Assembly (NCBI GenBank): GCA_965203905.1
Contig: CBDBDQ010000005.1
Location: forward strand, 4,480,001-4,544,000
DNA length: 64,000 nt
Source: Spirochaetia bacterium
Lineage (GTDB): Bacteria > Spirochaetota > Spirochaetia > SZUA-6 > Bin103
Direction of reading: 5' to 3'
Shown: positions 1 through 64,000 of the stretch, piece by piece
Position numbering within the stretch: position 1 is the first letter of the stretch
Layout of the letters: every line of letters starts with the position of its first letter
Translations under genes and position numbers: made by a program
Notes under the pieces: model-generated
Databases searched by the model: none
What the model saw: the letters and a program-made list of their open reading frames with translations, nothing else
What the model was told of the DNA's origin: nothing

Positions 1-15
1 GGGTCAATCTCTCCA

Positions 16-3000
16 GCTTCAATGAGGCCGCCGGAATTCACCGGCGGAAACGCGCGCTGGCAGGAGGGCAACTGAAACATGGGCTTATACGCTTCAATGA
101 GGCCGCCGGAATTCACCGGCGGAAACATCCTCGGCGACGGCCGTGCTGTGGCGGCGGTTGACCCCGCTTCAATGAGGCCGCCGGAATTCACCGGCGGAAA
201 CTTCGGCGGTCATCCCCTCGGCCAGCGTCCGGCCGAAGCGCTTCAATGAGGCCGCCGGAATTCACCGGCGGAAACGCCGACAAGAAGGCCGCCGCCGAGG
301 CCAAAGCCGCCGCCGAGCTTCAATGAGGCCGCCGGAATTCACCGGCGGAAACGCGCGCTGGCAGGAGGGCAACTGAAACATGGGCTTATACGCTTCAATG
401 AGGCCGCCGGAATTCACCGGCGGAAACAGTCGAGCACGTCAACCTGCAGGACGAGAGTCCGGCAGCTTCAATGAGGCCGCCGGAATTCACCAGCGGAAAC
501 CATGGTAGTGATCCGGTTCACGGGTTACGTATTCGCGCTTCAATGAGGCCGCCGGAATTCACCGGCGGAAACCCCGAGATGGCGGAGAAGACGGCGCTGC
601 ACCGGCTGATGCTTCAATGAGGCCGCCGGAATTCACCGGCGGAAACTTCCGGTTTGAATCATGGTTCCAGCCAACCCCGCTTCAATGAGGCCGCCGGAAT
701 TCACCGGCGGAAACTCGTGTCAATAAGCCGAATGTTAAGAATGCTTAACGTGCTTCAATGAGGCCGCCGGAATTCACCGGCGGAAACTCCCCAGGGGATG
801 TCCGGTACCGCGAGATGGTGCTGCACGCTTCAATGAGGCCGCCGGAATTCACCGGCGGAAACTCCCCAGGGGATGTCCGGTACCGCGAGATGGTGCTGCA
901 CGCTTCAATGAGGCCGCCGGAATTCACCGGCGGAAACTCGCCGCTGATGTTGCCGTAGTCGTCTGTGTCGGTGCTGCTTCAATGAGGCCGCCGGAATTCA
1001 CCGGCGGAAACGAGGAACGGCGCCGGGTCCGGCCACTCGGTCAGCTCATCGCTTCAATGAGGCCGCCGGAATTCACCGGCGGAAACGCGATGGCCGCGCA
1101 AGCGGATGCAGACACCAACACCACGCTTCAATGAGGCCGCCGGAATTCACCGGCGGAAACAACGCCATCTCCTGCAATCCCATCGTCATGATCTCGGTGG
1201 CTTCAATGAGGCCGCCGGAATTCACCGGCGGAAACGCGGCTCATGCTGCCTCCCGGAGCACGGAGCGCGTCTCGCTTCAATGAGGCCGCCGGAATTCACC
1301 GGCGGAAACATTCGCAGCTAACAATATCATAGTCTGATTGAGCAAGACGCTTCAATGAGGCCGCCGGAATTCACCGGCGGAAACTCCAGGATCAGGAACC
1401 GCGCCCCGTAGTTGGTGGATGCGCTTCAATGAGGCCGCCGGAATTCACCGGCGGAAACACGCACCGGCCGGCGCGCTCTGGCACGGCCGCGTGATTGCTT
1501 CAATGAGGCCGCCGGAATTCACCGGCGGAAACTGCTCCTCCATGTAGTCCAGCAGGTCCAGCCCATCGCCGCTTCAATGAGGCCGCCGGAATTCACCGGC
1601 GGAAACATTCGCAGCTAACAATATCATAGTCTGATTGAGCAAGACGCTTCAATGAGGCCGCCGGAATTCACCGGCGGAAACTCCAGGATCAGGAACCGCG
1701 CCCCGTAGTTGGTGGATGCGCTTCAATGAGGCCGCCGGAATTCACCGGCGGAAACGTGGCGAAGCCGTCGGACTGTAGCGGGCTGATGCCGTCGCTTCAA
1801 TGAGGCCGCCGGAATTCACCGGCGGAAACGCCAGCGGCACATAATGAGTACCATGTTTGACAAGCTTCAATGAGGCCGCCGGAATTCACCGGCGGAAACC
1901 TGCCGAGGGTGTCGACGTGCTGTGGGTGGAGCAAGCCGCTTCAATGAGGCCGCCGGAATTCACCGGCGGAAACTCCCCAGGGGATGTCCGGTACCGCGAG
2001 ATGGTGCTGCACGCTTCAATGAGGCCGCCGGAATTCACCGGCGGAAACCGCAGCGTACTTCTGGTCCAGGGTTTGCTCCATATCGATGCTTCAATGAGGC
2101 CGCCGGAATTCACCGGCGGAAACGAGTATCTGGTCGGGCTCGGCCAGCCGCTCATCGAGCAGCTTCAATGAGGCCGCCGGAATTCACCGGCGGAAACCTG
2201 CTCGGAAACGCCTACTGGCCATTCACCATCAAGAAGCTTCAATGAGGCCGCCGGAATTCACCGGCGGAAACGCTGCCGCTGTCCATGTCCGCCGGGTCCA
2301 GGTCGCCCAGGCTTCAATGAGGCCGCCGGAATTCACCGGCGGAAACGTGCTCGGGGGAGCCCACGAAATCACCGCCGAACTCCATGGCGCTTCAATGAGG
2401 CCGCCGGAATTCACCGGCGGAAACGTGCTCGGGGGAGCCCACGAAATCACCGCCGAACTCCATGGCGCTTCAATGAGGCCGCCGGAATTCACCGGCGGAA
2501 ACTTGTCACGTCCTCGTCGTCCCAATCCTCCACCACCACGCTTCAATGAGGCCGCCGGAATTCACCGGCGGAAACCCGGTGACAGAGTGGCTGATACCCG
2601 TCCCATTATACACAGGCTTCAATGAGGCCGCCGGAATTCACCGGCGGAAACAGGCGGGCGGGGCCCCGTGGCACGAGTCGCCAGACGGGCTTCAATGAGG
2701 CCGCCGGAATTCACCGGCGGAAACCGGCGGCATGAGGGAGAACTGTGGCATTCACTGACTTGGGGCTTCAATGAGGCCGCCGGAATTCACCGGCGGAAAC
2801 TCGATACGGCAATCCTGGTCTCGCCACTTGTCGATTCGCTTCAATGAGGCCGCCGGAATTCACCGGCGGAAACCCAATACCACGCCGAGCGCTTCGGGTG
2901 CCAGCGCATCGCGCTTCAATGAGGCCGCCGGAATTCACCGGCGGAAACGCCAGATCCTCCAGCGCGCGAGCCGACGGCGCCGCCAGACGCTTCAATGAGG

Positions 3001-5338
3001 CCGCCGGAATTCACCGGCGGAAACATCCGAACCGATCCCCGGCCGCGAGGCCGAAATGGCCGAGCTTCAATGAGGCCGCCGGAATTCACCGGCGGAAACT
3101 GACGGGAACGGCGGCGGCGCGTCATCGGCCACGATGCTTCAATGAGGCCGCCGGAATTCACCGGCGGAAACTCGGGCGGCCCGGGCGCCGGCGCATCGGT
3201 CAGGTTGTCCTCGCTTCAATGAGGCCGCCGGAATTCACCGGCGGAAACTAGCTATATGCGATTAGTAGGCTATACCCCGTCATTTCGCTTCAATGAGGCC
3301 GCCGGAATTCACCGGCGGAAACAAGCCCGTGATCTCGCCGCCGTCCGGCAGTACGACAATGCTTCAATGAGGCCGCCGGAATTCACCGGCGGAAACGCCC
3401 GCCTTGCTCCGGCGGGTATTGAACGGGTGGAAGTGGCTTCAATGAGGCCGCCGGAATTCACCGGCGGAAACCTCGCAGCGCCACGGGCTATACTCGCGGA
3501 GAATCGCGTGCTTCAATGAGGCCGCCGGAATTCACCGGCGGAAACGCGGTTCGTACGTGTCGCCCGCGACCGCGCCCGGCCGCGCGCTTCAATGAGGCCG
3601 CCGGAATTCACCGGCGGAAACCGCCCGGATCATCGGCGACATCGTGGAGGAATGGATCACGCTTCAATGAGGCCGCCGGAATTCACCGGCGGAAACGGCC
3701 GCCGAGGACGTGTCCGAGGCCGGGCTGTACTTCTTGCTTCAATGAGGCCGCCGGAATTCACCGGCGGAAACCACGCCCAGGAGCCGCAGAGGAATCCTCC
3801 GATGGCCTCGCTTCAATGAGGCCGCCGGAATTCACCGGCGGAAACGTGATCCGCAGTTGCACCTGCCCGGTCAACGGGCTGTCCACCTCATCGCTTCAAT
3901 GAGGCCGCCGGAATTCACCGGCGGAAACTCCCGCCCGTAAGCCCAATCGGGCACCGGCGCATGCCGTGCTTCAATGAGGCCGCCGGAATTCACCGGCGGA
4001 AACGGCCGCCGAGGACGTGTCCGAGGCCGGGCTGTACTTCTTGCTTCAATGAGGCCGCCGGAATTCACCGGCGGAAACCACGCCCAGGAGCCGCAGAGGA
4101 ATCCTCCGATGGCCTCGCTTCAATGAGGCCGCCGGAATTCACCGGCGGAAACGTCAGGAAGGCGATGGCGTGCTCGTGGTCGGAGCGGGCGCTTCAATGA
4201 GGCCGCCGGAATTCACCGGCGGAAACCTCGCATTAGCAACCTACAAAGCGAAAAAGGCACCTTCCGCTTCAATGAGGCCGCCGGAATTCACCGGCGGAAA
4301 CGTTGAACAGTAGAAGGATCGAGCCGCACCAGATCGCGCTTCAATGAGGCCGCCGGAATTCACCGGCGGAAACGTGTCGATACCGCCGTATGGTGCTGTC
4401 GGTCTCTTTGGTGCTTCAATGAGGCCGCCGGAATTCACCGGCGGAAACTACGGCATAGTGAATGACGTTGTAGTCTACATGGCAACGCTTCAATGAGGCC
4501 GCCGGAATTCACCGGCGGAAACCCCTGGTCTCCGGCGCCGTGGATGTCGCCCTGCGCGCCGCTTCAATGAGGCCGCCGGAATTCACCGGCGGAAACTCCG
4601 CCTAAGAATGGCGCTATGATGCTGTTTTTCAACGGGCTTCAATGAGGCCGCCGGAATTCACCGGCGGAAACACAGCAGGGTCAAGCGGTTTTCGCAAAGT
4701 TTTTCAAGGCTTCAATGAGGCCGCCGGAATTCACCGGCGGAAACGAGTTAAACTCGCAGCCCTTGGTGACCAAGCCCCATCTTGCTTCAATGAGGCCGCC
4801 GGAATTCACCGGCGGAAACGAGGATTGAGAGTTAGAGAGTTCGTCAAGTCAAAGTGGCGCTTCAATGAGGCCGCCGGAATTCACCGGCGGAAACATCGCC
4901 GTCATCGGGACGCAGTTCGCCGATTCGCTGGCGCTTCAATGAGGCCGCCGGAATTCACCGGCGGAAACCCGGCACAACGACGTCTACGTTCCCCTCGGCC
5001 TCGTGGCTTCAATGAGGCCGCCGGAATTCACCGGCGGAAACCTCGTCCACCTGGTCGTCACTGAGCTTCCGGCGCGTGGTGCTTCAATGAGGCCGCCGGA
5101 ATTCACCGGCGGAAACCCGCAACCAGGCGTTGATGCCGCGCATCGAGTAGACGAGGCTTCAATGAGGCCGCCGGAATTCACCGGCGGAAACATCGTTGTT
5201 GGCGGAATCCAGCTCGGGCATGGAACCGCTTCAATGAGGCCGCCGGAATTCACCGGCGGAAACGCACCGCAGCAGTCGTCGCAGACGCCGCGAAAGTTCA
5301 ACGCTTCAATGAGGCCGCCGGAATTCACCGGCGGAAAC
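16..5338 (-). CRISPR. Type I-G CRISPR array: 72 repeats of 36 bp (transcribed as GTTTCCGCCGGTGAATTCCGGCGGCCTCATTGAAGC) and 71 complete spacers of about 32-47 nt; truncated by the window start
   Basis: Repeat GCTTCAATGAGGCCGCCGGAATTCACCGGCGGAAAC counted by hand from 16-51 to 5303-5338, with one variant (G>A at 492). It has an internal GC hairpin and an ATTGAAGC 3' end, and lies next to cas2. Confidence 0.99.
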
Positions 5339-5544
5339 GCACCCGCTCCAACTTGCGACGAGTGGGAGAATTACTCGCAGGGTTGCGAGTGGTGCGTGAA
5401 AGGTGCGATCGAGCAGAGATCACAGGCAGCATCAGGTACCGATTCTACACCGTAAGATTATGTATGTCAAAGACCTGGCGACTTGCGAGCCCTCCCTGAG
5501 GTACGCGCGGCACCGGAGCGCTCGGTCGGCAGCGGCGGAGCCGG
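5339..5544 (-). promoter_or_regulatory. CRISPR leader
   Basis: Non-coding stretch between cas2 and the first repeat. Contains a promoter, an inverted repeat ACTCGCA-GGGT-TGCGAGT (5374-5391) and recurring TTGCGA motifs. Confidence 0.9.
5442..5470 (-). promoter_or_regulatory. Sigma70-type promoter of the CRISPR array
   Basis: Minus strand reads TTGACA-N17-TAGAAT, pointing into the array. Confidence 0.85.
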
Positions 5545-5835
5545 CTACACAATGAGCGGTTCGCGCTGCATCGGGTGGAAGGTCTTCCCCAGGCTCACGA
5601 CACGCGGTTCGACGTTGTCGGCGACGCCCAGATCGACCAGTACCACGTGATCCTCGTTATGATCGATTGTTTTGTCGAGGCGTGCAACCAGTTCGGCCTG
5701 GCGGCGCTTGTTCATGCGGCACTGGAAGACCGAGAGCTGTACCCAGGCTCCGTATCCGTTCATCAGCTTGTAGACCTTGCGCCACCGCTTCGGGTCGGCA
5801 ATGTCGTAGGCCACGATGTACAGGTGCTCGTCCAT
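5545..5835 (-). CDS. cas2: CRISPR-associated endonuclease Cas2
   Basis: 96 aa; YIVAYDIAD..RW and WVQLSVFQC motifs. Confidence 0.97.
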   Translation of the reverse strand: MDEHLYIVAYDIADPKRWRKVYKLMNGYGAWVQLSVFQCRMNKRRQAELVARLDKTIDHNEDHVVLVDLGVADNVEPRVVSLGKTFHPMQREPLIV

Positions 5836-5838
5836 GGT

Positions 5839-7644
5839 TCAGCGCGTCGTGAAGTTGGGGTAGGCCGGAATCTCCCCGAGCAGGAAGCGCCCCAGGAGCC
5901 GGGCCTGCATCTCCATCAGGCGGCGGTAGCTGACCCGATAGCCGAACAGCGGATGGACGATTTCGTGGCTCAGGCGACGCTCGAAGGCGGCGATGAACCG
6001 GCGCCGACCCTCTGGAGTAAGGGCAACGCTGCCGGCGGCTGATCTGAAGTCGATCGGCCGTATCTCGCCGTTGTTGATGAGTTGCAGGACGACCGAGTCG
6101 GCGATCAAGGGCCGGAACGGCTCCATCAGGTCGAGAGCAAGGGCGGGACGGCCGTAGCGGGGTTGGTGATACAGGCCGCGGAAGGCATCGAAGCCGACGG
6201 CGGTCAGGGTCACGGTCCAGGCGCGGGTCAACAGCGAGTAGGCAAACGAGAGCAACGCGTTGACCGGATCGGTCGGCGGCCGCCGATTGCGCTTCTCGAA
6301 GTCGAACGCCAACGTCCGCGCCGGCTCGCTCTCGCTGAACATTGCCGGGAACGCTCGAAAGTAGCGCGCCGCGGCCGTTCCTTCCACGCCGAGCAGCACG
6401 GCCAGCGACCGCACCCGTGCCACCCGCCGGCTGTCCTCCTTGAGCTCGATCAGCACATCGCGATTATCTTCCGACCGCTTCCAGTTCCTCCTGAGCAGGG
6501 TGCGGCAATTCGCGATCTTGGCGCTCACCAGCCCCTTGGCGAAGCGCAGACAGATGGTCGGGTCGAAGCTGGCCCGATACTGAGCCGTTCTGAGCTCCAC
6601 GTTCTTGTGGCCATTCCCGATGGTGTGGCCATAGAACCATCCGCCGTGACTGTGCCAGGTCACCGGAATACCACGCCACATCAGTTCGTGCAGGCACGGT
6701 GAGGTGACGTAGATGCTGCCCATGAGCACCACCTGCGAGGTTTCCGCAAGGCGGGCGGTGGCTACCTTCTCGTCGTCGACGGTAACAACCAGCGTCTCAC
6801 CCGACTTGGCGACCTTGGCGCCGCGGGCCTGCACGTAGAGCGGCAGCGCGTCCGTGGCGGGCACGGCGATCGGACGGGGCGCGGCGCCGGGGCGGGAAAG
6901 CAACGCGAGATGATTTACCTCGTCGGGAAGACAGATGCTCACCAGGGAACAGCGCGGACACTTGGGGCTGTCTTCGAGCGGCGGCGGGATGGTGCCGCCG
7001 TGTGCCACGTTCCGCAAGCCCTCGACGGCCCGTTCCGTGGCGGCGATCAACTCGTCGTCGAACACGACCCGTACGCGCTCGCGGCCGGCCACGAAGTAGA
7101 GCACCCCTTCGTCGCACCGATAGCCGTGCTCGCGCAGGATCAGTCCCTGTACGCAGAGTTGCACTCGCTCGGGGTCGTAGGCACCGCGTTTCACGTGCGG
7201 ACGCTTGCCACGTTTGTAGTCGATCGGAACGACGCGCCCATGCTCGGACTCGATCAGGTCCATGCGTGCTATCAACCCCAGTCGCTCGGATGACAGCGTG
7301 ACCGACCGGGCATGCAGCTTCTCCGCGACCTCCTGCGGCGCCGGCATCGCGCCGCCGTCCCGATTGACGCGCCGGTGCGCATGCCGTCCCTCTACGGTGT
7401 CGGCGGAGTCAGCCCACTCGCCCTGAACCCACTCCAGGTAGGCCAGGCGCGGACAGTACTGATACTCGTTCACCATCCGGGCCGGCACCAGCGGACCTTC
7501 GACCGGTGCTCCGGCAGGAGGGAACACGAACTCGCCCTGCTGCGGTGCGGTTCTACGGCTCGCTTCCTCGGTGTCACCGGTCTGAGGAACCAGTGCCGGC
7601 GGCGGGAAGTTCGCCGCCGCGTTCTGCCTACCATCTGTCTTCAC
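5839..7644 (-). CDS. cas4-cas1: Cas4-Cas1 fusion (start uncertain)
   Basis: N-terminal Cas4 (YCPR, IDYKRG, QLCVQG, CPRCSLVSIC); C-terminal Cas1 (GVEGTAAARYF, RRPPTDPVNALLSFAY, LALDLMEPFRP). Confidence 0.96.
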   Translation of the reverse strand: MKTDGRQNAAANFPPPALVPQTGDTEEASRRTAPQQGEFVFPPAGAPVEGPLVPARMVNEYQYCPRLAYLEWVQGEWADSADTVEGRHAHRRVNRDGGAMPAPQEVAEKLHARSVTLSSERLGLIARMDLIESEHGRVVPIDYKRGKRPHVKRGAYDPERVQLCVQGLILREHGYRCDEGVLYFVAGRERVRVVFDDELIAATERAVEGLRNVAHGGTIPPPLEDSPKCPRCSLVSICLPDEVNHLALLSRPGAAPRPIAVPATDALPLYVQARGAKVAKSGETLVVTVDDEKVATARLAETSQVVLMGSIYVTSPCLHELMWRGIPVTWHSHGGWFYGHTIGNGHKNVELRTAQYRASFDPTICLRFAKGLVSAKIANCRTLLRRNWKRSEDNRDVLIELKEDSRRVARVRSLAVLLGVEGTAAARYFRAFPAMFSESEPARTLAFDFEKRNRRPPTDPVNALLSFAYSLLTRAWTVTLTAVGFDAFRGLYHQPRYGRPALALDLMEPFRPLIADSVVLQLINNGEIRPIDFRSAAGSVALTPEGRRRFIAAFERRLSHEIVHPLFGYRVSYRRLMEMQARLLGRFLLGEIPAYPNFTTR

Positions 7645-7949
7645 ATCGCACTCCGCCAGCCCCGGCAGCCGGACGTACCGAACTCACGTCCGTGACTCTT
7701 GAGGCTCGTCCTTCATTGAGTGTCGGAGGATACGGCGTCCTTGAGAACGCGGCGTGTCTCGGGATCAGTTCAATTTGTGCGCGGACTCCACTCCGATCAG
7801 TGGGATCGATCAGCGCCAGCGCAGTCTTGGATCGCGACGATCCGCTGCAGTGCGTCGACGACTGTACCGGTGCGGCCGACGACGGTGGCAACGTCCAGCG
7901 TGTGCCTACAAGTAGGCACTTGGAGGTCACGGGCTCCGGCCTCCTCGGT

Positions 7950-8831
7950 CTAGCGGCTCTTCCTGAACAGCCCGAACGCGAAGTTGGGTGGCGGCTCCGG
8001 AATGTCGTTGCGGTCCTGCAGGTAGCGCTGCGTCTGCTCCGTCGGCGAGACATGATCCATCGCGGTGAAGCCGGACCTCTGCATCTCGGCGTCGATCTCC
8101 TCGGGGCTGTACTCCGACAGCATCGGCTCGCCGCGGCGTTCCACGAATCGGTCCATCTTCTCGACCAGCGCCAGCCCGGCAGCGGGCACCAGGCTTCGGG
8201 GGTACCGGTAGTCGAGCACTACCTGGCTTCCGGGTGCGGCGACGGCGTCGATCTGGTCGATGGTGTCGCTGACGGCCTCCCTGGTCAGGTAGCACGTCAC
8301 CCCCAGCCACGCAAAGAAGGCCGGTGCCTCGGGGTCGAAGCCGGCTCCGATCAATGCAGCGTCAAGCCGGTCCGTCTCGAAGTCCACCGGCACCAACGCG
8401 AGATTCGAGGGCAGCGGGCCAATGCGCGCGAGCTGGTGGCGCTTCATCTCCTGCGACGCCGGATGGTCGACTTCGTAGATGCGCAGCCGATCCGCCAGAC
8501 TCGGGTGGCGCACCGCGAACGTGTCGAGCCCGGCTCCGAGGATCACGTACTGCTGCACGCCGGATGAAATCGCTTCCTGCAGCCGGTCCTCGGCGTACCG
8601 GATGCGCAGGATGATCACGGTGTGGGTGGGCTTGAGCGTTCGCAGCAGGACATCGACCACGAGGCGGTTCAGCACCCAGTTGTTGGCGACCAGCCGCCAG
8701 AACGGTGTCACCATGGCGCCTGCGTATTGGTCGGAGAAGATCGGATTCGGATTCCACCTGAGGTGGCTGGCGCGTACGGCGGCCACCAGTATCGCGGTGG
8801 TGCTGGCCTTGCGAGGGCGGGTGTCGGACAT
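7950..8831 (-). CDS. SAM-dependent methyltransferase, leucine carboxyl methyltransferase-like family
   Basis: QYVILGAGLDT, YEVDHP, VPVDFE and WLGVTCYL motifs. Confidence 0.9.
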   Translation of the reverse strand: MSDTRPRKASTTAILVAAVRASHLRWNPNPIFSDQYAGAMVTPFWRLVANNWVLNRLVVDVLLRTLKPTHTVIILRIRYAEDRLQEAISSGVQQYVILGAGLDTFAVRHPSLADRLRIYEVDHPASQEMKRHQLARIGPLPSNLALVPVDFETDRLDAALIGAGFDPEAPAFFAWLGVTCYLTREAVSDTIDQIDAVAAPGSQVVLDYRYPRSLVPAAGLALVEKMDRFVERRGEPMLSEYSPEEIDAEMQRSGFTAMDHVSPTEQTQRYLQDRNDIPEPPPNFAFGLFRKSR

Positions 8832-8964
8832 GACGCGTCAGTATGTACGCGTCATCCTCGACCTTGTCGAGCACCCGTGCCGCCAACGCCCTTGGCGCCT
8901 TCGGCCCCGACGCAGGTAGGTTGCCCCTGTGTTGCTATCGCGCCGACCTGCAACTCCTCTATCG

Positions 8965-10215
8965 TCAGCCGTCACGCTGGGAGCCGCAGAACAGGCGCCG
9001 CACCGTCTGGTTGGGAATAACCATGCGGGGAATGTATTCACGCTCTGGTTGGATGCTCAGCAGGCCGAAGTAGTGCAGCAGCGACGGGAGGTTCTCCGGC
9101 TGGGCCAGTTCCTCCAGCAGAAAGCCGTCACGGACCGGGCTTTCCACGGCGCTTTCGCAGGCCAGTTGGCGCAGCATGTCGAAGGTCTCGTTGAGCTTCC
9201 GGTTGCCGGTCAGCAGGTGGCGCAGCTTGTCGTAGTGGACGCGTACACTGCCATCGATCAGGTCGTCCGGCGGTCCACCGTTCGAGATCGATTCCATCAG
9301 GTAGCGGAGCACCGATTTCGTGTGGTAGAGGTCGTTCCGGGCGCGCTCGCCGAATCGGTAGCCGCCGTACCACTCACCCATGACGGCCATCGCCTCGTTC
9401 ACGTCCTGGTCGAACACGCCGAGCTGGCGGTAGCGCTCCAGCAGGTCGCATACCTCCGCTTCCGTGAAACCCAGCATCTCGTTGAACTCCGGACGCAGGC
9501 TGATGTCCATGCCGATGTTGAAGCCGCCGGTCACGCCGGCCATGCTGATCGGCGTCACCCCGGCGACAAAAATGCGCTCGATGCCGCCGTGTCCGGTGCC
9601 GGCCTTGAGCGTGGCGAAGAAGCTGCGGTAGAAGCCGGCAAAGTCCGGGGCCGGCCACCGGCTCGCACCGGTGCCGCGATCGGCCAGAACGGAATCGGCG
9701 AGGTAGTCGTAGCCGTCGATCAGTACGTACAGCGGAACGCCGTGCGTTGACCCGCGCAGGAACAACTCGTTCAGCTTCGATTCGATGCTGGACGCCGCCA
9801 GGATGCGCTGCCTCACCGCGTCGGGGAACAGGTCACGGTTGCACTCCAACGCGTGGCGGAGGCTTCGGGAGCAATGCTGATCGAAGGGTTCCCGCGAGGT
9901 CTCCGCGGCGTCGCCAAGCGCGGAGAAGTCGAAGTGCAGGATGACGTAGCGGTGGCGCTCCGGCGTCGGTCGCCGTGCGATGTCGGTGCCGGCGAACAAT
10001 GCCTCGAACCGGCCGGCGGCGTTGCGATCGTAGTAGTTCCGCAGCAGCGAAACCCAGCACGACTTCCCGAACCCGCGGGGGCGCATCAGAAAGGCGTAGT
10101 GTACCTCTTCCAGCTCGTGCAGAAAGCGGGTCTTGTCGACGTAGAGCATCCGTTCGCGGCGCATCGCCTCGAAGTCGGTGCGGTCGTAAGGAATCTGGGG
10201 ATACGCGGTGCTCAT
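8965..10215 (-). CDS. AAA-ATPase-like protein (PF09820 type), probably truncated or degenerate
   Basis: YVDKT, RPRGFGKS Walker A, and LIDGYD in place of the usual LIDEYD. Ends after IPNQTV, before the usual C-terminal PD-(D/E)XK domain. GGAGG precedes ATG 10215. Confidence 0.8.
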   Translation of the reverse strand: MSTAYPQIPYDRTDFEAMRRERMLYVDKTRFLHELEEVHYAFLMRPRGFGKSCWVSLLRNYYDRNAAGRFEALFAGTDIARRPTPERHRYVILHFDFSALGDAAETSREPFDQHCSRSLRHALECNRDLFPDAVRQRILAASSIESKLNELFLRGSTHGVPLYVLIDGYDYLADSVLADRGTGASRWPAPDFAGFYRSFFATLKAGTGHGGIERIFVAGVTPISMAGVTGGFNIGMDISLRPEFNEMLGFTEAEVCDLLERYRQLGVFDQDVNEAMAVMGEWYGGYRFGERARNDLYHTKSVLRYLMESISNGGPPDDLIDGSVRVHYDKLRHLLTGNRKLNETFDMLRQLACESAVESPVRDGFLLEELAQPENLPSLLHYFGLLSIQPEREYIPRMVIPNQTVRRLFCGSQRDG

Positions 10216-10464
10216 CTCGACACCTCCGTCACCTCCGTGGTGAAAATCGGCGCAAATTGGCGCGGCCGACATCCGTTCCTTCCATCGGTTCGCGCTTCAT
10301 TCTGTTCTTCAGCCAGGCGGCGACCTCGCTCCGGCTGTTCAGGGCTTCCTCGATCTCGCGTTCAACCGGACTCAACGCCGCCAACCGCGTAGCGCGCTCC
10401 TCGGTGTGGGCGACCGAGCGATTCGAGAGCCATCTGCCGTTGCCGCTCAGGGACGAACACCGTC

Positions 10465-10746
10465 TCAAGCCGTCTCGAACCGCTCCACCGTGATCTGTTC
10501 GGCGCGGTCCCGGGCCTGCCAGAGATCGTAGGCCATCTGCATGCCGAGCCAAGTCTCTGGAGTGGAACCAAACGCCTTCGACAGGCGAATGGCCATATCG
10601 ATGGAAACACGCACCTTCTCATTGACCAGTTCGGAGAGGACGCGCCGCGTCACGCCGAGCCCTGCGGCTGCCCGCGTGACCGAGAGGCCGAGATGCTCAA
10701 GGCACTGTCGCCGGACGATGCCGCCGGGATGGGGGGGATTGTGCAT
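10465..10746 (-). CDS. higA: HigA family antitoxin (HTH)
   Basis: MHNPPHPG...LGLSVTRAAAGLGVTR...DMAIRLSKAFGSTPETWLGMQ. Confidence 0.92.
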   Translation of the reverse strand: MHNPPHPGGIVRRQCLEHLGLSVTRAAAGLGVTRRVLSELVNEKVRVSIDMAIRLSKAFGSTPETWLGMQMAYDLWQARDRAEQITVERFETA

Positions 10747-10767
10747 AGATACGATCGTAACACGTCG

Positions 10768-11045
10768 TCAGTGGAAGTCTACGTAGTCGACGACGGCAGA
10801 TCCGTCCTCGAAGCAGAAGGTAACACGCCAATTCGCGGACACGGCAACAACGAGTATCCCTTCATGGTCCGTAGCGGATGGAGCCGAAACCTCGGCAGAT
10901 CCATGCCTTCGGGTCCACTGCTTGATCGAGCGTGGCGAGGATGTCCAGCAGCTTCGACACGTGTTCAGGCGGAACCCGGTCGCGCAGGCGTTTGCCTGCG
11001 CGTTACCGGCGGATTTGACGCGCAAGGACGAAGCGCTGGATGCCG
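10768..11045 (-). pseudogene. higB: HigB (RelE family) toxin pseudogene with at least two frameshifts
   Basis: HigB-like segments lie in different frames: PEHVSKLLDILATLDQA / GMDLPRFRLHPLR / AVSANWRVTFCFEDG..VDYVDFH*. Directly upstream of higA. Confidence 0.8.
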
Positions 11046-11076
11046 GACAGGTCACGGGCGAGGTAGAGGGCCTTGC

Positions 11077-12813
11077 TCACGGGGCGCCGGTCCTTGGGGC
11101 GATCGAATCTGTGGCGGCGAACAACCCGAGGCCGAAGTGGCAGCCGTAGCCGAGGGCGACCGGGCCGGAGACCGACTCCGGGAAGTGCACGCGCAGCAGC
11201 GCGCCGTGCGGGTCGGAGGCGCGTTCGCGGCCGCGGGAGCGGAAGCGGTGATACTGGAGCGACCGGCGGCGGTTGCCGTGGACCTCCACGAAGGGGAGCA
11301 GGTCGACCTGAATGCGGCCGGTCAGCGATGGGCCCAGGATGCCTCGACGCTGGATGAGCCGGCGCACTTCGCGGGGGTAGCCGGTAGCCTCCGCCAGGGG
11401 GCCTTCGATCATTCGACCGGCTTCCAGCGTGCGGCGGGCAGTGCGTCCCTCGCCGGTTCGCTTCAGGTGAGCAGTCGGCAGAAAGGGGGTGACGCTGTCC
11501 CAAACCCGTGCATGCCGGAATAGAGCGGAGAATTGCGCGAACTCCTCACACGTGCCGAAGCCTTCCAGTGCCAGCCGCCACTCGCGGCGGCCGCCTTCTT
11601 CGGTAGCGCTGCCCGCCTGGGAGCCGCGTGCCGGTAGCCACAACCGCGTCAGCCGATCGAGGGCGGCCCGCACCCGGGTGTCGAATCCGCTAGCAGCGTA
11701 CACGCACACGTGGTCGATCAGACCGTCCCCGTCGGCGTCCTCCGGAAGCCAGAAGGCATGCGAATGGTGGGCGTCGCGCAACGGAGTGTTACCCTCGCCA
11801 CGGCCGGAGATCTCGGGCGGTGCCAGCGCTCGGGAGCGCCCGGTGCGCGGATCCGATTCCCAGCCGAACTGTGACAGAGCCGCGCGGCGCATCAGCTCGC
11901 CGATCCTTACCGCGTCTTCGATGCGCGGTTGCGGGCGTCCGGCAAGCAGATAACGGGCGACCGTGTAGCGGGAAGGGTCCGGTATCCGTGCACCGCGCGG
12001 CACCACGCGGCGCGGGTGGGGTGAGAGCGGCGTGCGCTCGTAGTGGATCTCGTGCGCCGCCGGAGGCCGGTTCCAGCCGTGTTTCTGGAAATCGGCGGTG
12101 TCCACGGCTACCGCGTCGATAAGGCGGTTCGGCAGCGTGCGGCCGAAGCGTCTCTGCCGCTTCCTGCCCAGCGCCAGCGAGGTAGGCGGTCGCTTGCCGG
12201 CTGCGTGCGCTGCCGCCCGCTCCTCAGCGTCCGCTTGTGCCAGGAGGCGCTCGCGCCGCGCCGCATAATCGCTGGCGGTGAGCGGTCCCGGTACCGAAAC
12301 TAACTCTCCGAAGCCGTTCGCAGTGCCCTCAACGGGCAGACAATTGGCCCCCGATCGATCCCACTCCGCCGTCGCGCTGCACTGCACCCAGCTCTCGGCG
12401 CGGCCAAGGTACCCGATGCCGTCGGCAAGATCGGTAACCAAGTCGAACAGCCGGGGTTCCAGCAGGAGGTCCGGCCACGCGACGACGATCGATGCGCCCT
12501 CCGGCAGGTGAGCGAAGGCATCGAACACCAGGGTCTTCCTGGCCGGCGCGGGCATGTAGTGCCGAGTGTGCGCGTGTACGGCGCCCTCGGGCAAGTGGTA
12601 AATCGGTGTCGCCTCCGCCAGCGCATCGATCAGGTTCGCGGCCTCTTCCTTCGACCAGTGCGCGCAGGATCCCTTGCGCCAGTAGGTAGCGATCAGCGCT
12701 CGCAGGATTCGCCACGGCTCCGGCGGCCACGCCACGTCGGCCTCGTTGACATGGCGGCCCCACGGGGTCGCGTGGTAGCGGTGCGCCGGAAAGCTGAACG
12801 AGAGCGCGAGCAT
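11077..12813 (-). CDS. csb2: Type I-G Csb2 (Cas5-Cas6 fusion)
   Basis: YHATPWGRHVNE..WPPEPWRILRAL, YLGRAESW, and C-terminal glycine-rich GPVALGYGCHFGLGLF. Confidence 0.95.
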   Translation of the reverse strand: MLALSFSFPAHRYHATPWGRHVNEADVAWPPEPWRILRALIATYWRKGSCAHWSKEEAANLIDALAEATPIYHLPEGAVHAHTRHYMPAPARKTLVFDAFAHLPEGASIVVAWPDLLLEPRLFDLVTDLADGIGYLGRAESWVQCSATAEWDRSGANCLPVEGTANGFGELVSVPGPLTASDYAARRERLLAQADAEERAAAHAAGKRPPTSLALGRKRQRRFGRTLPNRLIDAVAVDTADFQKHGWNRPPAAHEIHYERTPLSPHPRRVVPRGARIPDPSRYTVARYLLAGRPQPRIEDAVRIGELMRRAALSQFGWESDPRTGRSRALAPPEISGRGEGNTPLRDAHHSHAFWLPEDADGDGLIDHVCVYAASGFDTRVRAALDRLTRLWLPARGSQAGSATEEGGRREWRLALEGFGTCEEFAQFSALFRHARVWDSVTPFLPTAHLKRTGEGRTARRTLEAGRMIEGPLAEATGYPREVRRLIQRRGILGPSLTGRIQVDLLPFVEVHGNRRRSLQYHRFRSRGRERASDPHGALLRVHFPESVSGPVALGYGCHFGLGLFAATDSIAPRTGAP

Positions 12814-12825
12814 GTCGGCGAGCGA

Positions 12826-16079
<3,254 letters not shown>

Positions 16080-16090
<11 letters not shown>

Positions 16091-18536
16091 GCGTCACCTC
16101 CACTTCGGTAGCCGATGCCCGCCAGTCGGCGATGCGCAGGAGGGCTTCCAGCCACGCCAGTCGAAACGGTCCGTAGCGTTCCAGCAGACCGCGCGTACGT
16201 TCGGTCCAACTGGCCTCCGAACGGGCGTCCTCGCCCAGTTCCATCACTGACAGGCTCAGCTCACCCCCGGGCCACCGCTCGCCGGTTCCCAGTTCGACGT
16301 CCGGAAGCTGGTCGCCTTCCCACACGCCGCGCGCGAACCGCCGACCGTCGGGGCGGCCTTCAGCAGTGGTCCCCGGCTTCTCCGCGGGAAGCGCGCGCAG
16401 ATTCATGCGCACCTTGCCATGATGCGCGGCAATGAGGTACGCAACCAGGTCGGCGGCGCGCGACCACTCGGCATGGGCAAGCCATGCGAGGGCCGAGGCC
16501 AGCTCATGGCGGAAGTAGGGGCGACCCTTGCTTCGGTCATAGTGATGCGCTTTGGCAAGCACTGGCCCCGAGGCACTCGCGCCAAGTCGCTCTTGGAATG
16601 TGGCGTGGGCCTTCCCGACATCATGCCAGCGCGCCGCCTGGATTACCTCGCGTTTGCCAGTGACGGCCCCAAGAGTCTCGCAGAGCCGGTCGGCCTCCGA
16701 CACGACATGCTGGAGATGAGCGGTGAGAGGCACCACTGCCCGCTGCTGGCTCTCAGGATCCGCGTCCAGCGACTCAGCCACCCGCTGATCAGGATCCGGG
16801 GGATCGATCGGCATGACCGGGGCGGTCACGGTGGGGTCGAATCCGGTGCACGGTGAATAGCCTCCCGCGGTGACGTGCAGCATCAGCACGAGTCCGGGCC
16901 ACGGAGTGGCGTCAAGAGGCACCCAGGCCGTGCCGCGTTCGCCACCACCGCGCCGTCGTATCTGGGGATCGGTCTGATAGGCGCGCAACCGCTGTTTGGT
17001 GCGTACCGCTTTGAGCCAATCGCGCGCCTGTCCGATCGGCACTGCACACAGTTCCTCTCGCCGCGGCGGAGGCTCGTCGCGGGGACCTTCGGAACGGTCG
17101 AAGTCGCGCCAGAACACGCGGATGTCGGTGTCTTCCGCGTCGCGCACGTAGGGCGACACATCGACGTCGAAGCCGGTTAGATCTGGGTCGGTGTCATACA
17201 GATCGATCAGGTCCTTGCGGCGAATCACCCAGCGGTGCGCGCAATCCTCGGCAGCGGGAGGGGCCAGATTCGACGGTCTCGCGTCGTTCAAACTGGCGAT
17301 GCGCGAGCGTCCGATGGCCAGTTCGCGCGGCTCGTACGGGGCCGCCAGGGCGTCGTCAGCAGTGGTAAGGTCGATCCAGTGAATGGTCGCACCGCCGCTT
17401 TCGTTCAGTTCTCCGTACCGGTTCACCCGACCGAATCGCTGCACCATCGAGGAAGCCGGCGCCAACTCGGTGATGAGCGTAGCTGCGGACAGGTCGACTC
17501 CCGCTTCAATGGCTTGCGTGGTGACCACGATCAGGTCGCGCGCCGTGCGTGGCTGCGGCAGCTTCTCCATCTGCACGTGGCGGTCGCCGGGGCGAAACCG
17601 GGAGTGGATCAGGGCGAGGCGGTCGGGCGGCACACCCTGCTTGATGAGGGCCGCATGCACCCGTTGAGCACGGGCAACCGTGTTCAGGATTACCAGTGTC
17701 GTCCGCCCCGGTTGATGATGCGCGCGACCTGCTGCGGCCAACTCACGTACGTAAGCTGCGATGTCGGCCTTCCTGGCGCTCACCGGCCGGACCGGCGACG
17801 GCGCGATCCGTTTCGGCGCGTCGAGCAAGGTGCGGACGGCCGGAGACTGCTGGTCTCCTGGAAACTCGTCGGGAACGCGCCAGACGCGGGGATTGGCCGG
17901 TGCGTCCACCGTGTGCAGCCACCGAGGGTGCAGAGTGGCCGATACCCAGAGGCTGGCGGCGTCCGCCTCGGTCCCCAGTGTTCGCCGCAGCCCTTCGAGT
18001 TGCGTGGAGGTAGCCAGGCCAGAGCTCATGAGCTGGATCTCGTCGAACACCCACTGGACGTCGTTGTGAAGGAGAGCGAAATCGACCGGCCAGCGAAAGC
18101 GGCTCATGGCGTATCCGCGCATCAGTGCGCGGCTGATCAGCATGTCCTGGGTCCCGACCAGGACTGCCGGGCGCTCCGGCCACTCGTACCACCTTGGCTC
18201 GTCCTCCCCACCCATCAGGACGTGGACGTCGCGGTCGGCGTCGGGCAAACGTACCTGCCACTCCTGAACGGATGGAAGCCGTCGAAGCCACGCGGTCACG
18301 TTGCGCGCGGTCTGGTCGGCAAGCGTGCGCATCGGCAGGCAGTAAACCAGCCGGAGCGGAGCGGTTTCGGCTGAGATGACGCGCTTCCAGAGCCAAGCGA
18401 GCACTACCGCAGCGGTCTTGCCGAGGCCGGTAGGAGCTATGAGCGCATCCGGCCAGACGCGGTCGGCGAGCGCTTCCTGGTAAGCGAACGGCTTGGCTCC
18501 CCCTAACGCTGCGGAGAAGAAGTCGCGGTACGTCAT
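16080..18536 (-). CDS. cas3: Type I-G Cas3 (helicase with C-terminal HD nuclease)
   Basis: APTGLGKT, DEIQ, SAT and QRFGRVNR helicase motifs; C-terminal HDVGKAH, AHHG and IADWRAS. Confidence 0.96.
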
Positions 18537-18760
18537 GGGGGCGTCTTCGCTCCAGGAGGAAGACGAACCTTCGCCATCTCGCGCATCTCGCTACTCTCCC
18601 GATCGCCGCCCGCGCTTGCAGCATCTTGGTATAGAATCACGTGCACGGAAGACTCTTCCCTCCACTCCTCGATACCGCCGATGGCGCGAGCACCGACCAC
18701 TACTCGAAACGAACGCTGCCCCGTCGACGTACTCCTGGCGTTCAGCTGCGCTATTGTCAT
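18533..18760 (-). CDS. Putative 75-aa leader ORF coupled to cas3, function unknown
   Basis: ATG lies shortly after the cas promoter; its TGA overlaps the cas3 ATG (ATGA). An alternative in-frame GTG follows GAGGAGTGGAGG. No recognisable family. Confidence 0.4.
   Translation of the reverse strand: MTIAQLNARSTSTGQRSFRVVVGARAIGGIEEWREESSVHVILYQDAASAGGDRESSEMREMAKVRLPPGAKTPP
18542..18565 (-). promoter_or_regulatory. Hairpin enclosing the cas3 Shine-Dalgarno sequence
   Basis: Minus strand CGTCTTC-CTCCTGGAGC-GAAGACG; the GGAG is inside the structure, just before the cas3 ATG. Confidence 0.5.
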
Positions 18761-18782
18761 TTCTTAGCCTACGGCGTAATCT
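18754..18782 (+). promoter_or_regulatory. Oppositely oriented, overlapping promoter for the mini-array
   Basis: TTGTCA (18754-18759)-N17-TAATCT (18777-18782). Confidence 0.65.
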
Positions 18783-18784
18783 AA
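18767..18784 (-). promoter_or_regulatory. Target site (TTA PAM plus partial protospacer) of the mini-array spacer
   Basis: Minus strand TTA-GATTACGCCGTAGGC versus spacer GATTACGCCGTCGGC. Confidence 0.8.
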
Positions 18785-18806
18785 CTATATACTTGATCGC
18801 GGTCAA
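18778..18806 (-). promoter_or_regulatory. Promoter of the cas3-csx17-csb1-csb2 operon
   Basis: Minus strand TTGACC-N17-TAGATT in a locally AT-rich patch. Confidence 0.75.
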
Positions 18807-18816
18807 CAGCGAGTGT

Positions 18817-18921
18817 GCTACCGCCCAAGGCGGTCTCTTTGAAGCGATTACGCCGTCGGCGCAGTTCGCGTATGAGCCTCTCTATCCGGGCCTCAACCAT
18901 GAGACCCGGCCTCTTTGCCCT
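18817..18921 (+). ncRNA. CRISPR-like mini-array (pseudo-repeat, 36-nt spacer, pseudo-repeat); candidate CreR/CreA-type regulatory crRNA
   Basis: psiR1 18817-18845 GCTA-CCGCC-CAA-GGCGG-TCTC-TTTGAAGC; spacer 18846-18881; psiR2 18882-18921 CTAT-CCGGG-C-CTCA-ACCA-TGAG-A-CCCGG-CCTC-TTTGCCCT. Array repeat for comparison: GTTT-CCGCCGG-TGAATT-CCGGCGG-CCTC-ATTGAAGC. Confidence 0.82.
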
Positions 18922-19195
18922 CCGGGGGCGGTTTCGTCGTCGACCGGATGAGCGGTGTATGCCATGGTCAACGGTGGCGCATCAGCCGGCGACAGAACTA
19001 CGGCGCCGTTCCCGGCGAGCCGCCCCGACGCGCAGCGTTGTGGGAGACAAGGGGTCGGGTGGGTCGGGGGCAGAGCCGTAGCCTGATCCGAAAATGGTGG
19101 CCGCCGTGCACTGCTCCATTGCGCCGGTTTCATGGTCTTCCGTGTCACGGTGCGACCGTGCTGACTCAGCGGATTTCGGTCGCTATGCTGGAAGC

Positions 19196-19354
19196 GTGAT
19201 TCGCGTGGGAGTGATCGGGGCCGGCGCAGTCGCCCCGGTCAGTTGCCGCGACTTCGTCGCTTTGAACCGCGTGTTCGCCGCGCCGCGCGCGCCGGACGCG
19301 GTCTATCGCGCGGCAGCCGCCGGGCGGGAGGTGATCCTCGATGGATCGGACTGA
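19196..19354 (+). pseudogene. Remnant of a Gfo/Idh/MocA-type oxidoreductase with a large internal deletion
   Basis: An N-terminal MIRVGVIGAG Rossmann start is joined within 52 aa to a typical C-terminal DAVYRAAAAGREV. Confidence 0.5.
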
Positions 19355-19467
19355 CGGAAGTGATTGGACGAAGAACCGCGCTGCGTCGGGGCATCGCGCC
19401 ACTCCGCTCGATGTCTCGTGACCGGCGAGGGGCCATACTGAGCGATGGGGAGGCGGGCACCAGGCTG

Positions 19468-20109
19468 ATGCAACCGGACAAGGCGCCGACCGGGACCGAC
19501 GCCTGCATGCGCCCGGCCCGGGTCATCTTCCTGGACATCGACGGGGTGTTGCAGCCGACGTCGAGCCAGAAGCGGTTCAAGCATGATCTCGTTGCATTGC
19601 GCGAGAGCCTCGCCGAGCGCTTCGGCGCCGAATACCGGGAGGTGAACGAGTACGACCTGGGAGCGGTGGTCCATGACTGGCACGCCGGGGCGGTGGCGCG
19701 GCTGCGCGCCCTGTGCGACGACCACGGCGCCAGGATCGTCGTCAGCTCGGATTGGCGACTGCGGCGGTCGGTGGACCAGCTCCGGGCGCTGTTTCGCCTT
19801 CACGACCTGCATCACCTGGTGGTGGACCGCACGATCGACGCCTCGGGGCCGCCGCACTACCGAGCCGGGGAAGTGAAGCAGTATCTGGACACGCACCCCG
19901 AAATCGAACGCTTCGTCATCATCGACGACGGTTACCGCACGGAGTTCGACGGGCTTTTTCCCGAACAATTCGTTCACACCGGAAGCTTCATCGACGAGCC
20001 CGATGCTCTGCGTGCGCGCCAGATTCTTTCGGGTGGGCCGGTCACCCAGGAGAACAGACCTTTCGTTCGAACGGTCTTCCGCGGCGACTACCGTAGTCTC
20101 TTCGGGTAG
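19468..20109 (+). CDS. HAD-domain protein (Swiss-army-knife RNA-repair HAD type)
   Basis: IFLDIDGVL, IVVSSDWR and FVIIDD motifs. Confidence 0.82.
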   Translation: MQPDKAPTGTDACMRPARVIFLDIDGVLQPTSSQKRFKHDLVALRESLAERFGAEYREVNEYDLGAVVHDWHAGAVARLRALCDDHGARIVVSSDWRLRRSVDQLRALFRLHDLHHLVVDRTIDASGPPHYRAGEVKQYLDTHPEIERFVIIDDGYRTEFDGLFPEQFVHTGSFIDEPDALRARQILSGGPVTQENRPFVRTVFRGDYRSLFG

Positions 20110-20226
20110 TACTGGTCGAGTACGACCTCGATACGCATCGACGCGCCGGCGACGCCTGCCGTCGATCGGGGGTGGGCCGCGCAGCTTGTGGGATGGAGCC
20201 CATGGAGTTAGGCTCGCCGGTAACCG

Positions 20227-21870
20227 GTGAAGTACGATCTCGATACGCTGCGCGGCGACCTGTTCGGGGGTCTCACCTCCGCGGTGGTGGCACTGCCGGT
20301 CTCGCTGGCGTTCGGGGTGGCGTCGGGACTGGGGGCGGCTGCCGGTCTGTACGGCGCCATCGCGGTGGGGTTCTTTGCCGCGGTGTTCGGCGGCACCCGG
20401 TCGCAGATCTCCGGGCCCACCGCGCCGATGGCCGTGGCCATGGCGGTGATCATCACCAGCCATTCGTCCAATCTGACCGAGGCGCTCACGGTCGTGATGC
20501 TGGGTGGGCTGCTGCAGGTGATGCTCGGCGTGCTGCGATTCGGCCGCTTCGTGGCCTACACGCCGCACGTGGTGGTGTCCGGGTTCATGTCGGGCATCGG
20601 CATCATCGTGATGCTGATCCAGACCCTGCCGTTCCTGGGCGCACCCACGGCGCTGGGCGGGCCGCTGGGCGCGATCCGTGCGCTGCCTGCGGCGCTCGCC
20701 GACATCAACTTCCACGCCCTGACCATCGCCGCGGCCACCCTGCTCGTGGGAGTGCTGTGGCCGCGTCGCTGGACGCGTTTCATGCCGGGGCCGCTGGTGG
20801 CGCTGGTCGTCGGCACCCTGATCGGCGTGCTGGCGCTGCGCGACGTGCCGGTGATCGGGCCGGTGCCCACCGGACTCCCGCAGCTTCATCTCGCCTTGCC
20901 CTCGGTCTCCTTTCTGGTGAGCGCCATCCAGCCGGCGCTCATCCTCGCGCTGCTCGGTTCGGTGGACAGCCTGCTTACCTCACTGGTGGCGGACTCGCTG
21001 ACCGGGACGCGCCACAACGCCGACCGCGAGCTGATCGGGCAGGGCATCGGCAACCTGGTCGCCGGCGTGATCGGCGGCGTTCCCGGCGCCGGCGCCACCA
21101 TGGGGACGGTGATCAACATCCGCGCCGGCGGTACGACGCAGGTCTCGGGCGCGTTGCGCGCGGTGGTGGTGCTGGCGCTGCTGCTCGGCCTCGGACGCTA
21201 CGTCGAGCCGATCCCGCATGCCGTGCTGGCCGGGATCCTGATGAAGGTGGGCTGGGACATCATCGACTGGCGCATGCTCACCCGCATCCATCGCATCCGG
21301 CGCGAGCACCTGGTCGTGATGCTGATCACGCTGGGCTTGACCGTGTTCGTCGATCTGGTGACCGCGGTTGCCATCGGGCTGATCACCGCCGGCATGGCGC
21401 ACGCGCGCCAGTTGGAGCGGCTGGAGCTGGACAGCGTGATCTCGGTTCCCATGCTCGACCTTGCCTACCTGGCCAGGCAGGCGCAGGGCTGGGCCGACCC
21501 GTTCTCGGCGCGGGTCGGCCTGGTGGCGCTGCGCGGCAGCCTTACGGTAGCTTCCTCGCACAAGCTGGTAGCCGCTATCAGCGCGGACATCAAGGATCAC
21601 GAAGTGGTGATCTTCGACTTCTCCGCCGCCACCTACATCGACGACAGTGCCGCCATGCTGATCCACCAGCTTATCGAGGTCGCCACGCAGGAGCACACCG
21701 AGATAGTCGTAGCGAGCCTCTCCGGTTCGGTGGCCGAGACTCTCGGCGCACTGGGCGTGTTGCAGGAGGTGCCGGCGGACCGCCTGGTCGACACCCGCGA
21801 CGATGCGCGCGCCGTTGCCTACCGGCTGCTCGGAGCGGCGACCGCTGCGGATGCCGCGGACCGGACCTGA
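20227..21870 (+). CDS. SulP/SLC26 anion transporter with STAS domain
   Basis: GDLFGGLTSAVVALP, ISGPTAPM and ELIGQGIGN motifs; STAS segment IFDFSAATYIDDSA. Confidence 0.95.
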   Translation: MKYDLDTLRGDLFGGLTSAVVALPVSLAFGVASGLGAAAGLYGAIAVGFFAAVFGGTRSQISGPTAPMAVAMAVIITSHSSNLTEALTVVMLGGLLQVMLGVLRFGRFVAYTPHVVVSGFMSGIGIIVMLIQTLPFLGAPTALGGPLGAIRALPAALADINFHALTIAAATLLVGVLWPRRWTRFMPGPLVALVVGTLIGVLALRDVPVIGPVPTGLPQLHLALPSVSFLVSAIQPALILALLGSVDSLLTSLVADSLTGTRHNADRELIGQGIGNLVAGVIGGVPGAGATMGTVINIRAGGTTQVSGALRAVVVLALLLGLGRYVEPIPHAVLAGILMKVGWDIIDWRMLTRIHRIRREHLVVMLITLGLTVFVDLVTAVAIGLITAGMAHARQLERLELDSVISVPMLDLAYLARQAQGWADPFSARVGLVALRGSLTVASSHKLVAAISADIKDHEVVIFDFSAATYIDDSAAMLIHQLIEVATQEHTEIVVASLSGSVAETLGALGVLQEVPADRLVDTRDDARAVAYRLLGAATAADAADRT

Positions 21871-21959
21871 ACCCGGGGCCGCCTTCGAGCCGGGGATAGT
21901 GGAATCGAGGCAGAGCGCCGGCGGCAGGGTGTCCGGCGACTTGTTCCAACCGGTGTGAT

Positions 21960-23591
21960 TCAGGAGTCTCCCTGGCCATAGCGCTGCTCCATCTGTTGCC
22001 GAATCAACGCGCTCTGCTCCTCGGCACCGTAGGAGAACCAGCGATGTTCCGGACGGTCGAGGATCTCGTTCAGCACCGTCTCCGCCGCCTCGGCACCGGC
22101 CTCGCCTCGGGCGTGCTCGATCAGCTCTCGGGCTTGCGGCACCAGCTCCATGTAGAAACGCTCCGCCACCTCGAACATGCCGTGCCAATGGGCGTAGTCG
22201 GGCGCCATCATCGAGGCCCCGTGGCGCGCCCGGCGGCCCTCGTGGTGCCAGAGGTAGAACCAGGTCCACTCGATCTCTTCGTCGAACTGAGTCGCGGTGA
22301 GCAGGCCTCCCTCCTGCAGCGCCCCCATCAGCGCCTGCCCCGGCTTGGCGAACTTCTCGTTGTACAGCACCACCAGGCTGTCGTACTGCTGGTAGAAGCC
22401 GGTCACGTACGGCTGCGTGTGGCAGTGCAGACATACCGCCTGCATCCGCTGCCGCTTGGCGTCGGCGGTGTCGGCGATCAACCGGGCGCGCACTTCCGGG
22501 TCCGCGCTCTTGACGACGTTGCCCTCGGCGTCGGTGTCCATGCGCAGACTCACCGGCGGCCGATTGGTCCACGAGATGCGGATCCCCGGATCATGGGTGA
22601 TCTTGCCGTTGTTCCGGGTGTTGCCCGACATGTGGCAGGTGGCACAGGTAGGCGCCTGGCTGTAGTCCACGCCCAGAACCCAACGGTTGGCATCCAGATT
22701 CATGTACTGCACCAGATCCCGGTAGGCGACCCCGTGCTTCGATTCCTCGAAGATCTCCTTCTGCGGATGGTCGGGCCCGAGGTGACACTTGGCGCAGTTC
22801 TCCGGCTGGCGCGCGCGCCGCGGCGAGAAATCATGACGCGAGTGGCAAGCGGAGCAAGACCCCAGCGACCCGTCCAGGTTGATCCGGCCGATCCCGGTGT
22901 TGGGCCAGGTCCCCGGATCGAACAACACTCGGCCCTGAGCGTCGCGCAGCACGCTCGCCGCGGCCGCCGCCACCGTGGGACGGCCCGCGGCGTCCGGCTT
23001 CAGATCATCCACGGTGATCGTTCCCCCGCCCGTGGTCTGCAGTCCGATCTTGCTGCCGTGGCACTGCATGCAGCCGACCTGGGCGCTGGCCAGGCCGTTG
23101 ACCATGCCTACCTGCATGCCTGGAGTGGGGGAATGAGGATCGAACGGTATCCGTGAACCTTCCACGGTCTCGGCCAGAAAGTTGTCCAACGACGCCAGGA
23201 TGTTGCCGCCTTCGGCGTGGTGGCTGGCGGCAAACTCCGCGGCTTCAACGGGGTGACACTGCGCGCAGTCCAGCGGGGTGACGATGGTGGCGATGATGTT
23301 CCCCCAGTGCATGAAGTGGTCCGCGTCCTCCACCTGCGCCGCGTGGCACTCCACGCACCCGATCCCCTTCTCGGCATGGGTACTGCTCTTCCAATGGTCG
23401 ACCAGGCCGGGGGTCACCTGGGTGTGACAATCCACGCACTGCGCCGAACTCGCCGGGACAGCGATCGCCGGCTGCACCAGCCCCGCCTCGCGCCGGCTCC
23501 GCATCAGCTCCTGGACATGAACGAAGAACAGCGTTCCCAAGTAGACCACGGCCAAGGTCCCGATGATCAGCTTCTTTCCGCTCAATCCCAT
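21960..23591 (-). CDS. Octaheme cytochrome c, hydroxylamine oxidoreductase (HAO) family
   Basis: Eight CxxCH motifs (CVDCH, CVECH, CAQCH, CMQCH, CSACH, CAKCH, CATCH, CLHCH), CHLGPDHPQKEIFEESKHG and WHHEGRRAR..APDYAHWHG; N-terminal membrane anchor. Confidence 0.92.
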   Translation of the reverse strand: MGLSGKKLIIGTLAVVYLGTLFFVHVQELMRSRREAGLVQPAIAVPASSAQCVDCHTQVTPGLVDHWKSSTHAEKGIGCVECHAAQVEDADHFMHWGNIIATIVTPLDCAQCHPVEAAEFAASHHAEGGNILASLDNFLAETVEGSRIPFDPHSPTPGMQVGMVNGLASAQVGCMQCHGSKIGLQTTGGGTITVDDLKPDAAGRPTVAAAAASVLRDAQGRVLFDPGTWPNTGIGRINLDGSLGSCSACHSRHDFSPRRARQPENCAKCHLGPDHPQKEIFEESKHGVAYRDLVQYMNLDANRWVLGVDYSQAPTCATCHMSGNTRNNGKITHDPGIRISWTNRPPVSLRMDTDAEGNVVKSADPEVRARLIADTADAKRQRMQAVCLHCHTQPYVTGFYQQYDSLVVLYNEKFAKPGQALMGALQEGGLLTATQFDEEIEWTWFYLWHHEGRRARHGASMMAPDYAHWHGMFEVAERFYMELVPQARELIEHARGEAGAEAAETVLNEILDRPEHRWFSYGAEEQSALIRQQMEQRYGQGDS

Positions 23592-23604
23592 CTTCGACCT
23601 CCCG

Positions 23605-24678
23605 TCAATGGACTGTGACCGCCTCCCATACCGTGAGCCCCAACAACGCGGCCACTACCACCAACCCGATCCAGATGCTTATGTCAGGCACGTGCAGGTA
23701 TCGCACCAGCAGCCGCTCCACGAACGGCCACAGCAGCGCCACGAACATCGCACATCCCATGGTCAGTAGCGCTACCGTCCCTGAAAACAGCTTGAGCCAG
23801 CGGAATATGGGATAGAAGAACCACTCCGGCTTGATCGTCTCCGGGGTGGTGAGCGGATCCGCCGGTGGCCCCAGCGTTGCCGGCAGCACCGTGGCCAGCG
23901 CGCTCAAGGTGATCAGCACCAGCAACGCCACGATCACCTCGGTGTAGAGATGGTCCGGCAGCAGTCGATACCGCGCGGAGTTGCTCTTGCTCCCGTCCCG
24001 CGCGCCGCTGCCCTGCTCCAGCTCCGACACGCCCTGCAGCCGAACCAGCAGCAGGTGCAGAACCATCAGCACCGTCAGCGCTGCCGGCAGGATCGCGGCG
24101 TGGATGATGAAGAACCGCGACAGCGTGGTGTCGTTGTAGAACGTTCCGCCATACAGCAGTCCCTTCGCCAGGTCGCCAATGAACGGCGCACGTCCGACGA
24201 GGTTGGCGCCGACGGTGGCTCCCCAGTAACCGAGCTGATCGAACACCAGTCGGTAACCGGTGAAGGCGGTCAGCAACGTGCACGCCAGCAGCAGTATTCC
24301 GAGCATCCAGCTCAGCTCCCGCGGATAGCGATAGGCGCCGGTGAAGAAGGTCCTCATGTGATGCAGGGCGACCGCGGCCACCATGAAGGTCGCAGCCCAC
24401 CTGTGCAGGCTGCGGATGAACCACCCGAACGCCACTTCCTCGGTGATGTAGCGCACCGATTCATAGGCCACCGCAGGATCAGGGCGGTAGTAGAGCGCCA
24501 GCAGGATCCCGGTCACCACCTGAACGAAGAACAGGAACGCCGCGGTGCCACCGAGGGCGAACCACCAGTGGCGCAGGTGCGCGGGCAGCTCTTCCTGCAG
24601 CGCGGATGTGAGCGCGCCGCGGCGCAAGGCTACGCGGCGGCGTATCCAGCCAGTCCTGGTCTCCGCGCCACCCATCAC
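23605..24678 (-). CDS. Cytochrome b of a Rieske/cytochrome b complex
   Basis: Heme b ligands SLHRW..ALHH and IIHAA..VLHL; PEWFF (PEWY-like) motif. Confidence 0.93.
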   Translation of the reverse strand: MMGGAETRTGWIRRRVALRRGALTSALQEELPAHLRHWWFALGGTAAFLFFVQVVTGILLALYYRPDPAVAYESVRYITEEVAFGWFIRSLHRWAATFMVAAVALHHMRTFFTGAYRYPRELSWMLGILLLACTLLTAFTGYRLVFDQLGYWGATVGANLVGRAPFIGDLAKGLLYGGTFYNDTTLSRFFIIHAAILPAALTVLMVLHLLLVRLQGVSELEQGSGARDGSKSNSARYRLLPDHLYTEVIVALLVLITLSALATVLPATLGPPADPLTTPETIKPEWFFYPIFRWLKLFSGTVALLTMGCAMFVALLWPFVERLLVRYLHVPDISIWIGLVVVAALLGLTVWEAVTVH

Positions 24679-25268
24679 ACTACACCCTGGTCCACCACCA
24701 CATGGATGAACAGCGCCCCCCGCTCCAGGCGCAACCGAAATCGCTCCAGGTCAAGCCCTTCCTCGAACGGCGGTCCCCCCGTGGGGCGCCCCTCCGGGTC
24801 GAATACTCCGTTGTGGCACGGACAGACGAACCGCCGGTGCTGGGGCTCCCAGTGCACGCGGCACCCGAGATGGGGACAGGCGCTGGAGAACGCCGCGAAT
24901 GAACTGGTCTCCGCGGGCGCGTGAAGCCGGGTGACATTCACCAGCGCTCCCGTGGGGCTGACGTACGGGACCGTCTGGCCGACCGCGACGTCGCGCTCCA
25001 GGACCACGAACTGCCAGCGTGCTTCGGCACCGCGGCGCGGGAACAGGAACCGGGCCGCGATGGTCAGCAGCCAGCCGCCGGCCACGCTCAGACTGCCCGC
25101 CATCAGCCAGCCGCCAGCACGCCGCAGAAAGCGCCGGCGACCGATCGGCCGGTCGGAACCTGGCATAGCGACATTCTCACCCATGGTGCTGCTGTGCCGC
25201 TCCGGCAACCAGTATCCCCGATCTGCCGTTCCAACGCGACAGCACCTGCCGCCGCCGCAGCAGCCCAA
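24675..25268 (-). CDS. Rieske 2Fe-2S protein (true start probably later, at MGENV or MPGSD)
   Basis: Tat-like RRRFL plus TM helix; CPHLGC and CPCHNG. Confidence 0.93.
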   Translation of the reverse strand: MGCCGGGRCCRVGTADRGYWLPERHSSTMGENVAMPGSDRPIGRRRFLRRAGGWLMAGSLSVAGGWLLTIAARFLFPRRGAEARWQFVVLERDVAVGQTVPYVSPTGALVNVTRLHAPAETSSFAAFSSACPHLGCRVHWEPQHRRFVCPCHNGVFDPEGRPTGGPPFEEGLDLERFRLRLERGALFIHVVVDQGVV

Positions 25269-25577
25269 ATCCGTGCCGAAGCACCTGATTCTCTCTCGCT
25301 AATTCGCGAATCGGCGGACTTTCGGAATCTACTCGGAAGTTCGCGATTTCGCGTTAGGACGGCCCCCTATGCGAAATACTGAACCAACGCGCGTAAATCG
25401 TCTCTCCAAAACAACCTGATGAGCACAGTCAACATCGTGGAGCAGTTTGGAATGAAATCAACCTGCTAAATTCACGAATTGGCGTAACAGTCGCGAAACG
25501 AACAAGAAATTCGCCATTTCGCGAATGGACCGATGGGGTGTGGCGCTGTACACGGGGCCGCCGGCGGCCCGCGCCCC

Positions 25578-27236
25578 TCAGGCGTCCGCTGGACCGAGCA
25601 GCTTCGCCTCTTCCTTCTTGATTTCGTCCATCAGCAGCACCAGGTCCAGGACGTCATGACTGGCCACGGTGCCCCGGAATTCGCCCGTCTCCCGGTCCAT
25701 GACGGGGATCACCCCGACCGAGCTGGCCGCCATCCGTTCCAGCACGTCCGATATCAGCTCGTCGGGCCAGGCCCAGGGCAGGTTGAGGCGCAGCACGTCG
25801 CGCAACGTGGTCGTGGCCCACTTGTCGTGGGGGATGGCGCGCAGCCGGGCCAGCGAGACGATACCCGCGACTGACCCGTCGTCGGCTACCACGTAGTCGG
25901 GATGGTTGGGCACCGTCCACTCGTCCATGAAGCTCTGCACCGAGGTGGACGACTGCGGATAGTCCCGCGAGCGATCCAGCACGCTGCTGACCTTGACGCC
26001 GTCGAGCGCATAGCGGGCGTAGGACGGGGTGACCGCCGGAGCCGGTGCCGCGTGGGCCCGGGACTTGGCGCGCTTCACCGTGAAATCGATCACCGGCGGC
26101 ATCAGCAGGATGTAGCCGAACATGATGAGCACGAGCAGCGAGAACACGTCCTGCCCGATCACGCCGGCCTCCAGCATGACCAGGAGCAGGGCAATCTCCG
26201 CAACGCCCTTCGACATCAGACCGGTGGCCAGGGTGACCGGTGCGTCGAGGCGAGTCAGATACGTGCTCAGGAATGCGCCGATGAACTTTCCCGCCAGCGG
26301 GATGAGCACCAGGGCCACCAGGGTCGCGACGGGGATTGCCATGAACGAGAGGTCGAACTGCAGTCCCGCCGAGGCAAAGAACAGCGGAACGAACAGTCCC
26401 TCCGCCGCGCTGCGCATGCCCGGCATGATGTCGCGGTGCACCCGTTGCGGCAGTCCGGACAGCGCGGTGCCGAACAGCAGCGCGCCGATGGTGCCGTGCA
26501 GCCCCAGTTTCTCGGCCGCCACCACGACCAGGAACAGCCCGCCCATCAACAGGCCGAACGAGAGCTCGGGCACCTGCAGGAGACGTCGCAGGAACATGAT
26601 GACAGGCGGCAGCACCTTGGTGGAGAGGACCCAGGTCACGACCACGAAACCGGTGATCTGGGCCAGCAGCACCAGCACGCCGACCACGCTCAGGTCGTGA
26701 TGCTCGCCGATGGTGAACCCCACCACCAGCAGTGCGGTCACTTCGGCGATGATCACCACGGTAAAGATCTTGAGCCCGATCGGTTCCTTGAGGTGGCCGC
26801 CGTCGGCCAGCACCTTAGCCACCAGCCCGAGGCTCGACAGCGACAGGATGCCCGCCAGCGCCAGTGCCTCGGTAAAGCCCAGGCCGAGCGCGAACTCCAA
26901 CCCCAGCAGGTCCGAGGTGACCACCAGTGCCGCCAGCAGCGAGATGATCACCGACACCACCGCGGCCACGAAGTAGCGGCCGCGGATGGTGGCCACGAAG
27001 CCGGCGAGGTCGATCTCGTCGAGGCCGATGAGAAAGAACAGGACGAATATGCCCACCCCGAGAAAGAGCTGGATCTCGGGCGTGGGCTTGACGATGCCGA
27101 GCACCGGGCCGAGCACCACGCCGGTTATGGTGTAGGCGAGGATCGAACTCAGGCCGAACCGGCCCAGGATGCCCTCGACCAGCTTGGCGACGACGATCAG
27201 CAGCCCCAGAGGGAGAAAGACTTCAATAATATGCAT
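25578..27236 (-). CDS. Cation:proton antiporter with C-terminal CBS pair
   Basis: Many TM helices with GLDEID, LFVPLFFASAGL and LMSKGVAEI; CBS-like tail. Confidence 0.88.
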   Translation of the reverse strand: MHIIEVFLPLGLLIVVAKLVEGILGRFGLSSILAYTITGVVLGPVLGIVKPTPEIQLFLGVGIFVLFFLIGLDEIDLAGFVATIRGRYFVAAVVSVIISLLAALVVTSDLLGLEFALGLGFTEALALAGILSLSSLGLVAKVLADGGHLKEPIGLKIFTVVIIAEVTALLVVGFTIGEHHDLSVVGVLVLLAQITGFVVVTWVLSTKVLPPVIMFLRRLLQVPELSFGLLMGGLFLVVVAAEKLGLHGTIGALLFGTALSGLPQRVHRDIMPGMRSAAEGLFVPLFFASAGLQFDLSFMAIPVATLVALVLIPLAGKFIGAFLSTYLTRLDAPVTLATGLMSKGVAEIALLLVMLEAGVIGQDVFSLLVLIMFGYILLMPPVIDFTVKRAKSRAHAAPAPAVTPSYARYALDGVKVSSVLDRSRDYPQSSTSVQSFMDEWTVPNHPDYVVADDGSVAGIVSLARLRAIPHDKWATTTLRDVLRLNLPWAWPDELISDVLERMAASSVGVIPVMDRETGEFRGTVASHDVLDLVLLMDEIKKEEAKLLGPADA

Positions 27237-27239
27237 CAG

Positions 27240-27890
27240 CTAGTCGAACGATACCATTGCGGAGGTGAGGTCGGACTCGATTTCGCGTACCGCGGCGGTG
27301 ACTTCGCGTCCCATCAGGTCCAGCTTGTCGATCTGCCGGATGCGTGGCAGCAGCTTCTGCAACTCTTCGCCGGAGAGCAGGGTGGCGAAGATGCCGCAGG
27401 CGTCCGCCAGAGCGATGATCAGCGTGTCGCGGGCGTCGGGTATCTCCTCGCTGCGCAGCACCTCCATGATGCGCAGTCTCACTTCCTTCACCGCCTGGTC
27501 ATCCAGCACCGGGTAGCGCCGGGTGCGGAACACCCACAGGAACCGACCCTGCTCCTGGCGCAGAACGCCGCGTTCGACGAGACGGGCCAGGGAACGATCG
27601 CGAATCTCGCCTGCGTACGAGGCAATCTCCCGGATCCAATGGCGGGTGTCATGGATTGCGGTGGAGCCTGCAATGCGCCGCAGGGTTGGGGCCAGCAGCT
27701 CATCGTCGCTCGGCAGCGGGTTCACCACGAACAGCCGCTGCGGGTCGGTATCGATGTGTCCGTCGAGCGCCAGATCCATGAGTACGGCGCCGGCCAGGGC
27801 GAGTTCGAGCGACTGCGGGGGCAGTTCGGCGAAGGCTCCACCGCCATCATCGAGCAGCAGCAGCATGATCTCTTCGGAGAATCTGAGCAT
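27240..27890 (-). CDS. GPP34/GOLPH3 family protein
   Basis: EEIMLLLLDD, LAGAVLMDLALDGHID, LVERGVL..FLWVF.TRRYP. Confidence 0.85.
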   Translation of the reverse strand: MLRFSEEIMLLLLDDGGGAFAELPPQSLELALAGAVLMDLALDGHIDTDPQRLFVVNPLPSDDELLAPTLRRIAGSTAIHDTRHWIREIASYAGEIRDRSLARLVERGVLRQEQGRFLWVFRTRRYPVLDDQAVKEVRLRIMEVLRSEEIPDARDTLIIALADACGIFATLLSGEELQKLLPRIRQIDKLDLMGREVTAAVREIESDLTSAMVSFD

Positions 27891-27931
27891 TCAGGCCCTC
27901 TCGCGCGCGGTGACCGACTGCGTGGGACACA

Positions 27932-30448
27932 TCAGGCGGCCACTCGCTTGCGCATGATGAGTCGATTGTGCCCGCCGAAGGTGGCGTGTTCCACCCCATC
28001 CATCTGTGCCGGCCGCACGATCTCCCCGGCCACGTGGCTCACGTAGCGGTCATCGGCGCTCGTGTCGGGTGGGGCATCCACCAACTCGTAGGGAGCACCG
28101 TAGTCGTCCACCGTCAACTCTGCCACTCCATCCTCGAGCGAGGCCCGGACGGAAATCTCGTAGGTGCTGCCCGCGGGCAGGCGGTAGTCGATGGTGGTGG
28201 TGAGCACGTCGGCCAGCGCCATCTGGAGCCCTCTGGCGGTAGCCGGATCGATGCCGGCGCGCTTGGCGAAGGCGGCGATCTCGCCGGTGGCCCGTGGTAT
28301 CTCGGCGAGGTCATTGCGCAGCGAGAAGCGGTGCACGATGATCGCGTCCTCCGCCTTCTCGCGACTGAGCACGAGCATTGCGATGTCGTCGAACTGCGGC
28401 GCTTCTCCGGCGAACGCCTCCACCGTCCGCAACATGGTCTCTATGGTGTCGCTGGGGCTGCGGTCGGCACAGGTCAGCAGGCTCTCGCGCATGCGCTCGT
28501 AGCCGAACTCCTCTTCCTCGAGGTTGGTCGACTCCGGCACGCCGTCGGTATAGAGGAACAGTTTCCCCTGCGGCGGGATCACCACCCGACCATCGCCGTA
28601 GTCCAACCCGTCGAACATTGCCAGGGCCACGCCGCCGGTCAGCGGCAGCAGATCGGCCTGGCCCGGGGCCACCAGCACCGGCGGGTTGTGGCCGCCATTG
28701 CAGTACCACAGCGTCCCGTCGCGGCGGTCGAAGATGCCGTAGAACACGGTGACGAACACGTCGGAGCGGGACGCGTCGGCCAGCGTCTCGTTGACCATCT
28801 CCAGGCACTTGCCGGGTCCGTCCTCCACGTAGCGGGCGGTGGCCCGAATCACGGTGCGGGTAACCGCCATGAACAGGGACGCGGGCACGCCCTTGCCCAC
28901 CACGTCGCCGATGACGATGCCGACGCGGTCCTCGTCCAGCGGGAAGAAGTCGTAGAAGTCGCCGCCCACCTCCTTGGCCGTGTGCATGGTGGCGTGGATG
29001 TGGGTGCCGTCGGTGTCAAGCTGCTCGCCGGGGAGGAAGGAACGTTGCACGCGGGTCGCGACCTGCAGGTCGTGCTGCAGGGCCATGTAGGCGGTCTGCG
29101 TGCGCAACGCCTCCTGCAGCTCTGCCACCAGCGTGCGCAGGCGCTCCTGCTGCCGCCCGACGCGATCGGTCATCTTCTGGAAGGCGAAGCCCATCACCTG
29201 CAGGTCGCCGGCGCTGTCCTGCTCGGCCGGCATCTCTCCCGGGCGGTTCGCCGCCGGCACCGCCGGAGCCTCGATCTCGGCCAGGTCCTGGAGGATGTCG
29301 TTGCGCTCTTCCTCGTTCAGGTTGGTGGACAGCCGCGTCATCTCGCCGCGGATGAACCGCTCCTGCTGGCGCTGGCGGCGCAGCGCCCGCCGGCGGTGAC
29401 GGCGCAACGCCAGGGTCTGGGTGCGGAACGTGTTGACCGCCTCCGCGATGCGCGCCAGCTCGTCATTGGCGTGCTGATGGCTCACCTCGACGGTGGCCTG
29501 GGTATCGCCGCGCGAGAGCGCATCCAGCACCTGCACCCCGTCGGTAAGGGGGGACAGTGCGCGCCGGAGGTAATAGGACAGCGCCACCAGCGACGCCAGC
29601 AGGAAGCCGCCGATCGCCAGGAAGGTGATCCGTCCGACGCGGCGCTGCTCGGTATACGCCGCGGTCACGTCGCGCACGGTGACCACCTGAGCCACCAGGT
29701 TGCCCAGCTCCGCCTCCAGCGGGAATGCGGCGAGCGAAAACACGCGATCGTCCTCGCTGCGCAGCTCCTGCGCGGCGCGGTCCCGGAGCCACTCCGACCC
29801 GCTCACGGCGTCCCAGATCTGCGGATCGGTGCCCGCCAGCAGGCGGCCGCGCCGGTTGACGATCAACGCCTCGGCACCGATGTCCTCCCTGAGCTCGGAC
29901 AGGGCCTGCACGATGTCGGTGGCATAGATGGCCACCGCCAGCGGCGTTCCGTCGTCCGCGTACAGCAGCACCCCCACGGACAGCGTCACGTTGCGCTCGG
30001 CGTCGATCGCCACCCCGCTGGCGCCGCGGCGTCCGACGATCATGGCGCTGAGAGCGTCTTCGCTCGCCGCAGCGGTGGGCTCGAACGCCGGTTCCGAGGA
30101 GTACAGCACCTCCCGCGACAGCGCCACCAGGTCGAGGCGGGTCACGTCTCCGGTGCTGCGCAACCGGGCGAGCACGTTCCCGGCGGCCGTCGAGATGGCG
30201 CCGGGATCGTTGTCGAGCAACGCGGCGCGCAAAGCATCATGCTGCTCCACCAGCGGCGTGAGCTCGCGCATGCGCTGAATCCCGGTCTCGACGATCTTGC
30301 TCCACAGCGCCCGGCTGCCGCCGATGGCGGTCTGGTCGAGCTGCTCGCGCAGCAACTCCTCGCGCTGGAAGCCGGCGAACACCAGACCGGCGATCATCAC
30401 CGCCATGAACGCTACGACAATGAGGCCGATGCGGGTCTTGATTCCCAT
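27932..30448 (-). CDS. Membrane sensor: Cache-like region, HAMP, SpoIIE/PP2C phosphatase, degenerate anti-sigma kinase-like domain
   Basis: Two TM helices and HAMP; VGGDFYD, GDVVGKGVPA, YTDGVPE and QFDDI; C-terminal LRNDLAEI..VDDYGAPY..GGHNRL. Confidence 0.9.
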   Translation of the reverse strand: MGIKTRIGLIVVAFMAVMIAGLVFAGFQREELLREQLDQTAIGGSRALWSKIVETGIQRMRELTPLVEQHDALRAALLDNDPGAISTAAGNVLARLRSTGDVTRLDLVALSREVLYSSEPAFEPTAAASEDALSAMIVGRRGASGVAIDAERNVTLSVGVLLYADDGTPLAVAIYATDIVQALSELREDIGAEALIVNRRGRLLAGTDPQIWDAVSGSEWLRDRAAQELRSEDDRVFSLAAFPLEAELGNLVAQVVTVRDVTAAYTEQRRVGRITFLAIGGFLLASLVALSYYLRRALSPLTDGVQVLDALSRGDTQATVEVSHQHANDELARIAEAVNTFRTQTLALRRHRRRALRRQRQQERFIRGEMTRLSTNLNEEERNDILQDLAEIEAPAVPAANRPGEMPAEQDSAGDLQVMGFAFQKMTDRVGRQQERLRTLVAELQEALRTQTAYMALQHDLQVATRVQRSFLPGEQLDTDGTHIHATMHTAKEVGGDFYDFFPLDEDRVGIVIGDVVGKGVPASLFMAVTRTVIRATARYVEDGPGKCLEMVNETLADASRSDVFVTVFYGIFDRRDGTLWYCNGGHNPPVLVAPGQADLLPLTGGVALAMFDGLDYGDGRVVIPPQGKLFLYTDGVPESTNLEEEEFGYERMRESLLTCADRSPSDTIETMLRTVEAFAGEAPQFDDIAMLVLSREKAEDAIIVHRFSLRNDLAEIPRATGEIAAFAKRAGIDPATARGLQMALADVLTTTIDYRLPAGSTYEISVRASLEDGVAELTVDDYGAPYELVDAPPDTSADDRYVSHVAGEIVRPAQMDGVEHATFGGHNRLIMRKRVAA

Positions 30449-30453
30449 CAGAC

Positions 30454-31458
30454 CTAACTGACCACCTGCGCGATGCGCAGCAGGTCGAGCGGCGGGTAGA
30501 TGCCGAGCTGCAGCGCTACCGGCATGCGGATGAGCAGCGCGAACCGCGCCAGCGACGCCACCGGGATCTCCTCCGGCTGCTCACCGTCCACCAGGATCCG
30601 TTCCGCCTGCGCCCCCGCCAGCTTGCCGATCAGGTAGTAGCGGCTCACCAGCCCGAGCATCGCCTCGGAGCGCTCGAAGGTCGCCTCGGTGCCGGCGAAC
30701 ACCGGTATCCCGTGCGCGGCGGCAGCGGTGGTGATCCTGGAGCTGTTGACGGTAATGAACGAGTCCGGGCCCATGTAGATGAAGTCCACGCCGCGCGCGG
30801 CCAGGTCGTCGACCAGCTCGCCCAGGCGCCCGGCGTCGGGCCTGCCTTCCGCGTCGAGGGGCACCGGCAGCGCCGTGACTTCGATGCCGCGCGCCTCCGC
30901 GCCGGCGCGCAGGTCGTCGACGTTGATCTTCGAATTGGACTCCAGGGAGTTGTAGATCACGCCCAGCGAGTCGATCGACCGGTAGGCCAGGATGGCGTCC
31001 AGTTGGGAGTCTATCGGCGCCAGGAACGCGGTGCCGGTGAGTGGCCGTTCGGTGGACTCGAAGGTCGGCACGATCTTCGCCTGTATCGGATAGGCGACGA
31101 TCGAGAATACCCCCGGGATCCCCTCCACGTGGGCGCCCGGTTCGGCGTCTTCGAAGGGGCCGAAGATGCCGCGCGTGGCCGAGGTGCCGAAGGTGTGCAC
31201 CAGGTCGGGCTTGGCAGCGCGAATTTCGGCCACGATCTCCGGGATCCGGCTGCGGTCCTGGGCGATGTTGCGCAGGGTGTAGCGCACGTGGATGCCGCGT
31301 TCGCGCAGGTGTGCCCGGAAGCCGTGCTCGACGACGGTTTCGCCGCGCCAAACCACCAGGTAGATGTGGAACGGGTCGTCGGCGGTCTGGGCCGGTACGC
31401 TGCCGACGCCGACCACCATGAGTGCGGCCGTGAGGAAGCGAAGACCTCTGCGTGTCAT
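30454..31458 (-). CDS. ABC-type substrate-binding protein
   Basis: Signal peptide MTRRGLRF..; KPDLVHTFGT and LGVIYNSLESNS. Real start is 31458, inside the 1067-aa ORF. Confidence 0.85.
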   Translation of the reverse strand: MTRRGLRFLTAALMVVGVGSVPAQTADDPFHIYLVVWRGETVVEHGFRAHLRERGIHVRYTLRNIAQDRSRIPEIVAEIRAAKPDLVHTFGTSATRGIFGPFEDAEPGAHVEGIPGVFSIVAYPIQAKIVPTFESTERPLTGTAFLAPIDSQLDAILAYRSIDSLGVIYNSLESNSKINVDDLRAGAEARGIEVTALPVPLDAEGRPDAGRLGELVDDLAARGVDFIYMGPDSFITVNSSRITTAAAAHGIPVFAGTEATFERSEAMLGLVSRYYLIGKLAGAQAERILVDGEQPEEIPVASLARFALLIRMPVALQLGIYPPLDLLRIAQVVS

Positions 31459-33548
31459 GCCGCAGCCTCTTCGGGGGCCTGCGGCATGTTGAGCAGCGCG
31501 AAGGCGAGGGTACAGGCTATGACCAGCGCTCCCACCAGCAGCATTGCCTCGCCGTAGCCCACGAAGGTGACGACCGCGCCCACCACCACCGCGCCGGCGG
31601 CAGTGCCGATCCGCTCCAGGGTGCGGAACGAGCCGACGATTACACCCGGCCCGACGCCGAATTCGCGGCCGCGCTCGGCGATCTTCTGGATTGCCGCCAA
31701 CTGGGGCGCGGTCACCAGCGCGTACCCGCCGCCCATCAGCGCTACGGAAACCAGCAGTCCTCCGGTGGATCCGGCCAACGCCGGCAGCAGGCAGCCCAGC
31801 CCCACGACCAGCCCGCCCAGCGAGATCAACGCGCGCGGCCGTTGCAGGCGGTCGGAGTGGCGCGCGGCGAGTGGGGTGATGGTGACGCAGGCAATGCCGA
31901 ACACCATCATGATGCGGCCGACGTTGGACTGGGAGTTGCCCAGTTCTGCCAGGAACAGCGGGACCAGGTAGAAGAACAGGCCGCCGAGCACCAGCTTGGT
32001 CGGGAGCGCCGAGAACAGGGTGAGCACGACGAAGTCGCGCTGTACCAGGAGGCGGCGCCAACTGCGGTTCGTGCGTCTCCTGCCGCGGAAGCCCGCGAGG
32101 GCGCCACGGCCGGTTTCCGGATCGACGGTCACCAGTGCGGCTCCGGCGGAGAACAGCGCCAGCCCGGCCGCCACCAGCAGGGTCTGCTGGTAGCCCAGGC
32201 GGTCGGCCAGAATCCCACCGATCGCGGGACCGCACACGAAGGCGGCGAATACCGCCCCCAGGAAGCCGGACATCCCCACCGCGCGGTTTGACTGCACGGT
32301 GTGGTGCGCGACGTAGGCCTGCGCCGAGATGAAGATCAACCCGTATCCGAGCCCGGCCAGCGTCCACCAGACCAGCACCTCCGCGATGCTGCCGGACAGC
32401 GCCGCCCCCACGTGCCCGGCGACCGACGGGACGATGCCCATGACGAACATCGCCCGCGGAGCGACGCGATCGGTGAGCGCGCCGCCGATCGGAATCGCAA
32501 TGAGCACCATCACCATGAACGTGGTGATCGGGAGGCCGATGGTGAGCTCCTGGCTCAGCATCCCGAGCGGCGTGTAGAGCTGGTCGAAGAACAGCGGCAG
32601 GAACGGCCGCGACAATTCCTGCGCCAGCATGAACAGGAACAGCGGGATGCGTACGTCCATCGGGGAACGGGGAACGATAGTCTCCTCCGAGCCGGGCAGG
32701 GTAAAGCGGAAGCGCCTGCCCAGCGCCGTGACCACGTCGCGGATGCGCTGCTGAACGGTGCGGTCGAGCTGCACCGCGCGCGCATCCTCCGCCTCTTCGG
32801 TCAACATCGCGAATGCGCTGTTCACGCGGTGCACGGCGTCGTTGTAGGCCTCGGCGAAAGCCCCGATCTCGTCCTTGTTGCGCAGCCCGATGCGGCGCAG
32901 GAAATCGCCCTTCGCGCTGAGGATTATGAGCCGGTCCGCGAGTTGAATGGGGCCGGACACCCGCACCACGACGAAGGCCACCAGCAGTTCGATGCCGACC
33001 AGCAGGGTGGCCAGGAACACCGTGCCGATGTCCAGCCGCAACTCGCCGAGCTCGGACCGGATCGCGCCCTCGTGCACGCCTACCCGGAGGAACGCGACGA
33101 GCTCGTCCCGCACGGTGATCGGGAGCATCAGTGACTGGTCTTCGCCCGGCACCGGGGCCGCCGCGGGGTCCGTGGAGTACAGGACTCGGTCGTTGGTGTC
33201 CAGGACGCCGAGGTAGGTGAAATCCGGGTTGCGCTCCAGCACGCCGCCCAGAAATACGTCCATGTCGACCAGCGAGTCCAGCGGAATCCCCAGCGACAGC
33301 GCGTAGGCGATCTGGCTGGCGGCAAGCTCCCCGGCGACCTCGGCCTTGCGATGGATGTCGGGCAGCAACGACTCCTCGAAGGTGGTGGCCAGGAGAAAGG
33401 AGACGACCCCCTGCGAGAGCAGGAGCAGCACCGCCGTCAACGCGGCGAGGCGCAGCACCACGCCGCGAAAGATGCTCTGCTCCGACCGCTCGGGTGGCGG
33501 CGATGGGTTGCCGGAGCGCGCCTGCCCCCCGCTCGCGACCGAGCTCAT
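31455..33548 (-). CDS. Sensor/HAMP domain fused to an MFS transporter
   Basis: TM-periplasmic-TM region, HAMP (KDEIGAFAEAYN), then an MFS domain (GALTDRV, GGILADRLG). Confidence 0.85.
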   Translation of the reverse strand: MSSVASGGQARSGNPSPPPERSEQSIFRGVVLRLAALTAVLLLLSQGVVSFLLATTFEESLLPDIHRKAEVAGELAASQIAYALSLGIPLDSLVDMDVFLGGVLERNPDFTYLGVLDTNDRVLYSTDPAAAPVPGEDQSLMLPITVRDELVAFLRVGVHEGAIRSELGELRLDIGTVFLATLLVGIELLVAFVVVRVSGPIQLADRLIILSAKGDFLRRIGLRNKDEIGAFAEAYNDAVHRVNSAFAMLTEEAEDARAVQLDRTVQQRIRDVVTALGRRFRFTLPGSEETIVPRSPMDVRIPLFLFMLAQELSRPFLPLFFDQLYTPLGMLSQELTIGLPITTFMVMVLIAIPIGGALTDRVAPRAMFVMGIVPSVAGHVGAALSGSIAEVLVWWTLAGLGYGLIFISAQAYVAHHTVQSNRAVGMSGFLGAVFAAFVCGPAIGGILADRLGYQQTLLVAAGLALFSAGAALVTVDPETGRGALAGFRGRRRTNRSWRRLLVQRDFVVLTLFSALPTKLVLGGLFFYLVPLFLAELGNSQSNVGRIMMVFGIACVTITPLAARHSDRLQRPRALISLGGLVVGLGCLLPALAGSTGGLLVSVALMGGGYALVTAPQLAAIQKIAERGREFGVGPGVIVGSFRTLERIGTAAGAVVVGAVVTFVGYGEAMLLVGALVIACTLAFALLNMPQAPEEAAA

Positions 33549-34333
33549 CGATCGCTCCTCGACCCAACCTGCGGCGTTTGGGGATCGGCCTCGATGCGGC
33601 GAATCTCCTCGGTGGCTTCGGCAACCGCCTGCCGCGCTGCCGCCGCGGTCCTGGCAAAATCCGCGGAGGACTGGTCGGGCTGCATGGTCAGGTCCTCCGG
33701 CTCCTGCTCGATCGCCGCCTTCATGTTCTGCAGGCGGCGCCGCAGCTTGCGGGTGAAGAGCACGGCGAGCACCGTGCCGGCCGCGGCGAAACCCAGCAGC
33801 ACGGCGGCGCAGATTCCGGTGATCCGCAGCGCCATGGTGCGCACGGCGCTGTCGAAGTCGGTGCGCGAGTAGCGCAGGGCAAGGGAGCCGACGGCGCGCC
33901 CGATGCTGTCGTGCACCCGCACCCCCACGACGTGGGCGTCATGCTCGACCCGGGCCCACACCGGCTCGGGTGCAGCGTTCCAGGCGGCGGCCCACTCCTT
34001 GGCCACCAGGTCGCCGCGGAGACTCTCGTCGGAGCTGTACAGCACCGTACCCCGCTCGTCGAACATCTCGATCGACAACACGCCGGAGTGACGCGTGGTG
34101 GCTGCCTGCAACGCCTGGTTGACGCCCGGCAGGGCATCCACGGCCAGCCCGAGGGAAAGCGAGGACTCGACCGTGTGGGCGATGTCCTGCAGCACCAGGG
34201 CATGGCGGTCGCGCAACAGGTCGGACAGGAACTTCCGGTACTTGTAGTGATTCATGAGTCCGGTCAGCGAAATCGCCAACGTGAGAATCAGAAAGATGTT
34301 TACCGCAACGCGAGTAGGAAGATTGAGGTGCAT
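33545..34333 (-). CDS. Two-TM membrane protein with a sensor-like extracytoplasmic domain
   Basis: Resembles the N-terminus of the HAMP-MFS protein (SLSLGLAVDAL vs ALSLGIPLDSL; GTVLYSSD vs RVLYSTD); overlaps its start. Confidence 0.75.
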   Translation of the reverse strand: MHLNLPTRVAVNIFLILTLAISLTGLMNHYKYRKFLSDLLRDRHALVLQDIAHTVESSLSLGLAVDALPGVNQALQAATTRHSGVLSIEMFDERGTVLYSSDESLRGDLVAKEWAAAWNAAPEPVWARVEHDAHVVGVRVHDSIGRAVGSLALRYSRTDFDSAVRTMALRITGICAAVLLGFAAAGTVLAVLFTRKLRRRLQNMKAAIEQEPEDLTMQPDQSSADFARTAAAARQAVAEATEEIRRIEADPQTPQVGSRSDR

Positions 34334-34363
34334 GTTCCCTCCATCCGGTCGCCTGTCCTGGCG

Positions 34364-35749
34364 TCAGTCTTCTTCGTCGTCCTCTTCCGGCATCAGCACG
34401 AACTCGGGGTAGGCCTCGATCTTCAGCTCGCTGGCGTCCTGTCCGAGGCGCTCGTGGCTCTTCGACACGCGCACGGTCAACAGCACGTCCAGCAGGCGCC
34501 ACAGCAGCCAGGTGACGATGAACACGAACGCGCCGACCGCCAGCACGCCGACGAGCTGCACGCCGAAGTTGCCGCCGGCGGCGATGCACACCGCCAGCGT
34601 GCCCCAGATGCCTGCGATCAGGTGCGCGGGCACCGCTCCCACCACATCGTCGATCTTGAGCGTCTCCAGCAGCTTGATCCCCGCGGTACACAGCACGCCG
34701 CCGACTGCGCCGATGATCACCGCCCACAGATGCTGGGTGATGTCGGGGCCGGCGGTGATCGACACCAGCCCGGCTATGGCACCGTTCAGCGCCGCGAACA
34801 TGTCGGTGCGACCGAGGATGAAGCGGGAACACGCGAGCGCGGTTATGACCCCCGCGGCGGCGCCCAGGTTGGTGTTGACCAGCACGTTGCTCATCGCCAC
34901 CGCATCCAGGGCGGAGCCCAGTTGCAACTGCGAGCCGCCATTGAACCCGAACCAGCCGAACCACAGGATGAACACGCCGAGGGTCACCAGCACCACGTTG
35001 GAGGGAGCCGACGCCCGGACCGTGCCGTCGCGCCTGAACTTGCCCAGGCGGGGGCCGACGACGAGCACGCCGGCCAGCGCCGCCCAGCCTCCGGTGCCAT
35101 GCACGATGGTGGAACCGGCGAAGTCCTGGAAGCCCATGCTGGCGAGCCAGCCCCCGCCCCAGGTCCAGGCCCCGACCACCGGGTAGACGATGGCGGTCAG
35201 GAGAAAGGTGAAGAGGAAGAACGGCCACATCTTGACGCGCTCGGCCAGCGCTCCGGACACGATCGAGGCGGCCGTCGCCACGAACACCATCTGGAAGAAC
35301 CAGTCCGACATGACCGAGTAGCCGCTGCCGATCACCGCGGCGGCCGCAGCGGCATCTCCGCCGATCAGGGCGAGCTCGTCGGCCGACGGCCCGTAGAGCA
35401 GCTTAAACCTGCCGATCACGCTGCCCACGTCGACGTACATCAGGTTGTACCCCAGCAGGTAGTAGGCCAGTCCGGCGATGGAGTACAGGCCGATGTTCTT
35501 CAGGCAGATGACGGAGGCGTTCTTGGTGCGCACCGAGCCCGCTTCGAGCATCGTGAAGCCGGCGGCCATCCACATCACCAGCGCGCCCCAGATCATGAAC
35601 GAGAACGTGTTGAAGACGAACAGCGACTCCTCGTCCACCGCCGCGTAGGCCAGACTGGCGCCACCGAGTAACAGGCCGAGGACCAGCAGCGGTTTCCGTA
35701 CCGAAACCGTCTGCAAATCCGTCAGCGAGCGTCGCATACGTCGAAGCAT
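34364..35749 (-). CDS. amt: Ammonium transporter (Amt family)
   Basis: GFTMLEAG, FFQMVF, DFAGSTIVH, WFGWFGFNGGS and IDDVVGAVPAH; GAGGA precedes ATG 35749. Confidence 0.96.
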   Translation of the reverse strand: MLRRMRRSLTDLQTVSVRKPLLVLGLLLGGASLAYAAVDEESLFVFNTFSFMIWGALVMWMAAGFTMLEAGSVRTKNASVICLKNIGLYSIAGLAYYLLGYNLMYVDVGSVIGRFKLLYGPSADELALIGGDAAAAAAVIGSGYSVMSDWFFQMVFVATAASIVSGALAERVKMWPFFLFTFLLTAIVYPVVGAWTWGGGWLASMGFQDFAGSTIVHGTGGWAALAGVLVVGPRLGKFRRDGTVRASAPSNVVLVTLGVFILWFGWFGFNGGSQLQLGSALDAVAMSNVLVNTNLGAAAGVITALACSRFILGRTDMFAALNGAIAGLVSITAGPDITQHLWAVIIGAVGGVLCTAGIKLLETLKIDDVVGAVPAHLIAGIWGTLAVCIAAGGNFGVQLVGVLAVGAFVFIVTWLLWRLLDVLLTVRVSKSHERLGQDASELKIEAYPEFVLMPEEDDEED

Positions 35750-35947
35750 GTACTTATCCTCGTTTCGATTGGTTTTGGCCTCCGGGCCGTGCCGGCGAGC
35801 CGCCCGCGCACGGTGTCGTATCAAGCCGCCGATCCGCCACACAGTATCATCTGTATCATCGGACCATTTGTATCATAAAACAGATCGACGAGTGCATCTA
35901 CCCGTTGCACCCGTTGGGGCAGCGCGAACGTCGTCGAGGCGGTACGC

Positions 35948-37249
35948 TCAGCACTCGGCGCCGATCTCGGTCACGCCCGTGAAGGGATGCAGCACCTCCG
36001 GTATGGCCACCGAACCGTCCGCGCGCTGGCAGGTCTCCAGGATCGCCGGCAGCAGGCGGCTGGTGGCCAGCCCGGAAGCGTTGAGCGTGTGCACCAGCGA
36101 GGTGCCGCCCGGGCCGCGCACCCGGGTCCGGCCGCGGCGCGCCTGGTAGTCGCGGGTGTTGGAGGCCGAACTCACCTCCTCGTAGCTCTGCATGCTCGGG
36201 ATCCACACCTCGACGTCATAGGTCTTGGCGGCCGCAGCACTGCAATCTCCGGCGGCGAGCTGTGATACCCGGTAGTGCAGGCCCAGATCGCGCACCAGCG
36301 ACTCGGCCTGCTCCAGCATGTCGTCCAGGGCGGCATCCGACTGCTCCGGCGCCACGAACTGGAACAGCTCCACCTTGTGGAACTGGTGGCCGCGAATGGT
36401 GCCGCGGTCGTGGGTACGGTAGCTGCCCGCCTCGCGCCGATAGCAGGGAGTGAAGGCGCAATACTTGCGCGGCAGGGTGGCGGCGTCGAGGATCTCGTCG
36501 CGGTGCACGGCGGCCAGCGCGGTCTCCGCGGTGGGAATCAGCACCTGGCCACCGCGGCCGTCGACCGCGGCCTCGCCGGTGCCGTCGCCGTCGGCGAGCC
36601 GGTATACGTCGTGGCCGAACTTGGGAAACTGACCCGAGACGTAGCCGCAGTCCCAACTCACGATGTGCGGCAGCAGCATCAGTTCGTAACCGGCATTCAC
36701 GTTGCGCGAAATGCAGTAGTTCACCAGCGCGAGTTCCAGCAAGGCGCCGGTTCCATGGTAGACCCAGAAGCCGTTGCCGGCGATCTTCACGCCGCGTTCG
36801 AAGTCGATCAATCCAAGATCGGTGGCCAGGTTGATGTGGTCGCGGGGGACGAAGTCGAAGCGCGCCTGCTGGCCCCAGTCGCGCAGCACGGTGTTGCTCT
36901 CCTTGCCGCCTCCGGCGACGTCGCCGTCCGGCAGGTTGGGGAGCTGTTCCAGAAACTCCTGGAGTTGCCCCTCCACCTCCGTCCGCCGGCCGTCCAGCTG
37001 CTTGATGCGCTGCCCCACTTCCCGCATCTCTGCGATCAGTGCCTGCACCGGCTCGCCGCGCTGTTTGAAGCGCGGGATCTGGCCCGAGACCTCGTTGCGG
37101 CGGGCGCGCAGTGCGTCTGCCTCGACGATGAGACCACGGCGCCGCTCGTCCCACTCCAGTAATTCGGCGAAGTCTGCCTGTACGCCCCGCTTGGCCAGTG
37201 CCGCGGTGACGCCGGCGGGGTCGGAACGGATCCGGTTGAGATCGATCAT
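35948..37249 (-). CDS. serS: Serine--tRNA ligase
   Basis: LIPTAE, CYRREAG, RGHQFHKVELF and HTLNASGLA motifs. Confidence 0.97.
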   Translation of the reverse strand: MIDLNRIRSDPAGVTAALAKRGVQADFAELLEWDERRRGLIVEADALRARRNEVSGQIPRFKQRGEPVQALIAEMREVGQRIKQLDGRRTEVEGQLQEFLEQLPNLPDGDVAGGGKESNTVLRDWGQQARFDFVPRDHINLATDLGLIDFERGVKIAGNGFWVYHGTGALLELALVNYCISRNVNAGYELMLLPHIVSWDCGYVSGQFPKFGHDVYRLADGDGTGEAAVDGRGGQVLIPTAETALAAVHRDEILDAATLPRKYCAFTPCYRREAGSYRTHDRGTIRGHQFHKVELFQFVAPEQSDAALDDMLEQAESLVRDLGLHYRVSQLAAGDCSAAAAKTYDVEVWIPSMQSYEEVSSASNTRDYQARRGRTRVRGPGGTSLVHTLNASGLATSRLLPAILETCQRADGSVAIPEVLHPFTGVTEIGAEC

Positions 37250-37309
37250 GGACGTTGCGACCGTACCATGCGGAGACCGTGCCAAGCCACTACCATCGCT
37301 TGGCCGGAT

Positions 37310-38035
37310 CTAGGCCGGACGGCTCGGATTACGCTCCAGCTCGGCATGCACGGCAGCGAGGCGCCGGCGCCATGCCGGCGGCAAGTGCACGGCGCCGGTG
37401 AGCCGCACCTCGTCCACCAGTCCGCGCAGCAGCTTGCGGCGCTCGGCCGCCGAGGCCACCCGCCGCCTGGCTAGTGACCGTACCTGCGCCAGAGCATCGA
37501 GAAACTGTTCCAGCTCGGAGACGGGCGGGTCGGGGTGCCCGCCGCCGGCCGGATCCCCGACCGGCGAGGCGGCCTCCGCCAGCAGGATCGCCTCCAGGTC
37601 GCGGCGCAGGCGGCTGGCCAGGGCGGGGGCGGCATTGCTGGTGCTGATGCTGATCCGAAGGTGGCCGCAGGTGACCAGTGCGGCCATCGCCACGGTGGAG
37701 TACCGCGGCAGGTCGAAGGTATTGATCGGGATCCGCCTCCGGAGTGCCTGGGCGTAGACGCGGCGGCACAGCGCGGCATCGGAACGCACCGTGTTCAGCA
37801 CCAGGTGAGCGCTGCGCAGGTCGCTGCGCCGGTAGCGGCGGGCACGGTGGTCGATGCGCCCGGCGGCGGCCCAGTCCTGCAGCTCCCGGTTCAACTCGGG
37901 TGCTACCAGCAGCACCTCGGCGCGCGCCTGCAGCAGCCGTCCGGTCTTGTCGTGGGCCTCCGCTCCGCCGCCGATCACCAGGCAGCGGCGGCCGGCCAGG
38001 TCCAGGCCGAGCTGAAAGTGGGGGTTGAATTCCAC
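37310..38035 (-). CDS. Precorrin-2 dehydrogenase/ferrochelatase (CysG N-terminal/SirC-like)
   Basis: LDLAGRRCLVIGGG and LRISISTSNAAPALASRLR; GTG start after GAGGA. Confidence 0.85.
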   Translation of the reverse strand: MEFNPHFQLGLDLAGRRCLVIGGGAEAHDKTGRLLQARAEVLLVAPELNRELQDWAAAGRIDHRARRYRRSDLRSAHLVLNTVRSDAALCRRVYAQALRRRIPINTFDLPRYSTVAMAALVTCGHLRISISTSNAAPALASRLRRDLEAILLAEAASPVGDPAGGGHPDPPVSELEQFLDALAQVRSLARRRVASAAERRKLLRGLVDEVRLTGAVHLPPAWRRRLAAVHAELERNPSRPA

Positions 38036-38102
38036 GTCCTCACGCGTACTAATTGCAGCCAACGCCGCCATGATAGTGTGGCGTCCACGATAAGGACAGA
38101 CG

Positions 38103-39251
38103 ATGCCCGACACCGTACCCTACCAGTCGCTCAAGTCGGCCGCCGAGTGCCGCTACGATCTGCTCGCCCTGGGCGAGGTGATGCTGCGCTTCGATCCCCG
38201 CGACGTCCCCACCGCACGCATGCGCGACAACATCCGCGTGTCCCAGGGCGGCGGCGAGACCAACGTCGCGTGCGGCGCCGCCTACACCTTCGGCCTGCGT
38301 GCCGGCGTGCTCACCGCGCTGGTGGATGACGCCGTCGGCGAGAACATCCGTAATCAGCTCCGCGAGGCCGGGGTGGACGTCAGCAACATCCTGTGGTGGA
38401 ACACCGACGACGACGGCGGCGCCTATTCCACCGACCAGAAGGGCACGCTGCACAACGGCATCAGCGTCACCACCGTCGGCCGCGGCGTGCTGCCGTCGGA
38501 GACCCTGTACTACCGCGCCAACACGCCGGCGGCGCGCATGCGTCCCGGCGACTTCGACCTGCAACGGCTGTTTGCGGAGGAGGGTACCAGGGTCTTCAGC
38601 ACCGGCGGGATCCTCACCCTGATCGGCAGCGAGACCGCTGAGCTGGCGATCGACGCGGCGCGCGCCGCCCAGGCCCACGGCAGCTTCGTGGCGGCCGACC
38701 TCAACTACCGCTCCAAGGTGGAGCCGAACAAGGAGCGGGCGCGCGCCATCAACCGCCGCCTTGCGCCCTACCTCAGCATGCTGGTGGGCAACGACTCCGA
38801 CCTCTACGACGCCTTCGGCTACGATACCGCCGAACCGGCCTCGGACTCCTTCGACGACTGGCTGCAGGTGTACCGGGAGACCATCGTGCAGGTGGCGCGC
38901 GACTTCCCCAACCTGAGCCTGGTCGGCACCCAGTGGCGTGGCGCCCACGACGCGGACGAGATCAGTTGGGGGGCGGTGCTCTACGACTGCGCAGCCGACA
39001 CCTGGTACCGCGCCCCGCTGCGCGAGCACGTGCACATCACCGACCGCACCGGCGGCGGCGATTCGTTCGCCTGCGGCGTCCTGGCGGCGCTGCTGCAGGG
39101 CGAGTCGTTGCAGACGGCGGTGGAGTGGGGGGCCGCCCACGGCATCCTGGTGCAGGAGACGCCCGGCGACATCACCATGGTCAACCGACGCGCGGTGGAG
39201 GCGGAGGTGAAGCGCGCCGCGGCCGGGGGCGGGGTCAAGGCCGCGCGCTGA
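38103..39251 (+). CDS. PfkB family sugar kinase (KdgK-like)
   Basis: LGEVMLRFDP, GGGETNVA, DLNYR and DRTGGGDSF motifs. Confidence 0.9.
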   Translation: MPDTVPYQSLKSAAECRYDLLALGEVMLRFDPRDVPTARMRDNIRVSQGGGETNVACGAAYTFGLRAGVLTALVDDAVGENIRNQLREAGVDVSNILWWNTDDDGGAYSTDQKGTLHNGISVTTVGRGVLPSETLYYRANTPAARMRPGDFDLQRLFAEEGTRVFSTGGILTLIGSETAELAIDAARAAQAHGSFVAADLNYRSKVEPNKERARAINRRLAPYLSMLVGNDSDLYDAFGYDTAEPASDSFDDWLQVYRETIVQVARDFPNLSLVGTQWRGAHDADEISWGAVLYDCAADTWYRAPLREHVHITDRTGGGDSFACGVLAALLQGESLQTAVEWGAAHGILVQETPGDITMVNRRAVEAEVKRAAAGGGVKAAR

Positions 39252-39280
39252 GCCGGCCGTACCCGAGGCGGAGTTCACGC

Positions 39281-40285
39281 ATGCGCTACCGGAAGCTGGG
39301 CCGGACCGGCCTGGAGGTGAGCGAGCTCGGCATGGGCGGTGCCTGGATCACCGAACGCGCCGCGGCACGCGCCGACGGCATCGCCGCGGTGCGCCGCGCC
39401 CTGCAGCTCGGCATCAACTACGTCGACACCGCGCCCTCGTACGCCGACAGCGAGGAGGTGCTCGGCCAGGCCCTGGACGGAGTGGTCAAGCCGTTCATCC
39501 TGTCCACCAAGCTGGGCGGCCGCCCGCGGCCCTTCGATGCCCGCGACAAGGATGGCCTGCGGCGCTCGGTCGACACCAGCCTGCGGCTGCTGAAGCTGGA
39601 CCACATCGACATCCTGATGATCCATGAGCCGGACCGCCCCGGCCAGTACGACTGGTTCACCGACTGGGAGCGGTTCCACGGTCCCGTGATCGAGCTGCTG
39701 GACGAGCTCAAGCAGGCCGGCGTGATCCGCTTTACCGGGATCGGCGGCACCACCGCGTACACCATGGCCCACCTCATAGCCACCGGCGAGTTCGACGTGG
39801 TGCTGACCGCCTTCAACTACAGCCTGCTGTGGCAGGAAGCGCTGATCGCGGTCCTGCCGGAGGCGATGCGGCAGCAGATGGGCATCGTGGTGGGATCGCC
39901 GCTGCAGCAGGGCGCGCTGTCGCACGTGTACCGCGAGGAGGTGGAGCACGGCGCCCGCTGGCTCTCGCCACCGCGCCGCGAGCAGTACCGTGCGCTCTAC
40001 GCACTGGTCGACGAGCTGGACATGGGACTTCCGGAGCTGGCCCTGCGGTTCGTGCTGTCCAATCCCGACATCTCCTGCACGCTGACCGGCGCCCGTTCGG
40101 TCGCCGAGGTGGAGGCGAACGTGGCGGCAGCCGAACGGGGACCGCTGCCGGAGGAGGTGCTCGCCAGGATCGGGGAGGTCGCCGCCATGGTGCCGTTCCG
40201 GCCGTTCGAGGAGCCGTTCGTGATGCCGTTCGGCCGGCCCCACCGGGGCCCGGGCCATGCCAACCGGATGCGCGCGCCGTGCTGA
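39281..40285 (+). CDS. Aldo/keto reductase
   Basis: MRYRKLGRTGLEVSELGMG, GINYVDTAPSY, LSTKLG and LMIHEPD. Confidence 0.92.
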   Translation: MRYRKLGRTGLEVSELGMGGAWITERAAARADGIAAVRRALQLGINYVDTAPSYADSEEVLGQALDGVVKPFILSTKLGGRPRPFDARDKDGLRRSVDTSLRLLKLDHIDILMIHEPDRPGQYDWFTDWERFHGPVIELLDELKQAGVIRFTGIGGTTAYTMAHLIATGEFDVVLTAFNYSLLWQEALIAVLPEAMRQQMGIVVGSPLQQGALSHVYREEVEHGARWLSPPRREQYRALYALVDELDMGLPELALRFVLSNPDISCTLTGARSVAEVEANVAAAERGPLPEEVLARIGEVAAMVPFRPFEEPFVMPFGRPHRGPGHANRMRAPC

Positions 40286-40529
40286 CCACGCTGCGTGATT
40301 GACAACCGCGAGACCGCACTGCAAGCTATGATGCGGTACCGGGTGGGCCAGGCAAGGCTGCCGGCGGGACGCCGGTGCGGCCGTCCCGTCGTTGCGCGAA
40401 CGGCGTAGCAGAACAGTCGACTTGGTGCTATCTTTACGATGCATTCCATCATTTCGTGGTGGGGCAACCGGGCGGGGTTCATGGCCGGTGCCTATGCCGC
40501 TTCATCAGGTGGGGCAGGAGACAGTTTGA

Positions 40530-40868
40530 GTGGAAATCAGTAACGAACGCGATGGCGGCACACTGATCGTGCATGCCGCTGGGCGGGTAGATGGCAGCAA
40601 CTCGCAGGAGTTCCAGGATGGTCTGGAGGCGGTGATCGATGACGCCGACCGTGCCGTGGTCCTGGATCTGGAGCAGCTTTCCTACATCAGCAGTTCGGGA
40701 CTCAGGGTAATGCTGCTGATCGCCAGGAAACTGCAACGGCAGCAGGCCAAGTTCGCGCTGTGCTCGCTTTCGGACTCGATCCGAGAGGTGTTCGAGATCA
40801 GCGGTTTCGACCGGATCATCCCGGTGCACGCCTCCCGGTCCGAGGCGGTCTCCGCGGTGGCGGGCTGA
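40530..40868 (+). CDS. STAS anti-sigma factor antagonist
   Basis: LDLEQLSYISSSGLR phosphoserine motif. Confidence 0.93.
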   Translation: MEISNERDGGTLIVHAAGRVDGSNSQEFQDGLEAVIDDADRAVVLDLEQLSYISSSGLRVMLLIARKLQRQQAKFALCSLSDSIREVFEISGFDRIIPVHASRSEAVSAVAG

Positions 40869-40918
40869 TCGCGCAGGCATTCGCGTCGCGTAGCGCAGCG
40901 AGCCCGGGGCACTAGAGG

Positions 40919-42094
40919 GTGACGCAGGTGCTGCATCCTCACAAGATCCTGGTGGTCGACGATGAGCCGGACGTCGAACCGCTGGTGCTGCAGCGCATGC
41001 GGCGCCACATCCGTTCCGGCCAATACCGGTTCGTGTTCGCCCAGAACGGCGTCGAGGCCCTGGAGCGGCTGCGGCAGGAACCGGACATCGACATGGTGCT
41101 GTCCGACATCAACATGCCGCAGATGGACGGTCTCACCCTGCTGGAGCAGATCCCCAAGGTGGACCCCAACATCCGTTGCGTCATCGTTTCGGCGTACGGG
41201 GACATGGAAAACATCCGCACGGCGATGAATCGGGGGGCGTTCGACTTTGTCACCAAGCCGCTCGATTTCAACGATCTCAGGGTCACCATCGACCGCACGT
41301 TGCGCCGGGTCGCGGAATGGCGCGAGGCGCTGGCGTCGCGGGACAAGCTGGTCGCGCTGCAGCACGAGCTCGATCTGGCCAGCAAGATGCAGCAATCGAT
41401 CCTGCCGGCCCGGTTCCCCGAAGGTCCGAACTTCCGCGTGTTCGGCCACATGGAGCCCGCCCGCGCCGTGGGCGGAGACTTCTACGACGTCATGCCGCTG
41501 GAGGGCGGTCGTATCGGCCTGGCCATTGCCGACGTCTCGGACAAGGGCGTCCCGGCATCGTTGTTCATGATGTCCACGCGTACGCTGCTGAAGGGGGCGG
41601 CGGTCGGGCTGTCGGATCCCGGCGCGGTGCTGCGCGAGGTCAACGACCTGCTCAACGACGACAACGAGGCCTCGATGTTCGTCACGGTGCTGTACGCGAC
41701 GTTCGACCCGGAGAGCGGCGAGTTCAACTATGCCAACGGAGGTCACAATTCGCCGCTCATGGTGCGCGCCGACGGCAGCTCCGAGTTGCTGCCGCTCACC
41801 GGCGGGATTGCGCTCGGGGTGATGCCCGGCTTCGAGTACGCGCAGCGGACGGTCACGCTGGAGCCCGGTGACACGCTGGTCCTGTACACCGACGGCGTCA
41901 CGGAGGCGATGAACGACGAGCACGAAGAGTTTGGCGTCGAGCGGCTGCGTGCGATCTTCGCCTCCGGCGCACCGGGTGAGAGCATGAAGACCAGTCAGGC
42001 CGTGTTCGACGCCGTGCATGAATTTGCCGGCGCTACCCCGCAGTCCGATGACGTCACCTGTCTGACGCTCTGCCGCGGCGAGTTTGGCCCTTGA
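40919..42094 (+). CDS. Receiver domain plus SpoIIE/PP2C phosphatase
   Basis: ILVVDDE, SDINMPQMDG and FVTKP; VGGDFYD, ADVSDKG, YTDGVTE and QSDDVT. Confidence 0.94.
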   Translation: MTQVLHPHKILVVDDEPDVEPLVLQRMRRHIRSGQYRFVFAQNGVEALERLRQEPDIDMVLSDINMPQMDGLTLLEQIPKVDPNIRCVIVSAYGDMENIRTAMNRGAFDFVTKPLDFNDLRVTIDRTLRRVAEWREALASRDKLVALQHELDLASKMQQSILPARFPEGPNFRVFGHMEPARAVGGDFYDVMPLEGGRIGLAIADVSDKGVPASLFMMSTRTLLKGAAVGLSDPGAVLREVNDLLNDDNEASMFVTVLYATFDPESGEFNYANGGHNSPLMVRADGSSELLPLTGGIALGVMPGFEYAQRTVTLEPGDTLVLYTDGVTEAMNDEHEEFGVERLRAIFASGAPGESMKTSQAVFDAVHEFAGATPQSDDVTCLTLCRGEFGP

Positions 42095-42510
42095 GCGCGC
42101 GGCTGCAACTGAACCTCGAAGCGCGCCCCGAGGAGCTGGAACGTATCAACGCGGCGGTGGAGGAGTTCGGGGAACGTGAAGACTGGCCCCCCAAGCTGCT
42201 GTTCCGCGTCAACCTGGTGCTGGAGGAACTGGGCCTCAACGTGATGACCCACGGCCAGGAAGCGGGTGCGAGTGAGTTGGAGGTCATCGTGACCTCCGAT
42301 GCGGAAACGATAACCATCGAGATCGTGGATGACGGACCGCGTTTCGACCCGTTGCGGGACGCGCCGATTCCCGACCCGGAGGCGTCCCTGGAAGAGCGTC
42401 CGGTAGGCGGGCTCGGCATTCACCTGGTACGTACGATGATGGACGAGGTGCGCTATCGGTACGAGGACGGGAAGAACCGTCTGACCCTGGTTACCGGCAC
42501 TTCCGCATGA
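42091..42510 (+). CDS. Anti-sigma Ser/Thr kinase (RsbW-like)
   Basis: LVLEELGLNVMTHG, DDGPRFDP and GGLGIHLV. Confidence 0.92.
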   Translation: MSARLQLNLEARPEELERINAAVEEFGEREDWPPKLLFRVNLVLEELGLNVMTHGQEAGASELEVIVTSDAETITIEIVDDGPRFDPLRDAPIPDPEASLEERPVGGLGIHLVRTMMDEVRYRYEDGKNRLTLVTGTSA

Positions 42511-43811
42511 CCGGGCGCCGCTCGGGAATGGCGTGCGGCGCGTACGGCAGGCGGGGCTGGTCCACTTCCGTTGCCGGCGCGCTGCTGGCGGCAAGCCTCA
42601 TCTCCTGCAGCAGCCGGGTCGAGGAACCTGCCCCGAGTGCCGTGGTGGCACCGGTCCCGGACGCGGCGGCCGACGGCGGTTCGCGCGCCGCGGACGCTCC
42701 CGTACCCGGCGTGACCGCAACCCGCATCCGGTTCGGCCAGTCGGCCGCCTTCAGCGGCCCCGCCCAGGAGCTGGGCCGGAACATGCGACTCGGAATCGAG
42801 GCTGCGTTCGAAGAGGCAAACCGACGCGGCGGCGTTCACGGCCGGTCCCTGGAGCTGGTCTCGCATGACGACGCCTACGAGCCGGAGGCGGCCATCGCCA
42901 ACACCGTCCACCTCATCGAAGTGGACCAGGTGTTCGCGTTGATCGGCGCCGTGGGCACTCCCACTTCGCGTTCCGCGACGCCGGTGGCCGCCGAGGCCGG
43001 GGTCCCCTACATCGCCCCGTTCACGGGTGCCGAGTTCCTGCGCGACGCGAGCTGGGGCAACGTGCTCAACCTGCGCGCCTCCTACTACCAGGAGACCGAG
43101 GAGATGGTCGCGCGGCTGACCGAGGACCTGGACGTGAGCCGTATCGCCGTGCTGTACCAGGACGACTCGTTCGGCCGCGCCGGCTACCGCGGGGTGCGGC
43201 TGGCACTCGACCGGCGCGCCATGCAGCCGGTGTCGATCGGCCTCTACCCGCGCAACACGACCGCGGTGAAGACCGCGCTGCTCGACCTGCAACGGGGCGA
43301 GCCCGAAGCGGTGATCATGATCGGCGCCTACCAGCCGGTCGCGGCGCTGATCAGATGGGCGCGCCACGTGGGCATGGACCCCACCTTCCTGACCGTGTCG
43401 TTCGTCGGCAGCAACGCCCTGGCGCAGGAGCTCGGTGCGGCCGGGGCCGGGGTGTACGTGACCCAGGTGGTGCCGTTTCCCAGCGATGCCACGCTGCCGG
43501 TGGTCGGCGCCTACCTGCGCGCCCTGGCGGCGTATGACGCGGAGGCGGTGCCCGGATTCGTTTCGTTCGAGGGCTATCTGGCGGGGCGCCTGGCGGTCGC
43601 GGGGGTGCAGGGTTGCGGCACCGAGCCGGCCCGCGAGTGCTTCCTGGTCAGCCTGCTCGGCAGCGAAGAAATCGACATCGACGGCTTCACGCTGCGCTTC
43701 GGCGCGTCCGACAACCAGGGCTCGGACGCGGTGTTCCTGACCAGAATCGGCGCCGACGGCCGCTATCATCCCGCCACCAGGTTGCAGGCCGGCGCCGCGG
43801 CGCGCCGCTGA
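42507..43811 (+). CDS. Periplasmic binding lipoprotein, branched-chain amino acid (LivJ-like) family
   Basis: Lipobox-like LISC; FGQSAAFSGP, DDAYEP, GAVGTPT and LRASYYQE. Confidence 0.88.
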   Translation: MTGRRSGMACGAYGRRGWSTSVAGALLAASLISCSSRVEEPAPSAVVAPVPDAAADGGSRAADAPVPGVTATRIRFGQSAAFSGPAQELGRNMRLGIEAAFEEANRRGGVHGRSLELVSHDDAYEPEAAIANTVHLIEVDQVFALIGAVGTPTSRSATPVAAEAGVPYIAPFTGAEFLRDASWGNVLNLRASYYQETEEMVARLTEDLDVSRIAVLYQDDSFGRAGYRGVRLALDRRAMQPVSIGLYPRNTTAVKTALLDLQRGEPEAVIMIGAYQPVAALIRWARHVGMDPTFLTVSFVGSNALAQELGAAGAGVYVTQVVPFPSDATLPVVGAYLRALAAYDAEAVPGFVSFEGYLAGRLAVAGVQGCGTEPARECFLVSLLGSEEIDIDGFTLRFGASDNQGSDAVFLTRIGADGRYHPATRLQAGAAARR

Positions 43812-43812
43812 C

Positions 43813-45972
43813 ATGCACCAGCGCCTGCAGCGGCTGCTCGACTACCGCTTCCGGCTGTCGGGGCAGTTCTCGCTCGGGATCGGAGGTGCGGTGGCGCTCA
43901 CCTTCGCGGCCAGCTTGGTGGGATGGTTCTCGTTCGACAGGGTGGCCAGCGTCCAGCGGCAGGTGAACGAGGGCAGCGTGCCGGAAATGGTAGCCGCGTT
44001 CGGCGTGGCGCGGCATGCCGGCAGCCTGGTGGCCGCGGCGCCGCGGCTCACCACCGCGGCCAGCCCCGAGGAACTGGCCGTGGTGGCGTCCCGCATCGCT
44101 GCCACCGACCACGCATTGCAGGACGAGCTGGACGCCCTGCAGGAGGCGGGCGCAGACCCCGCCGGAATTGCGCGGGTCCGCACCCACGCGGATACGGTGC
44201 TGTCCAACATCGAGGCGATCCGCCTGGGGATGACCGAACTGTTCCCGCTGTACGAGCGCAGCACCGCCCTGCGCGCCGAGCTGGCCACGTTGCGCGGCCG
44301 GCTGGACGAGCTGGTGGTGCCTGCCATCGACGACCAGCTCTTCTATACCATCACCGGCTACCACACCCTCGGAGAACCACCCGCGCCCCGGGCCCAGCGC
44401 CTGTCGGAGCGAGAGCTGGGACGCTACCGCCGGCTGGCCGACCTGCACGCGGATGGCAGCATCGCCTCGCAGCTCCTGGCGAGCGCCTTCAACCTTCAGG
44501 ATGCGTCGTCGATCGAGCCGTTGCGGGAGCGTTTCGAGTCAGCCGCGGGCCGCATCGAACGCAGCCTGGCGGCGCTGGAGGAATCGCCGCTGCGCCGTGC
44601 CGTGGTACCGCTGTTCGCCCGCCTGCTGGCGTTGGGCCTGGAGCGGCCAGGCGGCTTCGACCTGCGCACGCAGGAAGTGCGACTCTCCTCGCGGCAGCGG
44701 GAGCTGCTGGCACGCAACCGTGACCTCACCGTCGAGCTGGTCGCGGTGGTGGACGAGCTGGTCGACACCGCGCACGGCCATACGCGGGCGGCGACTCAGG
44801 CCTCGACCAGGGCGATCCTGACCGCCCGCACCCTGCTGCTGCTGATCAGCGGGATCAGCCTCGGCGGCGCGCTGCTGATCGCCTGGCTGTTCGTCGGCCG
44901 GGTGCTGCTGCACCGCCTGGGGATGCTGTCCGACTGGATGCGACGCATGGCCGGCGGCGACCTGGAGGCGCGGGTGGAGATGGGCGGCCGCGACGAGGTG
45001 GCGGACATGGCCGCGGCGCTGGAGGTGTTTCGCCGCCATGCCCTCGAAGTGCAGCGGCTGAACCTGGTGGAGAAGCTGGCCGAGGAACTGCAGGGCAAGA
45101 ACGCGCAGCTGGAGAAGGCGCTCGAGGACCTGGCTCGGGCGCAGGACCAGATTGTCATGCGCGAGAAGCTGGCCGCGCTGGGCGAACTGACCGCGGGTGT
45201 CGCCCACGAGATCAGGAACCCGCTGAACTTCGTCAAGAACTTTTCCGAGGCCTCCGAAGAGCTGCTCGACGAGTTGCAGGAGGTGCTCGAGGAGGGCGGC
45301 GATAAGCTGGACCAGGAGCAACGCTCGCTGCTGGAGGAGATCAGGAGCGATCTGGTCGACAACCTGCAGCGCATCCGCTCGCACGGCGACCGCGCCAACC
45401 GCATCGTCCACGACATGCTGATGATGGGCCGCAGCTCCGCCGAGGTGCAGGAGGTGGACGTCAACGGCCTGCTGGAGGAGTACGCACGGCTGGCCTACCA
45501 CAGCGCACGGGCCAGCGACACGGAGTTCCAGCTCGACGTGAAGTTCGACCTCGACCCGGAGATGGGCGCGCTGAAGGTGGTTCCGCAGGACCTGGGGCGG
45601 GTGTTCCTGAACATGGTGGCGAACGCCTGCGACGCCACCGACGAAAAGCGGCGCACCGAAGCGGGCGAGCGGCAGCAGGACGCCCCCTACGTGCCGACGC
45701 TCTCGATCTCCAGCAAGCGCGAAGCGGAACGCGCCGTGATCCGCATCAAGGACAACGCCGACGGCATGCCGGCGGAGGTCGTGGAGAAGATATTCACACC
45801 ATTCTTCACTACCAAGCCGGCCGGCAAGGGCACCGGTCTCGGCCTGGCAATGTCCGCCGACATCGTGCGCGAGCACGGCGGTACGATCCAGGTGAACACC
45901 GAGCCGGGCGCGTTCACCGAGATGGTGATCGATCTGCCCCTGCACCCGCCCGCCGACCTGGCCGCGGAGTGA
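43813..45972 (+). CDS. Sensor histidine kinase with a TorS-like periplasmic helical domain and HAMP
   Basis: H-box AGVAHEIRNPLN, N-box NMVANACDA and FFTTKPAGKGTGLGL. Confidence 0.93.
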   Translation: MHQRLQRLLDYRFRLSGQFSLGIGGAVALTFAASLVGWFSFDRVASVQRQVNEGSVPEMVAAFGVARHAGSLVAAAPRLTTAASPEELAVVASRIAATDHALQDELDALQEAGADPAGIARVRTHADTVLSNIEAIRLGMTELFPLYERSTALRAELATLRGRLDELVVPAIDDQLFYTITGYHTLGEPPAPRAQRLSERELGRYRRLADLHADGSIASQLLASAFNLQDASSIEPLRERFESAAGRIERSLAALEESPLRRAVVPLFARLLALGLERPGGFDLRTQEVRLSSRQRELLARNRDLTVELVAVVDELVDTAHGHTRAATQASTRAILTARTLLLLISGISLGGALLIAWLFVGRVLLHRLGMLSDWMRRMAGGDLEARVEMGGRDEVADMAAALEVFRRHALEVQRLNLVEKLAEELQGKNAQLEKALEDLARAQDQIVMREKLAALGELTAGVAHEIRNPLNFVKNFSEASEELLDELQEVLEEGGDKLDQEQRSLLEEIRSDLVDNLQRIRSHGDRANRIVHDMLMMGRSSAEVQEVDVNGLLEEYARLAYHSARASDTEFQLDVKFDLDPEMGALKVVPQDLGRVFLNMVANACDATDEKRRTEAGERQQDAPYVPTLSISSKREAERAVIRIKDNADGMPAEVVEKIFTPFFTTKPAGKGTGLGLAMSADIVREHGGTIQVNTEPGAFTEMVIDLPLHPPADLAAE

Positions 45973-45997
45973 CCGCCCGTAACGGAAACGGCCCGCG

Positions 45998-46027
45998 TTG
46001 CGAATCCTCGTTTGCCGGCTTTAGAAT
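45998..46027 (+). promoter_or_regulatory. Possible sigma70 promoter for the ATP-grasp gene
   Basis: TTGCGA-N18-TAGAAT upstream of 46073. Confidence 0.45.
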
Positions 46028-46072
46028 GAAGCGGGCACCAGCGTGAGCGGGTGACCCCGAGCGGGAGATGGC

Positions 46073-47506
46073 GTGGAGTTCGACGCGTACGGCCTGGATC
46101 CGACCTACCATGACGAGATGTTCCTGGCGGATGGAACGCCGCGCGGGCACTGCCACGAGCTCCACGAAGCGCTGCGCCAGCTTTCCGCGCAGGAGCTCCG
46201 GAGTGTCCAGGAGCGGGTGACCCGTTCATTCTCGACCGAGGGGATCACGTTCACGGTCTACGGCGATGCCGAGGCCGAGGAGCGGATCATTCCCGTCGAC
46301 TGCGTACCCCGGATTCTGGCGGCCCCCGACTGGCAGCTGCTGGAAGCGGGACTGACCCAGCGCCTGCGGGCGCTGAACCGCTTCCTCGAGGACATCTACA
46401 ACGACGCCCGCATTCTGAACGACGGCGTCATCCCCGCGGAGATGGTGCACGGGTGTCCGCAGTACCGCCCCCAGATGCGCGGATTCCGCGCGCCGCACGG
46501 CACCTGGGTAGCGATCTGCGGCACCGACCTGGTGCGCACCAACGACGGATTCCGGGTGCTGGAGGACAACCTGCGGGTTCCGTCGGGGGTATCCTACATG
46601 ATCGCCAACCGCAAGGCCGTAAAGGCCTCCTTCCGGCGCCTGTACCGAAGCTCCAACGTGCGCGAGGTGGAGCACTACGGGCGCGTGCTTCTGACTACCC
46701 TGCGCGAGCTGGCGCCACCCGGGCGCAGCGACCCGACGCTGGCGCTGCTGACGCCGGGGGTCTACAACTCGGCGTTCTACGAGCACATGTTCCTGGCCGG
46801 TGAGCTGGACGCGGAACTGGTCGAGGGCAGCGACCTGCTGGCCGTGGACGGATTCGTCTACATGCGCACCACCACCGCGCTGCGGCGCGTGGACGTGATC
46901 TACCGCCGGGTGGACGACGACTTCATCGATCCGCGCGAGTTTCGTTCCGATTCGTTGCTCGGGGTGCCCGGATTGATGGATGCGTGCCGGCGCGGCAACG
47001 TGTCGCTGGTGAACGCTCCCGGCACCGGCGTGGCGGACGACAAGAGCGTCTACGCCTACGTGCCCGACATGATCCGCTACTACCTCGGCGAGGAGCCGCT
47101 GCTGGCCAACGTGGAGACCCTGCTGTGCCGCCGGCCGGAGGATCTGGAGCAGACCCTGGACAACCTCGACCGGCTGGTGGTGAAGCGGGTGGGCGAGTCG
47201 GGCGGCTATGGCATGCTGGTAGGCCCGCACGCCACGCCGCAGGAGCGCGCGGAGTACGCCGAGCAGGTACGTGCCAACCCGGCGGATTTCATCGCCCAGC
47301 CGACGCTCGCGCTGTCGCGGGCGCCGTGCCTGATCGACGGCCGCTTCGAACCGCGGCACGTGGACCTGCGGCCGTTCGTGCTGCACGGCCGCGAGACCCG
47401 CATCGTACCGGGCGCGTTCTGCCGCGTCGCCCTGCGCCGCGGCAGTCTGGTGGTCAACTCCAGCCAGGGGGGCGGAGGCAAGGACCTGTGGGTGCTGGCG
47501 GATTGA
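46073..47506 (+). CDS. Circularly permuted type 2 ATP-grasp protein
   Basis: LEDNLRVPSGVSY, IYRRVDDDFIDP, GTGVADDK and VVNSSQGGGGKD. Confidence 0.94.
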   Translation: MEFDAYGLDPTYHDEMFLADGTPRGHCHELHEALRQLSAQELRSVQERVTRSFSTEGITFTVYGDAEAEERIIPVDCVPRILAAPDWQLLEAGLTQRLRALNRFLEDIYNDARILNDGVIPAEMVHGCPQYRPQMRGFRAPHGTWVAICGTDLVRTNDGFRVLEDNLRVPSGVSYMIANRKAVKASFRRLYRSSNVREVEHYGRVLLTTLRELAPPGRSDPTLALLTPGVYNSAFYEHMFLAGELDAELVEGSDLLAVDGFVYMRTTTALRRVDVIYRRVDDDFIDPREFRSDSLLGVPGLMDACRRGNVSLVNAPGTGVADDKSVYAYVPDMIRYYLGEEPLLANVETLLCRRPEDLEQTLDNLDRLVVKRVGESGGYGMLVGPHATPQERAEYAEQVRANPADFIAQPTLALSRAPCLIDGRFEPRHVDLRPFVLHGRETRIVPGAFCRVALRRGSLVVNSSQGGGGKDLWVLAD

Positions 47507-47543
47507 GCGGCGCCGCCGCGCGCGCGAGCGCGCCGCGGGGGGA

Positions 47544-48527
47544 GTGAGGCGCGTGCTGGCGCGGAACGCACAGGGGCTCTACTGGATGAGCCGCTACCTG
47601 GAGCGGGCCAAGCAGCTCTGTCGCCTGCTGCGGCTGCAGGCGGAGGCGCTGGTGGACCGCCCGTTGCGCGAGATCCGCTTCGGCTGGCACCGCATCTACC
47701 GCACCGTGGGCAGCGAGCCTCCCCCGGGCAGCCTGGAGGCGTTCGACAGCGACGACTATACGCTGGCGGACTCCTACACCCTGGCCGATCATCTCACCTT
47801 CGATCGCCTCAATCCCGCTTCCGTGTGGAGCTGTTTCGCCCTTGGCCGCGAGAACGCGCGCCAGATGCGGCGCTGCATCAGCGCGGAGATGTGGACCCGC
47901 CTGAACCGTGCCTACCTGCGGCTCCGGGAACTCGAGATCCACGAGATCTGGCGCCCGTCGCCGGAGAGCTTCTACGCCGACACCGCGGCCCAGGTCGATA
48001 CCTTCGCGGGTGTCGCCGCGGCCACGATGTACCATGATGCGGGCTGGCGGTTCATGCGCCTCGGGCGCTACGTCGAGCGCACCCAGCTCGCGACCGGCCT
48101 GTTGCTGGCACACCTCGCCGTCGAGCGGAGCAGCGACGACTCGCGGGAGGCGGACTGGATCGGCCTGCTGCGCTGCGGCTACGCCCTGGAAGCCTACCAG
48201 CGCCGCTGCGGCATCGCGGTCGAGCCGGACCGCGTTCTGGATCTCCTGGTTACCGACACCCTGCTGCCCGGGTCCCTCTGTCATGCGCTCGACGGGGCTG
48301 CCGCGGAGCTGGCGGCCATCGGTTCCGGGCCGCACGCGGCTGCCAGCTCCTCGGTACAGCGTCTGGCGCAGCGTCTCAGCTCCCTGGTCCACTACGAGTG
48401 GCCGGACCGGGAGGACCGCGCGGAACTGCTGCGGCAGATAGACGCGGACTGTCGCAACCTGCACCAACGGGTGGTCGACGCCTACTTCGACTACCCGGCG
48501 GCAGGGCTGGCGGGTCCGCGCCGCTGA
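47544..48527 (+). CDS. Alpha-E domain protein
   Basis: LYWMSRYLERA, RENARQMR..ISAEMW and LGRYVER. Confidence 0.92.
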   Translation: MRRVLARNAQGLYWMSRYLERAKQLCRLLRLQAEALVDRPLREIRFGWHRIYRTVGSEPPPGSLEAFDSDDYTLADSYTLADHLTFDRLNPASVWSCFALGRENARQMRRCISAEMWTRLNRAYLRLRELEIHEIWRPSPESFYADTAAQVDTFAGVAAATMYHDAGWRFMRLGRYVERTQLATGLLLAHLAVERSSDDSREADWIGLLRCGYALEAYQRRCGIAVEPDRVLDLLVTDTLLPGSLCHALDGAAAELAAIGSGPHAAASSSVQRLAQRLSSLVHYEWPDREDRAELLRQIDADCRNLHQRVVDAYFDYPAAGLAGPRR

Positions 48528-49680
48528 CGGGGGGCGCCGGCGCTGCCCGGCGCCCCCGCTGCTCAATTGCGGCAGCTTGCCGGGTTCCCGGGAGCAAGGC
48601 GCGGAAACCGCAGATGCGGTGGAACGTGGTGTAGTTGGCATCGTGGGCGCGATGCGCGCCGCCGCTGCCGTCGTCGTAGGCGGTGCGCGACAGGAACACG
48701 ATGTCGTCGCCGTCGATGAGCCAGTCGACGTACTGAAACGCGTGCGCGGTGGGGTCGGGATGGAACAGCACCTCGTGGACGATGGCCCACTCACGCAGGT
48801 CGCGCGAGGCGGACAGGACCAGGCGGTTGCGGTAACGCCGCGGCCGGTCCTGCGGGTTGACCAGTGCCAGGTAGCAGCCGGTGACGGGGTCCCGGTTGAT
48901 GGTGAACTTGGTGTTGGCGCCCGGAAACGCGATCTGATCGGCGTCCGGGGAATGGGTGAGAGAGACGCCGTCGGCGGAGACGCGCACCACCACCGCCCGT
49001 TCGGCAGCACGACGCGCGAAGCGGCCGGCGTCCTGGTCCTGCCGCAGCACGTTCCACAGCTCGCCGTCCGGAGCCGCCACCATGTTGCCCTCGATCCACT
49101 GGCATTGCGACCAGCGGTGCGACAGGCGTTCGCTGAAGGTCCAGTTGGCCCGCTGCAGCAGGTCGGCGCCGGCGGGTGCCGACAGCACGAACGCCTCCCA
49201 GGTCTTGCGGTCGGGCGTCGGCGCAAACTCCATCGCCTTCCAGATCCTGCCGCCGTGCTCGACTACCGCCACGGCGGCGGTGTGGTAGCCCTCCTCGTCG
49301 CTGAGCAGGCCGCTGGCGGCGTCCCGCGCCTCGCTCCAGGTGGCTCCGCCGTCGAGCGAGCGCCGGATCACCATCCTGCCGTTGAGCCGCCCGCCATAGC
49401 GGTCGCAGTGATCGGTCCCGATCAGGTAGAGGACATCGTGATGGAGAAACAGCTTGGACCAGATCTGGCCACGCACGGTGGCAATGCGGCGCCACGACTG
49501 CCCGCGATCGGTCGACCGGTAAACGAAGCTGTCGGTGTTGGTCGCGGCGGGGCCGAACAGCGAGTGGCTGGCAACGTAGTCGCCGCCCGGCAGGATTGCC
49601 AGCGACGGACAGCCGTTGTACTGGCGCAGGGCGGCCGGAGTATGGTTCACCACCACCCCGGGAACCGTATGAGGCGTCAC
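48376..49680 (-). CDS. BNR/Asp-box sialidase-like protein
   Basis: Asp boxes STDRGQSW, SLDGGATW, SADGVS and SRDLREW. The low-complexity tail overlaps the alpha-E gene. Confidence 0.82.
   Translation of the reverse strand: MTPHTVPGVVVNHTPAALRQYNGCPSLAILPGGDYVASHSLFGPAATNTDSFVYRSTDRGQSWRRIATVRGQIWSKLFLHHDVLYLIGTDHCDRYGGRLNGRMVIRRSLDGGATWSEARDAASGLLSDEEGYHTAAVAVVEHGGRIWKAMEFAPTPDRKTWEAFVLSAPAGADLLQRANWTFSERLSHRWSQCQWIEGNMVAAPDGELWNVLRQDQDAGRFARRAAERAVVVRVSADGVSLTHSPDADQIAFPGANTKFTINRDPVTGCYLALVNPQDRPRRYRNRLVLSASRDLREWAIVHEVLFHPDPTAHAFQYVDWLIDGDDIVFLSRTAYDDGSGGAHRAHDANYTTFHRICGFRALLPGTRQAAAIEQRGRRAAPAPPVSGADPPALPPGSRSRRRPPVGAGCDSPRLSAAAVPRGPPGPATRSGPGS
48530..48557. terminator. GC-rich hairpin between convergent genes
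   Basis: GGGGGCGCCGG-CGCTGC-CCGGCGCCCCC, a perfect 11-bp stem with no U tract. Confidence 0.4.
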
Positions 49681-49833
49681 ACCGCCAGCGTAGCATCCGG
49701 CCGCCATCTCGGCCAGCCGGCTCACCGCGGGCACCGCAGGCACCTCGGACGCTGTGCGAAATCGCCGGACACGCTACGATAGCGCGCAACCGCGTCGCAG
49801 CCGGGCGGCGTGGTCGGCAGGGAGGATTTGACC

Positions 49834-50391
49834 GTGACCGTAACGCGTACTCTGGTGCGCACCACCTATCTCGAACTGCAGGCGGCGACCGAGCCGCGCC
49901 CGCCGGGACGAGCGAAGCCCGACTACGAACTGCGGCGGGCCGCCGCCGCCAGCCCGGAGTTCGCCCGTTTCCTGTATGCCGCCGTCGGCTACCGCTGGAA
50001 CTGGACCAGGCGACTCGGTTGGACCTGGGCGGAGTGGGACAACTACCTGCGACGGGACGGTCTGCAGACCTGGGTCGCCTATGTTGGCGGCACCCCGGCG
50101 GGTTTCTTCGAGTTGGCGACCGGCGCCGCCGGCGGCGTCGAGATCGTCCAGTTCGGGCTGCTGCCGAGCTTCATCGGCATCGGGCTCGGCGGCTATCTGC
50201 TGTGCGATGCCGTGCAGCGCGCCAGGGAGCTGCGCCCCGGGCGAGTCTGGCTGCACACCTGCTCCGAGGACCACCCCCATGCGCTGTCCAACTACCGGGC
50301 CCGCGGCTTCCGGCCGTTCAAGGAAGAGGAAGAGTACGAAGACGTGCACGCCGACGTCGAGCTGTGGCCAGGCGCCCAAGCTCCACACTGA
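49834..50391 (+). CDS. GNAT acetyltransferase
   Basis: FGLLPSFIGIGLGG and WLHTCSEDHPHALSNYRARGF. Confidence 0.88.
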   Translation: MTVTRTLVRTTYLELQAATEPRPPGRAKPDYELRRAAAASPEFARFLYAAVGYRWNWTRRLGWTWAEWDNYLRRDGLQTWVAYVGGTPAGFFELATGAAGGVEIVQFGLLPSFIGIGLGGYLLCDAVQRARELRPGRVWLHTCSEDHPHALSNYRARGFRPFKEEEEYEDVHADVELWPGAQAPH

Positions 50392-50421
50392 TCGAAAGCA
50401 GCGCCGACGGGCGCCCGTAGA

Positions 50422-51933
50422 TCAGGACGCCGGCCGCGTCGATCCGGGCAGCCACTGCACCTGTTGCATGTCGGTGCGAGGCGGCGGTGGCCAGTGTCCC
50501 CCGCGCTGTCCCGAGAGGCCCTTGTTGGGTCCGTGGTGGTAGTCCGCGTCGGGCAATCCGACCAGATTCCCTTCGCGTATCCACGCGCAGTCGTCGCCGT
50601 ACAGCTGCGCCATCAGCACCCCTTGCAGGCGCTGGCGCGCCGCACCGGCTTCGCTCGTATCAGGAGCCTGGCCAAGGTCGGTCAACTCGTGCGGATCGGT
50701 TGCCAGGTCGAAGAGCTGGGTACGGTTGCCGGCGGGGTAGTAGATCAGCTTGTAGCGCCCGGCGTGCACCATGCGCCCGGCCAGGATCCCCTCACCGAGT
50801 TCGCCGTAGAGCCACGGGCGCGGCGGGTCCGTCAGCGCGGAGCGTCCCTCCACGCTCTCGGGAACGGTGATCCCGGCCATCCCAAGTAGCGTCGGCATCA
50901 CGTCCTGCAGTCCCACCACCCGCTCGTCGACTCCGATCTTCACGGGCGGCTCCGCACTGTCGGCGCCGACCAGCAGCAGCGGCACGTTGGCGGACGGCTC
51001 GTAGAAGAGCTGCTTGGCCCACAGGCCGTGGTTGCCGAGCATGTCGCCGTGATCGGAGGTGAAGCAAATGACGGTGTCGTCCAGCAGTGCCTCCTCGCGC
51101 AGGGTCCCGACGATCACGCTGAGCTGGTGGTCGATATGGGTGCACAGCGCGTAGAAGGCGCGCCGGGCGGCTGCGATTTGCGCCGGCGTCGCCAGGTACG
51201 CCTCGCGCATGCGGACCGCGCGCAGGCGCAACGGCAGACATTCGGATTCGTCCGCCCAGGAACCGCACCGGGGCTTGTCCAGGGGCTGGTCGCGGTACAG
51301 GTCCAGGTAGGCCGCGAGCGGCACCAGCGGCGGATGGGGATGGCGGTAGGCGAGATACCAGAACGCCGGCCGGGTGGGGTCGCGGCGCTTGATGGTGCGC
51401 ACCATCGCCGCGGTGGCCCAGTTGGTGGGGTGGGCAGGCTCCGGCAGGTGCCAGGGACGGCTGACGTAGCGGTTGTTGCTCATGCCGTGGAAGAACTGGC
51501 GGCCGGCATGGCCGGAGTCTCCGAGGAACAGCTCGTAGTCGTCCGTGACCCCGTACTGGGTCCGGCCCTCCTCGTCGAGGATCACGTCGTCGAAGCCGAT
51601 GCGGTTGCGCTGGGGATAGACGTGCAGCTTGCCCACCGCGGTGGCTTGGTAGCCGGCATCGCGGAAGGTCTGCGCCAGCGTCGGGAGCTCGGGCATCGGC
51701 ATCCGTTCGCCGAAGTTGCGATCGCCGTGGGTGCGCGGACTGACTCCCGTCATCAGCGTGCGCCGCGCCGGGATGCACACCGGACACTCCGAGTAGGCGT
51801 TGCTGAAGCGAAGCCCGCTCGCGGCCAGCGCATCGAGAGTCGGGGTCTGGATCGCAGGATGACCGGCGCAGCCGAGCAACGCGGCGGGCCAGTGGTCGGT
51901 GGTAACGAGCAGCACGTTGGGGCGTTTTGCCAT
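50422..51933 (-). CDS. Sulfatase (Cys-type)
   Basis: PNVLLVTTD, CIPARRTLMTG, GKLH and SDHG motifs. Confidence 0.93.
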   Translation of the reverse strand: MAKRPNVLLVTTDHWPAALLGCAGHPAIQTPTLDALAASGLRFSNAYSECPVCIPARRTLMTGVSPRTHGDRNFGERMPMPELPTLAQTFRDAGYQATAVGKLHVYPQRNRIGFDDVILDEEGRTQYGVTDDYELFLGDSGHAGRQFFHGMSNNRYVSRPWHLPEPAHPTNWATAAMVRTIKRRDPTRPAFWYLAYRHPHPPLVPLAAYLDLYRDQPLDKPRCGSWADESECLPLRLRAVRMREAYLATPAQIAAARRAFYALCTHIDHQLSVIVGTLREEALLDDTVICFTSDHGDMLGNHGLWAKQLFYEPSANVPLLLVGADSAEPPVKIGVDERVVGLQDVMPTLLGMAGITVPESVEGRSALTDPPRPWLYGELGEGILAGRMVHAGRYKLIYYPAGNRTQLFDLATDPHELTDLGQAPDTSEAGAARQRLQGVLMAQLYGDDCAWIREGNLVGLPDADYHHGPNKGLSGQRGGHWPPPPRTDMQQVQWLPGSTRPAS

Positions 51934-52007
51934 GGCGTGATTCTACCGCCGGCGCGGCGGCACTGACAGCGGTGACGGCGGCGCCGCATACGGCTACATT
52001 GGGCGCC

Positions 52008-53411
52008 GTGAGCGCTGACGGACAGCAACTGACGCAGGGCTGGGCGGGACCGGGCCTGGACGCGCTGATGTCGCGGCGGATACAGAAGCTGAACGCCGGT
52101 TCGGCGACCGACTGGGGCCTCTCCGCCCGCCGACCGGACCCGGCGGCGCAGCCGATCTCCCTGGCCGGCGGCATCCCCGACGATGCCACCCTGCCGCGTG
52201 CGGGTTTGCTGGCGGCGGTGTCCCGGGCGTTGGGCTTGAGCTCGGGGCCATCCCGTGCCAGCGGCGCGCCCGGCAGCGCCGCGGCGGCGGAGTGCGACTG
52301 CGGGCCGGCCGCAGCCGGGGCCGAGTGCGACGGCGGACGGGCCGCGGGGGATGCGTCCGATTCCGGCGCGCAGCAGGGCGCGGCCGCACTTTCCTACGGT
52401 GGCCCGCAGGGCTATGAGCCGCTGCGTGAGGCGGTGGCGCGGTTCTTCGCCCGCGACCAGCACCCAGCGATCGACGGCGAGCACTTCGTGCTTACCAACG
52501 GCGCCGCCGGGGCCATCGACCTGGCCTGCTCGGCGCTGCTCGATCCGGGCGACGTGGTGGTTACCGAGGTGCCGGCTTTCTCGGGCTCGCTGCGTACCAT
52601 CCGTGGCCACGGCGCGCGGCTGGTCGGGGTGACCATGGACGCCGACGGCATGTGCGTCGACCAACTCGACGCCACCCTGCGGCGGCTCGCCGCCGCGGGC
52701 ACCCCGGCCAAGCTGATCTACGCATCGCCTACCTTCCACAATCCCACCGGAATCACCATGCCGGTAGCTCGCCGCCGCGATCTGCTGCAGGTCGCCTCGC
52801 GCCACGGCGTCCTGATACTGGAAGACACCGCCTACAACGAGCTCTACTTCGGGTCCGAGCTGTGGCCCACCCTGGCGGCGCTGGCCCAGGGCCACTTCGT
52901 GATCACCGCCGGCACCTTCTCCAAGGTGATCGCTCCCGGTCTCCGGGTCGGCTGGCTGCAGGCGCGCCCGGAACTGCTGCGGCTGCTGCTGCCGGCGCGC
53001 TTCGACATGGGCAACAGCCCGCTGCAGCACCGCATGCTGTACGAGTTCATGGTCTCCGGCGAGCTGGAGGCGCACGTGGTGCGAATGCGCGCGCTCTACC
53101 GCACCAAGATGCGCGTCCTGGCCGACGCGTTGCGCGCCGCCTGCGGCGCGGCGCTGCAGTTCACCGAGCCGGCCGGCGGCTTCTTCCTCTGGCTGCGGCT
53201 GGCCGCGCCGTGCTCGGCGCAAATGGTACAGGAACGGGCCCTGGAGCGTGGTGTCGTGTTCCCGGTCGGACGCGGTTTCTTTCCCGCCGAGGGGCCGCGA
53301 CCGGATGCAGAGTACCTGCGGCTGGCCTACTCGCGAGTAGGCGTCGACGAGCTGCGCGCGGGGGCCGAGCGGCTCGCCGCCTGCCTGGAGGAGGATCGAG
53401 ATGGGTGTTGA
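52008..53411 (+). CDS. PLP-dependent aminotransferase class I/II (start uncertain)
   Basis: ISLAGGIPD, PTFHNPTG, EDTAY and TFSKVIAPGLRVGW. Confidence 0.9.
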   Translation: MSADGQQLTQGWAGPGLDALMSRRIQKLNAGSATDWGLSARRPDPAAQPISLAGGIPDDATLPRAGLLAAVSRALGLSSGPSRASGAPGSAAAAECDCGPAAAGAECDGGRAAGDASDSGAQQGAAALSYGGPQGYEPLREAVARFFARDQHPAIDGEHFVLTNGAAGAIDLACSALLDPGDVVVTEVPAFSGSLRTIRGHGARLVGVTMDADGMCVDQLDATLRRLAAAGTPAKLIYASPTFHNPTGITMPVARRRDLLQVASRHGVLILEDTAYNELYFGSELWPTLAALAQGHFVITAGTFSKVIAPGLRVGWLQARPELLRLLLPARFDMGNSPLQHRMLYEFMVSGELEAHVVRMRALYRTKMRVLADALRAACGAALQFTEPAGGFFLWLRLAAPCSAQMVQERALERGVVFPVGRGFFPAEGPRPDAEYLRLAYSRVGVDELRAGAERLAACLEEDRDGC

Positions 53412-53790
53412 GCAGATGGGAGCCTGGCACGTCTCCCAGATTGCGCTGGGCGTGAATGACCTGGACGCCGCCATCGTCTTCTACCGCGACACCCTGGAGG
53501 TGCCGTTCATAGCGCGGGCGAATCCGGGACTGGCATTTTTCGACTGCGACGGCGTGCGTCTGATGCTGTCGAGCGGCGGTGACGGGGGCGCGCGGTGCGC
53601 CCTGTACTTCCAAGTTCCGGACATCGACCGGCGCTACGCCGAGCTTCAGGAGCGCGGCGTGGCGTTCGACGGGCCGCCCCAGGTAATCCACTCGGCCGCC
53701 GACTACGAGCTGCGGATGGCGTTCTTCCGCGATCCGGCCGCCAACCAGCTCGCACTGATGACCGAGCGCGGCACCTACGTCGGACAGTAA
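53401..53790 (+). CDS. VOC/glyoxalase family protein
   Basis: QIALGVNDLDAAIVFYRDTL and AFFRDPAAN. Confidence 0.9.
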   Translation: MGVEQMGAWHVSQIALGVNDLDAAIVFYRDTLEVPFIARANPGLAFFDCDGVRLMLSSGGDGGARCALYFQVPDIDRRYAELQERGVAFDGPPQVIHSAADYELRMAFFRDPAANQLALMTERGTYVGQ

Positions 53791-53819
53791 GTCGGCTGGC
53801 GGACAGTGAGCGGCGGCTG

Positions 53820-55397
<1,578 letters not shown>

Positions 55398-55419
55398 CAG
55401 CGCGGCCCGCCGAGCCGGG

Positions 55420-56850
55420 TCAGCGAGTGCCGTCCTCCAGCGGCGGCCGGTGTTGTGCCCAGGGCTGGGCCGTCTCGAAAGCCGCCGCCGCGGCCAGCAC
55501 GGCGAGGTCGGCGCGCCGGCGGCCGACGATCTGCACGCCCACCGGGAGGCCGTCGCGGTTGAATCCGCAGGGCACCGTGGCCGCCGGCTGGCCGGTGATG
55601 TTGAACGGGTAGGTGAAGGGCGTCCAACTGAGCCCCGCGTCCAGCACCGCGTCGCCGATCCGCCGCGGCCGGTCGAGACCGGCGGGAAACGCCGGCAACG
55701 GCATGGTGGGCGTGAGCAGCAGCTCGTAGGGCTCCATGAATTGACGCATGCGGTGGTAGTAGTCGAGGCGCGCACGCTGCACCGCGGCGAGCTGCAGGCC
55801 GCTGACCTCGCGCGCGCCTTCGATGATCTGCGCCAGTCCCGGATCGAGCCGCTCCCGCACGGCGTCGAAGCGCTCACCGTGAATCGCTCCCTCCCCCGTG
55901 CACCAGATGACGTTGACCAGCCCCCACGGGTCGGCGACCGGCGGCGTGGCTTCCTCAACCTCGTAGCCCAGCTCGGCGAAGCGGTGCGCGGCCGCGGCCG
56001 TCAACTGCGCCACCTCCGGATCGACGGTGGCGGATCCCAGGTCCGGCGACCACGCGACCCGCGCCCCGGCCCCGCTCCCGGCCGGCAGCGCCTGCAGCGC
56101 GGCCAGGTAGTCGCACGGCTCGGACCAGGCGTTGGGGTCGCGGTCGTCGGCGCCGGCCATGACGCCCAGCATCAGCGCGCCGTCGCCCACGGTGCGCGTC
56201 ATCGGGCCGACGTGGGACAGCAGCTCCACGGCGCTGGCCGGATACTGCGGCACGAGACCGAACGACGGCTTGAATCCGAACAGGCCGCAGAAGCAGCAGG
56301 GGATGCGGATCGAGCCTGCGCCGTCGCTGCCCTGGGCCAGGGGCCCGAGTCCCGCCGCCACCGCCGCCGCGCCACCCCCCGACGAGCCGCCCGGCGTGCG
56401 TCCGTGGCGCCACGGGTTGTGGCTCGTCCCCGCCACCCGGTTGCTGGTCTCCCCCTTCCAGCCGAACTCGGGGGTATTGCTCTTGCCCAGCAGCACGCCG
56501 CCCGCGGCCAGCAGCCGCTCCACCACCGGGGCGTCGAAATCGGGCACCCAGTCCCGCGACAGCAGCGAGCCCATGGTGGTGCGGATCCCCCTGGTGGGAA
56601 CCAGGTCCTTGATCGAGAGCGGGATGCCGGCCAGCGGCCCGGCGCTGCCGTCGCGGTACGCGGCCTCGGCGCCACGCGCCTGCTCCTCGGCCAGCTCCCT
56701 GGTCACCGTAACGAACGCGTTCAGGCGCGGCTGCAGCCGCTCGCTGCGTTCCAGCACCGCGGCCACCACCTCCACCGGCGACAGCTCGCGGCGTCGATAG
56801 CGCGCGCGCAGCTCCAGTGCGGAGAGGTAGCAGACCTCGGCCGGGTTCAC
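55420..56850 (-). CDS. Amidase signature family protein
   Basis: SIKDL, GGSSGG and GSDGAGSIRIP. Confidence 0.94.
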   Translation of the reverse strand: MNPAEVCYLSALELRARYRRRELSPVEVVAAVLERSERLQPRLNAFVTVTRELAEEQARGAEAAYRDGSAGPLAGIPLSIKDLVPTRGIRTTMGSLLSRDWVPDFDAPVVERLLAAGGVLLGKSNTPEFGWKGETSNRVAGTSHNPWRHGRTPGGSSGGGAAAVAAGLGPLAQGSDGAGSIRIPCCFCGLFGFKPSFGLVPQYPASAVELLSHVGPMTRTVGDGALMLGVMAGADDRDPNAWSEPCDYLAALQALPAGSGAGARVAWSPDLGSATVDPEVAQLTAAAAHRFAELGYEVEEATPPVADPWGLVNVIWCTGEGAIHGERFDAVRERLDPGLAQIIEGAREVSGLQLAAVQRARLDYYHRMRQFMEPYELLLTPTMPLPAFPAGLDRPRRIGDAVLDAGLSWTPFTYPFNITGQPAATVPCGFNRDGLPVGVQIVGRRRADLAVLAAAAAFETAQPWAQHRPPLEDGTR

Positions 56851-57227
56851 GAGCCGTCGACCAGGGTGATGCAGTCCTCGCGGTTGGGGACGATGCAGAG
56901 AAACTCGAAGGGGGCCTCGGTCACCTCGTAGGAGTGAGGCACCTCGGCGGGAATGTACAACGCGGTACCGGCCGCCACCGCGTGCACCTGGTCGCCGATG
57001 GTGACCCGCGCCGCCCCGGTGAGCACGTACTGCTCGTGCTCCACCGCGTTGGTGTGGCGCGGCATGCCGCCGCCGGACCCCATCACGAAACGGCGCAGGG
57101 CGAAGTTGGGGGCGCCATCCTCCGGCCCGATCAGGACCTGCGTCTCGGTGGCGGTGCCGGCGGCCACCGGCTGGCGGGCTACGGCTTCGGCGCGCTTGGT
57201 CACGCCGGCGTTGTCAGTGCGCTGCAT
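56847..57227 (-). CDS. Cupin domain protein
   Basis: PRHTNAVEHEQYVLTG and IPAEVPHSY. Confidence 0.88.
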   Translation of the reverse strand: MQRTDNAGVTKRAEAVARQPVAAGTATETQVLIGPEDGAPNFALRRFVMGSGGGMPRHTNAVEHEQYVLTGAARVTIGDQVHAVAAGTALYIPAEVPHSYEVTEAPFEFLCIVPNREDCITLVDGS

Positions 57228-57235
57228 GACTCGGA

Positions 57236-57352
57236 GGGTAGCACAGGCAGCGCTGCGCAACACAAGGATGCAGCAACGGGTAGCAGGTAGCTGCAGCGCG
57301 ACACAAGGTTCAGCTACGGGCAGCACAGGCAAGTGCCGCAACACGAGTTGCC
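57236..57352. repeat. Degenerate tandem repeat, three units of about 40-42 bp
   Basis: Units start at 57236, 57278 and 57318: GGG(T/C)AGCA..GG(C/T)A..GC..CGC(A/G)ACAC(A/G)AG. Confidence 0.6.
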
Positions 57353-57395
57353 GGGCTGCGGCGCCGGCCGTTGCGGGCCGGCACCGGGAGCGTGG

Positions 57396-58391
57396 TCAGG
57401 AGTCGCCGTCGGAATCGGCCCAGGCCTGGGGATTCAGCAGGTTGGGAGGGCGCGCACCCTCCAGGTAGGCGATGATGTTCTCCACGCACACCTCCACCGC
57501 GCGTACCGTCGCCACGGTGGTGTCGCTGCCGATGTGGGGGGCGAGGATGGTGTTGTCCATCGCCAGCAGCGGGTTGTCCGGCGCCACCGGCTCGATCTGG
57601 AATACGTCCAGTGCCGCGCCGGCGAGATGGCCGGAGCGCAGCGCCTCGATCAGCGCGGCTTCGTCGACCACCGCGCCCCGGCTGGTGTTGACCAGGTAGC
57701 TGCCGGGCCGCATCCGCGCGAGTTGAGCCGCTCCGATCAGGCCGCGCGTGCGGTCGGTCAACGGGACATGCAGGCTCACCACGTCGCTGGCGCTGAGAAT
57801 CCGCTCCACCGGGGCCAGCGTGACGCCGTCGCGCTGCGCCTGCGCGGTGCTCAGGCCGCGGCTGAACGCCAGGACCTCCATGCCGTGGGCAATGGCGCGC
57901 TGCGCCACGCCGCGGCCGATGTTGCCGTAGCCGATGATGCCCAGTGTCATGGCGTCGAGCCCGGGAGCCAGGAACAGCTCGCGGCGGGTCCAGCCCTGCT
58001 CGCGCACCGCGCGGTCGGCCACGAGGATGCGGCGCACCAGGGCGGTGATCAGGCCCATGGCGAAGTTGGCGGTGGCGACGTGCATCACCGGCGAATTGGT
58101 CACCAGCACACCGTGGGCGGTGGCCGCCTCCAGATCGACCGAGTTGTAACCCATGCCGTCGCGGGTCACCAGCCGCAGATCGGGCAATGCCGCGAACACC
58201 GCCGCGTCGAAGGTCTCGTCGCTGGCGATCACCGCGTTGGCGCCGGCGGCCGCATCCAGCAGCTCGGCGCGCGTCACGCTGCGCCCGACCACGGGGCCGA
58301 AGGTGAGCCGGGCGCGCGGCCGCAGCGGTTCCAGGGCAGGCATGATCAGGTCGCGGTCGTACTCGGTGCTGACGCAGACGGTAAACGGCAC
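57396..58391 (-). CDS. D-2-hydroxyacid dehydrogenase (SerA-like)
   Basis: GIIGYGNIG, LVNTSRG, AALDVF and LAPHIG. Confidence 0.92.
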   Translation of the reverse strand: MPFTVCVSTEYDRDLIMPALEPLRPRARLTFGPVVGRSVTRAELLDAAAGANAVIASDETFDAAVFAALPDLRLVTRDGMGYNSVDLEAATAHGVLVTNSPVMHVATANFAMGLITALVRRILVADRAVREQGWTRRELFLAPGLDAMTLGIIGYGNIGRGVAQRAIAHGMEVLAFSRGLSTAQAQRDGVTLAPVERILSASDVVSLHVPLTDRTRGLIGAAQLARMRPGSYLVNTSRGAVVDEAALIEALRSGHLAGAALDVFQIEPVAPDNPLLAMDNTILAPHIGSDTTVATVRAVEVCVENIIAYLEGARPPNLLNPQAWADSDGDS

Positions 58392-58469
58392 GGTGCTCTC
58401 CTTCGAGGTCCAGATTAACGAAGATCGCCGGCTGCGGACAGGCGGTGACTCCCGCGCCACCCGAATTCA

Positions 58470-59024
58470 TCAGGGAAGGGCTGTTGGAGGAACAGGCTGC
58501 GGCGGTCTGAAAGCGCTCCTGAGCTGCCACGCGATTTCCATCATACGGGCTTTACGGTTTTGGACACCTGGTTCGACACGCACGTTCTGGCAGATGTCGG
58601 CGTGGAAGCTGTTCATGACAGTGCCCGAGTCGTAAACACAGAACAGTCGTTTTCCACTTTCCAGCAATCCCCGGACGTCCATCGTGCAGGTTGCGATGAA
58701 CTGCAAATAACCACTGTATCTTGCGTCGGTGCGTTTGCTTGACATCAAGAGCTCGGGTCCCATCCGGAGCACACGATCAACGGAGAATCCTCTGGCTTCG
58801 GGGTCGCGGCGAAAGTACGCAGGCTTCAAATGACCGTCGGGCCCGACCGTTTGTTCTCTGAAAAGAGTACGTACCAGGACTTCACTGTCATCCACTGGTC
58901 CAGGCGAGTGCTCACTGACCGATTGGTGTTCGCACTCGCAGTCGGGAAACTGCTCACGGTAGCGAGTACACTTGCAATCCCCTTGGCAATGCCGGATCTC
59001 CAGCTCCAAGCAGGTGCACGACAT
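58470..59024 (-). CDS. Hypothetical protein, Cys-rich N-terminus; possible ADP-ribosyltransferase-like fold
   Basis: Clean ORF in a lower-GC insert; EVLVR...GFSVDR...FHADI pattern. Confidence 0.6.
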   Translation of the reverse strand: MSCTCLELEIRHCQGDCKCTRYREQFPDCECEHQSVSEHSPGPVDDSEVLVRTLFREQTVGPDGHLKPAYFRRDPEARGFSVDRVLRMGPELLMSSKRTDARYSGYLQFIATCTMDVRGLLESGKRLFCVYDSGTVMNSFHADICQNVRVEPGVQNRKARMMEIAWQLRSAFRPPQPVPPTALP

Positions 59025-59050
59025 AACGATAGCAGTTGGTCTCAGGAGCG

Positions 59051-59662
59051 CTATTGTAACCGCAGGATTCGCAGTATGTCGTCCGGCCAAGGGCCGACCA
59101 CATCCACACCGTCACTGCCGTACTTCTCCGTCACTGCTCCCGGCACTCCACGGACGGCAAAATATGCACACGTGCCGTCGCCCTCGAAGGTCACCTCGGC
59201 GAACACCTGTGCATCCCTGAAGTCCCAGTAAATGCCCACATCTCCCTCGGTGCCTTCCTCCGGGTACGGCGGCGGAATGTTACCGGGTCTGCCGTCGAGG
59301 AAGGTCAGGGCGTCGTTCACTGCCTCTTGTGATGGGGCCTTAGCGCCGTCTCCATCCCAGTTCTCTTCCAAGCGCGCATAGGACCGGAGTTCTTCGCGGA
59401 GTTCGGACTCGGACCCGACCTTTGAGGTGAGTGCGACCCAGCGGCCCGAATCACGACTATTCAGCGCACGGAATGTTAAGCGGCTCGGCGGCACTCCGTG
59501 CCATGGCCGAGTGGTTTGTCGTCGTTCAGTTCGGACGGCTATCAGGTTGCACCCCTGGCCGAACGAATACCTGATGACATACGTGTCCGGTGTTGTTTCT
59601 TCCGGCGTAGACAGTTCCAGAACGGCGGGAGGCAAGGACCGCAAGGCAAGTGCATTAGACAA
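59051..59662 (-). CDS. Hypothetical protein
   Basis: Clean ORF in operon spacing; LEENWDGDGAKAPS...GDVGIYW segment. Confidence 0.7.
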   Translation of the reverse strand: MSNALALRSLPPAVLELSTPEETTPDTYVIRYSFGQGCNLIAVRTERRQTTRPWHGVPPSRLTFRALNSRDSGRWVALTSKVGSESELREELRSYARLEENWDGDGAKAPSQEAVNDALTFLDGRPGNIPPPYPEEGTEGDVGIYWDFRDAQVFAEVTFEGDGTCAYFAVRGVPGAVTEKYGSDGVDVVGPWPDDILRILRLQ

Positions 59663-59671
59663 ATGAAATTC

Positions 59672-60658
59672 CTATTCTGCTCTTGGACCGGTCTTGATCG
59701 AAGTGGTCGCGGGCTCGCTCTCACCAACGTCGTTCTTGTTAGTCACCTGCACATCGTATTCGGTATCGGGCTTGAGATCAACAAACGAGCACTTGTCGAA
59801 CGGTGTCTCGAACCCGGGACTCCACGCTTCCGCTCCCGACTCCCTGATGCGAACGACGGAAGTGACTGTCGGCCTCCATCTGGCTTCTAGGGTCCTCCCG
59901 AGCTTGTCAGGTAGCGATACATAAACCATGTTGTCCTGCCACTTGAGTACGGGATCTTCCGTACGGCTTGACATTTGTTGATCCATGGTCCTGTAATCCC
60001 GACCAAGCCTAGGCGCGATTTGGTTCGCAAGAATACGGTCTAGTACAATCATGGATCTCAACGGAATAAAGATTCGTATGGCAGAAGCGCGACCGACACC
60101 CGAGAGGGAGAGGTGACTGTCGTGCAGCATCCCGCTCGACTGCCAATAGGCAAGAACTGAGCGGAAGTTACGCGCATCGGACGGAGCTTCGTCTCTGGCC
60201 CCCTCCGAGAACGGTTCCACACTCATTTCCATCTCGAAGTCGTGAGCCGCCACCTGATGATATACACTGCACAGGGCCTCCCGCGAATCAGCCGGAAGGG
60301 CATCGAACAACTTGGCGAGGTGAGGTCTTGTCTCATTTACCGGAAGGGCATCCTTGTTCTGGATCAGAAAACTCAGCAAACGAAACGAGTGGACGTAGGC
60401 AAGACCGAGGTTCGACGTTGCGGACAAGCAGGCACCGACGTAACGGACGGCCTTGCCGCTTGGGAGTCCCGCGAACTTGCGCGCAACATGGTCGGGCCCA
60501 GCAGGCCTACCGTCGTGGTCAGTCTTCAACTCCCGGTAACCATCGATCGCCTGCAGAACCGGATCGAGGGTTTCTCTGGCCACATCAAAAAACGAAATCA
60601 CCATTTCGTATAGATATGGCAGATATGGATGAGATCTCTGGGTGGCAGCTTCCGTCAT
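59672..60658 (-). CDS. Hypothetical protein with C-terminal fibronectin type III domain
   Basis: DLKPDTEYDVQVTNKNDVGESEP FN3 signature; GGAGA upstream of the ATG. Confidence 0.75.
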   Translation of the reverse strand: MTEAATQRSHPYLPYLYEMVISFFDVARETLDPVLQAIDGYRELKTDHDGRPAGPDHVARKFAGLPSGKAVRYVGACLSATSNLGLAYVHSFRLLSFLIQNKDALPVNETRPHLAKLFDALPADSREALCSVYHQVAAHDFEMEMSVEPFSEGARDEAPSDARNFRSVLAYWQSSGMLHDSHLSLSGVGRASAIRIFIPLRSMIVLDRILANQIAPRLGRDYRTMDQQMSSRTEDPVLKWQDNMVYVSLPDKLGRTLEARWRPTVTSVVRIRESGAEAWSPGFETPFDKCSFVDLKPDTEYDVQVTNKNDVGESEPATTSIKTGPRAE

Positions 60659-60785
60659 GGCCGGCTATCTCCGCGTGTCTACGGCGCGGGGGCAGCAATT
60701 TTCGGGTGATGCCCGAAGTCATGGTACAGCACCGATACCGTGCTGATCAAGTCGCTGGACTCGTTCGGTGCTATGATGGCGTGTC

Positions 60786-62132
60786 ATGTCATCGCCGAAC
60801 CTCTCCACCAGCCGCTTCCTGCCGATGAACCGGCACCAGGAATACCCGCTGATCGTGCGTGCCACGGGCCGGCGCCTCTACGCCGCCGATGGGCGCGAGT
60901 ACCTGGACGGAGCCTCCGGAGGGGTCGGCGCGGCCAACATAGGCCACGGGGTGCCGGAGGTGCTGGAGGCGATCGCAGAGCAGAGCCGCACCCTGTGCCA
61001 TGCCAACGCCTCGCTGTTCCTCAACCGGCCGGCCCTGGAGCTGGCCGACCTGGTGATCGAGCACTTCGCACCGGACGCCATGGAGCGGGTGTATTTCGTC
61101 TCCACCGGCACCGAGGCCAACGAGCTGTGCATCAAGCTGGCGCGCGTGTGTCACCTGAACCGCGGCGAGCCGCTGCGTCACAAGATCATCACCCGCTGGG
61201 GCGGCTATCACGGCAGCTCGCTGGCGACCCTGGGCTACGCCGGACGCTCCAGCCGGCGTCGCCAGTTCGACCCGTACTACTTCCCCGCCACCCGCATCGC
61301 CCCGGCGTATTACCTGCGCCACGGTGCCGGCCTGGACGAGGAGCAGTACGCCGCGGTAGCCGCCGCGGCGCTGGAGGACGCCATATTGCGTGAAGGGCCG
61401 GAGACGGTCTCCTGCTTCGTGGCCGAGCCGCTGGTCAACACCATGGGCGCGTGTCCCGCGCCGGCCGGCTACTTCCAGCGCGTGCGCGAGATCTGCGACC
61501 GCTACGGCGTGTTGCTGGTATGCGACGAGGTGGTGACCGGCTTCGGCCGCACCGGCCGCAATTTCGGCATCGACCACTGGCAGGTGAGCCCCGACCTGAT
61601 GGCCTGCGGCAAGGGGATCTCGGGAGGGTACACGCCGCTGGCCTGCGCCATAGCCGGACGCACGGTGTGGGAGGCCCTGGAGCGAGACTCGAGCGGCGCC
61701 ACGGTGGTGGGCCACACCCACGCCGCCAACCCGCTGTCCGCGGCCACCGGCCGTGCCGTGCTGCGCTACATCCTCGACCACGACCTGGTGCGCCGCTCCG
61801 AGGAGCTCGGCGGCGAGCTGCTGGCGCGGCTGCAGGAGGCTCTCGGCGCCCACCCGCACGTCGGCGACATCCGCGGCAAGGGGCTGCACCTGGCGGTGGA
61901 GCTCGTGGCCGACCGCGACACGCTGGAGCCGTACGCGGCCGAGTGCAACATGGCGCAGCGCGTCTACCAGGCGTGCATGGAGAACGGGCTCAATCTGTGC
62001 CCGGTGCACGGCGACTCCGACGGCCAGCGCGGCGACAGCCTGATCATCAAGCCGCCGTTCACCTCCACCAGCGCCGAGCTGGAGGAACTGGTGGATCGGC
62101 TGGCGCGCGCCCTGGGAGGCCTCGACTGGTAG
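60786..62132 (+). CDS. Class III PLP aminotransferase
   Basis: YLDGASG, GGYHGSS, DEVVTGFGRTG, GKGISGGY and GHTHAANP. Confidence 0.94.
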   Translation: MSSPNLSTSRFLPMNRHQEYPLIVRATGRRLYAADGREYLDGASGGVGAANIGHGVPEVLEAIAEQSRTLCHANASLFLNRPALELADLVIEHFAPDAMERVYFVSTGTEANELCIKLARVCHLNRGEPLRHKIITRWGGYHGSSLATLGYAGRSSRRRQFDPYYFPATRIAPAYYLRHGAGLDEEQYAAVAAAALEDAILREGPETVSCFVAEPLVNTMGACPAPAGYFQRVREICDRYGVLLVCDEVVTGFGRTGRNFGIDHWQVSPDLMACGKGISGGYTPLACAIAGRTVWEALERDSSGATVVGHTHAANPLSAATGRAVLRYILDHDLVRRSEELGGELLARLQEALGAHPHVGDIRGKGLHLAVELVADRDTLEPYAAECNMAQRVYQACMENGLNLCPVHGDSDGQRGDSLIIKPPFTSTSAELEELVDRLARALGGLDW

Positions 62133-62273
62133 CGGCAGATGCGTCGCTGCGCAATGTCACGGCTGCCGCGACGTTATTACCTTGAGTCGGTACGGGGACA
62201 CGCTGATGAACGGTTCATCGACAGAGGATGCAGCGGCGCGGGCGCGGACGCCGTCGCAAGGACGGAGGCGGCG

Positions 62274-63542
62274 ATGCCTCCGGTAGCGCGCGTCAAGGGG
62301 ACGCAGGACTTCTATCCCGAGGCCTGGGAGCAGCAGGTGGCGTTGCGCGACATCATGCTGGCGGCGGGCCGCGCATACGGCTACCGGGAGTATGAGGGCC
62401 CGCTGATCGAGTACCTGGATCTGTACCTCGGCAAGAGCAGCGAGGAGATCGTCAGCCGGCAGACGTTCCGCATCCAGGATCGCGACGGCAAGGCGCTGCT
62501 GCTGCGTCCCGAGCTTACGCCGACCCTGGCGCGGATGATCGCCGCGCGGGAGCGGGAGATTGCGCTGCCGGCGCGCTGGCAGTCGTTCGGCCAGTTCTTC
62601 CGCTACGAGCGGCCGCAGCGCGGCCGCGGGCGCTCATTCTTCCAGTGGAACGTGGACCTGCTCGGCAGCGAGAGTCCGGTGGCCGACGCCGAGGTGACAC
62701 TCGTCGCCTGCGCCCTGTTCCGAGCCCTCGGGCTCGGCGCGGACGAGGTGCGGATCAAGATCAACGACCGCGCGGCCGTGGAGGCTGACCTCGTCGGCGA
62801 GCTGGGGGTGTCGCAGGACCAGGTGCGCGGCGTGTTCCAGGTGATCGACCGCCTCGACAAGGTCGGCCCCGAGCGCGCCTGCGGCCAGCTCGGCGAGCTG
62901 GGGCTCGGGCCGGGGCAGGCACAGGAGCTGGTGGCGTACGTCGGCTCCCCGGTGGACGCTCCGTCGCAGCGCCTGGCCGCGATCGTCGAGCAGGTGGAGA
63001 TCGCCGGGCAGGACGGTTACGTGGAGCTGGACCGCGCCGTCGTACGCGGCTTCGACTACTACACCAGCACGGTGTTCGAGGCCTGGGCCACCGGCGACCT
63101 GCGGCGGGCCATCTTCGGGGGCGGGCGCTACGACGACCTCACGCGCCAGGTGGGCGGCAAGCAGCGGGTGCCCGGCGTGGGCATGGCGGTGGGCGACCTG
63201 GCGCTGCTGGAACTGCTGCGCGCGCTGGAGCGGCTGCCGGCTCCCGTCGCCGGGAGTCCGACGGCGGTGGTGACCGTTTTCGACGCGAAGCTACAGGCGG
63301 CTTCGGCACGCATCGCCGACGGCCTGCGCCGGCGTGACGTGGCCGTGGAGTTGTGCCTGGAACCCGATCAACGTCTCGAACGGCAGTTGAAGCACGCCGA
63401 CCGCGTGGGGGCGCGCTACGCCCTGATCGTCGGTCCCGACGAAGCGGCCGCCGGTACGGTGGTGGTCAAGGATCTGCAGCAGCGCAGCCAGGAGACGGTT
63501 CCGGCCGGCGACCTGGACGCATTGGCGGCACAGCTCCAATAA
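62274..63542 (+). CDS. hisS: Histidine--tRNA ligase
   Basis: KGTQDF, LRPELT, FRYERPQRGR, RGFDYYT and GGGRYD. Confidence 0.97.
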   Translation: MPPVARVKGTQDFYPEAWEQQVALRDIMLAAGRAYGYREYEGPLIEYLDLYLGKSSEEIVSRQTFRIQDRDGKALLLRPELTPTLARMIAAREREIALPARWQSFGQFFRYERPQRGRGRSFFQWNVDLLGSESPVADAEVTLVACALFRALGLGADEVRIKINDRAAVEADLVGELGVSQDQVRGVFQVIDRLDKVGPERACGQLGELGLGPGQAQELVAYVGSPVDAPSQRLAAIVEQVEIAGQDGYVELDRAVVRGFDYYTSTVFEAWATGDLRRAIFGGGRYDDLTRQVGGKQRVPGVGMAVGDLALLELLRALERLPAPVAGSPTAVVTVFDAKLQAASARIADGLRRRDVAVELCLEPDQRLERQLKHADRVGARYALIVGPDEAAAGTVVVKDLQQRSQETVPAGDLDALAAQLQ

Positions 63543-63624
63543 CCTTCGAGACCAAGCCCCTTGCTGATTGCCGAGTGGTTCACCGCTCGCGGTCCGTGTG
63601 CGCAGCCGTAGTAGCGCGCAATCT

Positions 63625-64000
63625 TCAGCGGAATAGTCGCGCGTCCCACCACACCGGCGTCTCGAGTCCGGTAACGATTCGGGCAAATTCGGCGTGGGTC
63701 GTGTTGATGATTATGTTGTTCTCCAGGCGAGCTACTACAGAGGGCACTATCAAGATTGTACTGCGCTGTTGGGCGTACCACTGGTGACCAAATCGTCGGG
63801 CTGTCGTATTGATTGGTTTTTTTGCCAACCCGGCACCTGATGTTGGGTGACCACCTCGTAGCTGATACCAGACGGAATGGTAATTTCGAACATAGTGTTG
63901 ATTGTCCGGTGGGTCCCCGCTCCATCGAACCAGGTCTCAAGCATCGCGGTGGAGTAGTGTTCTGATGCATAGATCACACGGTCGCCAAGCTGGTGCCAGC
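63625..64000 (-). pseudogene. RES domain toxin-like gene, frameshifted; 5' end outside the window
   Basis: VIYASEHYSTAMLE / LVRWSGDPPDNQHY / EITIPSGISYE / LIVPSVVARLENNIIIN..PVWWDARLF are split across frames; a T7 run lies at 63817-63823. Confidence 0.75.

Follow-up and report, generated by a model that had tools for sequence, protein, structure and literature searches.

Self-regulation of CRISPR-Cas systems by guide RNAs of the CreR kind is reported to have been shown for subtypes I-B, I-E, I-F1 and V-A. The preprint describing CreR (bioRxiv 10.1101/2023.03.10.532045) also mentions creA-like elements that were found by hand for 'I-U' (its Figure S7), I-U being the old name of I-G; as far as the accessible text of that preprint goes, I-G was not among the subtypes tested. 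In the I-E CreR described in the same preprint, the two degenerate repeats that flank the guide are asymmetric: the first, psiR1, retains the handle, and the second, psiR2, retains the 3' part. The biochemical rules that an earlier sequence-only reading of the locus discussed here had taken for granted are borne out in the consulted portions of published papers: Csb2 cuts 4 nt 3' of the repeat stem, producing an 8-nt handle, and remains on the 3' hairpin; Cas7 of I-G flips out every sixth base; and a TTN PAM has been reported for I-U, where TTN licenses interference.

The CRISPR-Cas locus in the window (the whole 64,000-nucleotide stretch of Spirochaetia DNA analysed here) is of type I-G, as previously assigned, with cas3g, csx17/cas8g, csb1/cas7g, csb2 and a cas4/cas1 fusion. 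To our knowledge, I-G is the least studied type I subtype. The effector operon (11077..18536, minus strand) was delineated by four NCBIfam matches, all above the cut-offs (TIGR02621, 741 bits; TIGR04113, 567; TIGR02570, 118; TIGR02165, 161), and consists of cas3g (16080-18536), csx17/cas8g (13769-16090), csb1/cas7g (12826-13779) and csb2 (11077-12813), all on the minus strand; csb2 encodes a Cas5-Cas6 fusion. A Pfam search identifies Cas4 and Cas1 fused in one 601-aa protein (5839-7644), and also Cas2 (5545-5835), which precedes it and follows the leader (approximately 5339-5540); the leader adjoins the CRISPR array (1..5338, minus strand), which continues past the window start. In the sense orientation the array repeat reads GTTTCCGCCGGTGAATTCCGGCGGCCTCATTGAAGC; the minus strand of the window contains 71 identical copies, and when up to 4 substitutions are allowed there are 88 copies genome-wide, all at a single site. 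The array spacers are 32-47 nt long, mostly 38-39 nt. Full-length matches of the 86 array spacers elsewhere in the genome number zero (there are only partial matches of 17-24 nt), so that the PAM of this system is not derivable from its own spacers; the PAM was therefore assigned from the TTN reported for I-U together with the TTN conserved across the family of loci described below.

Outside the main array, 57 nt beyond the start of the first ORF of the operon and on the plus strand, lies a mini-array of two degenerate repeats around a spacer-like guide. The first repeat, psiR1 (18817..18845), has the composition ACCGCC-CAA-GGCGGT / CTC / TTTGAAGC, that is, a short hairpin (18820-18834), a linker and an 8-nt handle, TTTGAAGC (18838-18845, the last base of the repeat), identical to the handle of the array repeat at 7 of 8 positions. 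The 36-nt guide, psiS (18846..18881), is followed by psiR2 (18882..18921), which reads CTAT-CCGGG..CCCGG-CCTC-TTTGCCCT and keeps the hairpin (18886-18909) and the CCTC linker (18910-18913) with the handle lost. Thus, psiR1 retains the 5' handle and psiR2 the hairpin and 3' part, and a folding check shows that the hairpins fold. Under the Csb2 cleavage rule (4 nt 3' of the stem), the cut in psiR2 is predicted after 18913, and the predicted mature CreR-like RNA (18838..18913, plus strand) comprises handle, psiS and 3' hairpin in 76 nt; this unit equals one array period. All sequence statements of the sequence-only reading on psiR1, the 36-nt spacer and psiR2, including coordinates and strand, were reproduced. 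A search of Rfam with 18400-19400 detects no family, the one match being at chance level (E 0.95); no guide mimic was found in viral contigs (0 matches); and of the five sequencing runs listed as holding this stretch, none is on record as RNA.

The motif CTC[AT]TTGAAGC occurs once (at 18835) on both strands of the 58.6 kb outside the array, and so does CCGGCCTC[AT]TT (at 18906); the two are on the same strand, with a distance of 76 nt, one array period, between their CTCs. Among 200 shuffles of 18537-19242, 3 contain an inverted 15-mer with no more than one mismatch, a count that does not yet demand the handle junction or the PAM.

The target of psiS is located on the minus strand (18767..18784) and consists of the PAM TTA (18784-18782) and the protospacer (18781-18767), to which guide nt 1-15 match everywhere except at nt 12 (14 of 15 positions); past nt 15 a hand count gives 6 matches in 21, in agreement with the previous description of pairing that largely ends there. 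A scan of 18450-19150 for sigma70-like promoters yields a single prediction, on the minus strand (18778..18806; 0.2 expected), with -35 TTGACC (18806), a 17-nt spacer and -10 TAGATT (ending at 18778), and this -10 spans PAM nt 2-3 and protospacer nt 1-4. The sequence-only reading had described the target as overlapping the -10 of the cas promoter: the predicted promoter is indeed at the target, but the first ORF behind it is a 75-codon ORF (ORF75; 18533..18760, minus strand), not cas3, the stop codon of ORF75 overlapping the cas3 ATG (ATGA). In the 8-Mb genome, the psiS target is the sole exact site for TTN plus seed (nt 1-5 and 7-11). When up to one mismatch is allowed there are 27 sites, 20 of which contain the string TTCGACTACGCCGT, which is present in 21 genomic copies and belongs to a multi-copy gene family; these sites were rejected as guide targets and judged a coincidence because the seed mismatch falls at nt 3.

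For comparison, a family was assembled from the window and nine related I-G loci carrying cas3g (65-79% identity over the longest tblastn segment); one further locus that is not I-G (L022, G013) and two with weak DNA matches (L011, L012) were left out. Between these relatives BLASTN matches only the cas3 coding sequence, the intergenic DNA being too diverged, and the same architecture is nevertheless found in 9 of 9 related loci, in the shared order of target with PAM, AT-rich -10, TTGAC -35, psiR1, guide and psiR2. The psiR1 of the family ends in [ATC]TTGAAGN, with the block CTC.TTGAAG invariant in the 10-locus alignment, and psiR2 has the form TTCCGGG-loop-CCCGGCCTC.TT, with the block CCGGG/CCCGGCCTC.TT invariant in 10 of 10 loci and two stem pairs co-varying; in several loci the hairpin of psiR1 is short or weak. 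The degeneracy of both repeats would suit a nonfunctional leftover, either an old array in decay or a stray pair of repeats. Retention of the element in all nine relatives despite intergenic DNA too diverged for BLASTN, compensatory changes, and invariant blocks placed exactly at the functional parts of the repeats argue against such a remnant, which we regard as having only the slightest chance of being the explanation.

The search for co-varying pairs of spacer and promoter upstream of cas3 in other loci, proposed with the sequence-only reading, found them in 9 of 9 relatives. Changes on both sides affect 7 of the 16 guide/target pairs, the observed co-variation score being reached in 0 of 500 shuffles, and 82% of the guide/target cells are paired, compared to 27-39% when one side is slid along the other. 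The best match was searched with no constraint on the PAM; in the register of the 8-nt handle, all 10 loci have a TTN flank (in L019 the register was set by hand from the alignment, a GAAGC triplication misleading the automatic one). At the junction of handle and guide, complementarity ends, the last 3 nt of the handle sharing at most one of three letters with the PAM in every locus. At the other side none of the 10 loci pairs past nt 15-17, positions 18-20 matching in 2, 2 and 4 of 10 loci (L019 being in the wrong register there). The length of pairing differs by 2 nt between loci (15 versus 17 nt), and this difference appears in guide and target alike. Mismatches concentrate at nt 6 and 12, which I-G Cascade flips out: 13 of 20 cells are mismatched there, versus 22 of 144 elsewhere (Fisher 6.6e-6, for loci that are kin and not independent). 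Some relatives have seed mismatches at nt 1, 3, 5 or 8, and in L014 no more than 11 of 17 positions pair. In 8 of the 10 loci, the predicted cas promoter either borders on the target or overlaps it.

A blind scan was extended to I-G cas3 stretches from many phyla, with the best 80 of 431 as the sample; a pair of handle-adjoining guide and TTN protospacer was scored as positive at 11 or more of 13 scored positions, nt 6 and nt 12 being left unscored. Such pairs were found in 15 of these best 80 of 431 loci, compared to 0.6 per 80 in shuffles, and in 0 of 80 when the cas3 coding sequence of the same best 80 of 431 served as the control. In 14 of these 15 positives from the best 80 of 431, nt 6, which did not enter the score, is mismatched, and the count for nt 12, likewise left out of the score, is also 14. 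One candidate of the wide scan, L035, is AT-rich and lacks hairpins, and is therefore probably a false positive. With a covariance model trained on the family, L043, L061, L033, L091 and L099 are recovered; another match of this model, L055, was rejected as a true array, and L083 was rejected as noise. The comparative material comprises 10 co-varying guide/promoter pairs and about 10 independent lineages mismatched at nt 6 and 12.

Co-variation and conservation of arms of 15-17 bp would be expected for any structure that depends on pairing, such as paired operators bound by a regulatory protein or a stem within a long plus-strand RNA that starts upstream of the target, acting independently of Cascade, with the repeat-like flanks as relics. 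Upstream of the target, on the mini-array strand, 5 of 10 loci have a strong extended -10-like motif of the TGGTAGAAT type; if a promoter of this type were used, the precursor would hold both arms and could fold on itself. Furthermore, the PAM-distal GCCTACGGC is near-palindromic and conserved far above the seed. An inverted repeat of this kind does not predict TTN beside one arm in 10 of 10 loci, the sharp end of complementarity at the junction of repeat handle and guide, mismatches at every sixth position, an invariant handle or a hairpin with CCTC of the Csb2 type. Only 3 of 157 helix cells are G-U, most mismatches not being compatible with G-U, and unrelated lineages show the same pattern with other sequences. 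Accordingly, we consider this reading highly improbable. No consensus plus-strand promoter for the mini-array was found in the window, and plus-strand promoter candidates are present in only 4 of 10 family loci.

The placement of ORF75, rather than cas3, directly behind the targeted promoter is compatible with a different role of the guide, as CreA in a toxin module of the CreTA/CrePA type that is kept silent by Cascade: its main task would be to repress ORF75, a toxin freed upon loss or inhibition of Cascade, and regulation of cas would be secondary. Protein toxins controlled by CreA are described in a review, in the portion consulted. Homologues of ORF75, detectable at the protein level, occupy the equivalent place in L017 and L018, and a profile search of a library of 1.84 billion proteins adds two further small homologous proteins; searches against Pfam, NCBIfam and PADLOC yield no match, so ORF75 belongs to no known family in these collections. 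In 7 of 10 family loci, however, no ORF75 homologue is present in that position, and yet the guide/target pair is kept immediately ahead of cas3; the short ORFs of L013, L015 and L016 are unrelated to ORF75. Because ORF75 is translationally coupled to cas3, it is not expressible apart from cas3. The GC3 of ORF75 (0.64) is lower than in the cas genes (0.76-0.82). Its AlphaFold2 model is poor (pLDDT 54), and nothing points to toxicity. We consider a toxin module of this kind unlikely. A broader scheme, which we put forward as a doubtful speculation, is that the R-loop of the guide covers two overlapping promoters that face each other and thereby shuts both the effector operon, including Cas3, and the guide's own gene, making the circuit doubly self-limiting; in one sub-lineage that includes the window, the guide would also gate the small conserved protein, possibly a safeguard (toxin or regulator) for when Cascade is disabled.

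Taken together, conservation in 9 of 9 relatives, co-variation, the TTN register in 10 of 10 loci, truncation of pairing and the mismatches at nt 6 and 12 support the proposal of the sequence-only reading that Cascade with this guide represses its own operon: judged from comparative sequence data, the element is very likely a CreR-type regulatory mini-CRISPR of the type I-G system that autorepresses the cas operon. Under this autorepression model, a plus-strand transcript would carry psiR1-psiS-psiR2, and Csb2 would cut it four nt 3' of each hairpin, releasing a product of about 76 nt in which the 36-nt guide stands between an 8-nt 5' handle and a 3' hairpin. This product would be loaded into I-G Cascade in the manner of a crRNA. 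The complex would read the TTA PAM, and guide nt 1-15 would pair with the minus-strand promoter across the -10 and the start site, so that RNA polymerase would be blocked and transcription of ORF75-cas3-csx17-csb1-csb2 would drop. As pairing stops at nt 15, the R-loop would be incomplete and the chromosome would not be cut by Cas3; given complementarity that is never full, we infer that the target would be bound but uncut. Titration of Cascade by an abundance of crRNAs, or its inactivation by anti-CRISPRs, would relieve repression. This derepression by crRNA competition or Acrs, and likewise the suggestion that only one guide needs maturation, are analogies carried over from other subtypes, and both had been overstated.

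If the model is correct, a natural I-G guide that binds without cutting would define the pairing required for binding versus cleavage by Cas3, a built-in subunit in this subtype, and would explain how I-G expression is kept low and released under attack. I-G is under development for genome engineering, according to the consulted literature. The element had previously been presented as more novel than it is: CreR and mini-arrays were published in 2023, and the hand-found I-U elements are mentioned in the CreR preprint. The mechanism is therefore already published, and the I-G element adds a member and leaves the concept unchanged; I-G/I-U elements, possibly from this lineage, may already stand in the supplements of the CreR and mini-array papers.

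Among the known systems, CreA of CreTA/CrePA resembles the present element, as interpreted here, in that a crRNA-like guide directs Cascade to repress a promoter via partial pairing. The defining partner of CreTA/CrePA is a toxin gene behind the repressed promoter; the first ORF in that place here is ORF75, with no homologue in this position in 7 of 10 family loci. In tracr-L of type II-A, as described in the part of the literature consulted, the effector autorepresses a cas promoter using a natural guide with a short match, as proposed for the present element; tracr-L differs in being a class 2 system in which Cas9 acts alone with a tracrRNA-derived guide, with no Cascade, Cas6-type processing or repeat pair. 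Class 1 regulatory mini-arrays (bioRxiv 10.1101/2023.03.03.530964, PMC10120712) are, like the element described here, standalone repeat pairs in cas loci; according to the main text of that paper, their spacers have a partial match of at least 10 bp to the promoters of cas8, cas10d or cas6, accompanied by the right PAM, about 12-19% of loci contain them (compared to 15/80 here, among the best 80 of 431), and the examples come from I-B, I-D, I-E, I-F1 and I-A, the terms I-G, type I-G, I-U, csx17 and Cas8u being absent from this main text. CreR of I-B, I-E and V-A, in the available descriptions, similarly lies upstream of the cas operon and has two degenerate repeats around a spacer-like guide (psiR1 with the handle, psiR2 with the 3' part); the guide matches the effector cas promoter at about 15 PAM-proximal positions beside the cognate PAM, and most loci have no obvious toxin. 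Unlike in these CreR systems, the subtype here is I-G, with cas3 as the first effector gene, so that control by the guide would extend to the nuclease-helicase; processing would fall to the Cas5-Cas6 fusion Csb2, whose cleavage site lies 4 nt past the stem; and the target is located between two promoter candidates that face each other.

The minus strand of the window carries a complete type I-G CRISPR-Cas locus, in which csb2, csb1/cas7g, csx17/cas8g and cas3g each exceed the NCBIfam cut-off; the array is followed by a leader and then by cas2 and a cas4/cas1 fusion, all on the same strand. The 36-nt array repeat (GTTTCC..ATTGAAGC) is present in 71 exact copies within the window; allowing at most 4 substitutions gives 88 genome-wide, at this single site only. 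Two non-cas genes, one for an LCM-type methyltransferase and the other for a predicted AAA-ATPase (PF09820), are inserted between csb2 and cas4/1 (7950-10272, minus strand); homologs of the ATPase in two related loci, L013 and L020, are found upstream of cas3 rather than in this position. Upstream of the window cas3 lies a 75-codon ORF, and the 480-nt gap separating it from a HAD_SAK_2-domain gene on the plus strand (from ~19243) is the site of a mini-array.

The anatomy that the sequence-only reading assigned to this element is borne out on the plus strand: a degenerate repeat, psiR1 (18817-18845; ACCGCC-CAA-GGCGGT, then CTC and TTTGAAGC), is followed by a spacer-like guide, psiS (18846-18881), and a second degenerate repeat, psiR2 (18882-18921), which consists of CTAT, a CCGGG..CCCGG hairpin, CCTC and TTTGCCCT. 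The motifs CTC[AT]TTGAAGC and CCGGCCTC[AT]TT each occur only once in the 58.6 kb of non-array sequence, on the same strand and with a CTC-to-CTC distance of 76 nt, that is, one array period. As also proposed, nucleotides 1-15 of psiS equal the minus strand at 18781-18767 except for nt 12, with TTA (18784-18782) as the flanking triplet. When the region was shuffled 200 times, 3 shuffles contained an inverted 15-mer with at most one mismatch, before a handle junction or PAM was required, and the target is the sole exact TTN-plus-seed site in the 8-Mb genome. Promoter prediction over 18450-19150 gives a single sigma70-like hit, TTGACC-17-TAGATT on the minus strand (18806-18778), and its -10 box spans the PAM and protospacer nt 1-4, in agreement with the suggested overlap; no consensus promoter for the mini-array was found on the plus strand of the window, a weak point of the proposal. 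Elsewhere in this genome, a multi-copy gene family (..HLRLGFSSLFDYAVRELGYSEGAAWRRIKAMRL..; 21 sites, e.g., C5:415185 and C5:4671083) of apparently mobile or HNH type bears TTC followed by GACTACGCCGT, which differs from the regulatory guide by one seed mismatch; this resemblance is probably coincidental.

A DNA search over 41 related genomes yields matches confined to the coding part of cas3, in 11 relatives. Ten regions were fetched from relatives, nine of which contain cas3g (in the longest tblastn segment, identity is 65-79%), with csx17, csb1 and csb2 also present in eight of these nine; L022 is not a I-G locus, and the L014 contig stops inside cas3. The search for equivalent elements upstream of cas3, by which the initial proposal was to be judged, reveals a layout shared by all nine related loci: the target with its PAM is followed by an AT-rich stretch, by GTCAAC (which reads TTGAC on the cas strand), by psiR1 with the end [ATC]TTGAAGN, by a guide whose start complements the target, and by psiR2 of the form TTCCGGG-loop-CCCGGCCTC.TT. 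In the alignment, the blocks without variation coincide exactly with the linker and handle, the PAM-distal portion of both guide and target, and the stem of psiR2 with CCTC. On the 2691-nt contig of L014, cas3 is split into three tblastn segments in differing frames and guide pairing is the worst of the family; either assembly errors or decay of the locus could account for these peculiarities. In L019 (114-308, minus strand), GAAGC is triplicated at the handle/guide junction and a handle-like AGCGAAGC adjoins the guide, a natural variant suited to testing handle requirements.

The predicted co-variation of spacer and promoter was found as well. When guide/target pairing is counted as a helix on the alignment of the 10 family loci (the window and its nine relatives), 7 of 16 pairs change on both sides; 82% of cells are paired, a share that drops to 27-39% if the partner is shifted by 1-3 columns, and none of 500 shuffles reached the observed score. 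In the psiR2 stem, 2 of 7 pairs co-vary. The best guide match was searched without a PAM condition (L019, with its triplication, was registered by hand), and the flank in the register of an 8-nt handle is TTN in all 10 loci (TTA in seven, TTT in two, TTG in one). In 10 of 10 loci, complementarity continues neither across the handle junction nor beyond nt 15-17, which extends the stop noted after nt 15: the pairing length is 15 nt in three loci, including the window, and 17 nt in seven, and the 2-nt difference occurs in guide and target alike, so that the PAM remains in register. Matches range from 11/17 (L014) to 15/17 (L013), with 14/15 in the window; two weak points are the seed mismatches of some relatives and the weakness of the psiR1 hairpin at some loci. 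Inside the paired zone, 13 of 20 cells at nt 6 and 12 are mismatches, vs 22 of 144 at other positions (by phase, 0.65 vs 0.07-0.23), the Fisher value of 6.6e-6 being overstated because the loci are kin.

The rules that the sequence-only reading invoked, a TTN PAM, an 8-nt Csb2 handle and an unpaired sixth base, are all reported for I-G/I-U systems. [quoted passage not shown] These three rules, which come from unrelated I-G systems, fit the element unadjusted. A weak point of the proposal is that, in the in vitro work of the I-G Cascade paper, the complex bound linear DNA stably only with Cas3.

In 8 of the 10 family loci, the predicted cas promoter either overlaps the PAM/protospacer, at an offset of -4 or -1, or stops 5-6 nt short of the protospacer, so that Cascade bound to the target would cover the -10 box or the start site. 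A conserved extended -10-like motif of the TGGTAGAAT / TGGTATAAT type lies between the start of cas3 and the target, on the strand of the mini-array (window 18629-18641, plus strand), in five of the 10 loci (window, L013, L014, L016 and L019). It may be the promoter of a long precursor or antisense RNA, and this counts against autorepression inasmuch as such a precursor could hold both arms. CreR-type autorepression is most likely the function of the element, and repression of its own operon by guide-loaded Cascade, as originally proposed, is supported by strong comparative evidence. In 4 of 10 loci, the target site is also overlapped by candidate promoters of the mini-array strand, a hint that the guide may keep its own synthesis in check as well.

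The 75-codon ORF is one of a set of small conserved ORFs (63-83 codons; window 18533-18760, minus strand; L017:1751-1999, plus strand, 35% identity; L018:17922-18110, minus strand, 31% identity) with which the I-G operon begins in 3 of 10 loci; the consensus is M.I.AE.I..S...GQRS.RVV.G..I..VEEW.E.SSVH.ILY. The stop codon of the ORF and the start codon of cas3 overlap in the window (TGA and ATG) and in L017; in L018 the ORF ends ~30 nt upstream. A profile search against 1.84 billion proteins produced four matches, two of them real small homologs (64 and 76 aa); the two long proteins, matched over 10 and 16 short stretches, were taken as spurious. No Pfam, NCBIfam or PADLOC family was found for this protein, its codon-position GC is weakly gene-like and its predicted structure model is poor. 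A role as a safeguard protein has a small probability; no homolog was found in that position in 7 of 10 loci, where other ORFs can be present instead, and it is therefore better regarded as a passenger of the regulated unit. The unrelated ORFs include those of 30 codons in L013 and L016, ending at the cas3 start, and one of 103 codons in L015. By eye, the last six codons of the former (ATG GAT AAC CAC GCC CGG and ATG AAG AAC CAC GCG CGA, respectively) share M-D/K-N-H-A-R. The arrangement in L013 and L016 suggests translational coupling to cas3 in loci that lack the small-ORF homolog.

A profile of the Cas3g N-terminus identified 431 stretches in genome contigs, of which the best 80 were scanned for TGAA[AG]N followed by a guide matching a TTN-flanked site within 400 nt at 11 or more of 13 scored positions (nt 6, 12 and 16-18 unscored); the near relatives of the window among these 80 are titled Spirochaetia MAGs. 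With 800 nt upstream, 10 of the 80 loci are positive (0.3 per 80 in shuffles, 0/80 in cas3 coding sequence), and with the whole upstream flank 15 are (0.6 per 80 in shuffles, 0/80 in coding sequence). Four of the 15 come from the family; the other 11 are, by record titles, from Binatia, Arenicellales (probably a false match), Bryobacterales, Dehalococcoidia, Planctomycetaceae, Polyangiaceae, Acidobacteriota (2), Pyrinomonadaceae, Caldilineaceae and Pirellulales. Of the 15 loci, 14 have a mismatch at nt 6 and 14 at nt 12, both positions that the scan left out of the score; L061 has mismatches at nt 6, 12 and 18 only. Eight loci (L033, L039, L043, L061, L072, L074, L091 and L099) show the design hairpin/CC[CT]C/ATTGAAGN, 36-40 nt, hairpin/CC[CT]C/ATTG. 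A covariance model of the family element scores 117-138 bits for six family loci, 47 bits for L043, and 20-25 bits for L061, L033, L091 and L099. In two Bryobacterales loci (L043:2254-2464 and L039:2055-2245, both plus strand), the mini-array is inside the cas3 leader and co-directional with cas3, and its target lies at the promoter on the other strand, which would make the repressed transcript itself the source of the guide.

A literature search, main texts only, found no experimental study of CreR, CreA, mini-arrays or autorepression in I-G. The mini-array preprint (bioRxiv 10.1101/2023.03.03.530964) demonstrates I-F1 and lists I-A, I-B, I-D and I-E, with I-G, I-U, csx17 and Cas8u absent from that main text; a later viral-mimic preprint and a 2025 review name neither I-G nor I-U. 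The CreR preprint (bioRxiv 10.1101/2023.03.10.532045) shows autorepression for I-B, I-E and V-A, and mentions creA-like elements found by hand in I-D, I-C, I-E, I-F and I-U (its Figure S7). Therefore, this kind of element is known, and its membership in I-G was previously hinted at; what is new here is the I-G family, conserved and co-varying, together with its occurrence in multiple phyla.

Follow-up and report, generated by a model that had tools for sequence, protein, structure and literature searches.

Does the CRISPR-Cas locus analysed here carry a guide that represses not only the cas operon but also its own gene? CreR-type guides are a known way by which CRISPR systems sense and set the level of their own effector, and to our knowledge the guide gene has been treated as a constitutive input in the CreR cases described so far. 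We analysed a stretch of 64,000 nucleotides (the window, to which all positions refer) from a Spirochaetia bacterium represented solely by a metagenome-assembled genome. The original prediction had placed two opposed promoters with overlapping -10 boxes beneath the target of one guide and had proposed that a single Cascade binding event silences both.

The window contains a complete type I-G system consisting of cas3g, cas8g/csx17, cas7g/csb1, csb2, a cas4/cas1 fusion, cas2 and an array, with NCBIfam models matching above their curated cut-offs. All of these lie on the minus strand. The first gene of the effector operon is cas3g (16080-18536; TIGR02621 cas3_GSU0051, E 3e-222), followed by cas8g/csx17 (13769-16090; TIGR04113), cas7g/csb1 (12826-13779; TIGR02570) and csb2 (11077-12813; TIGR02165), which together occupy 11077-16090 and either overlap with cas3g or are closely spaced. 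The cas4g/cas1g fusion (5839-7644; NF049935) and cas2 (5545-5835; TIGR01573) precede the main array (15-5338), which has 72 repeat copies inside the window. Its repeat is 36 nt long and ends in crRNA sense with ATTGAAGC, and its spacers measure 37-40 nt for the most part. The array leader carries a promoter (5442-5470, minus strand; TTGACA, 17 nt, TAGAAT) that matches 11/12 consensus positions; compared by eye, the guide target shows no similarity to it. [quoted passage not shown]

Divergently oriented and 275 nt upstream of cas3g, two repeat-like sequences flank one spacer-like sequence, a layout that is most likely a CreR-type degenerate mini-CRISPR, psiR1-psiS-psiR2. On the plus strand, psiR1 (18811-18845) comprises a hairpin (18820-18834), the tetranucleotide TCTC and an 8-nt 5′ handle, TTTGAAGC (18838-18845), the counterpart of the array-repeat end ATTGAAGC. 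It shares 24/36 positions with the array repeat, including 10 of the last 12. The spacer-like guide psiS (18846-18885, plus strand) spans about 36-40 nt, the first 15 of which are complementary to the target. psiR2 (18886-18913, plus strand) matches the array repeat at 21/36 positions and consists of a hairpin (18886-18909) plus CCTC without a 5′ handle downstream, and a Csb2 cut is predicted after 18913, at its end. Both hairpins are present in the RNA fold prediction, and the psiR2 hairpin is kept in nine loci, with one pair exchanged from AU (four loci) to GC (three loci). Judged by sequence, psiR1 and psiR2 are derivatives of the array repeat that have retained its functional parts, namely the handle and both hairpins. 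An Rfam search of 18500-19500 returned nothing meaningful, with a single match at E 0.95.

The guide target lies on the minus strand and consists of a TTA PAM (18784-18782) and a protospacer (18781-18767). Positions 1-11 and 13-15 of psiS match the protospacer, and position 12 is mismatched. This partial, seed-proximal complementarity beside TTA fits the TTN PAM rule for type I-G (PMC9638904). The pairing scores 13 of 15 informative positions, while the maximum among the controls (1000 shuffles and 72 other I-G cas3 upstream regions) was 11, and the combination of a TTN PAM and the seed of this guide occurs only once in the 8-Mb genome. The conserved core GCCNTAGGC is a near-palindrome, so the apparent conservation of guide-target pairing is inflated.

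The target covers the -10 element of the only promoter predicted for cas3g-cas8g-cas7g-csb2. This minus-strand promoter (18778-18806) has a -35 hexamer TTGACC (18806-18801), a 17-nt spacing and a -10 hexamer TAGATT (18783-18778), with a predicted start near 18771, exactly where the original prediction had put it. In a sigma-70 scan it was called with 9/12 matches, where 0.1 are expected per shuffle, and it is one of just two matches across the 14-kb locus. In the orthologous loci, a -35 block GTCAA(C) recurs together with a -10 that coincides with the PAM or lies immediately upstream of it; eight of the nine loci pass the scan and one (L033) was assigned by eye only. The target in the eight scan-passing loci sits on the -10 or 2-3 nt downstream of it. 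The predicted cas3 promoter is strongly supported.

Comparison across genomes shows that guide and target vary in concert. The nine orthologous loci come from nine genomes, i.e. the window and eight related genomes, the Cas3 proteins of which are 68-80% identical to that of the window and alignable with it at the N-terminus; loci L031-L034 denote the same places as L002, L003, L005 and L007. The mini-array is divergent from cas3 in all nine, and a TTN PAM is found in every one of them as well as, in the form TTG, in a decayed extra copy (L124). The seeds vary (GATTA, GACTA, TGTAC, GAAC, GAGT) and every target matches its own seed, a coordinated change which argues that guide and target co-evolve. 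Mismatches are concentrated at positions 6 and 12 (12/16 cells compared with 17/120 elsewhere; Fisher's p 1e-6, a value that overstates the effect because the loci are related). Pairing reaches only 11/15 in L009 and in L033, and in L033 the sequence GAAGC is triplicated and the handle disturbed. A natural control is provided by G003:C41, in which cas3 is broken and the pairing has decayed to 9/15. Sequence and comparison together show the element, its pairing, its PAM, the predicted cas3 promoter and their co-evolution.

We also scanned more widely among I-G systems, covering the cas3 upstream stretches of 78 of 80 loci (in L054 and L068 the N-terminus of cas3 is missing), the window and four more loci, 83 in total, with a rule of a GAA[AG]N handle, a TTN PAM and pairing of at least 12/15. 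Seven of the 83 stretches pass, all from the clade of the window, and L009 and L033 (11/15) fall just under the threshold. A metagenome scan with the Cas3 N-terminus yielded four distant loci of 39-50% identity, which were set aside. Other I-G lineages may use guides with different handles, PAMs or positions.

Guide, partial target with PAM and cas3 promoter are all real and conserved, which makes it very likely that the guide directs Cascade to repress the cas operon, and CreR-type repression of cas3 is the part of the model in which we have high confidence. Whether the guide gene is under the same control depends on the plus strand. The heptamer TAATCTA (18777-18783) is a pseudo-symmetric -10 that can be read in either direction, as TAATCT (plus) or as TAGATT (minus), and the two hexamers have bases 18778-18782 in common, as originally proposed. 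It is flanked on each side by a -35 hexamer with 5/6 matches at a distance of 17 nt. Among the 16 TAnnnTA heptamers of the window, this is the only one that has a -35 of at least 5/6 both to its left and to its right, 16-18 nt away; the same two-sided arrangement occurred in none of 30 dinucleotide shuffles of the window. The joint two-promoter arrangement is far above chance. At a relaxed threshold, a 1.1-kb region contained five promoter-like sites compared with 0.76 expected, four of them within the 50-bp island around this heptamer. The predicted starts at 18771 (minus) and 18789 (plus) are 18 bp apart; a shared, symmetric -10 with divergent starts 18 bp apart characterises the commonest class of bacterial bidirectional promoters as described by Warman et al. 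(PMC12825309).

Two candidate promoters could drive the guide. The first (18754-18782, plus strand), which agrees exactly with the original prediction, combines the -35 TTGTCA (18754-18759) with TAATCT (18777-18782) at 17 nt and would start transcription near 18789. It matches 8/12 positions, with just 3/6 in the -10, and was not called by the sigma-70 scan as it lies below the threshold. From the end of its -10 to the first position of the spacer (18846) the distance is 63 nt; in the orthologues, the plus-strand candidates lie 58-68 nt ahead of the spacer. Its -35 overlaps the start codon of a small ORF on the opposite strand (ATGACAA), and the recurrence of TTGTCA in L009 may therefore reflect coding and not a promoter. 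The second candidate (18764-18793, plus strand; also 8/12), situated in the 50-bp island too, has a -35 TTAGCC or TAGCCT, 18 or 17 nt away from a better -10, TATACT (18788-18793), which lies 11 nt further right; its -35 is inside the protospacer, and its predicted start is near 18800. In the orthologues, the plus-strand -35 scores are 5, 2, 3, 4, 3, 3, 3 and 5, which is above background (P of at least 3, 0.38; P of at least 5, 0.009), and just three of eight loci reach at least 4/6 in a configuration with a 1-nt offset. L004 and L009 have plus-strand promoters with 9/12 matches and a -10 overlapping the seed. Overall, a plus-strand guide promoter is a moderately supported candidate.

The strongest competitor to shared control, which we nevertheless regard as rather unlikely, is that CreR repression acts on the cas3 promoter only and that the guide is supplied essentially constitutively, from the TATACT promoter or from weak pervasive initiation at the symmetric -10. 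In that case, the two -10 hexamers would overlap as a consequence of -10 symmetry and without regulatory meaning, since any TAnnnT -10 automatically gives A2 and T6 on the opposite strand (our reasoning from PMC12825309). The weak plus-strand -10 and the existence of TAGCCT-17-TATACT are in line with this explanation. Moreover, the I-E and I-F mini-arrays described in PMC10120712 lie upstream of their target and are co-oriented with it, so self-repression is unnecessary for CreR function. However, each of the two plus-strand candidates places a -35 or -10 inside 18754-18793, within or touching the PAM and protospacer, and the chance of a plus-side 5/6 -35 with a spacing of exactly 17 nt is about 0.009. 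In the seven loci measured, the PAM lies 61-70 nt from the spacer start, and because about 27 nt of this distance are taken up by the psiR1 hairpin and handle, any guide promoter must overlap the PAM/protospacer footprint; in the window, the free space between PAM and psiR1 hairpin is about 35 nt, from which no promoter escapes the footprint. Real self-repression of the guide gene is a reading that we favour by a small measure.

Shared control remains the preferred explanation, and the whole model, a shared bidirectional promoter at which a Cascade-guide complex represses both the cas operon and the guide gene, is in our judgement moderately probable. Between cas3g and the mini-array, an AT-rich island of 50 bp would act as a symmetric bidirectional promoter that uses one TAATCTA as -10 for both strands. 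Leftward transcription would cover the small ORF and then cas3g-cas8g-cas7g-csb2, and rightward transcription, most likely, psiR1-psiS-psiR2. Csb2 could process the mini-array transcript into a crRNA-like, CreR-type guide of about 76 nt. Loaded into I-G Cascade, this guide would recognise the TTA PAM and pair through its first 15 nt exactly over the shared -10, and such a 15-nt match with position 12 unpaired would be too short for interference. The bound complex would instead block RNA polymerase, so that the cas operon is repressed by its own product, and the guide gene would be repressed too, as its promoter would lie beneath the same Cascade footprint. We infer the expression and processing of the guide, the choice of plus-strand promoter and the repression itself, and we assume that the Cas3-containing I-G effector avoids nuclease action at the self-target. 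The original prediction had the coordinates of PAM and protospacer (18767-18784) over both -10 elements exactly right. Its claim that one Cascade event silences both arms is well supported for the cas arm, where guide, target and promoter are conserved, while the guide arm is suggested by geometry and moderate motif evidence. The description as a "double negative-feedback loop" needs to be replaced, as the circuit would comprise two parallel negative autoregulatory arms, in which one repressor shuts off the genes for both its protein and its RNA parts, as in divergent autorepressors of the AcrR/acrAB type, and not a double-negative loop (mutual inhibition).

Between the promoter and cas3 lies a small ORF of 75 aa (18533-18760, minus strand), which was absent from the original prediction and the TGA stop of which overlaps the ATG of cas3 (ATGA). 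A GGTAGAATCAC motif in the cas3 leader, considered as another promoter, was rejected, as it is a remnant of the ...VILY... codons of this ORF. The absence of a cognate toxin gene is what separates CreR from CreA. A further explanation, compatible with cas autorepression, is that the mini-array represents the antitoxin half of an addiction module similar to CreTA or CrePA and that the 75-aa ORF is toxic, in which case loss or inhibition of Cascade would penalise the cell. We consider this improbable. It would agree with the position of the ORF, the first reading frame directly following the guide-targeted promoter, with its retention in four of nine loci and with the overlap of its stop with the cas3 start in three of these four. 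CreA-repressed toxins are known both as RNAs and as proteins (10.1101/2024.01.05.574328), and CreA of H. hispanica represses two divergent promoters at once (10.1101/2023.03.10.532045). On the other hand, the ORF has no real match in Pfam (one at E 0.058) or in the Atlas (scores of 0.76 or less), and its structure model, one long beta-hairpin with a mean pLDDT of 64.5 and a pTM of 0.32, gave no informative fold match. Only two close homologues were found among 5.8 billion proteins. The homologues in L004, L009 and L006 show 19-35% identity, compared with 68-80% for Cas3, and codon-position GC is weakly gene-like. In five of nine loci the ORF is deleted or a remnant (remnants in L032, L034 and L033) while guide and target are still kept, and its predicted co-transcription with cas3 is unlike the known cre toxins.

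That the mini-array is a decaying array remnant next to a chance or structural inverted repeat (a hairpin or the repeat of an invertible promoter), without guide function, is very improbable: mini-arrays can be degraded leftovers (PMC10120712), the core is palindromic and one relative (L124) shows decay, but the element is kept in nine genomes with seed and target changing in concert, the PAM, the handle, both hairpins and the mismatches at positions 6 and 12 recur, and the pairing scores exceed every control. The invertible-promoter reading of the inverted repeat was rejected since the repeats are just 64 nt apart, no recombinase is nearby and the mismatch periodicity fits Cascade.

CreR RNAs from degenerate mini-CRISPRs have been tested in types I-B, I-E and V-A, and creA-like elements for I-U (now I-G) are listed in a supplementary figure of the same report (Liu et al., bioRxiv 10.1101/2023.03.10.532045). 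The element in the window resembles CreR as described there in its two degenerate repeats around one spacer, with psiR1 keeping the 5′ handle and psiR2 the hairpin, and in its seed-proximal partial match, which adjoins a cognate PAM and falls on or beside the promoter of effector genes, with Cas autorepression as the predicted outcome. It differs in the divergent orientation of guide gene and operon, which would share a -10 region and so place the guide's own promoter under the target, and in the first cas gene under control, namely cas3, which is preceded by a small ORF and encodes a part of the I-G effector. CreA of the H. hispanica CreTA module, as presented by Liu et al. (10.1101/2023.03.10.532045), likewise has one Cascade-CreA site tightly flanked by two divergent promoters that are both repressed, but the product of the second promoter is the toxin RNA creT and not the guide, and the promoters are archaeal and the system I-B. 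For I-E, I-F1, I-D and I-B, Shmakov et al. (PMC10120712) described conserved mini-arrays of two repeats that match cas promoters in part, next to a PAM, and tolerate mismatches at every sixth position; there, mini-array and target have the same orientation, with the target on the downstream side, and for I-G their account is limited to a count (235 loci, mini-array fraction 0.04).

Other natural repressors share individual features with the proposed circuit. AcrR represses both arms of a bidirectional promoter with a shared -10 at acrAB, thereby shutting off its target operon and its own gene (PMC12825309); here, the repressor would be an RNA-guided multi-protein complex, with one arm encoding proteins and the other an RNA. 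In the II-A system of Streptococcus pyogenes, tracr-L acts as a natural truncated guide (11 nt) that represses a cas promoter without cleavage (bioRxiv 10.1101/2020.05.21.102756), although that system is class 2 with a single protein and the guide is a long form of the tracrRNA, not a mini-array. The I-F module CrePA of Acinetobacter baylyi also uses a mini-array guide to repress a promoter followed first by a small protein (bioRxiv 10.1101/2024.01.05.574328). CreP, however, is a KilAC-domain toxin with demonstrated toxicity, while the ORF in the window has no recognisable family and is predicted to be co-transcribed with cas3. In the parts of this literature that we covered, with the I-U layout in Figure S7 of Liu et al. 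outside the scope, we found no CreR, CreA or tracr-L gene repressed through its own promoter. CreR-type autorepression as such is a known kind of regulation, and the new layout is likely the shared bidirectional promoter that would also repress the guide gene.

If only the cas arm responds, the locus adds one more CreR example, in subtype I-G. The broader proposal of an RNA-guided divergent autorepressor, in which one complex at one symmetric -10 shuts off both the operon encoding all of its protein subunits, Cas3 included, and the guide gene, is in our view evenly poised. The locus is compact, with about 180 bp plus four cas genes, and the orthologues supply compensatory seed/target pairs. 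The I-G effector has Cas3 as an integral part, so the locus would also reveal how such a complex copes with a self-target that is always present; the small ORF, as the first frame on the cas side, could possibly serve as a penalty or coupling device. Were the guide gene to share both the -10 and the repression, the set-point logic would change, since the protein and RNA halves of the repressor would both be feedback-controlled, with competition between RNA polymerases for the shared -10 as an additional layer. Protein and RNA components would then arise in a fixed ratio, guide levels would always stay too low to out-compete the crRNAs of the 72-repeat array, and a loss of Cascade activity, caused by anti-CRISPRs or a flood of crRNAs, would re-induce both arms together.

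The window carries a complete type I-G CRISPR–Cas locus on the minus strand, in which each gene scores above the NCBIfam curated cut-offs: cas3g (16080–18536), cas8g/csx17 (13769–16090), cas7g/csb1 (12826–13779), csb2 (11077–12813), cas4g/cas1g (5839–7644) and cas2 (5545–5835). The main CRISPR array (15–5338) comprises 72 repeat copies within the window, with a 36-nt repeat whose crRNA-sense end reads ATTGAAGC. It contains internal duplications (752–2466), for example identical spacers at 752, 827 and 1938 and at 1274 and 1571, as well as an exact duplicate of one repeat–spacer unit at 2311–2466. Three cargo genes lie between csb2 and cas4/cas1 (7950–11055, minus strand) and encode a HigA-family antitoxin (10465–10746), an AAA-ATPase-like protein (8965–10272) and a SAM-dependent methyltransferase (7950–8831); a 95-aa ORF next to the antitoxin gene (10768–11055) had no family match, and a HigB partner was not found. 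Across the 14-kb locus only two sigma-70 matches were detected, the array leader promoter (TTGACA-17-TAGAAT, 5470–5442, minus strand, 11/12) and the cas3 promoter. Since the first four cas genes, from cas3g to csb2, overlap or almost abut, the latter is the sole recognisable promoter for the whole effector.

Divergent from cas3g, the plus strand carries a degenerate two-repeat mini-array, which is an element of the CreR type (Cas-regulating RNA), known in kind and new in layout. Its first repeat, psiR1 (18811–18845), consists of a hairpin (18820–18834) followed by TCTC and TTTGAAGC, and is identical to the array repeat at 24/36 positions, including, as read from the alignment, 10 of the last 12 nt. 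The spacer-like psiS starts at 18846, and psiR2 forms a hairpin (18886–18909) followed by CCTC and lacks the handle; this hairpin is conserved among relatives, with AU (four loci) exchanged for GC (three loci) at one pair. Type I-G effectors recognise a TTN PAM and contain Cas3 as a stable component, and their Csb2 cleaves 4 nt 3′ to the base of the hairpin, leaving an 8-nt 5′ handle (PMC9638904). By this cutting rule the predicted guide RNA is about 76 nt long (18838–18913). Two side observations concern this region. The core shared by guide (18852–18860, GCCNTAGGC) and target (18767–18775, GCCTACGGC) is near-palindromic and was predicted by RNAalifold as a small hairpin within the guide. Moreover, a contig from the coral metagenome run X4 spans the mini-array (18797–18943) with nine differences, of which those listed (18864, 18879 and 18882) all fall outside the target-pairing portion of psiS. 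Further downstream, a dispersed element of about 64 nt (19105–19168; 31 genome matches including this copy, 80–100% identity), which shows very high contig depth in four runs, looks like a REP/MITE-like intergenic repeat.

Positions 1–11 and 13–15 of psiS are identical to the minus strand from 18781 to 18767, preceded by the PAM TTA (18784–18782), and the pairing score is 13/15 with positions 6 and 12 left out. Neither 1000 dinucleotide shuffles of the 830-nt stretch nor 72 regions upstream of cas3 in other type I-G loci gave a score above 11, the best value in each set. A search of the 8-Mb genome for TTN plus the 11-nt seed, with position 6 left free, hit the target alone, and the reversed-pattern control had no hit. 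The original prediction placed this target (18767–18784) over the –10 hexamers of two opposed promoters, and the coordinates bear this out: the minus-strand cas3 motif (–35 TTGACC 18806–18801, 17 nt, –10 TAGATT 18783–18778) and the plus-strand motif, here promoter A (–35 TTGTCA 18754–18759, 17 nt, –10 TAATCT 18777–18782), were found exactly where claimed, and their –10 hexamers combine into the 7-mer TAATCTA, sharing 18778–18782 as stated. As promoters, the two motifs fared differently. The minus-strand promoter was the sole match in a sigma-70 scan of 18300–19400 (9/12, 0.1 expected), whereas promoter A, with a total of 8/12, fell below the threshold because its –10 matches at just 3/6 positions. 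A rival plus-strand candidate, promoter B, also reaches 8/12 (–35 TAGCCT or TTAGCC, 17 or 18 nt, –10 TATACT 18788–18793). The distance to the spacer start is 63 nt from the end of the promoter A –10 and 52 nt from the rival TATACT, compared with 58–68 nt for the plus-strand candidates of the orthologues. The 64-kb window, with a G+C content of 67%, contains 16 TAnnnTA 7-mers, and only TAATCTA at this site has a –35 of at least 5/6 at 16–18 nt on both sides; no such arrangement arose in 30 dinucleotide-preserving shuffles of the window. The joint two-sided arrangement is thus not a product of chance.

Orthologues of Cas3g with 68–80% identity were found in nine other genomes of the same family, and the upstream region was present in eight orthologous loci (L002–L009; L031–L034 denote the same places as L002, L003, L005 and L007), all from records titled as Spirochaetia MAGs. 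In 8/8 relatives the mini-array points away from cas3, and a PAM-flanked target lies between the two. The seeds differ by lineage (GATTA, GACTA, TGTAC/TGCAC, GAAC, GAGT), and every target tracks its own guide; in one group even a 2-nt register shift is shared by guide and target. Pairing reaches 13–14/15 in seven of the nine loci, counting the window as one, and 11/15 in L009 and L033. In the latter (G008), psiR1 ends in three tandem copies of GAAGC, which displace the handle with respect to the guide; 11/15 is the score of the best register, and this guide may be impaired. Mismatches at positions 6 or 12 occupy 12/16 cells compared with 17/120 elsewhere in the eight loci with clear register (Fisher p = 1e-6, overstated since the loci are kin). 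This periodicity marks a Cas7 backbone with each sixth base flipped out, and the same pattern has been described for I-F1 by Shmakov et al. (PMC10120712). A tenth copy (L124; G003:C41, 1–835), which adjoins a cas3 broken by a stop and frame changes, pairs at only 9/15 next to a TTG PAM and is a natural example of joint decay. In 74 further stretches from other I-G lineages, no mini-array element with a GAA[AG]N handle, a TTN PAM and at least 12/15 pairing was found.

The minus-strand promoter is also retained: a TTGAC-type –35 (a GTCAA(C) block) with a –10 at 16–18 nt passed the scan in 8/9 loci, and L033 has only a 19-nt spacing, read by eye. In the window and in L004, L009, L031 and L006 the target sits on the –10; in L032, L034 and L008 it sits 2–3 nt downstream of the –10 and spans the predicted start. 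In L008 (G009), the leader between target and cas3 holds a second, near-consensus promoter on the minus strand (TTGACA-17-TATATT, 11/12). It follows the guide target closely on the downstream side, with its –35 about 5 nt past protospacer position 17, and two cas3 promoters may fall under a single Cascade footprint there. On the plus strand the sequence evidence from relatives is softer. A TAnnnT –10 always places A2 and T6 one base over on the opposite strand, so that a plus-strand –10 comes free of charge and direction is set by the –35. For the hexamer offset by 1 nt, the best –35 scores (of 6) were 5 in the window, 2 in L004, 3 in L009, 4 in L031, 3 in L006, L032 and L034, and 5 in L008, against a background of P(≥3) 0.38, P(≥4) 0.09 and P(≥5) 0.009. 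A caveat is that, in the four loci with a small ORF ahead of cas3, the plus-strand –35 coincides with its start codon (ATGACAA, ATGGTCAA). L004 and L009 instead carry 9/12 plus-strand promoters (TTGACC/TTGTCA-18-CATAGT/CATATT), with overlap between the –10 and the seed.

This 75-aa ORF (18760–18533, minus strand) separates the targeted promoter from cas3. It starts about 10 nt past the predicted start of the cas3 arm, and its TGA overlaps the cas3 ATG (ATGA), an overlap seen in 3/4 ORF-holding loci. The ORF is kept in 4/9 loci, the window included, with homologues of 19–35% identity in L004, L009 and L006; it persists as remnants in L032, L034 and L033 and is absent from L031 and L008. Pfam and Atlas searches gave no family match, a large protein collection held two close homologues, codon-position G+C was only weakly gene-like, and the predicted structure is one beta-hairpin, modelled with modest confidence. 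The ORF might act as a leader for translational coupling to cas3 or encode a small accessory protein; that it could be a toxin like CreP of CrePA is the least likely of the three. It leaves the main reading unchanged.

Geometry bears on the guide promoter whichever hexamers are used. In the seven loci measured, 61–70 nt separate the PAM from the spacer, and about 27 nt of this is occupied by the hairpin of psiR1, the 4-nt link and the handle. As a promoter requires about 35 nt ahead of the start and transcription must begin before the hairpin, the guide promoter would have to meet the PAM/protospacer region, regardless of the choice between A and B. The only alternative would be a promoter further left, for which bound Cascade would act as a roadblock.

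Previously, Liu et al. tested types I-B, I-E and V-A and also found creA-like elements for I-U (10.1101/2023.03.10.532045), the old name of I-G, and mini-arrays were reported for a fraction of 0.04 of 235 I-G loci (PMC10120712). In the latter study, I-E and I-F mini-arrays lie upstream of the target and are co-oriented with it, whereas here the two are divergent. In H. hispanica, too, the CreA site lies between two divergent promoters that are both repressed, but there the second promoter transcribes the toxin (10.1101/2023.03.10.532045). In the portions of the CreR, CreA and tracr-L literature covered by our search, we found no published case of a guide gene having a –10 in common with the promoter that it represses. 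Divergent starts of the shared pseudo-symmetric –10 class are most often 18 bp apart, and in E. coli AcrR represses the acrR/acrAB promoter in both directions (PMC12825309). The leftward start predicted at 18771 and the rightward one predicted at 18789 show the same 18-bp spacing.

We propose that the island acts as a bidirectional promoter of this class (Warman and Grainger), whose leftward transcript would carry the small ORF and cas3g-cas8g-cas7g-csb2 and whose rightward transcript would be a pre-guide trimmed by Csb2. Guide-loaded Cascade would bind the TTA PAM and open 15 bp over the –10, thereby keeping RNA polymerase off in both orientations; the integral Cas3 would stay inactive at this self-site, presumably due to the short match. 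By analogy with tested CreR systems, in which competing crRNAs or anti-CRISPRs bring relief (Liu et al., 10.1101/2023.03.10.532045), repression might be lifted by anti-CRISPRs or by crRNAs competing for the Cas proteins. The original interpretation is supported in part. The CreR-type guide very likely represses the cas operon; that the guide gene represses itself as well, by way of the shared promoter, is a plausible prediction and would be hard to avoid on geometric grounds. The resulting loop would not be double-negative in the sense of mutual inhibition, as originally described; instead, the repressor would hold both of its components, protein and RNA, under negative autoregulation.
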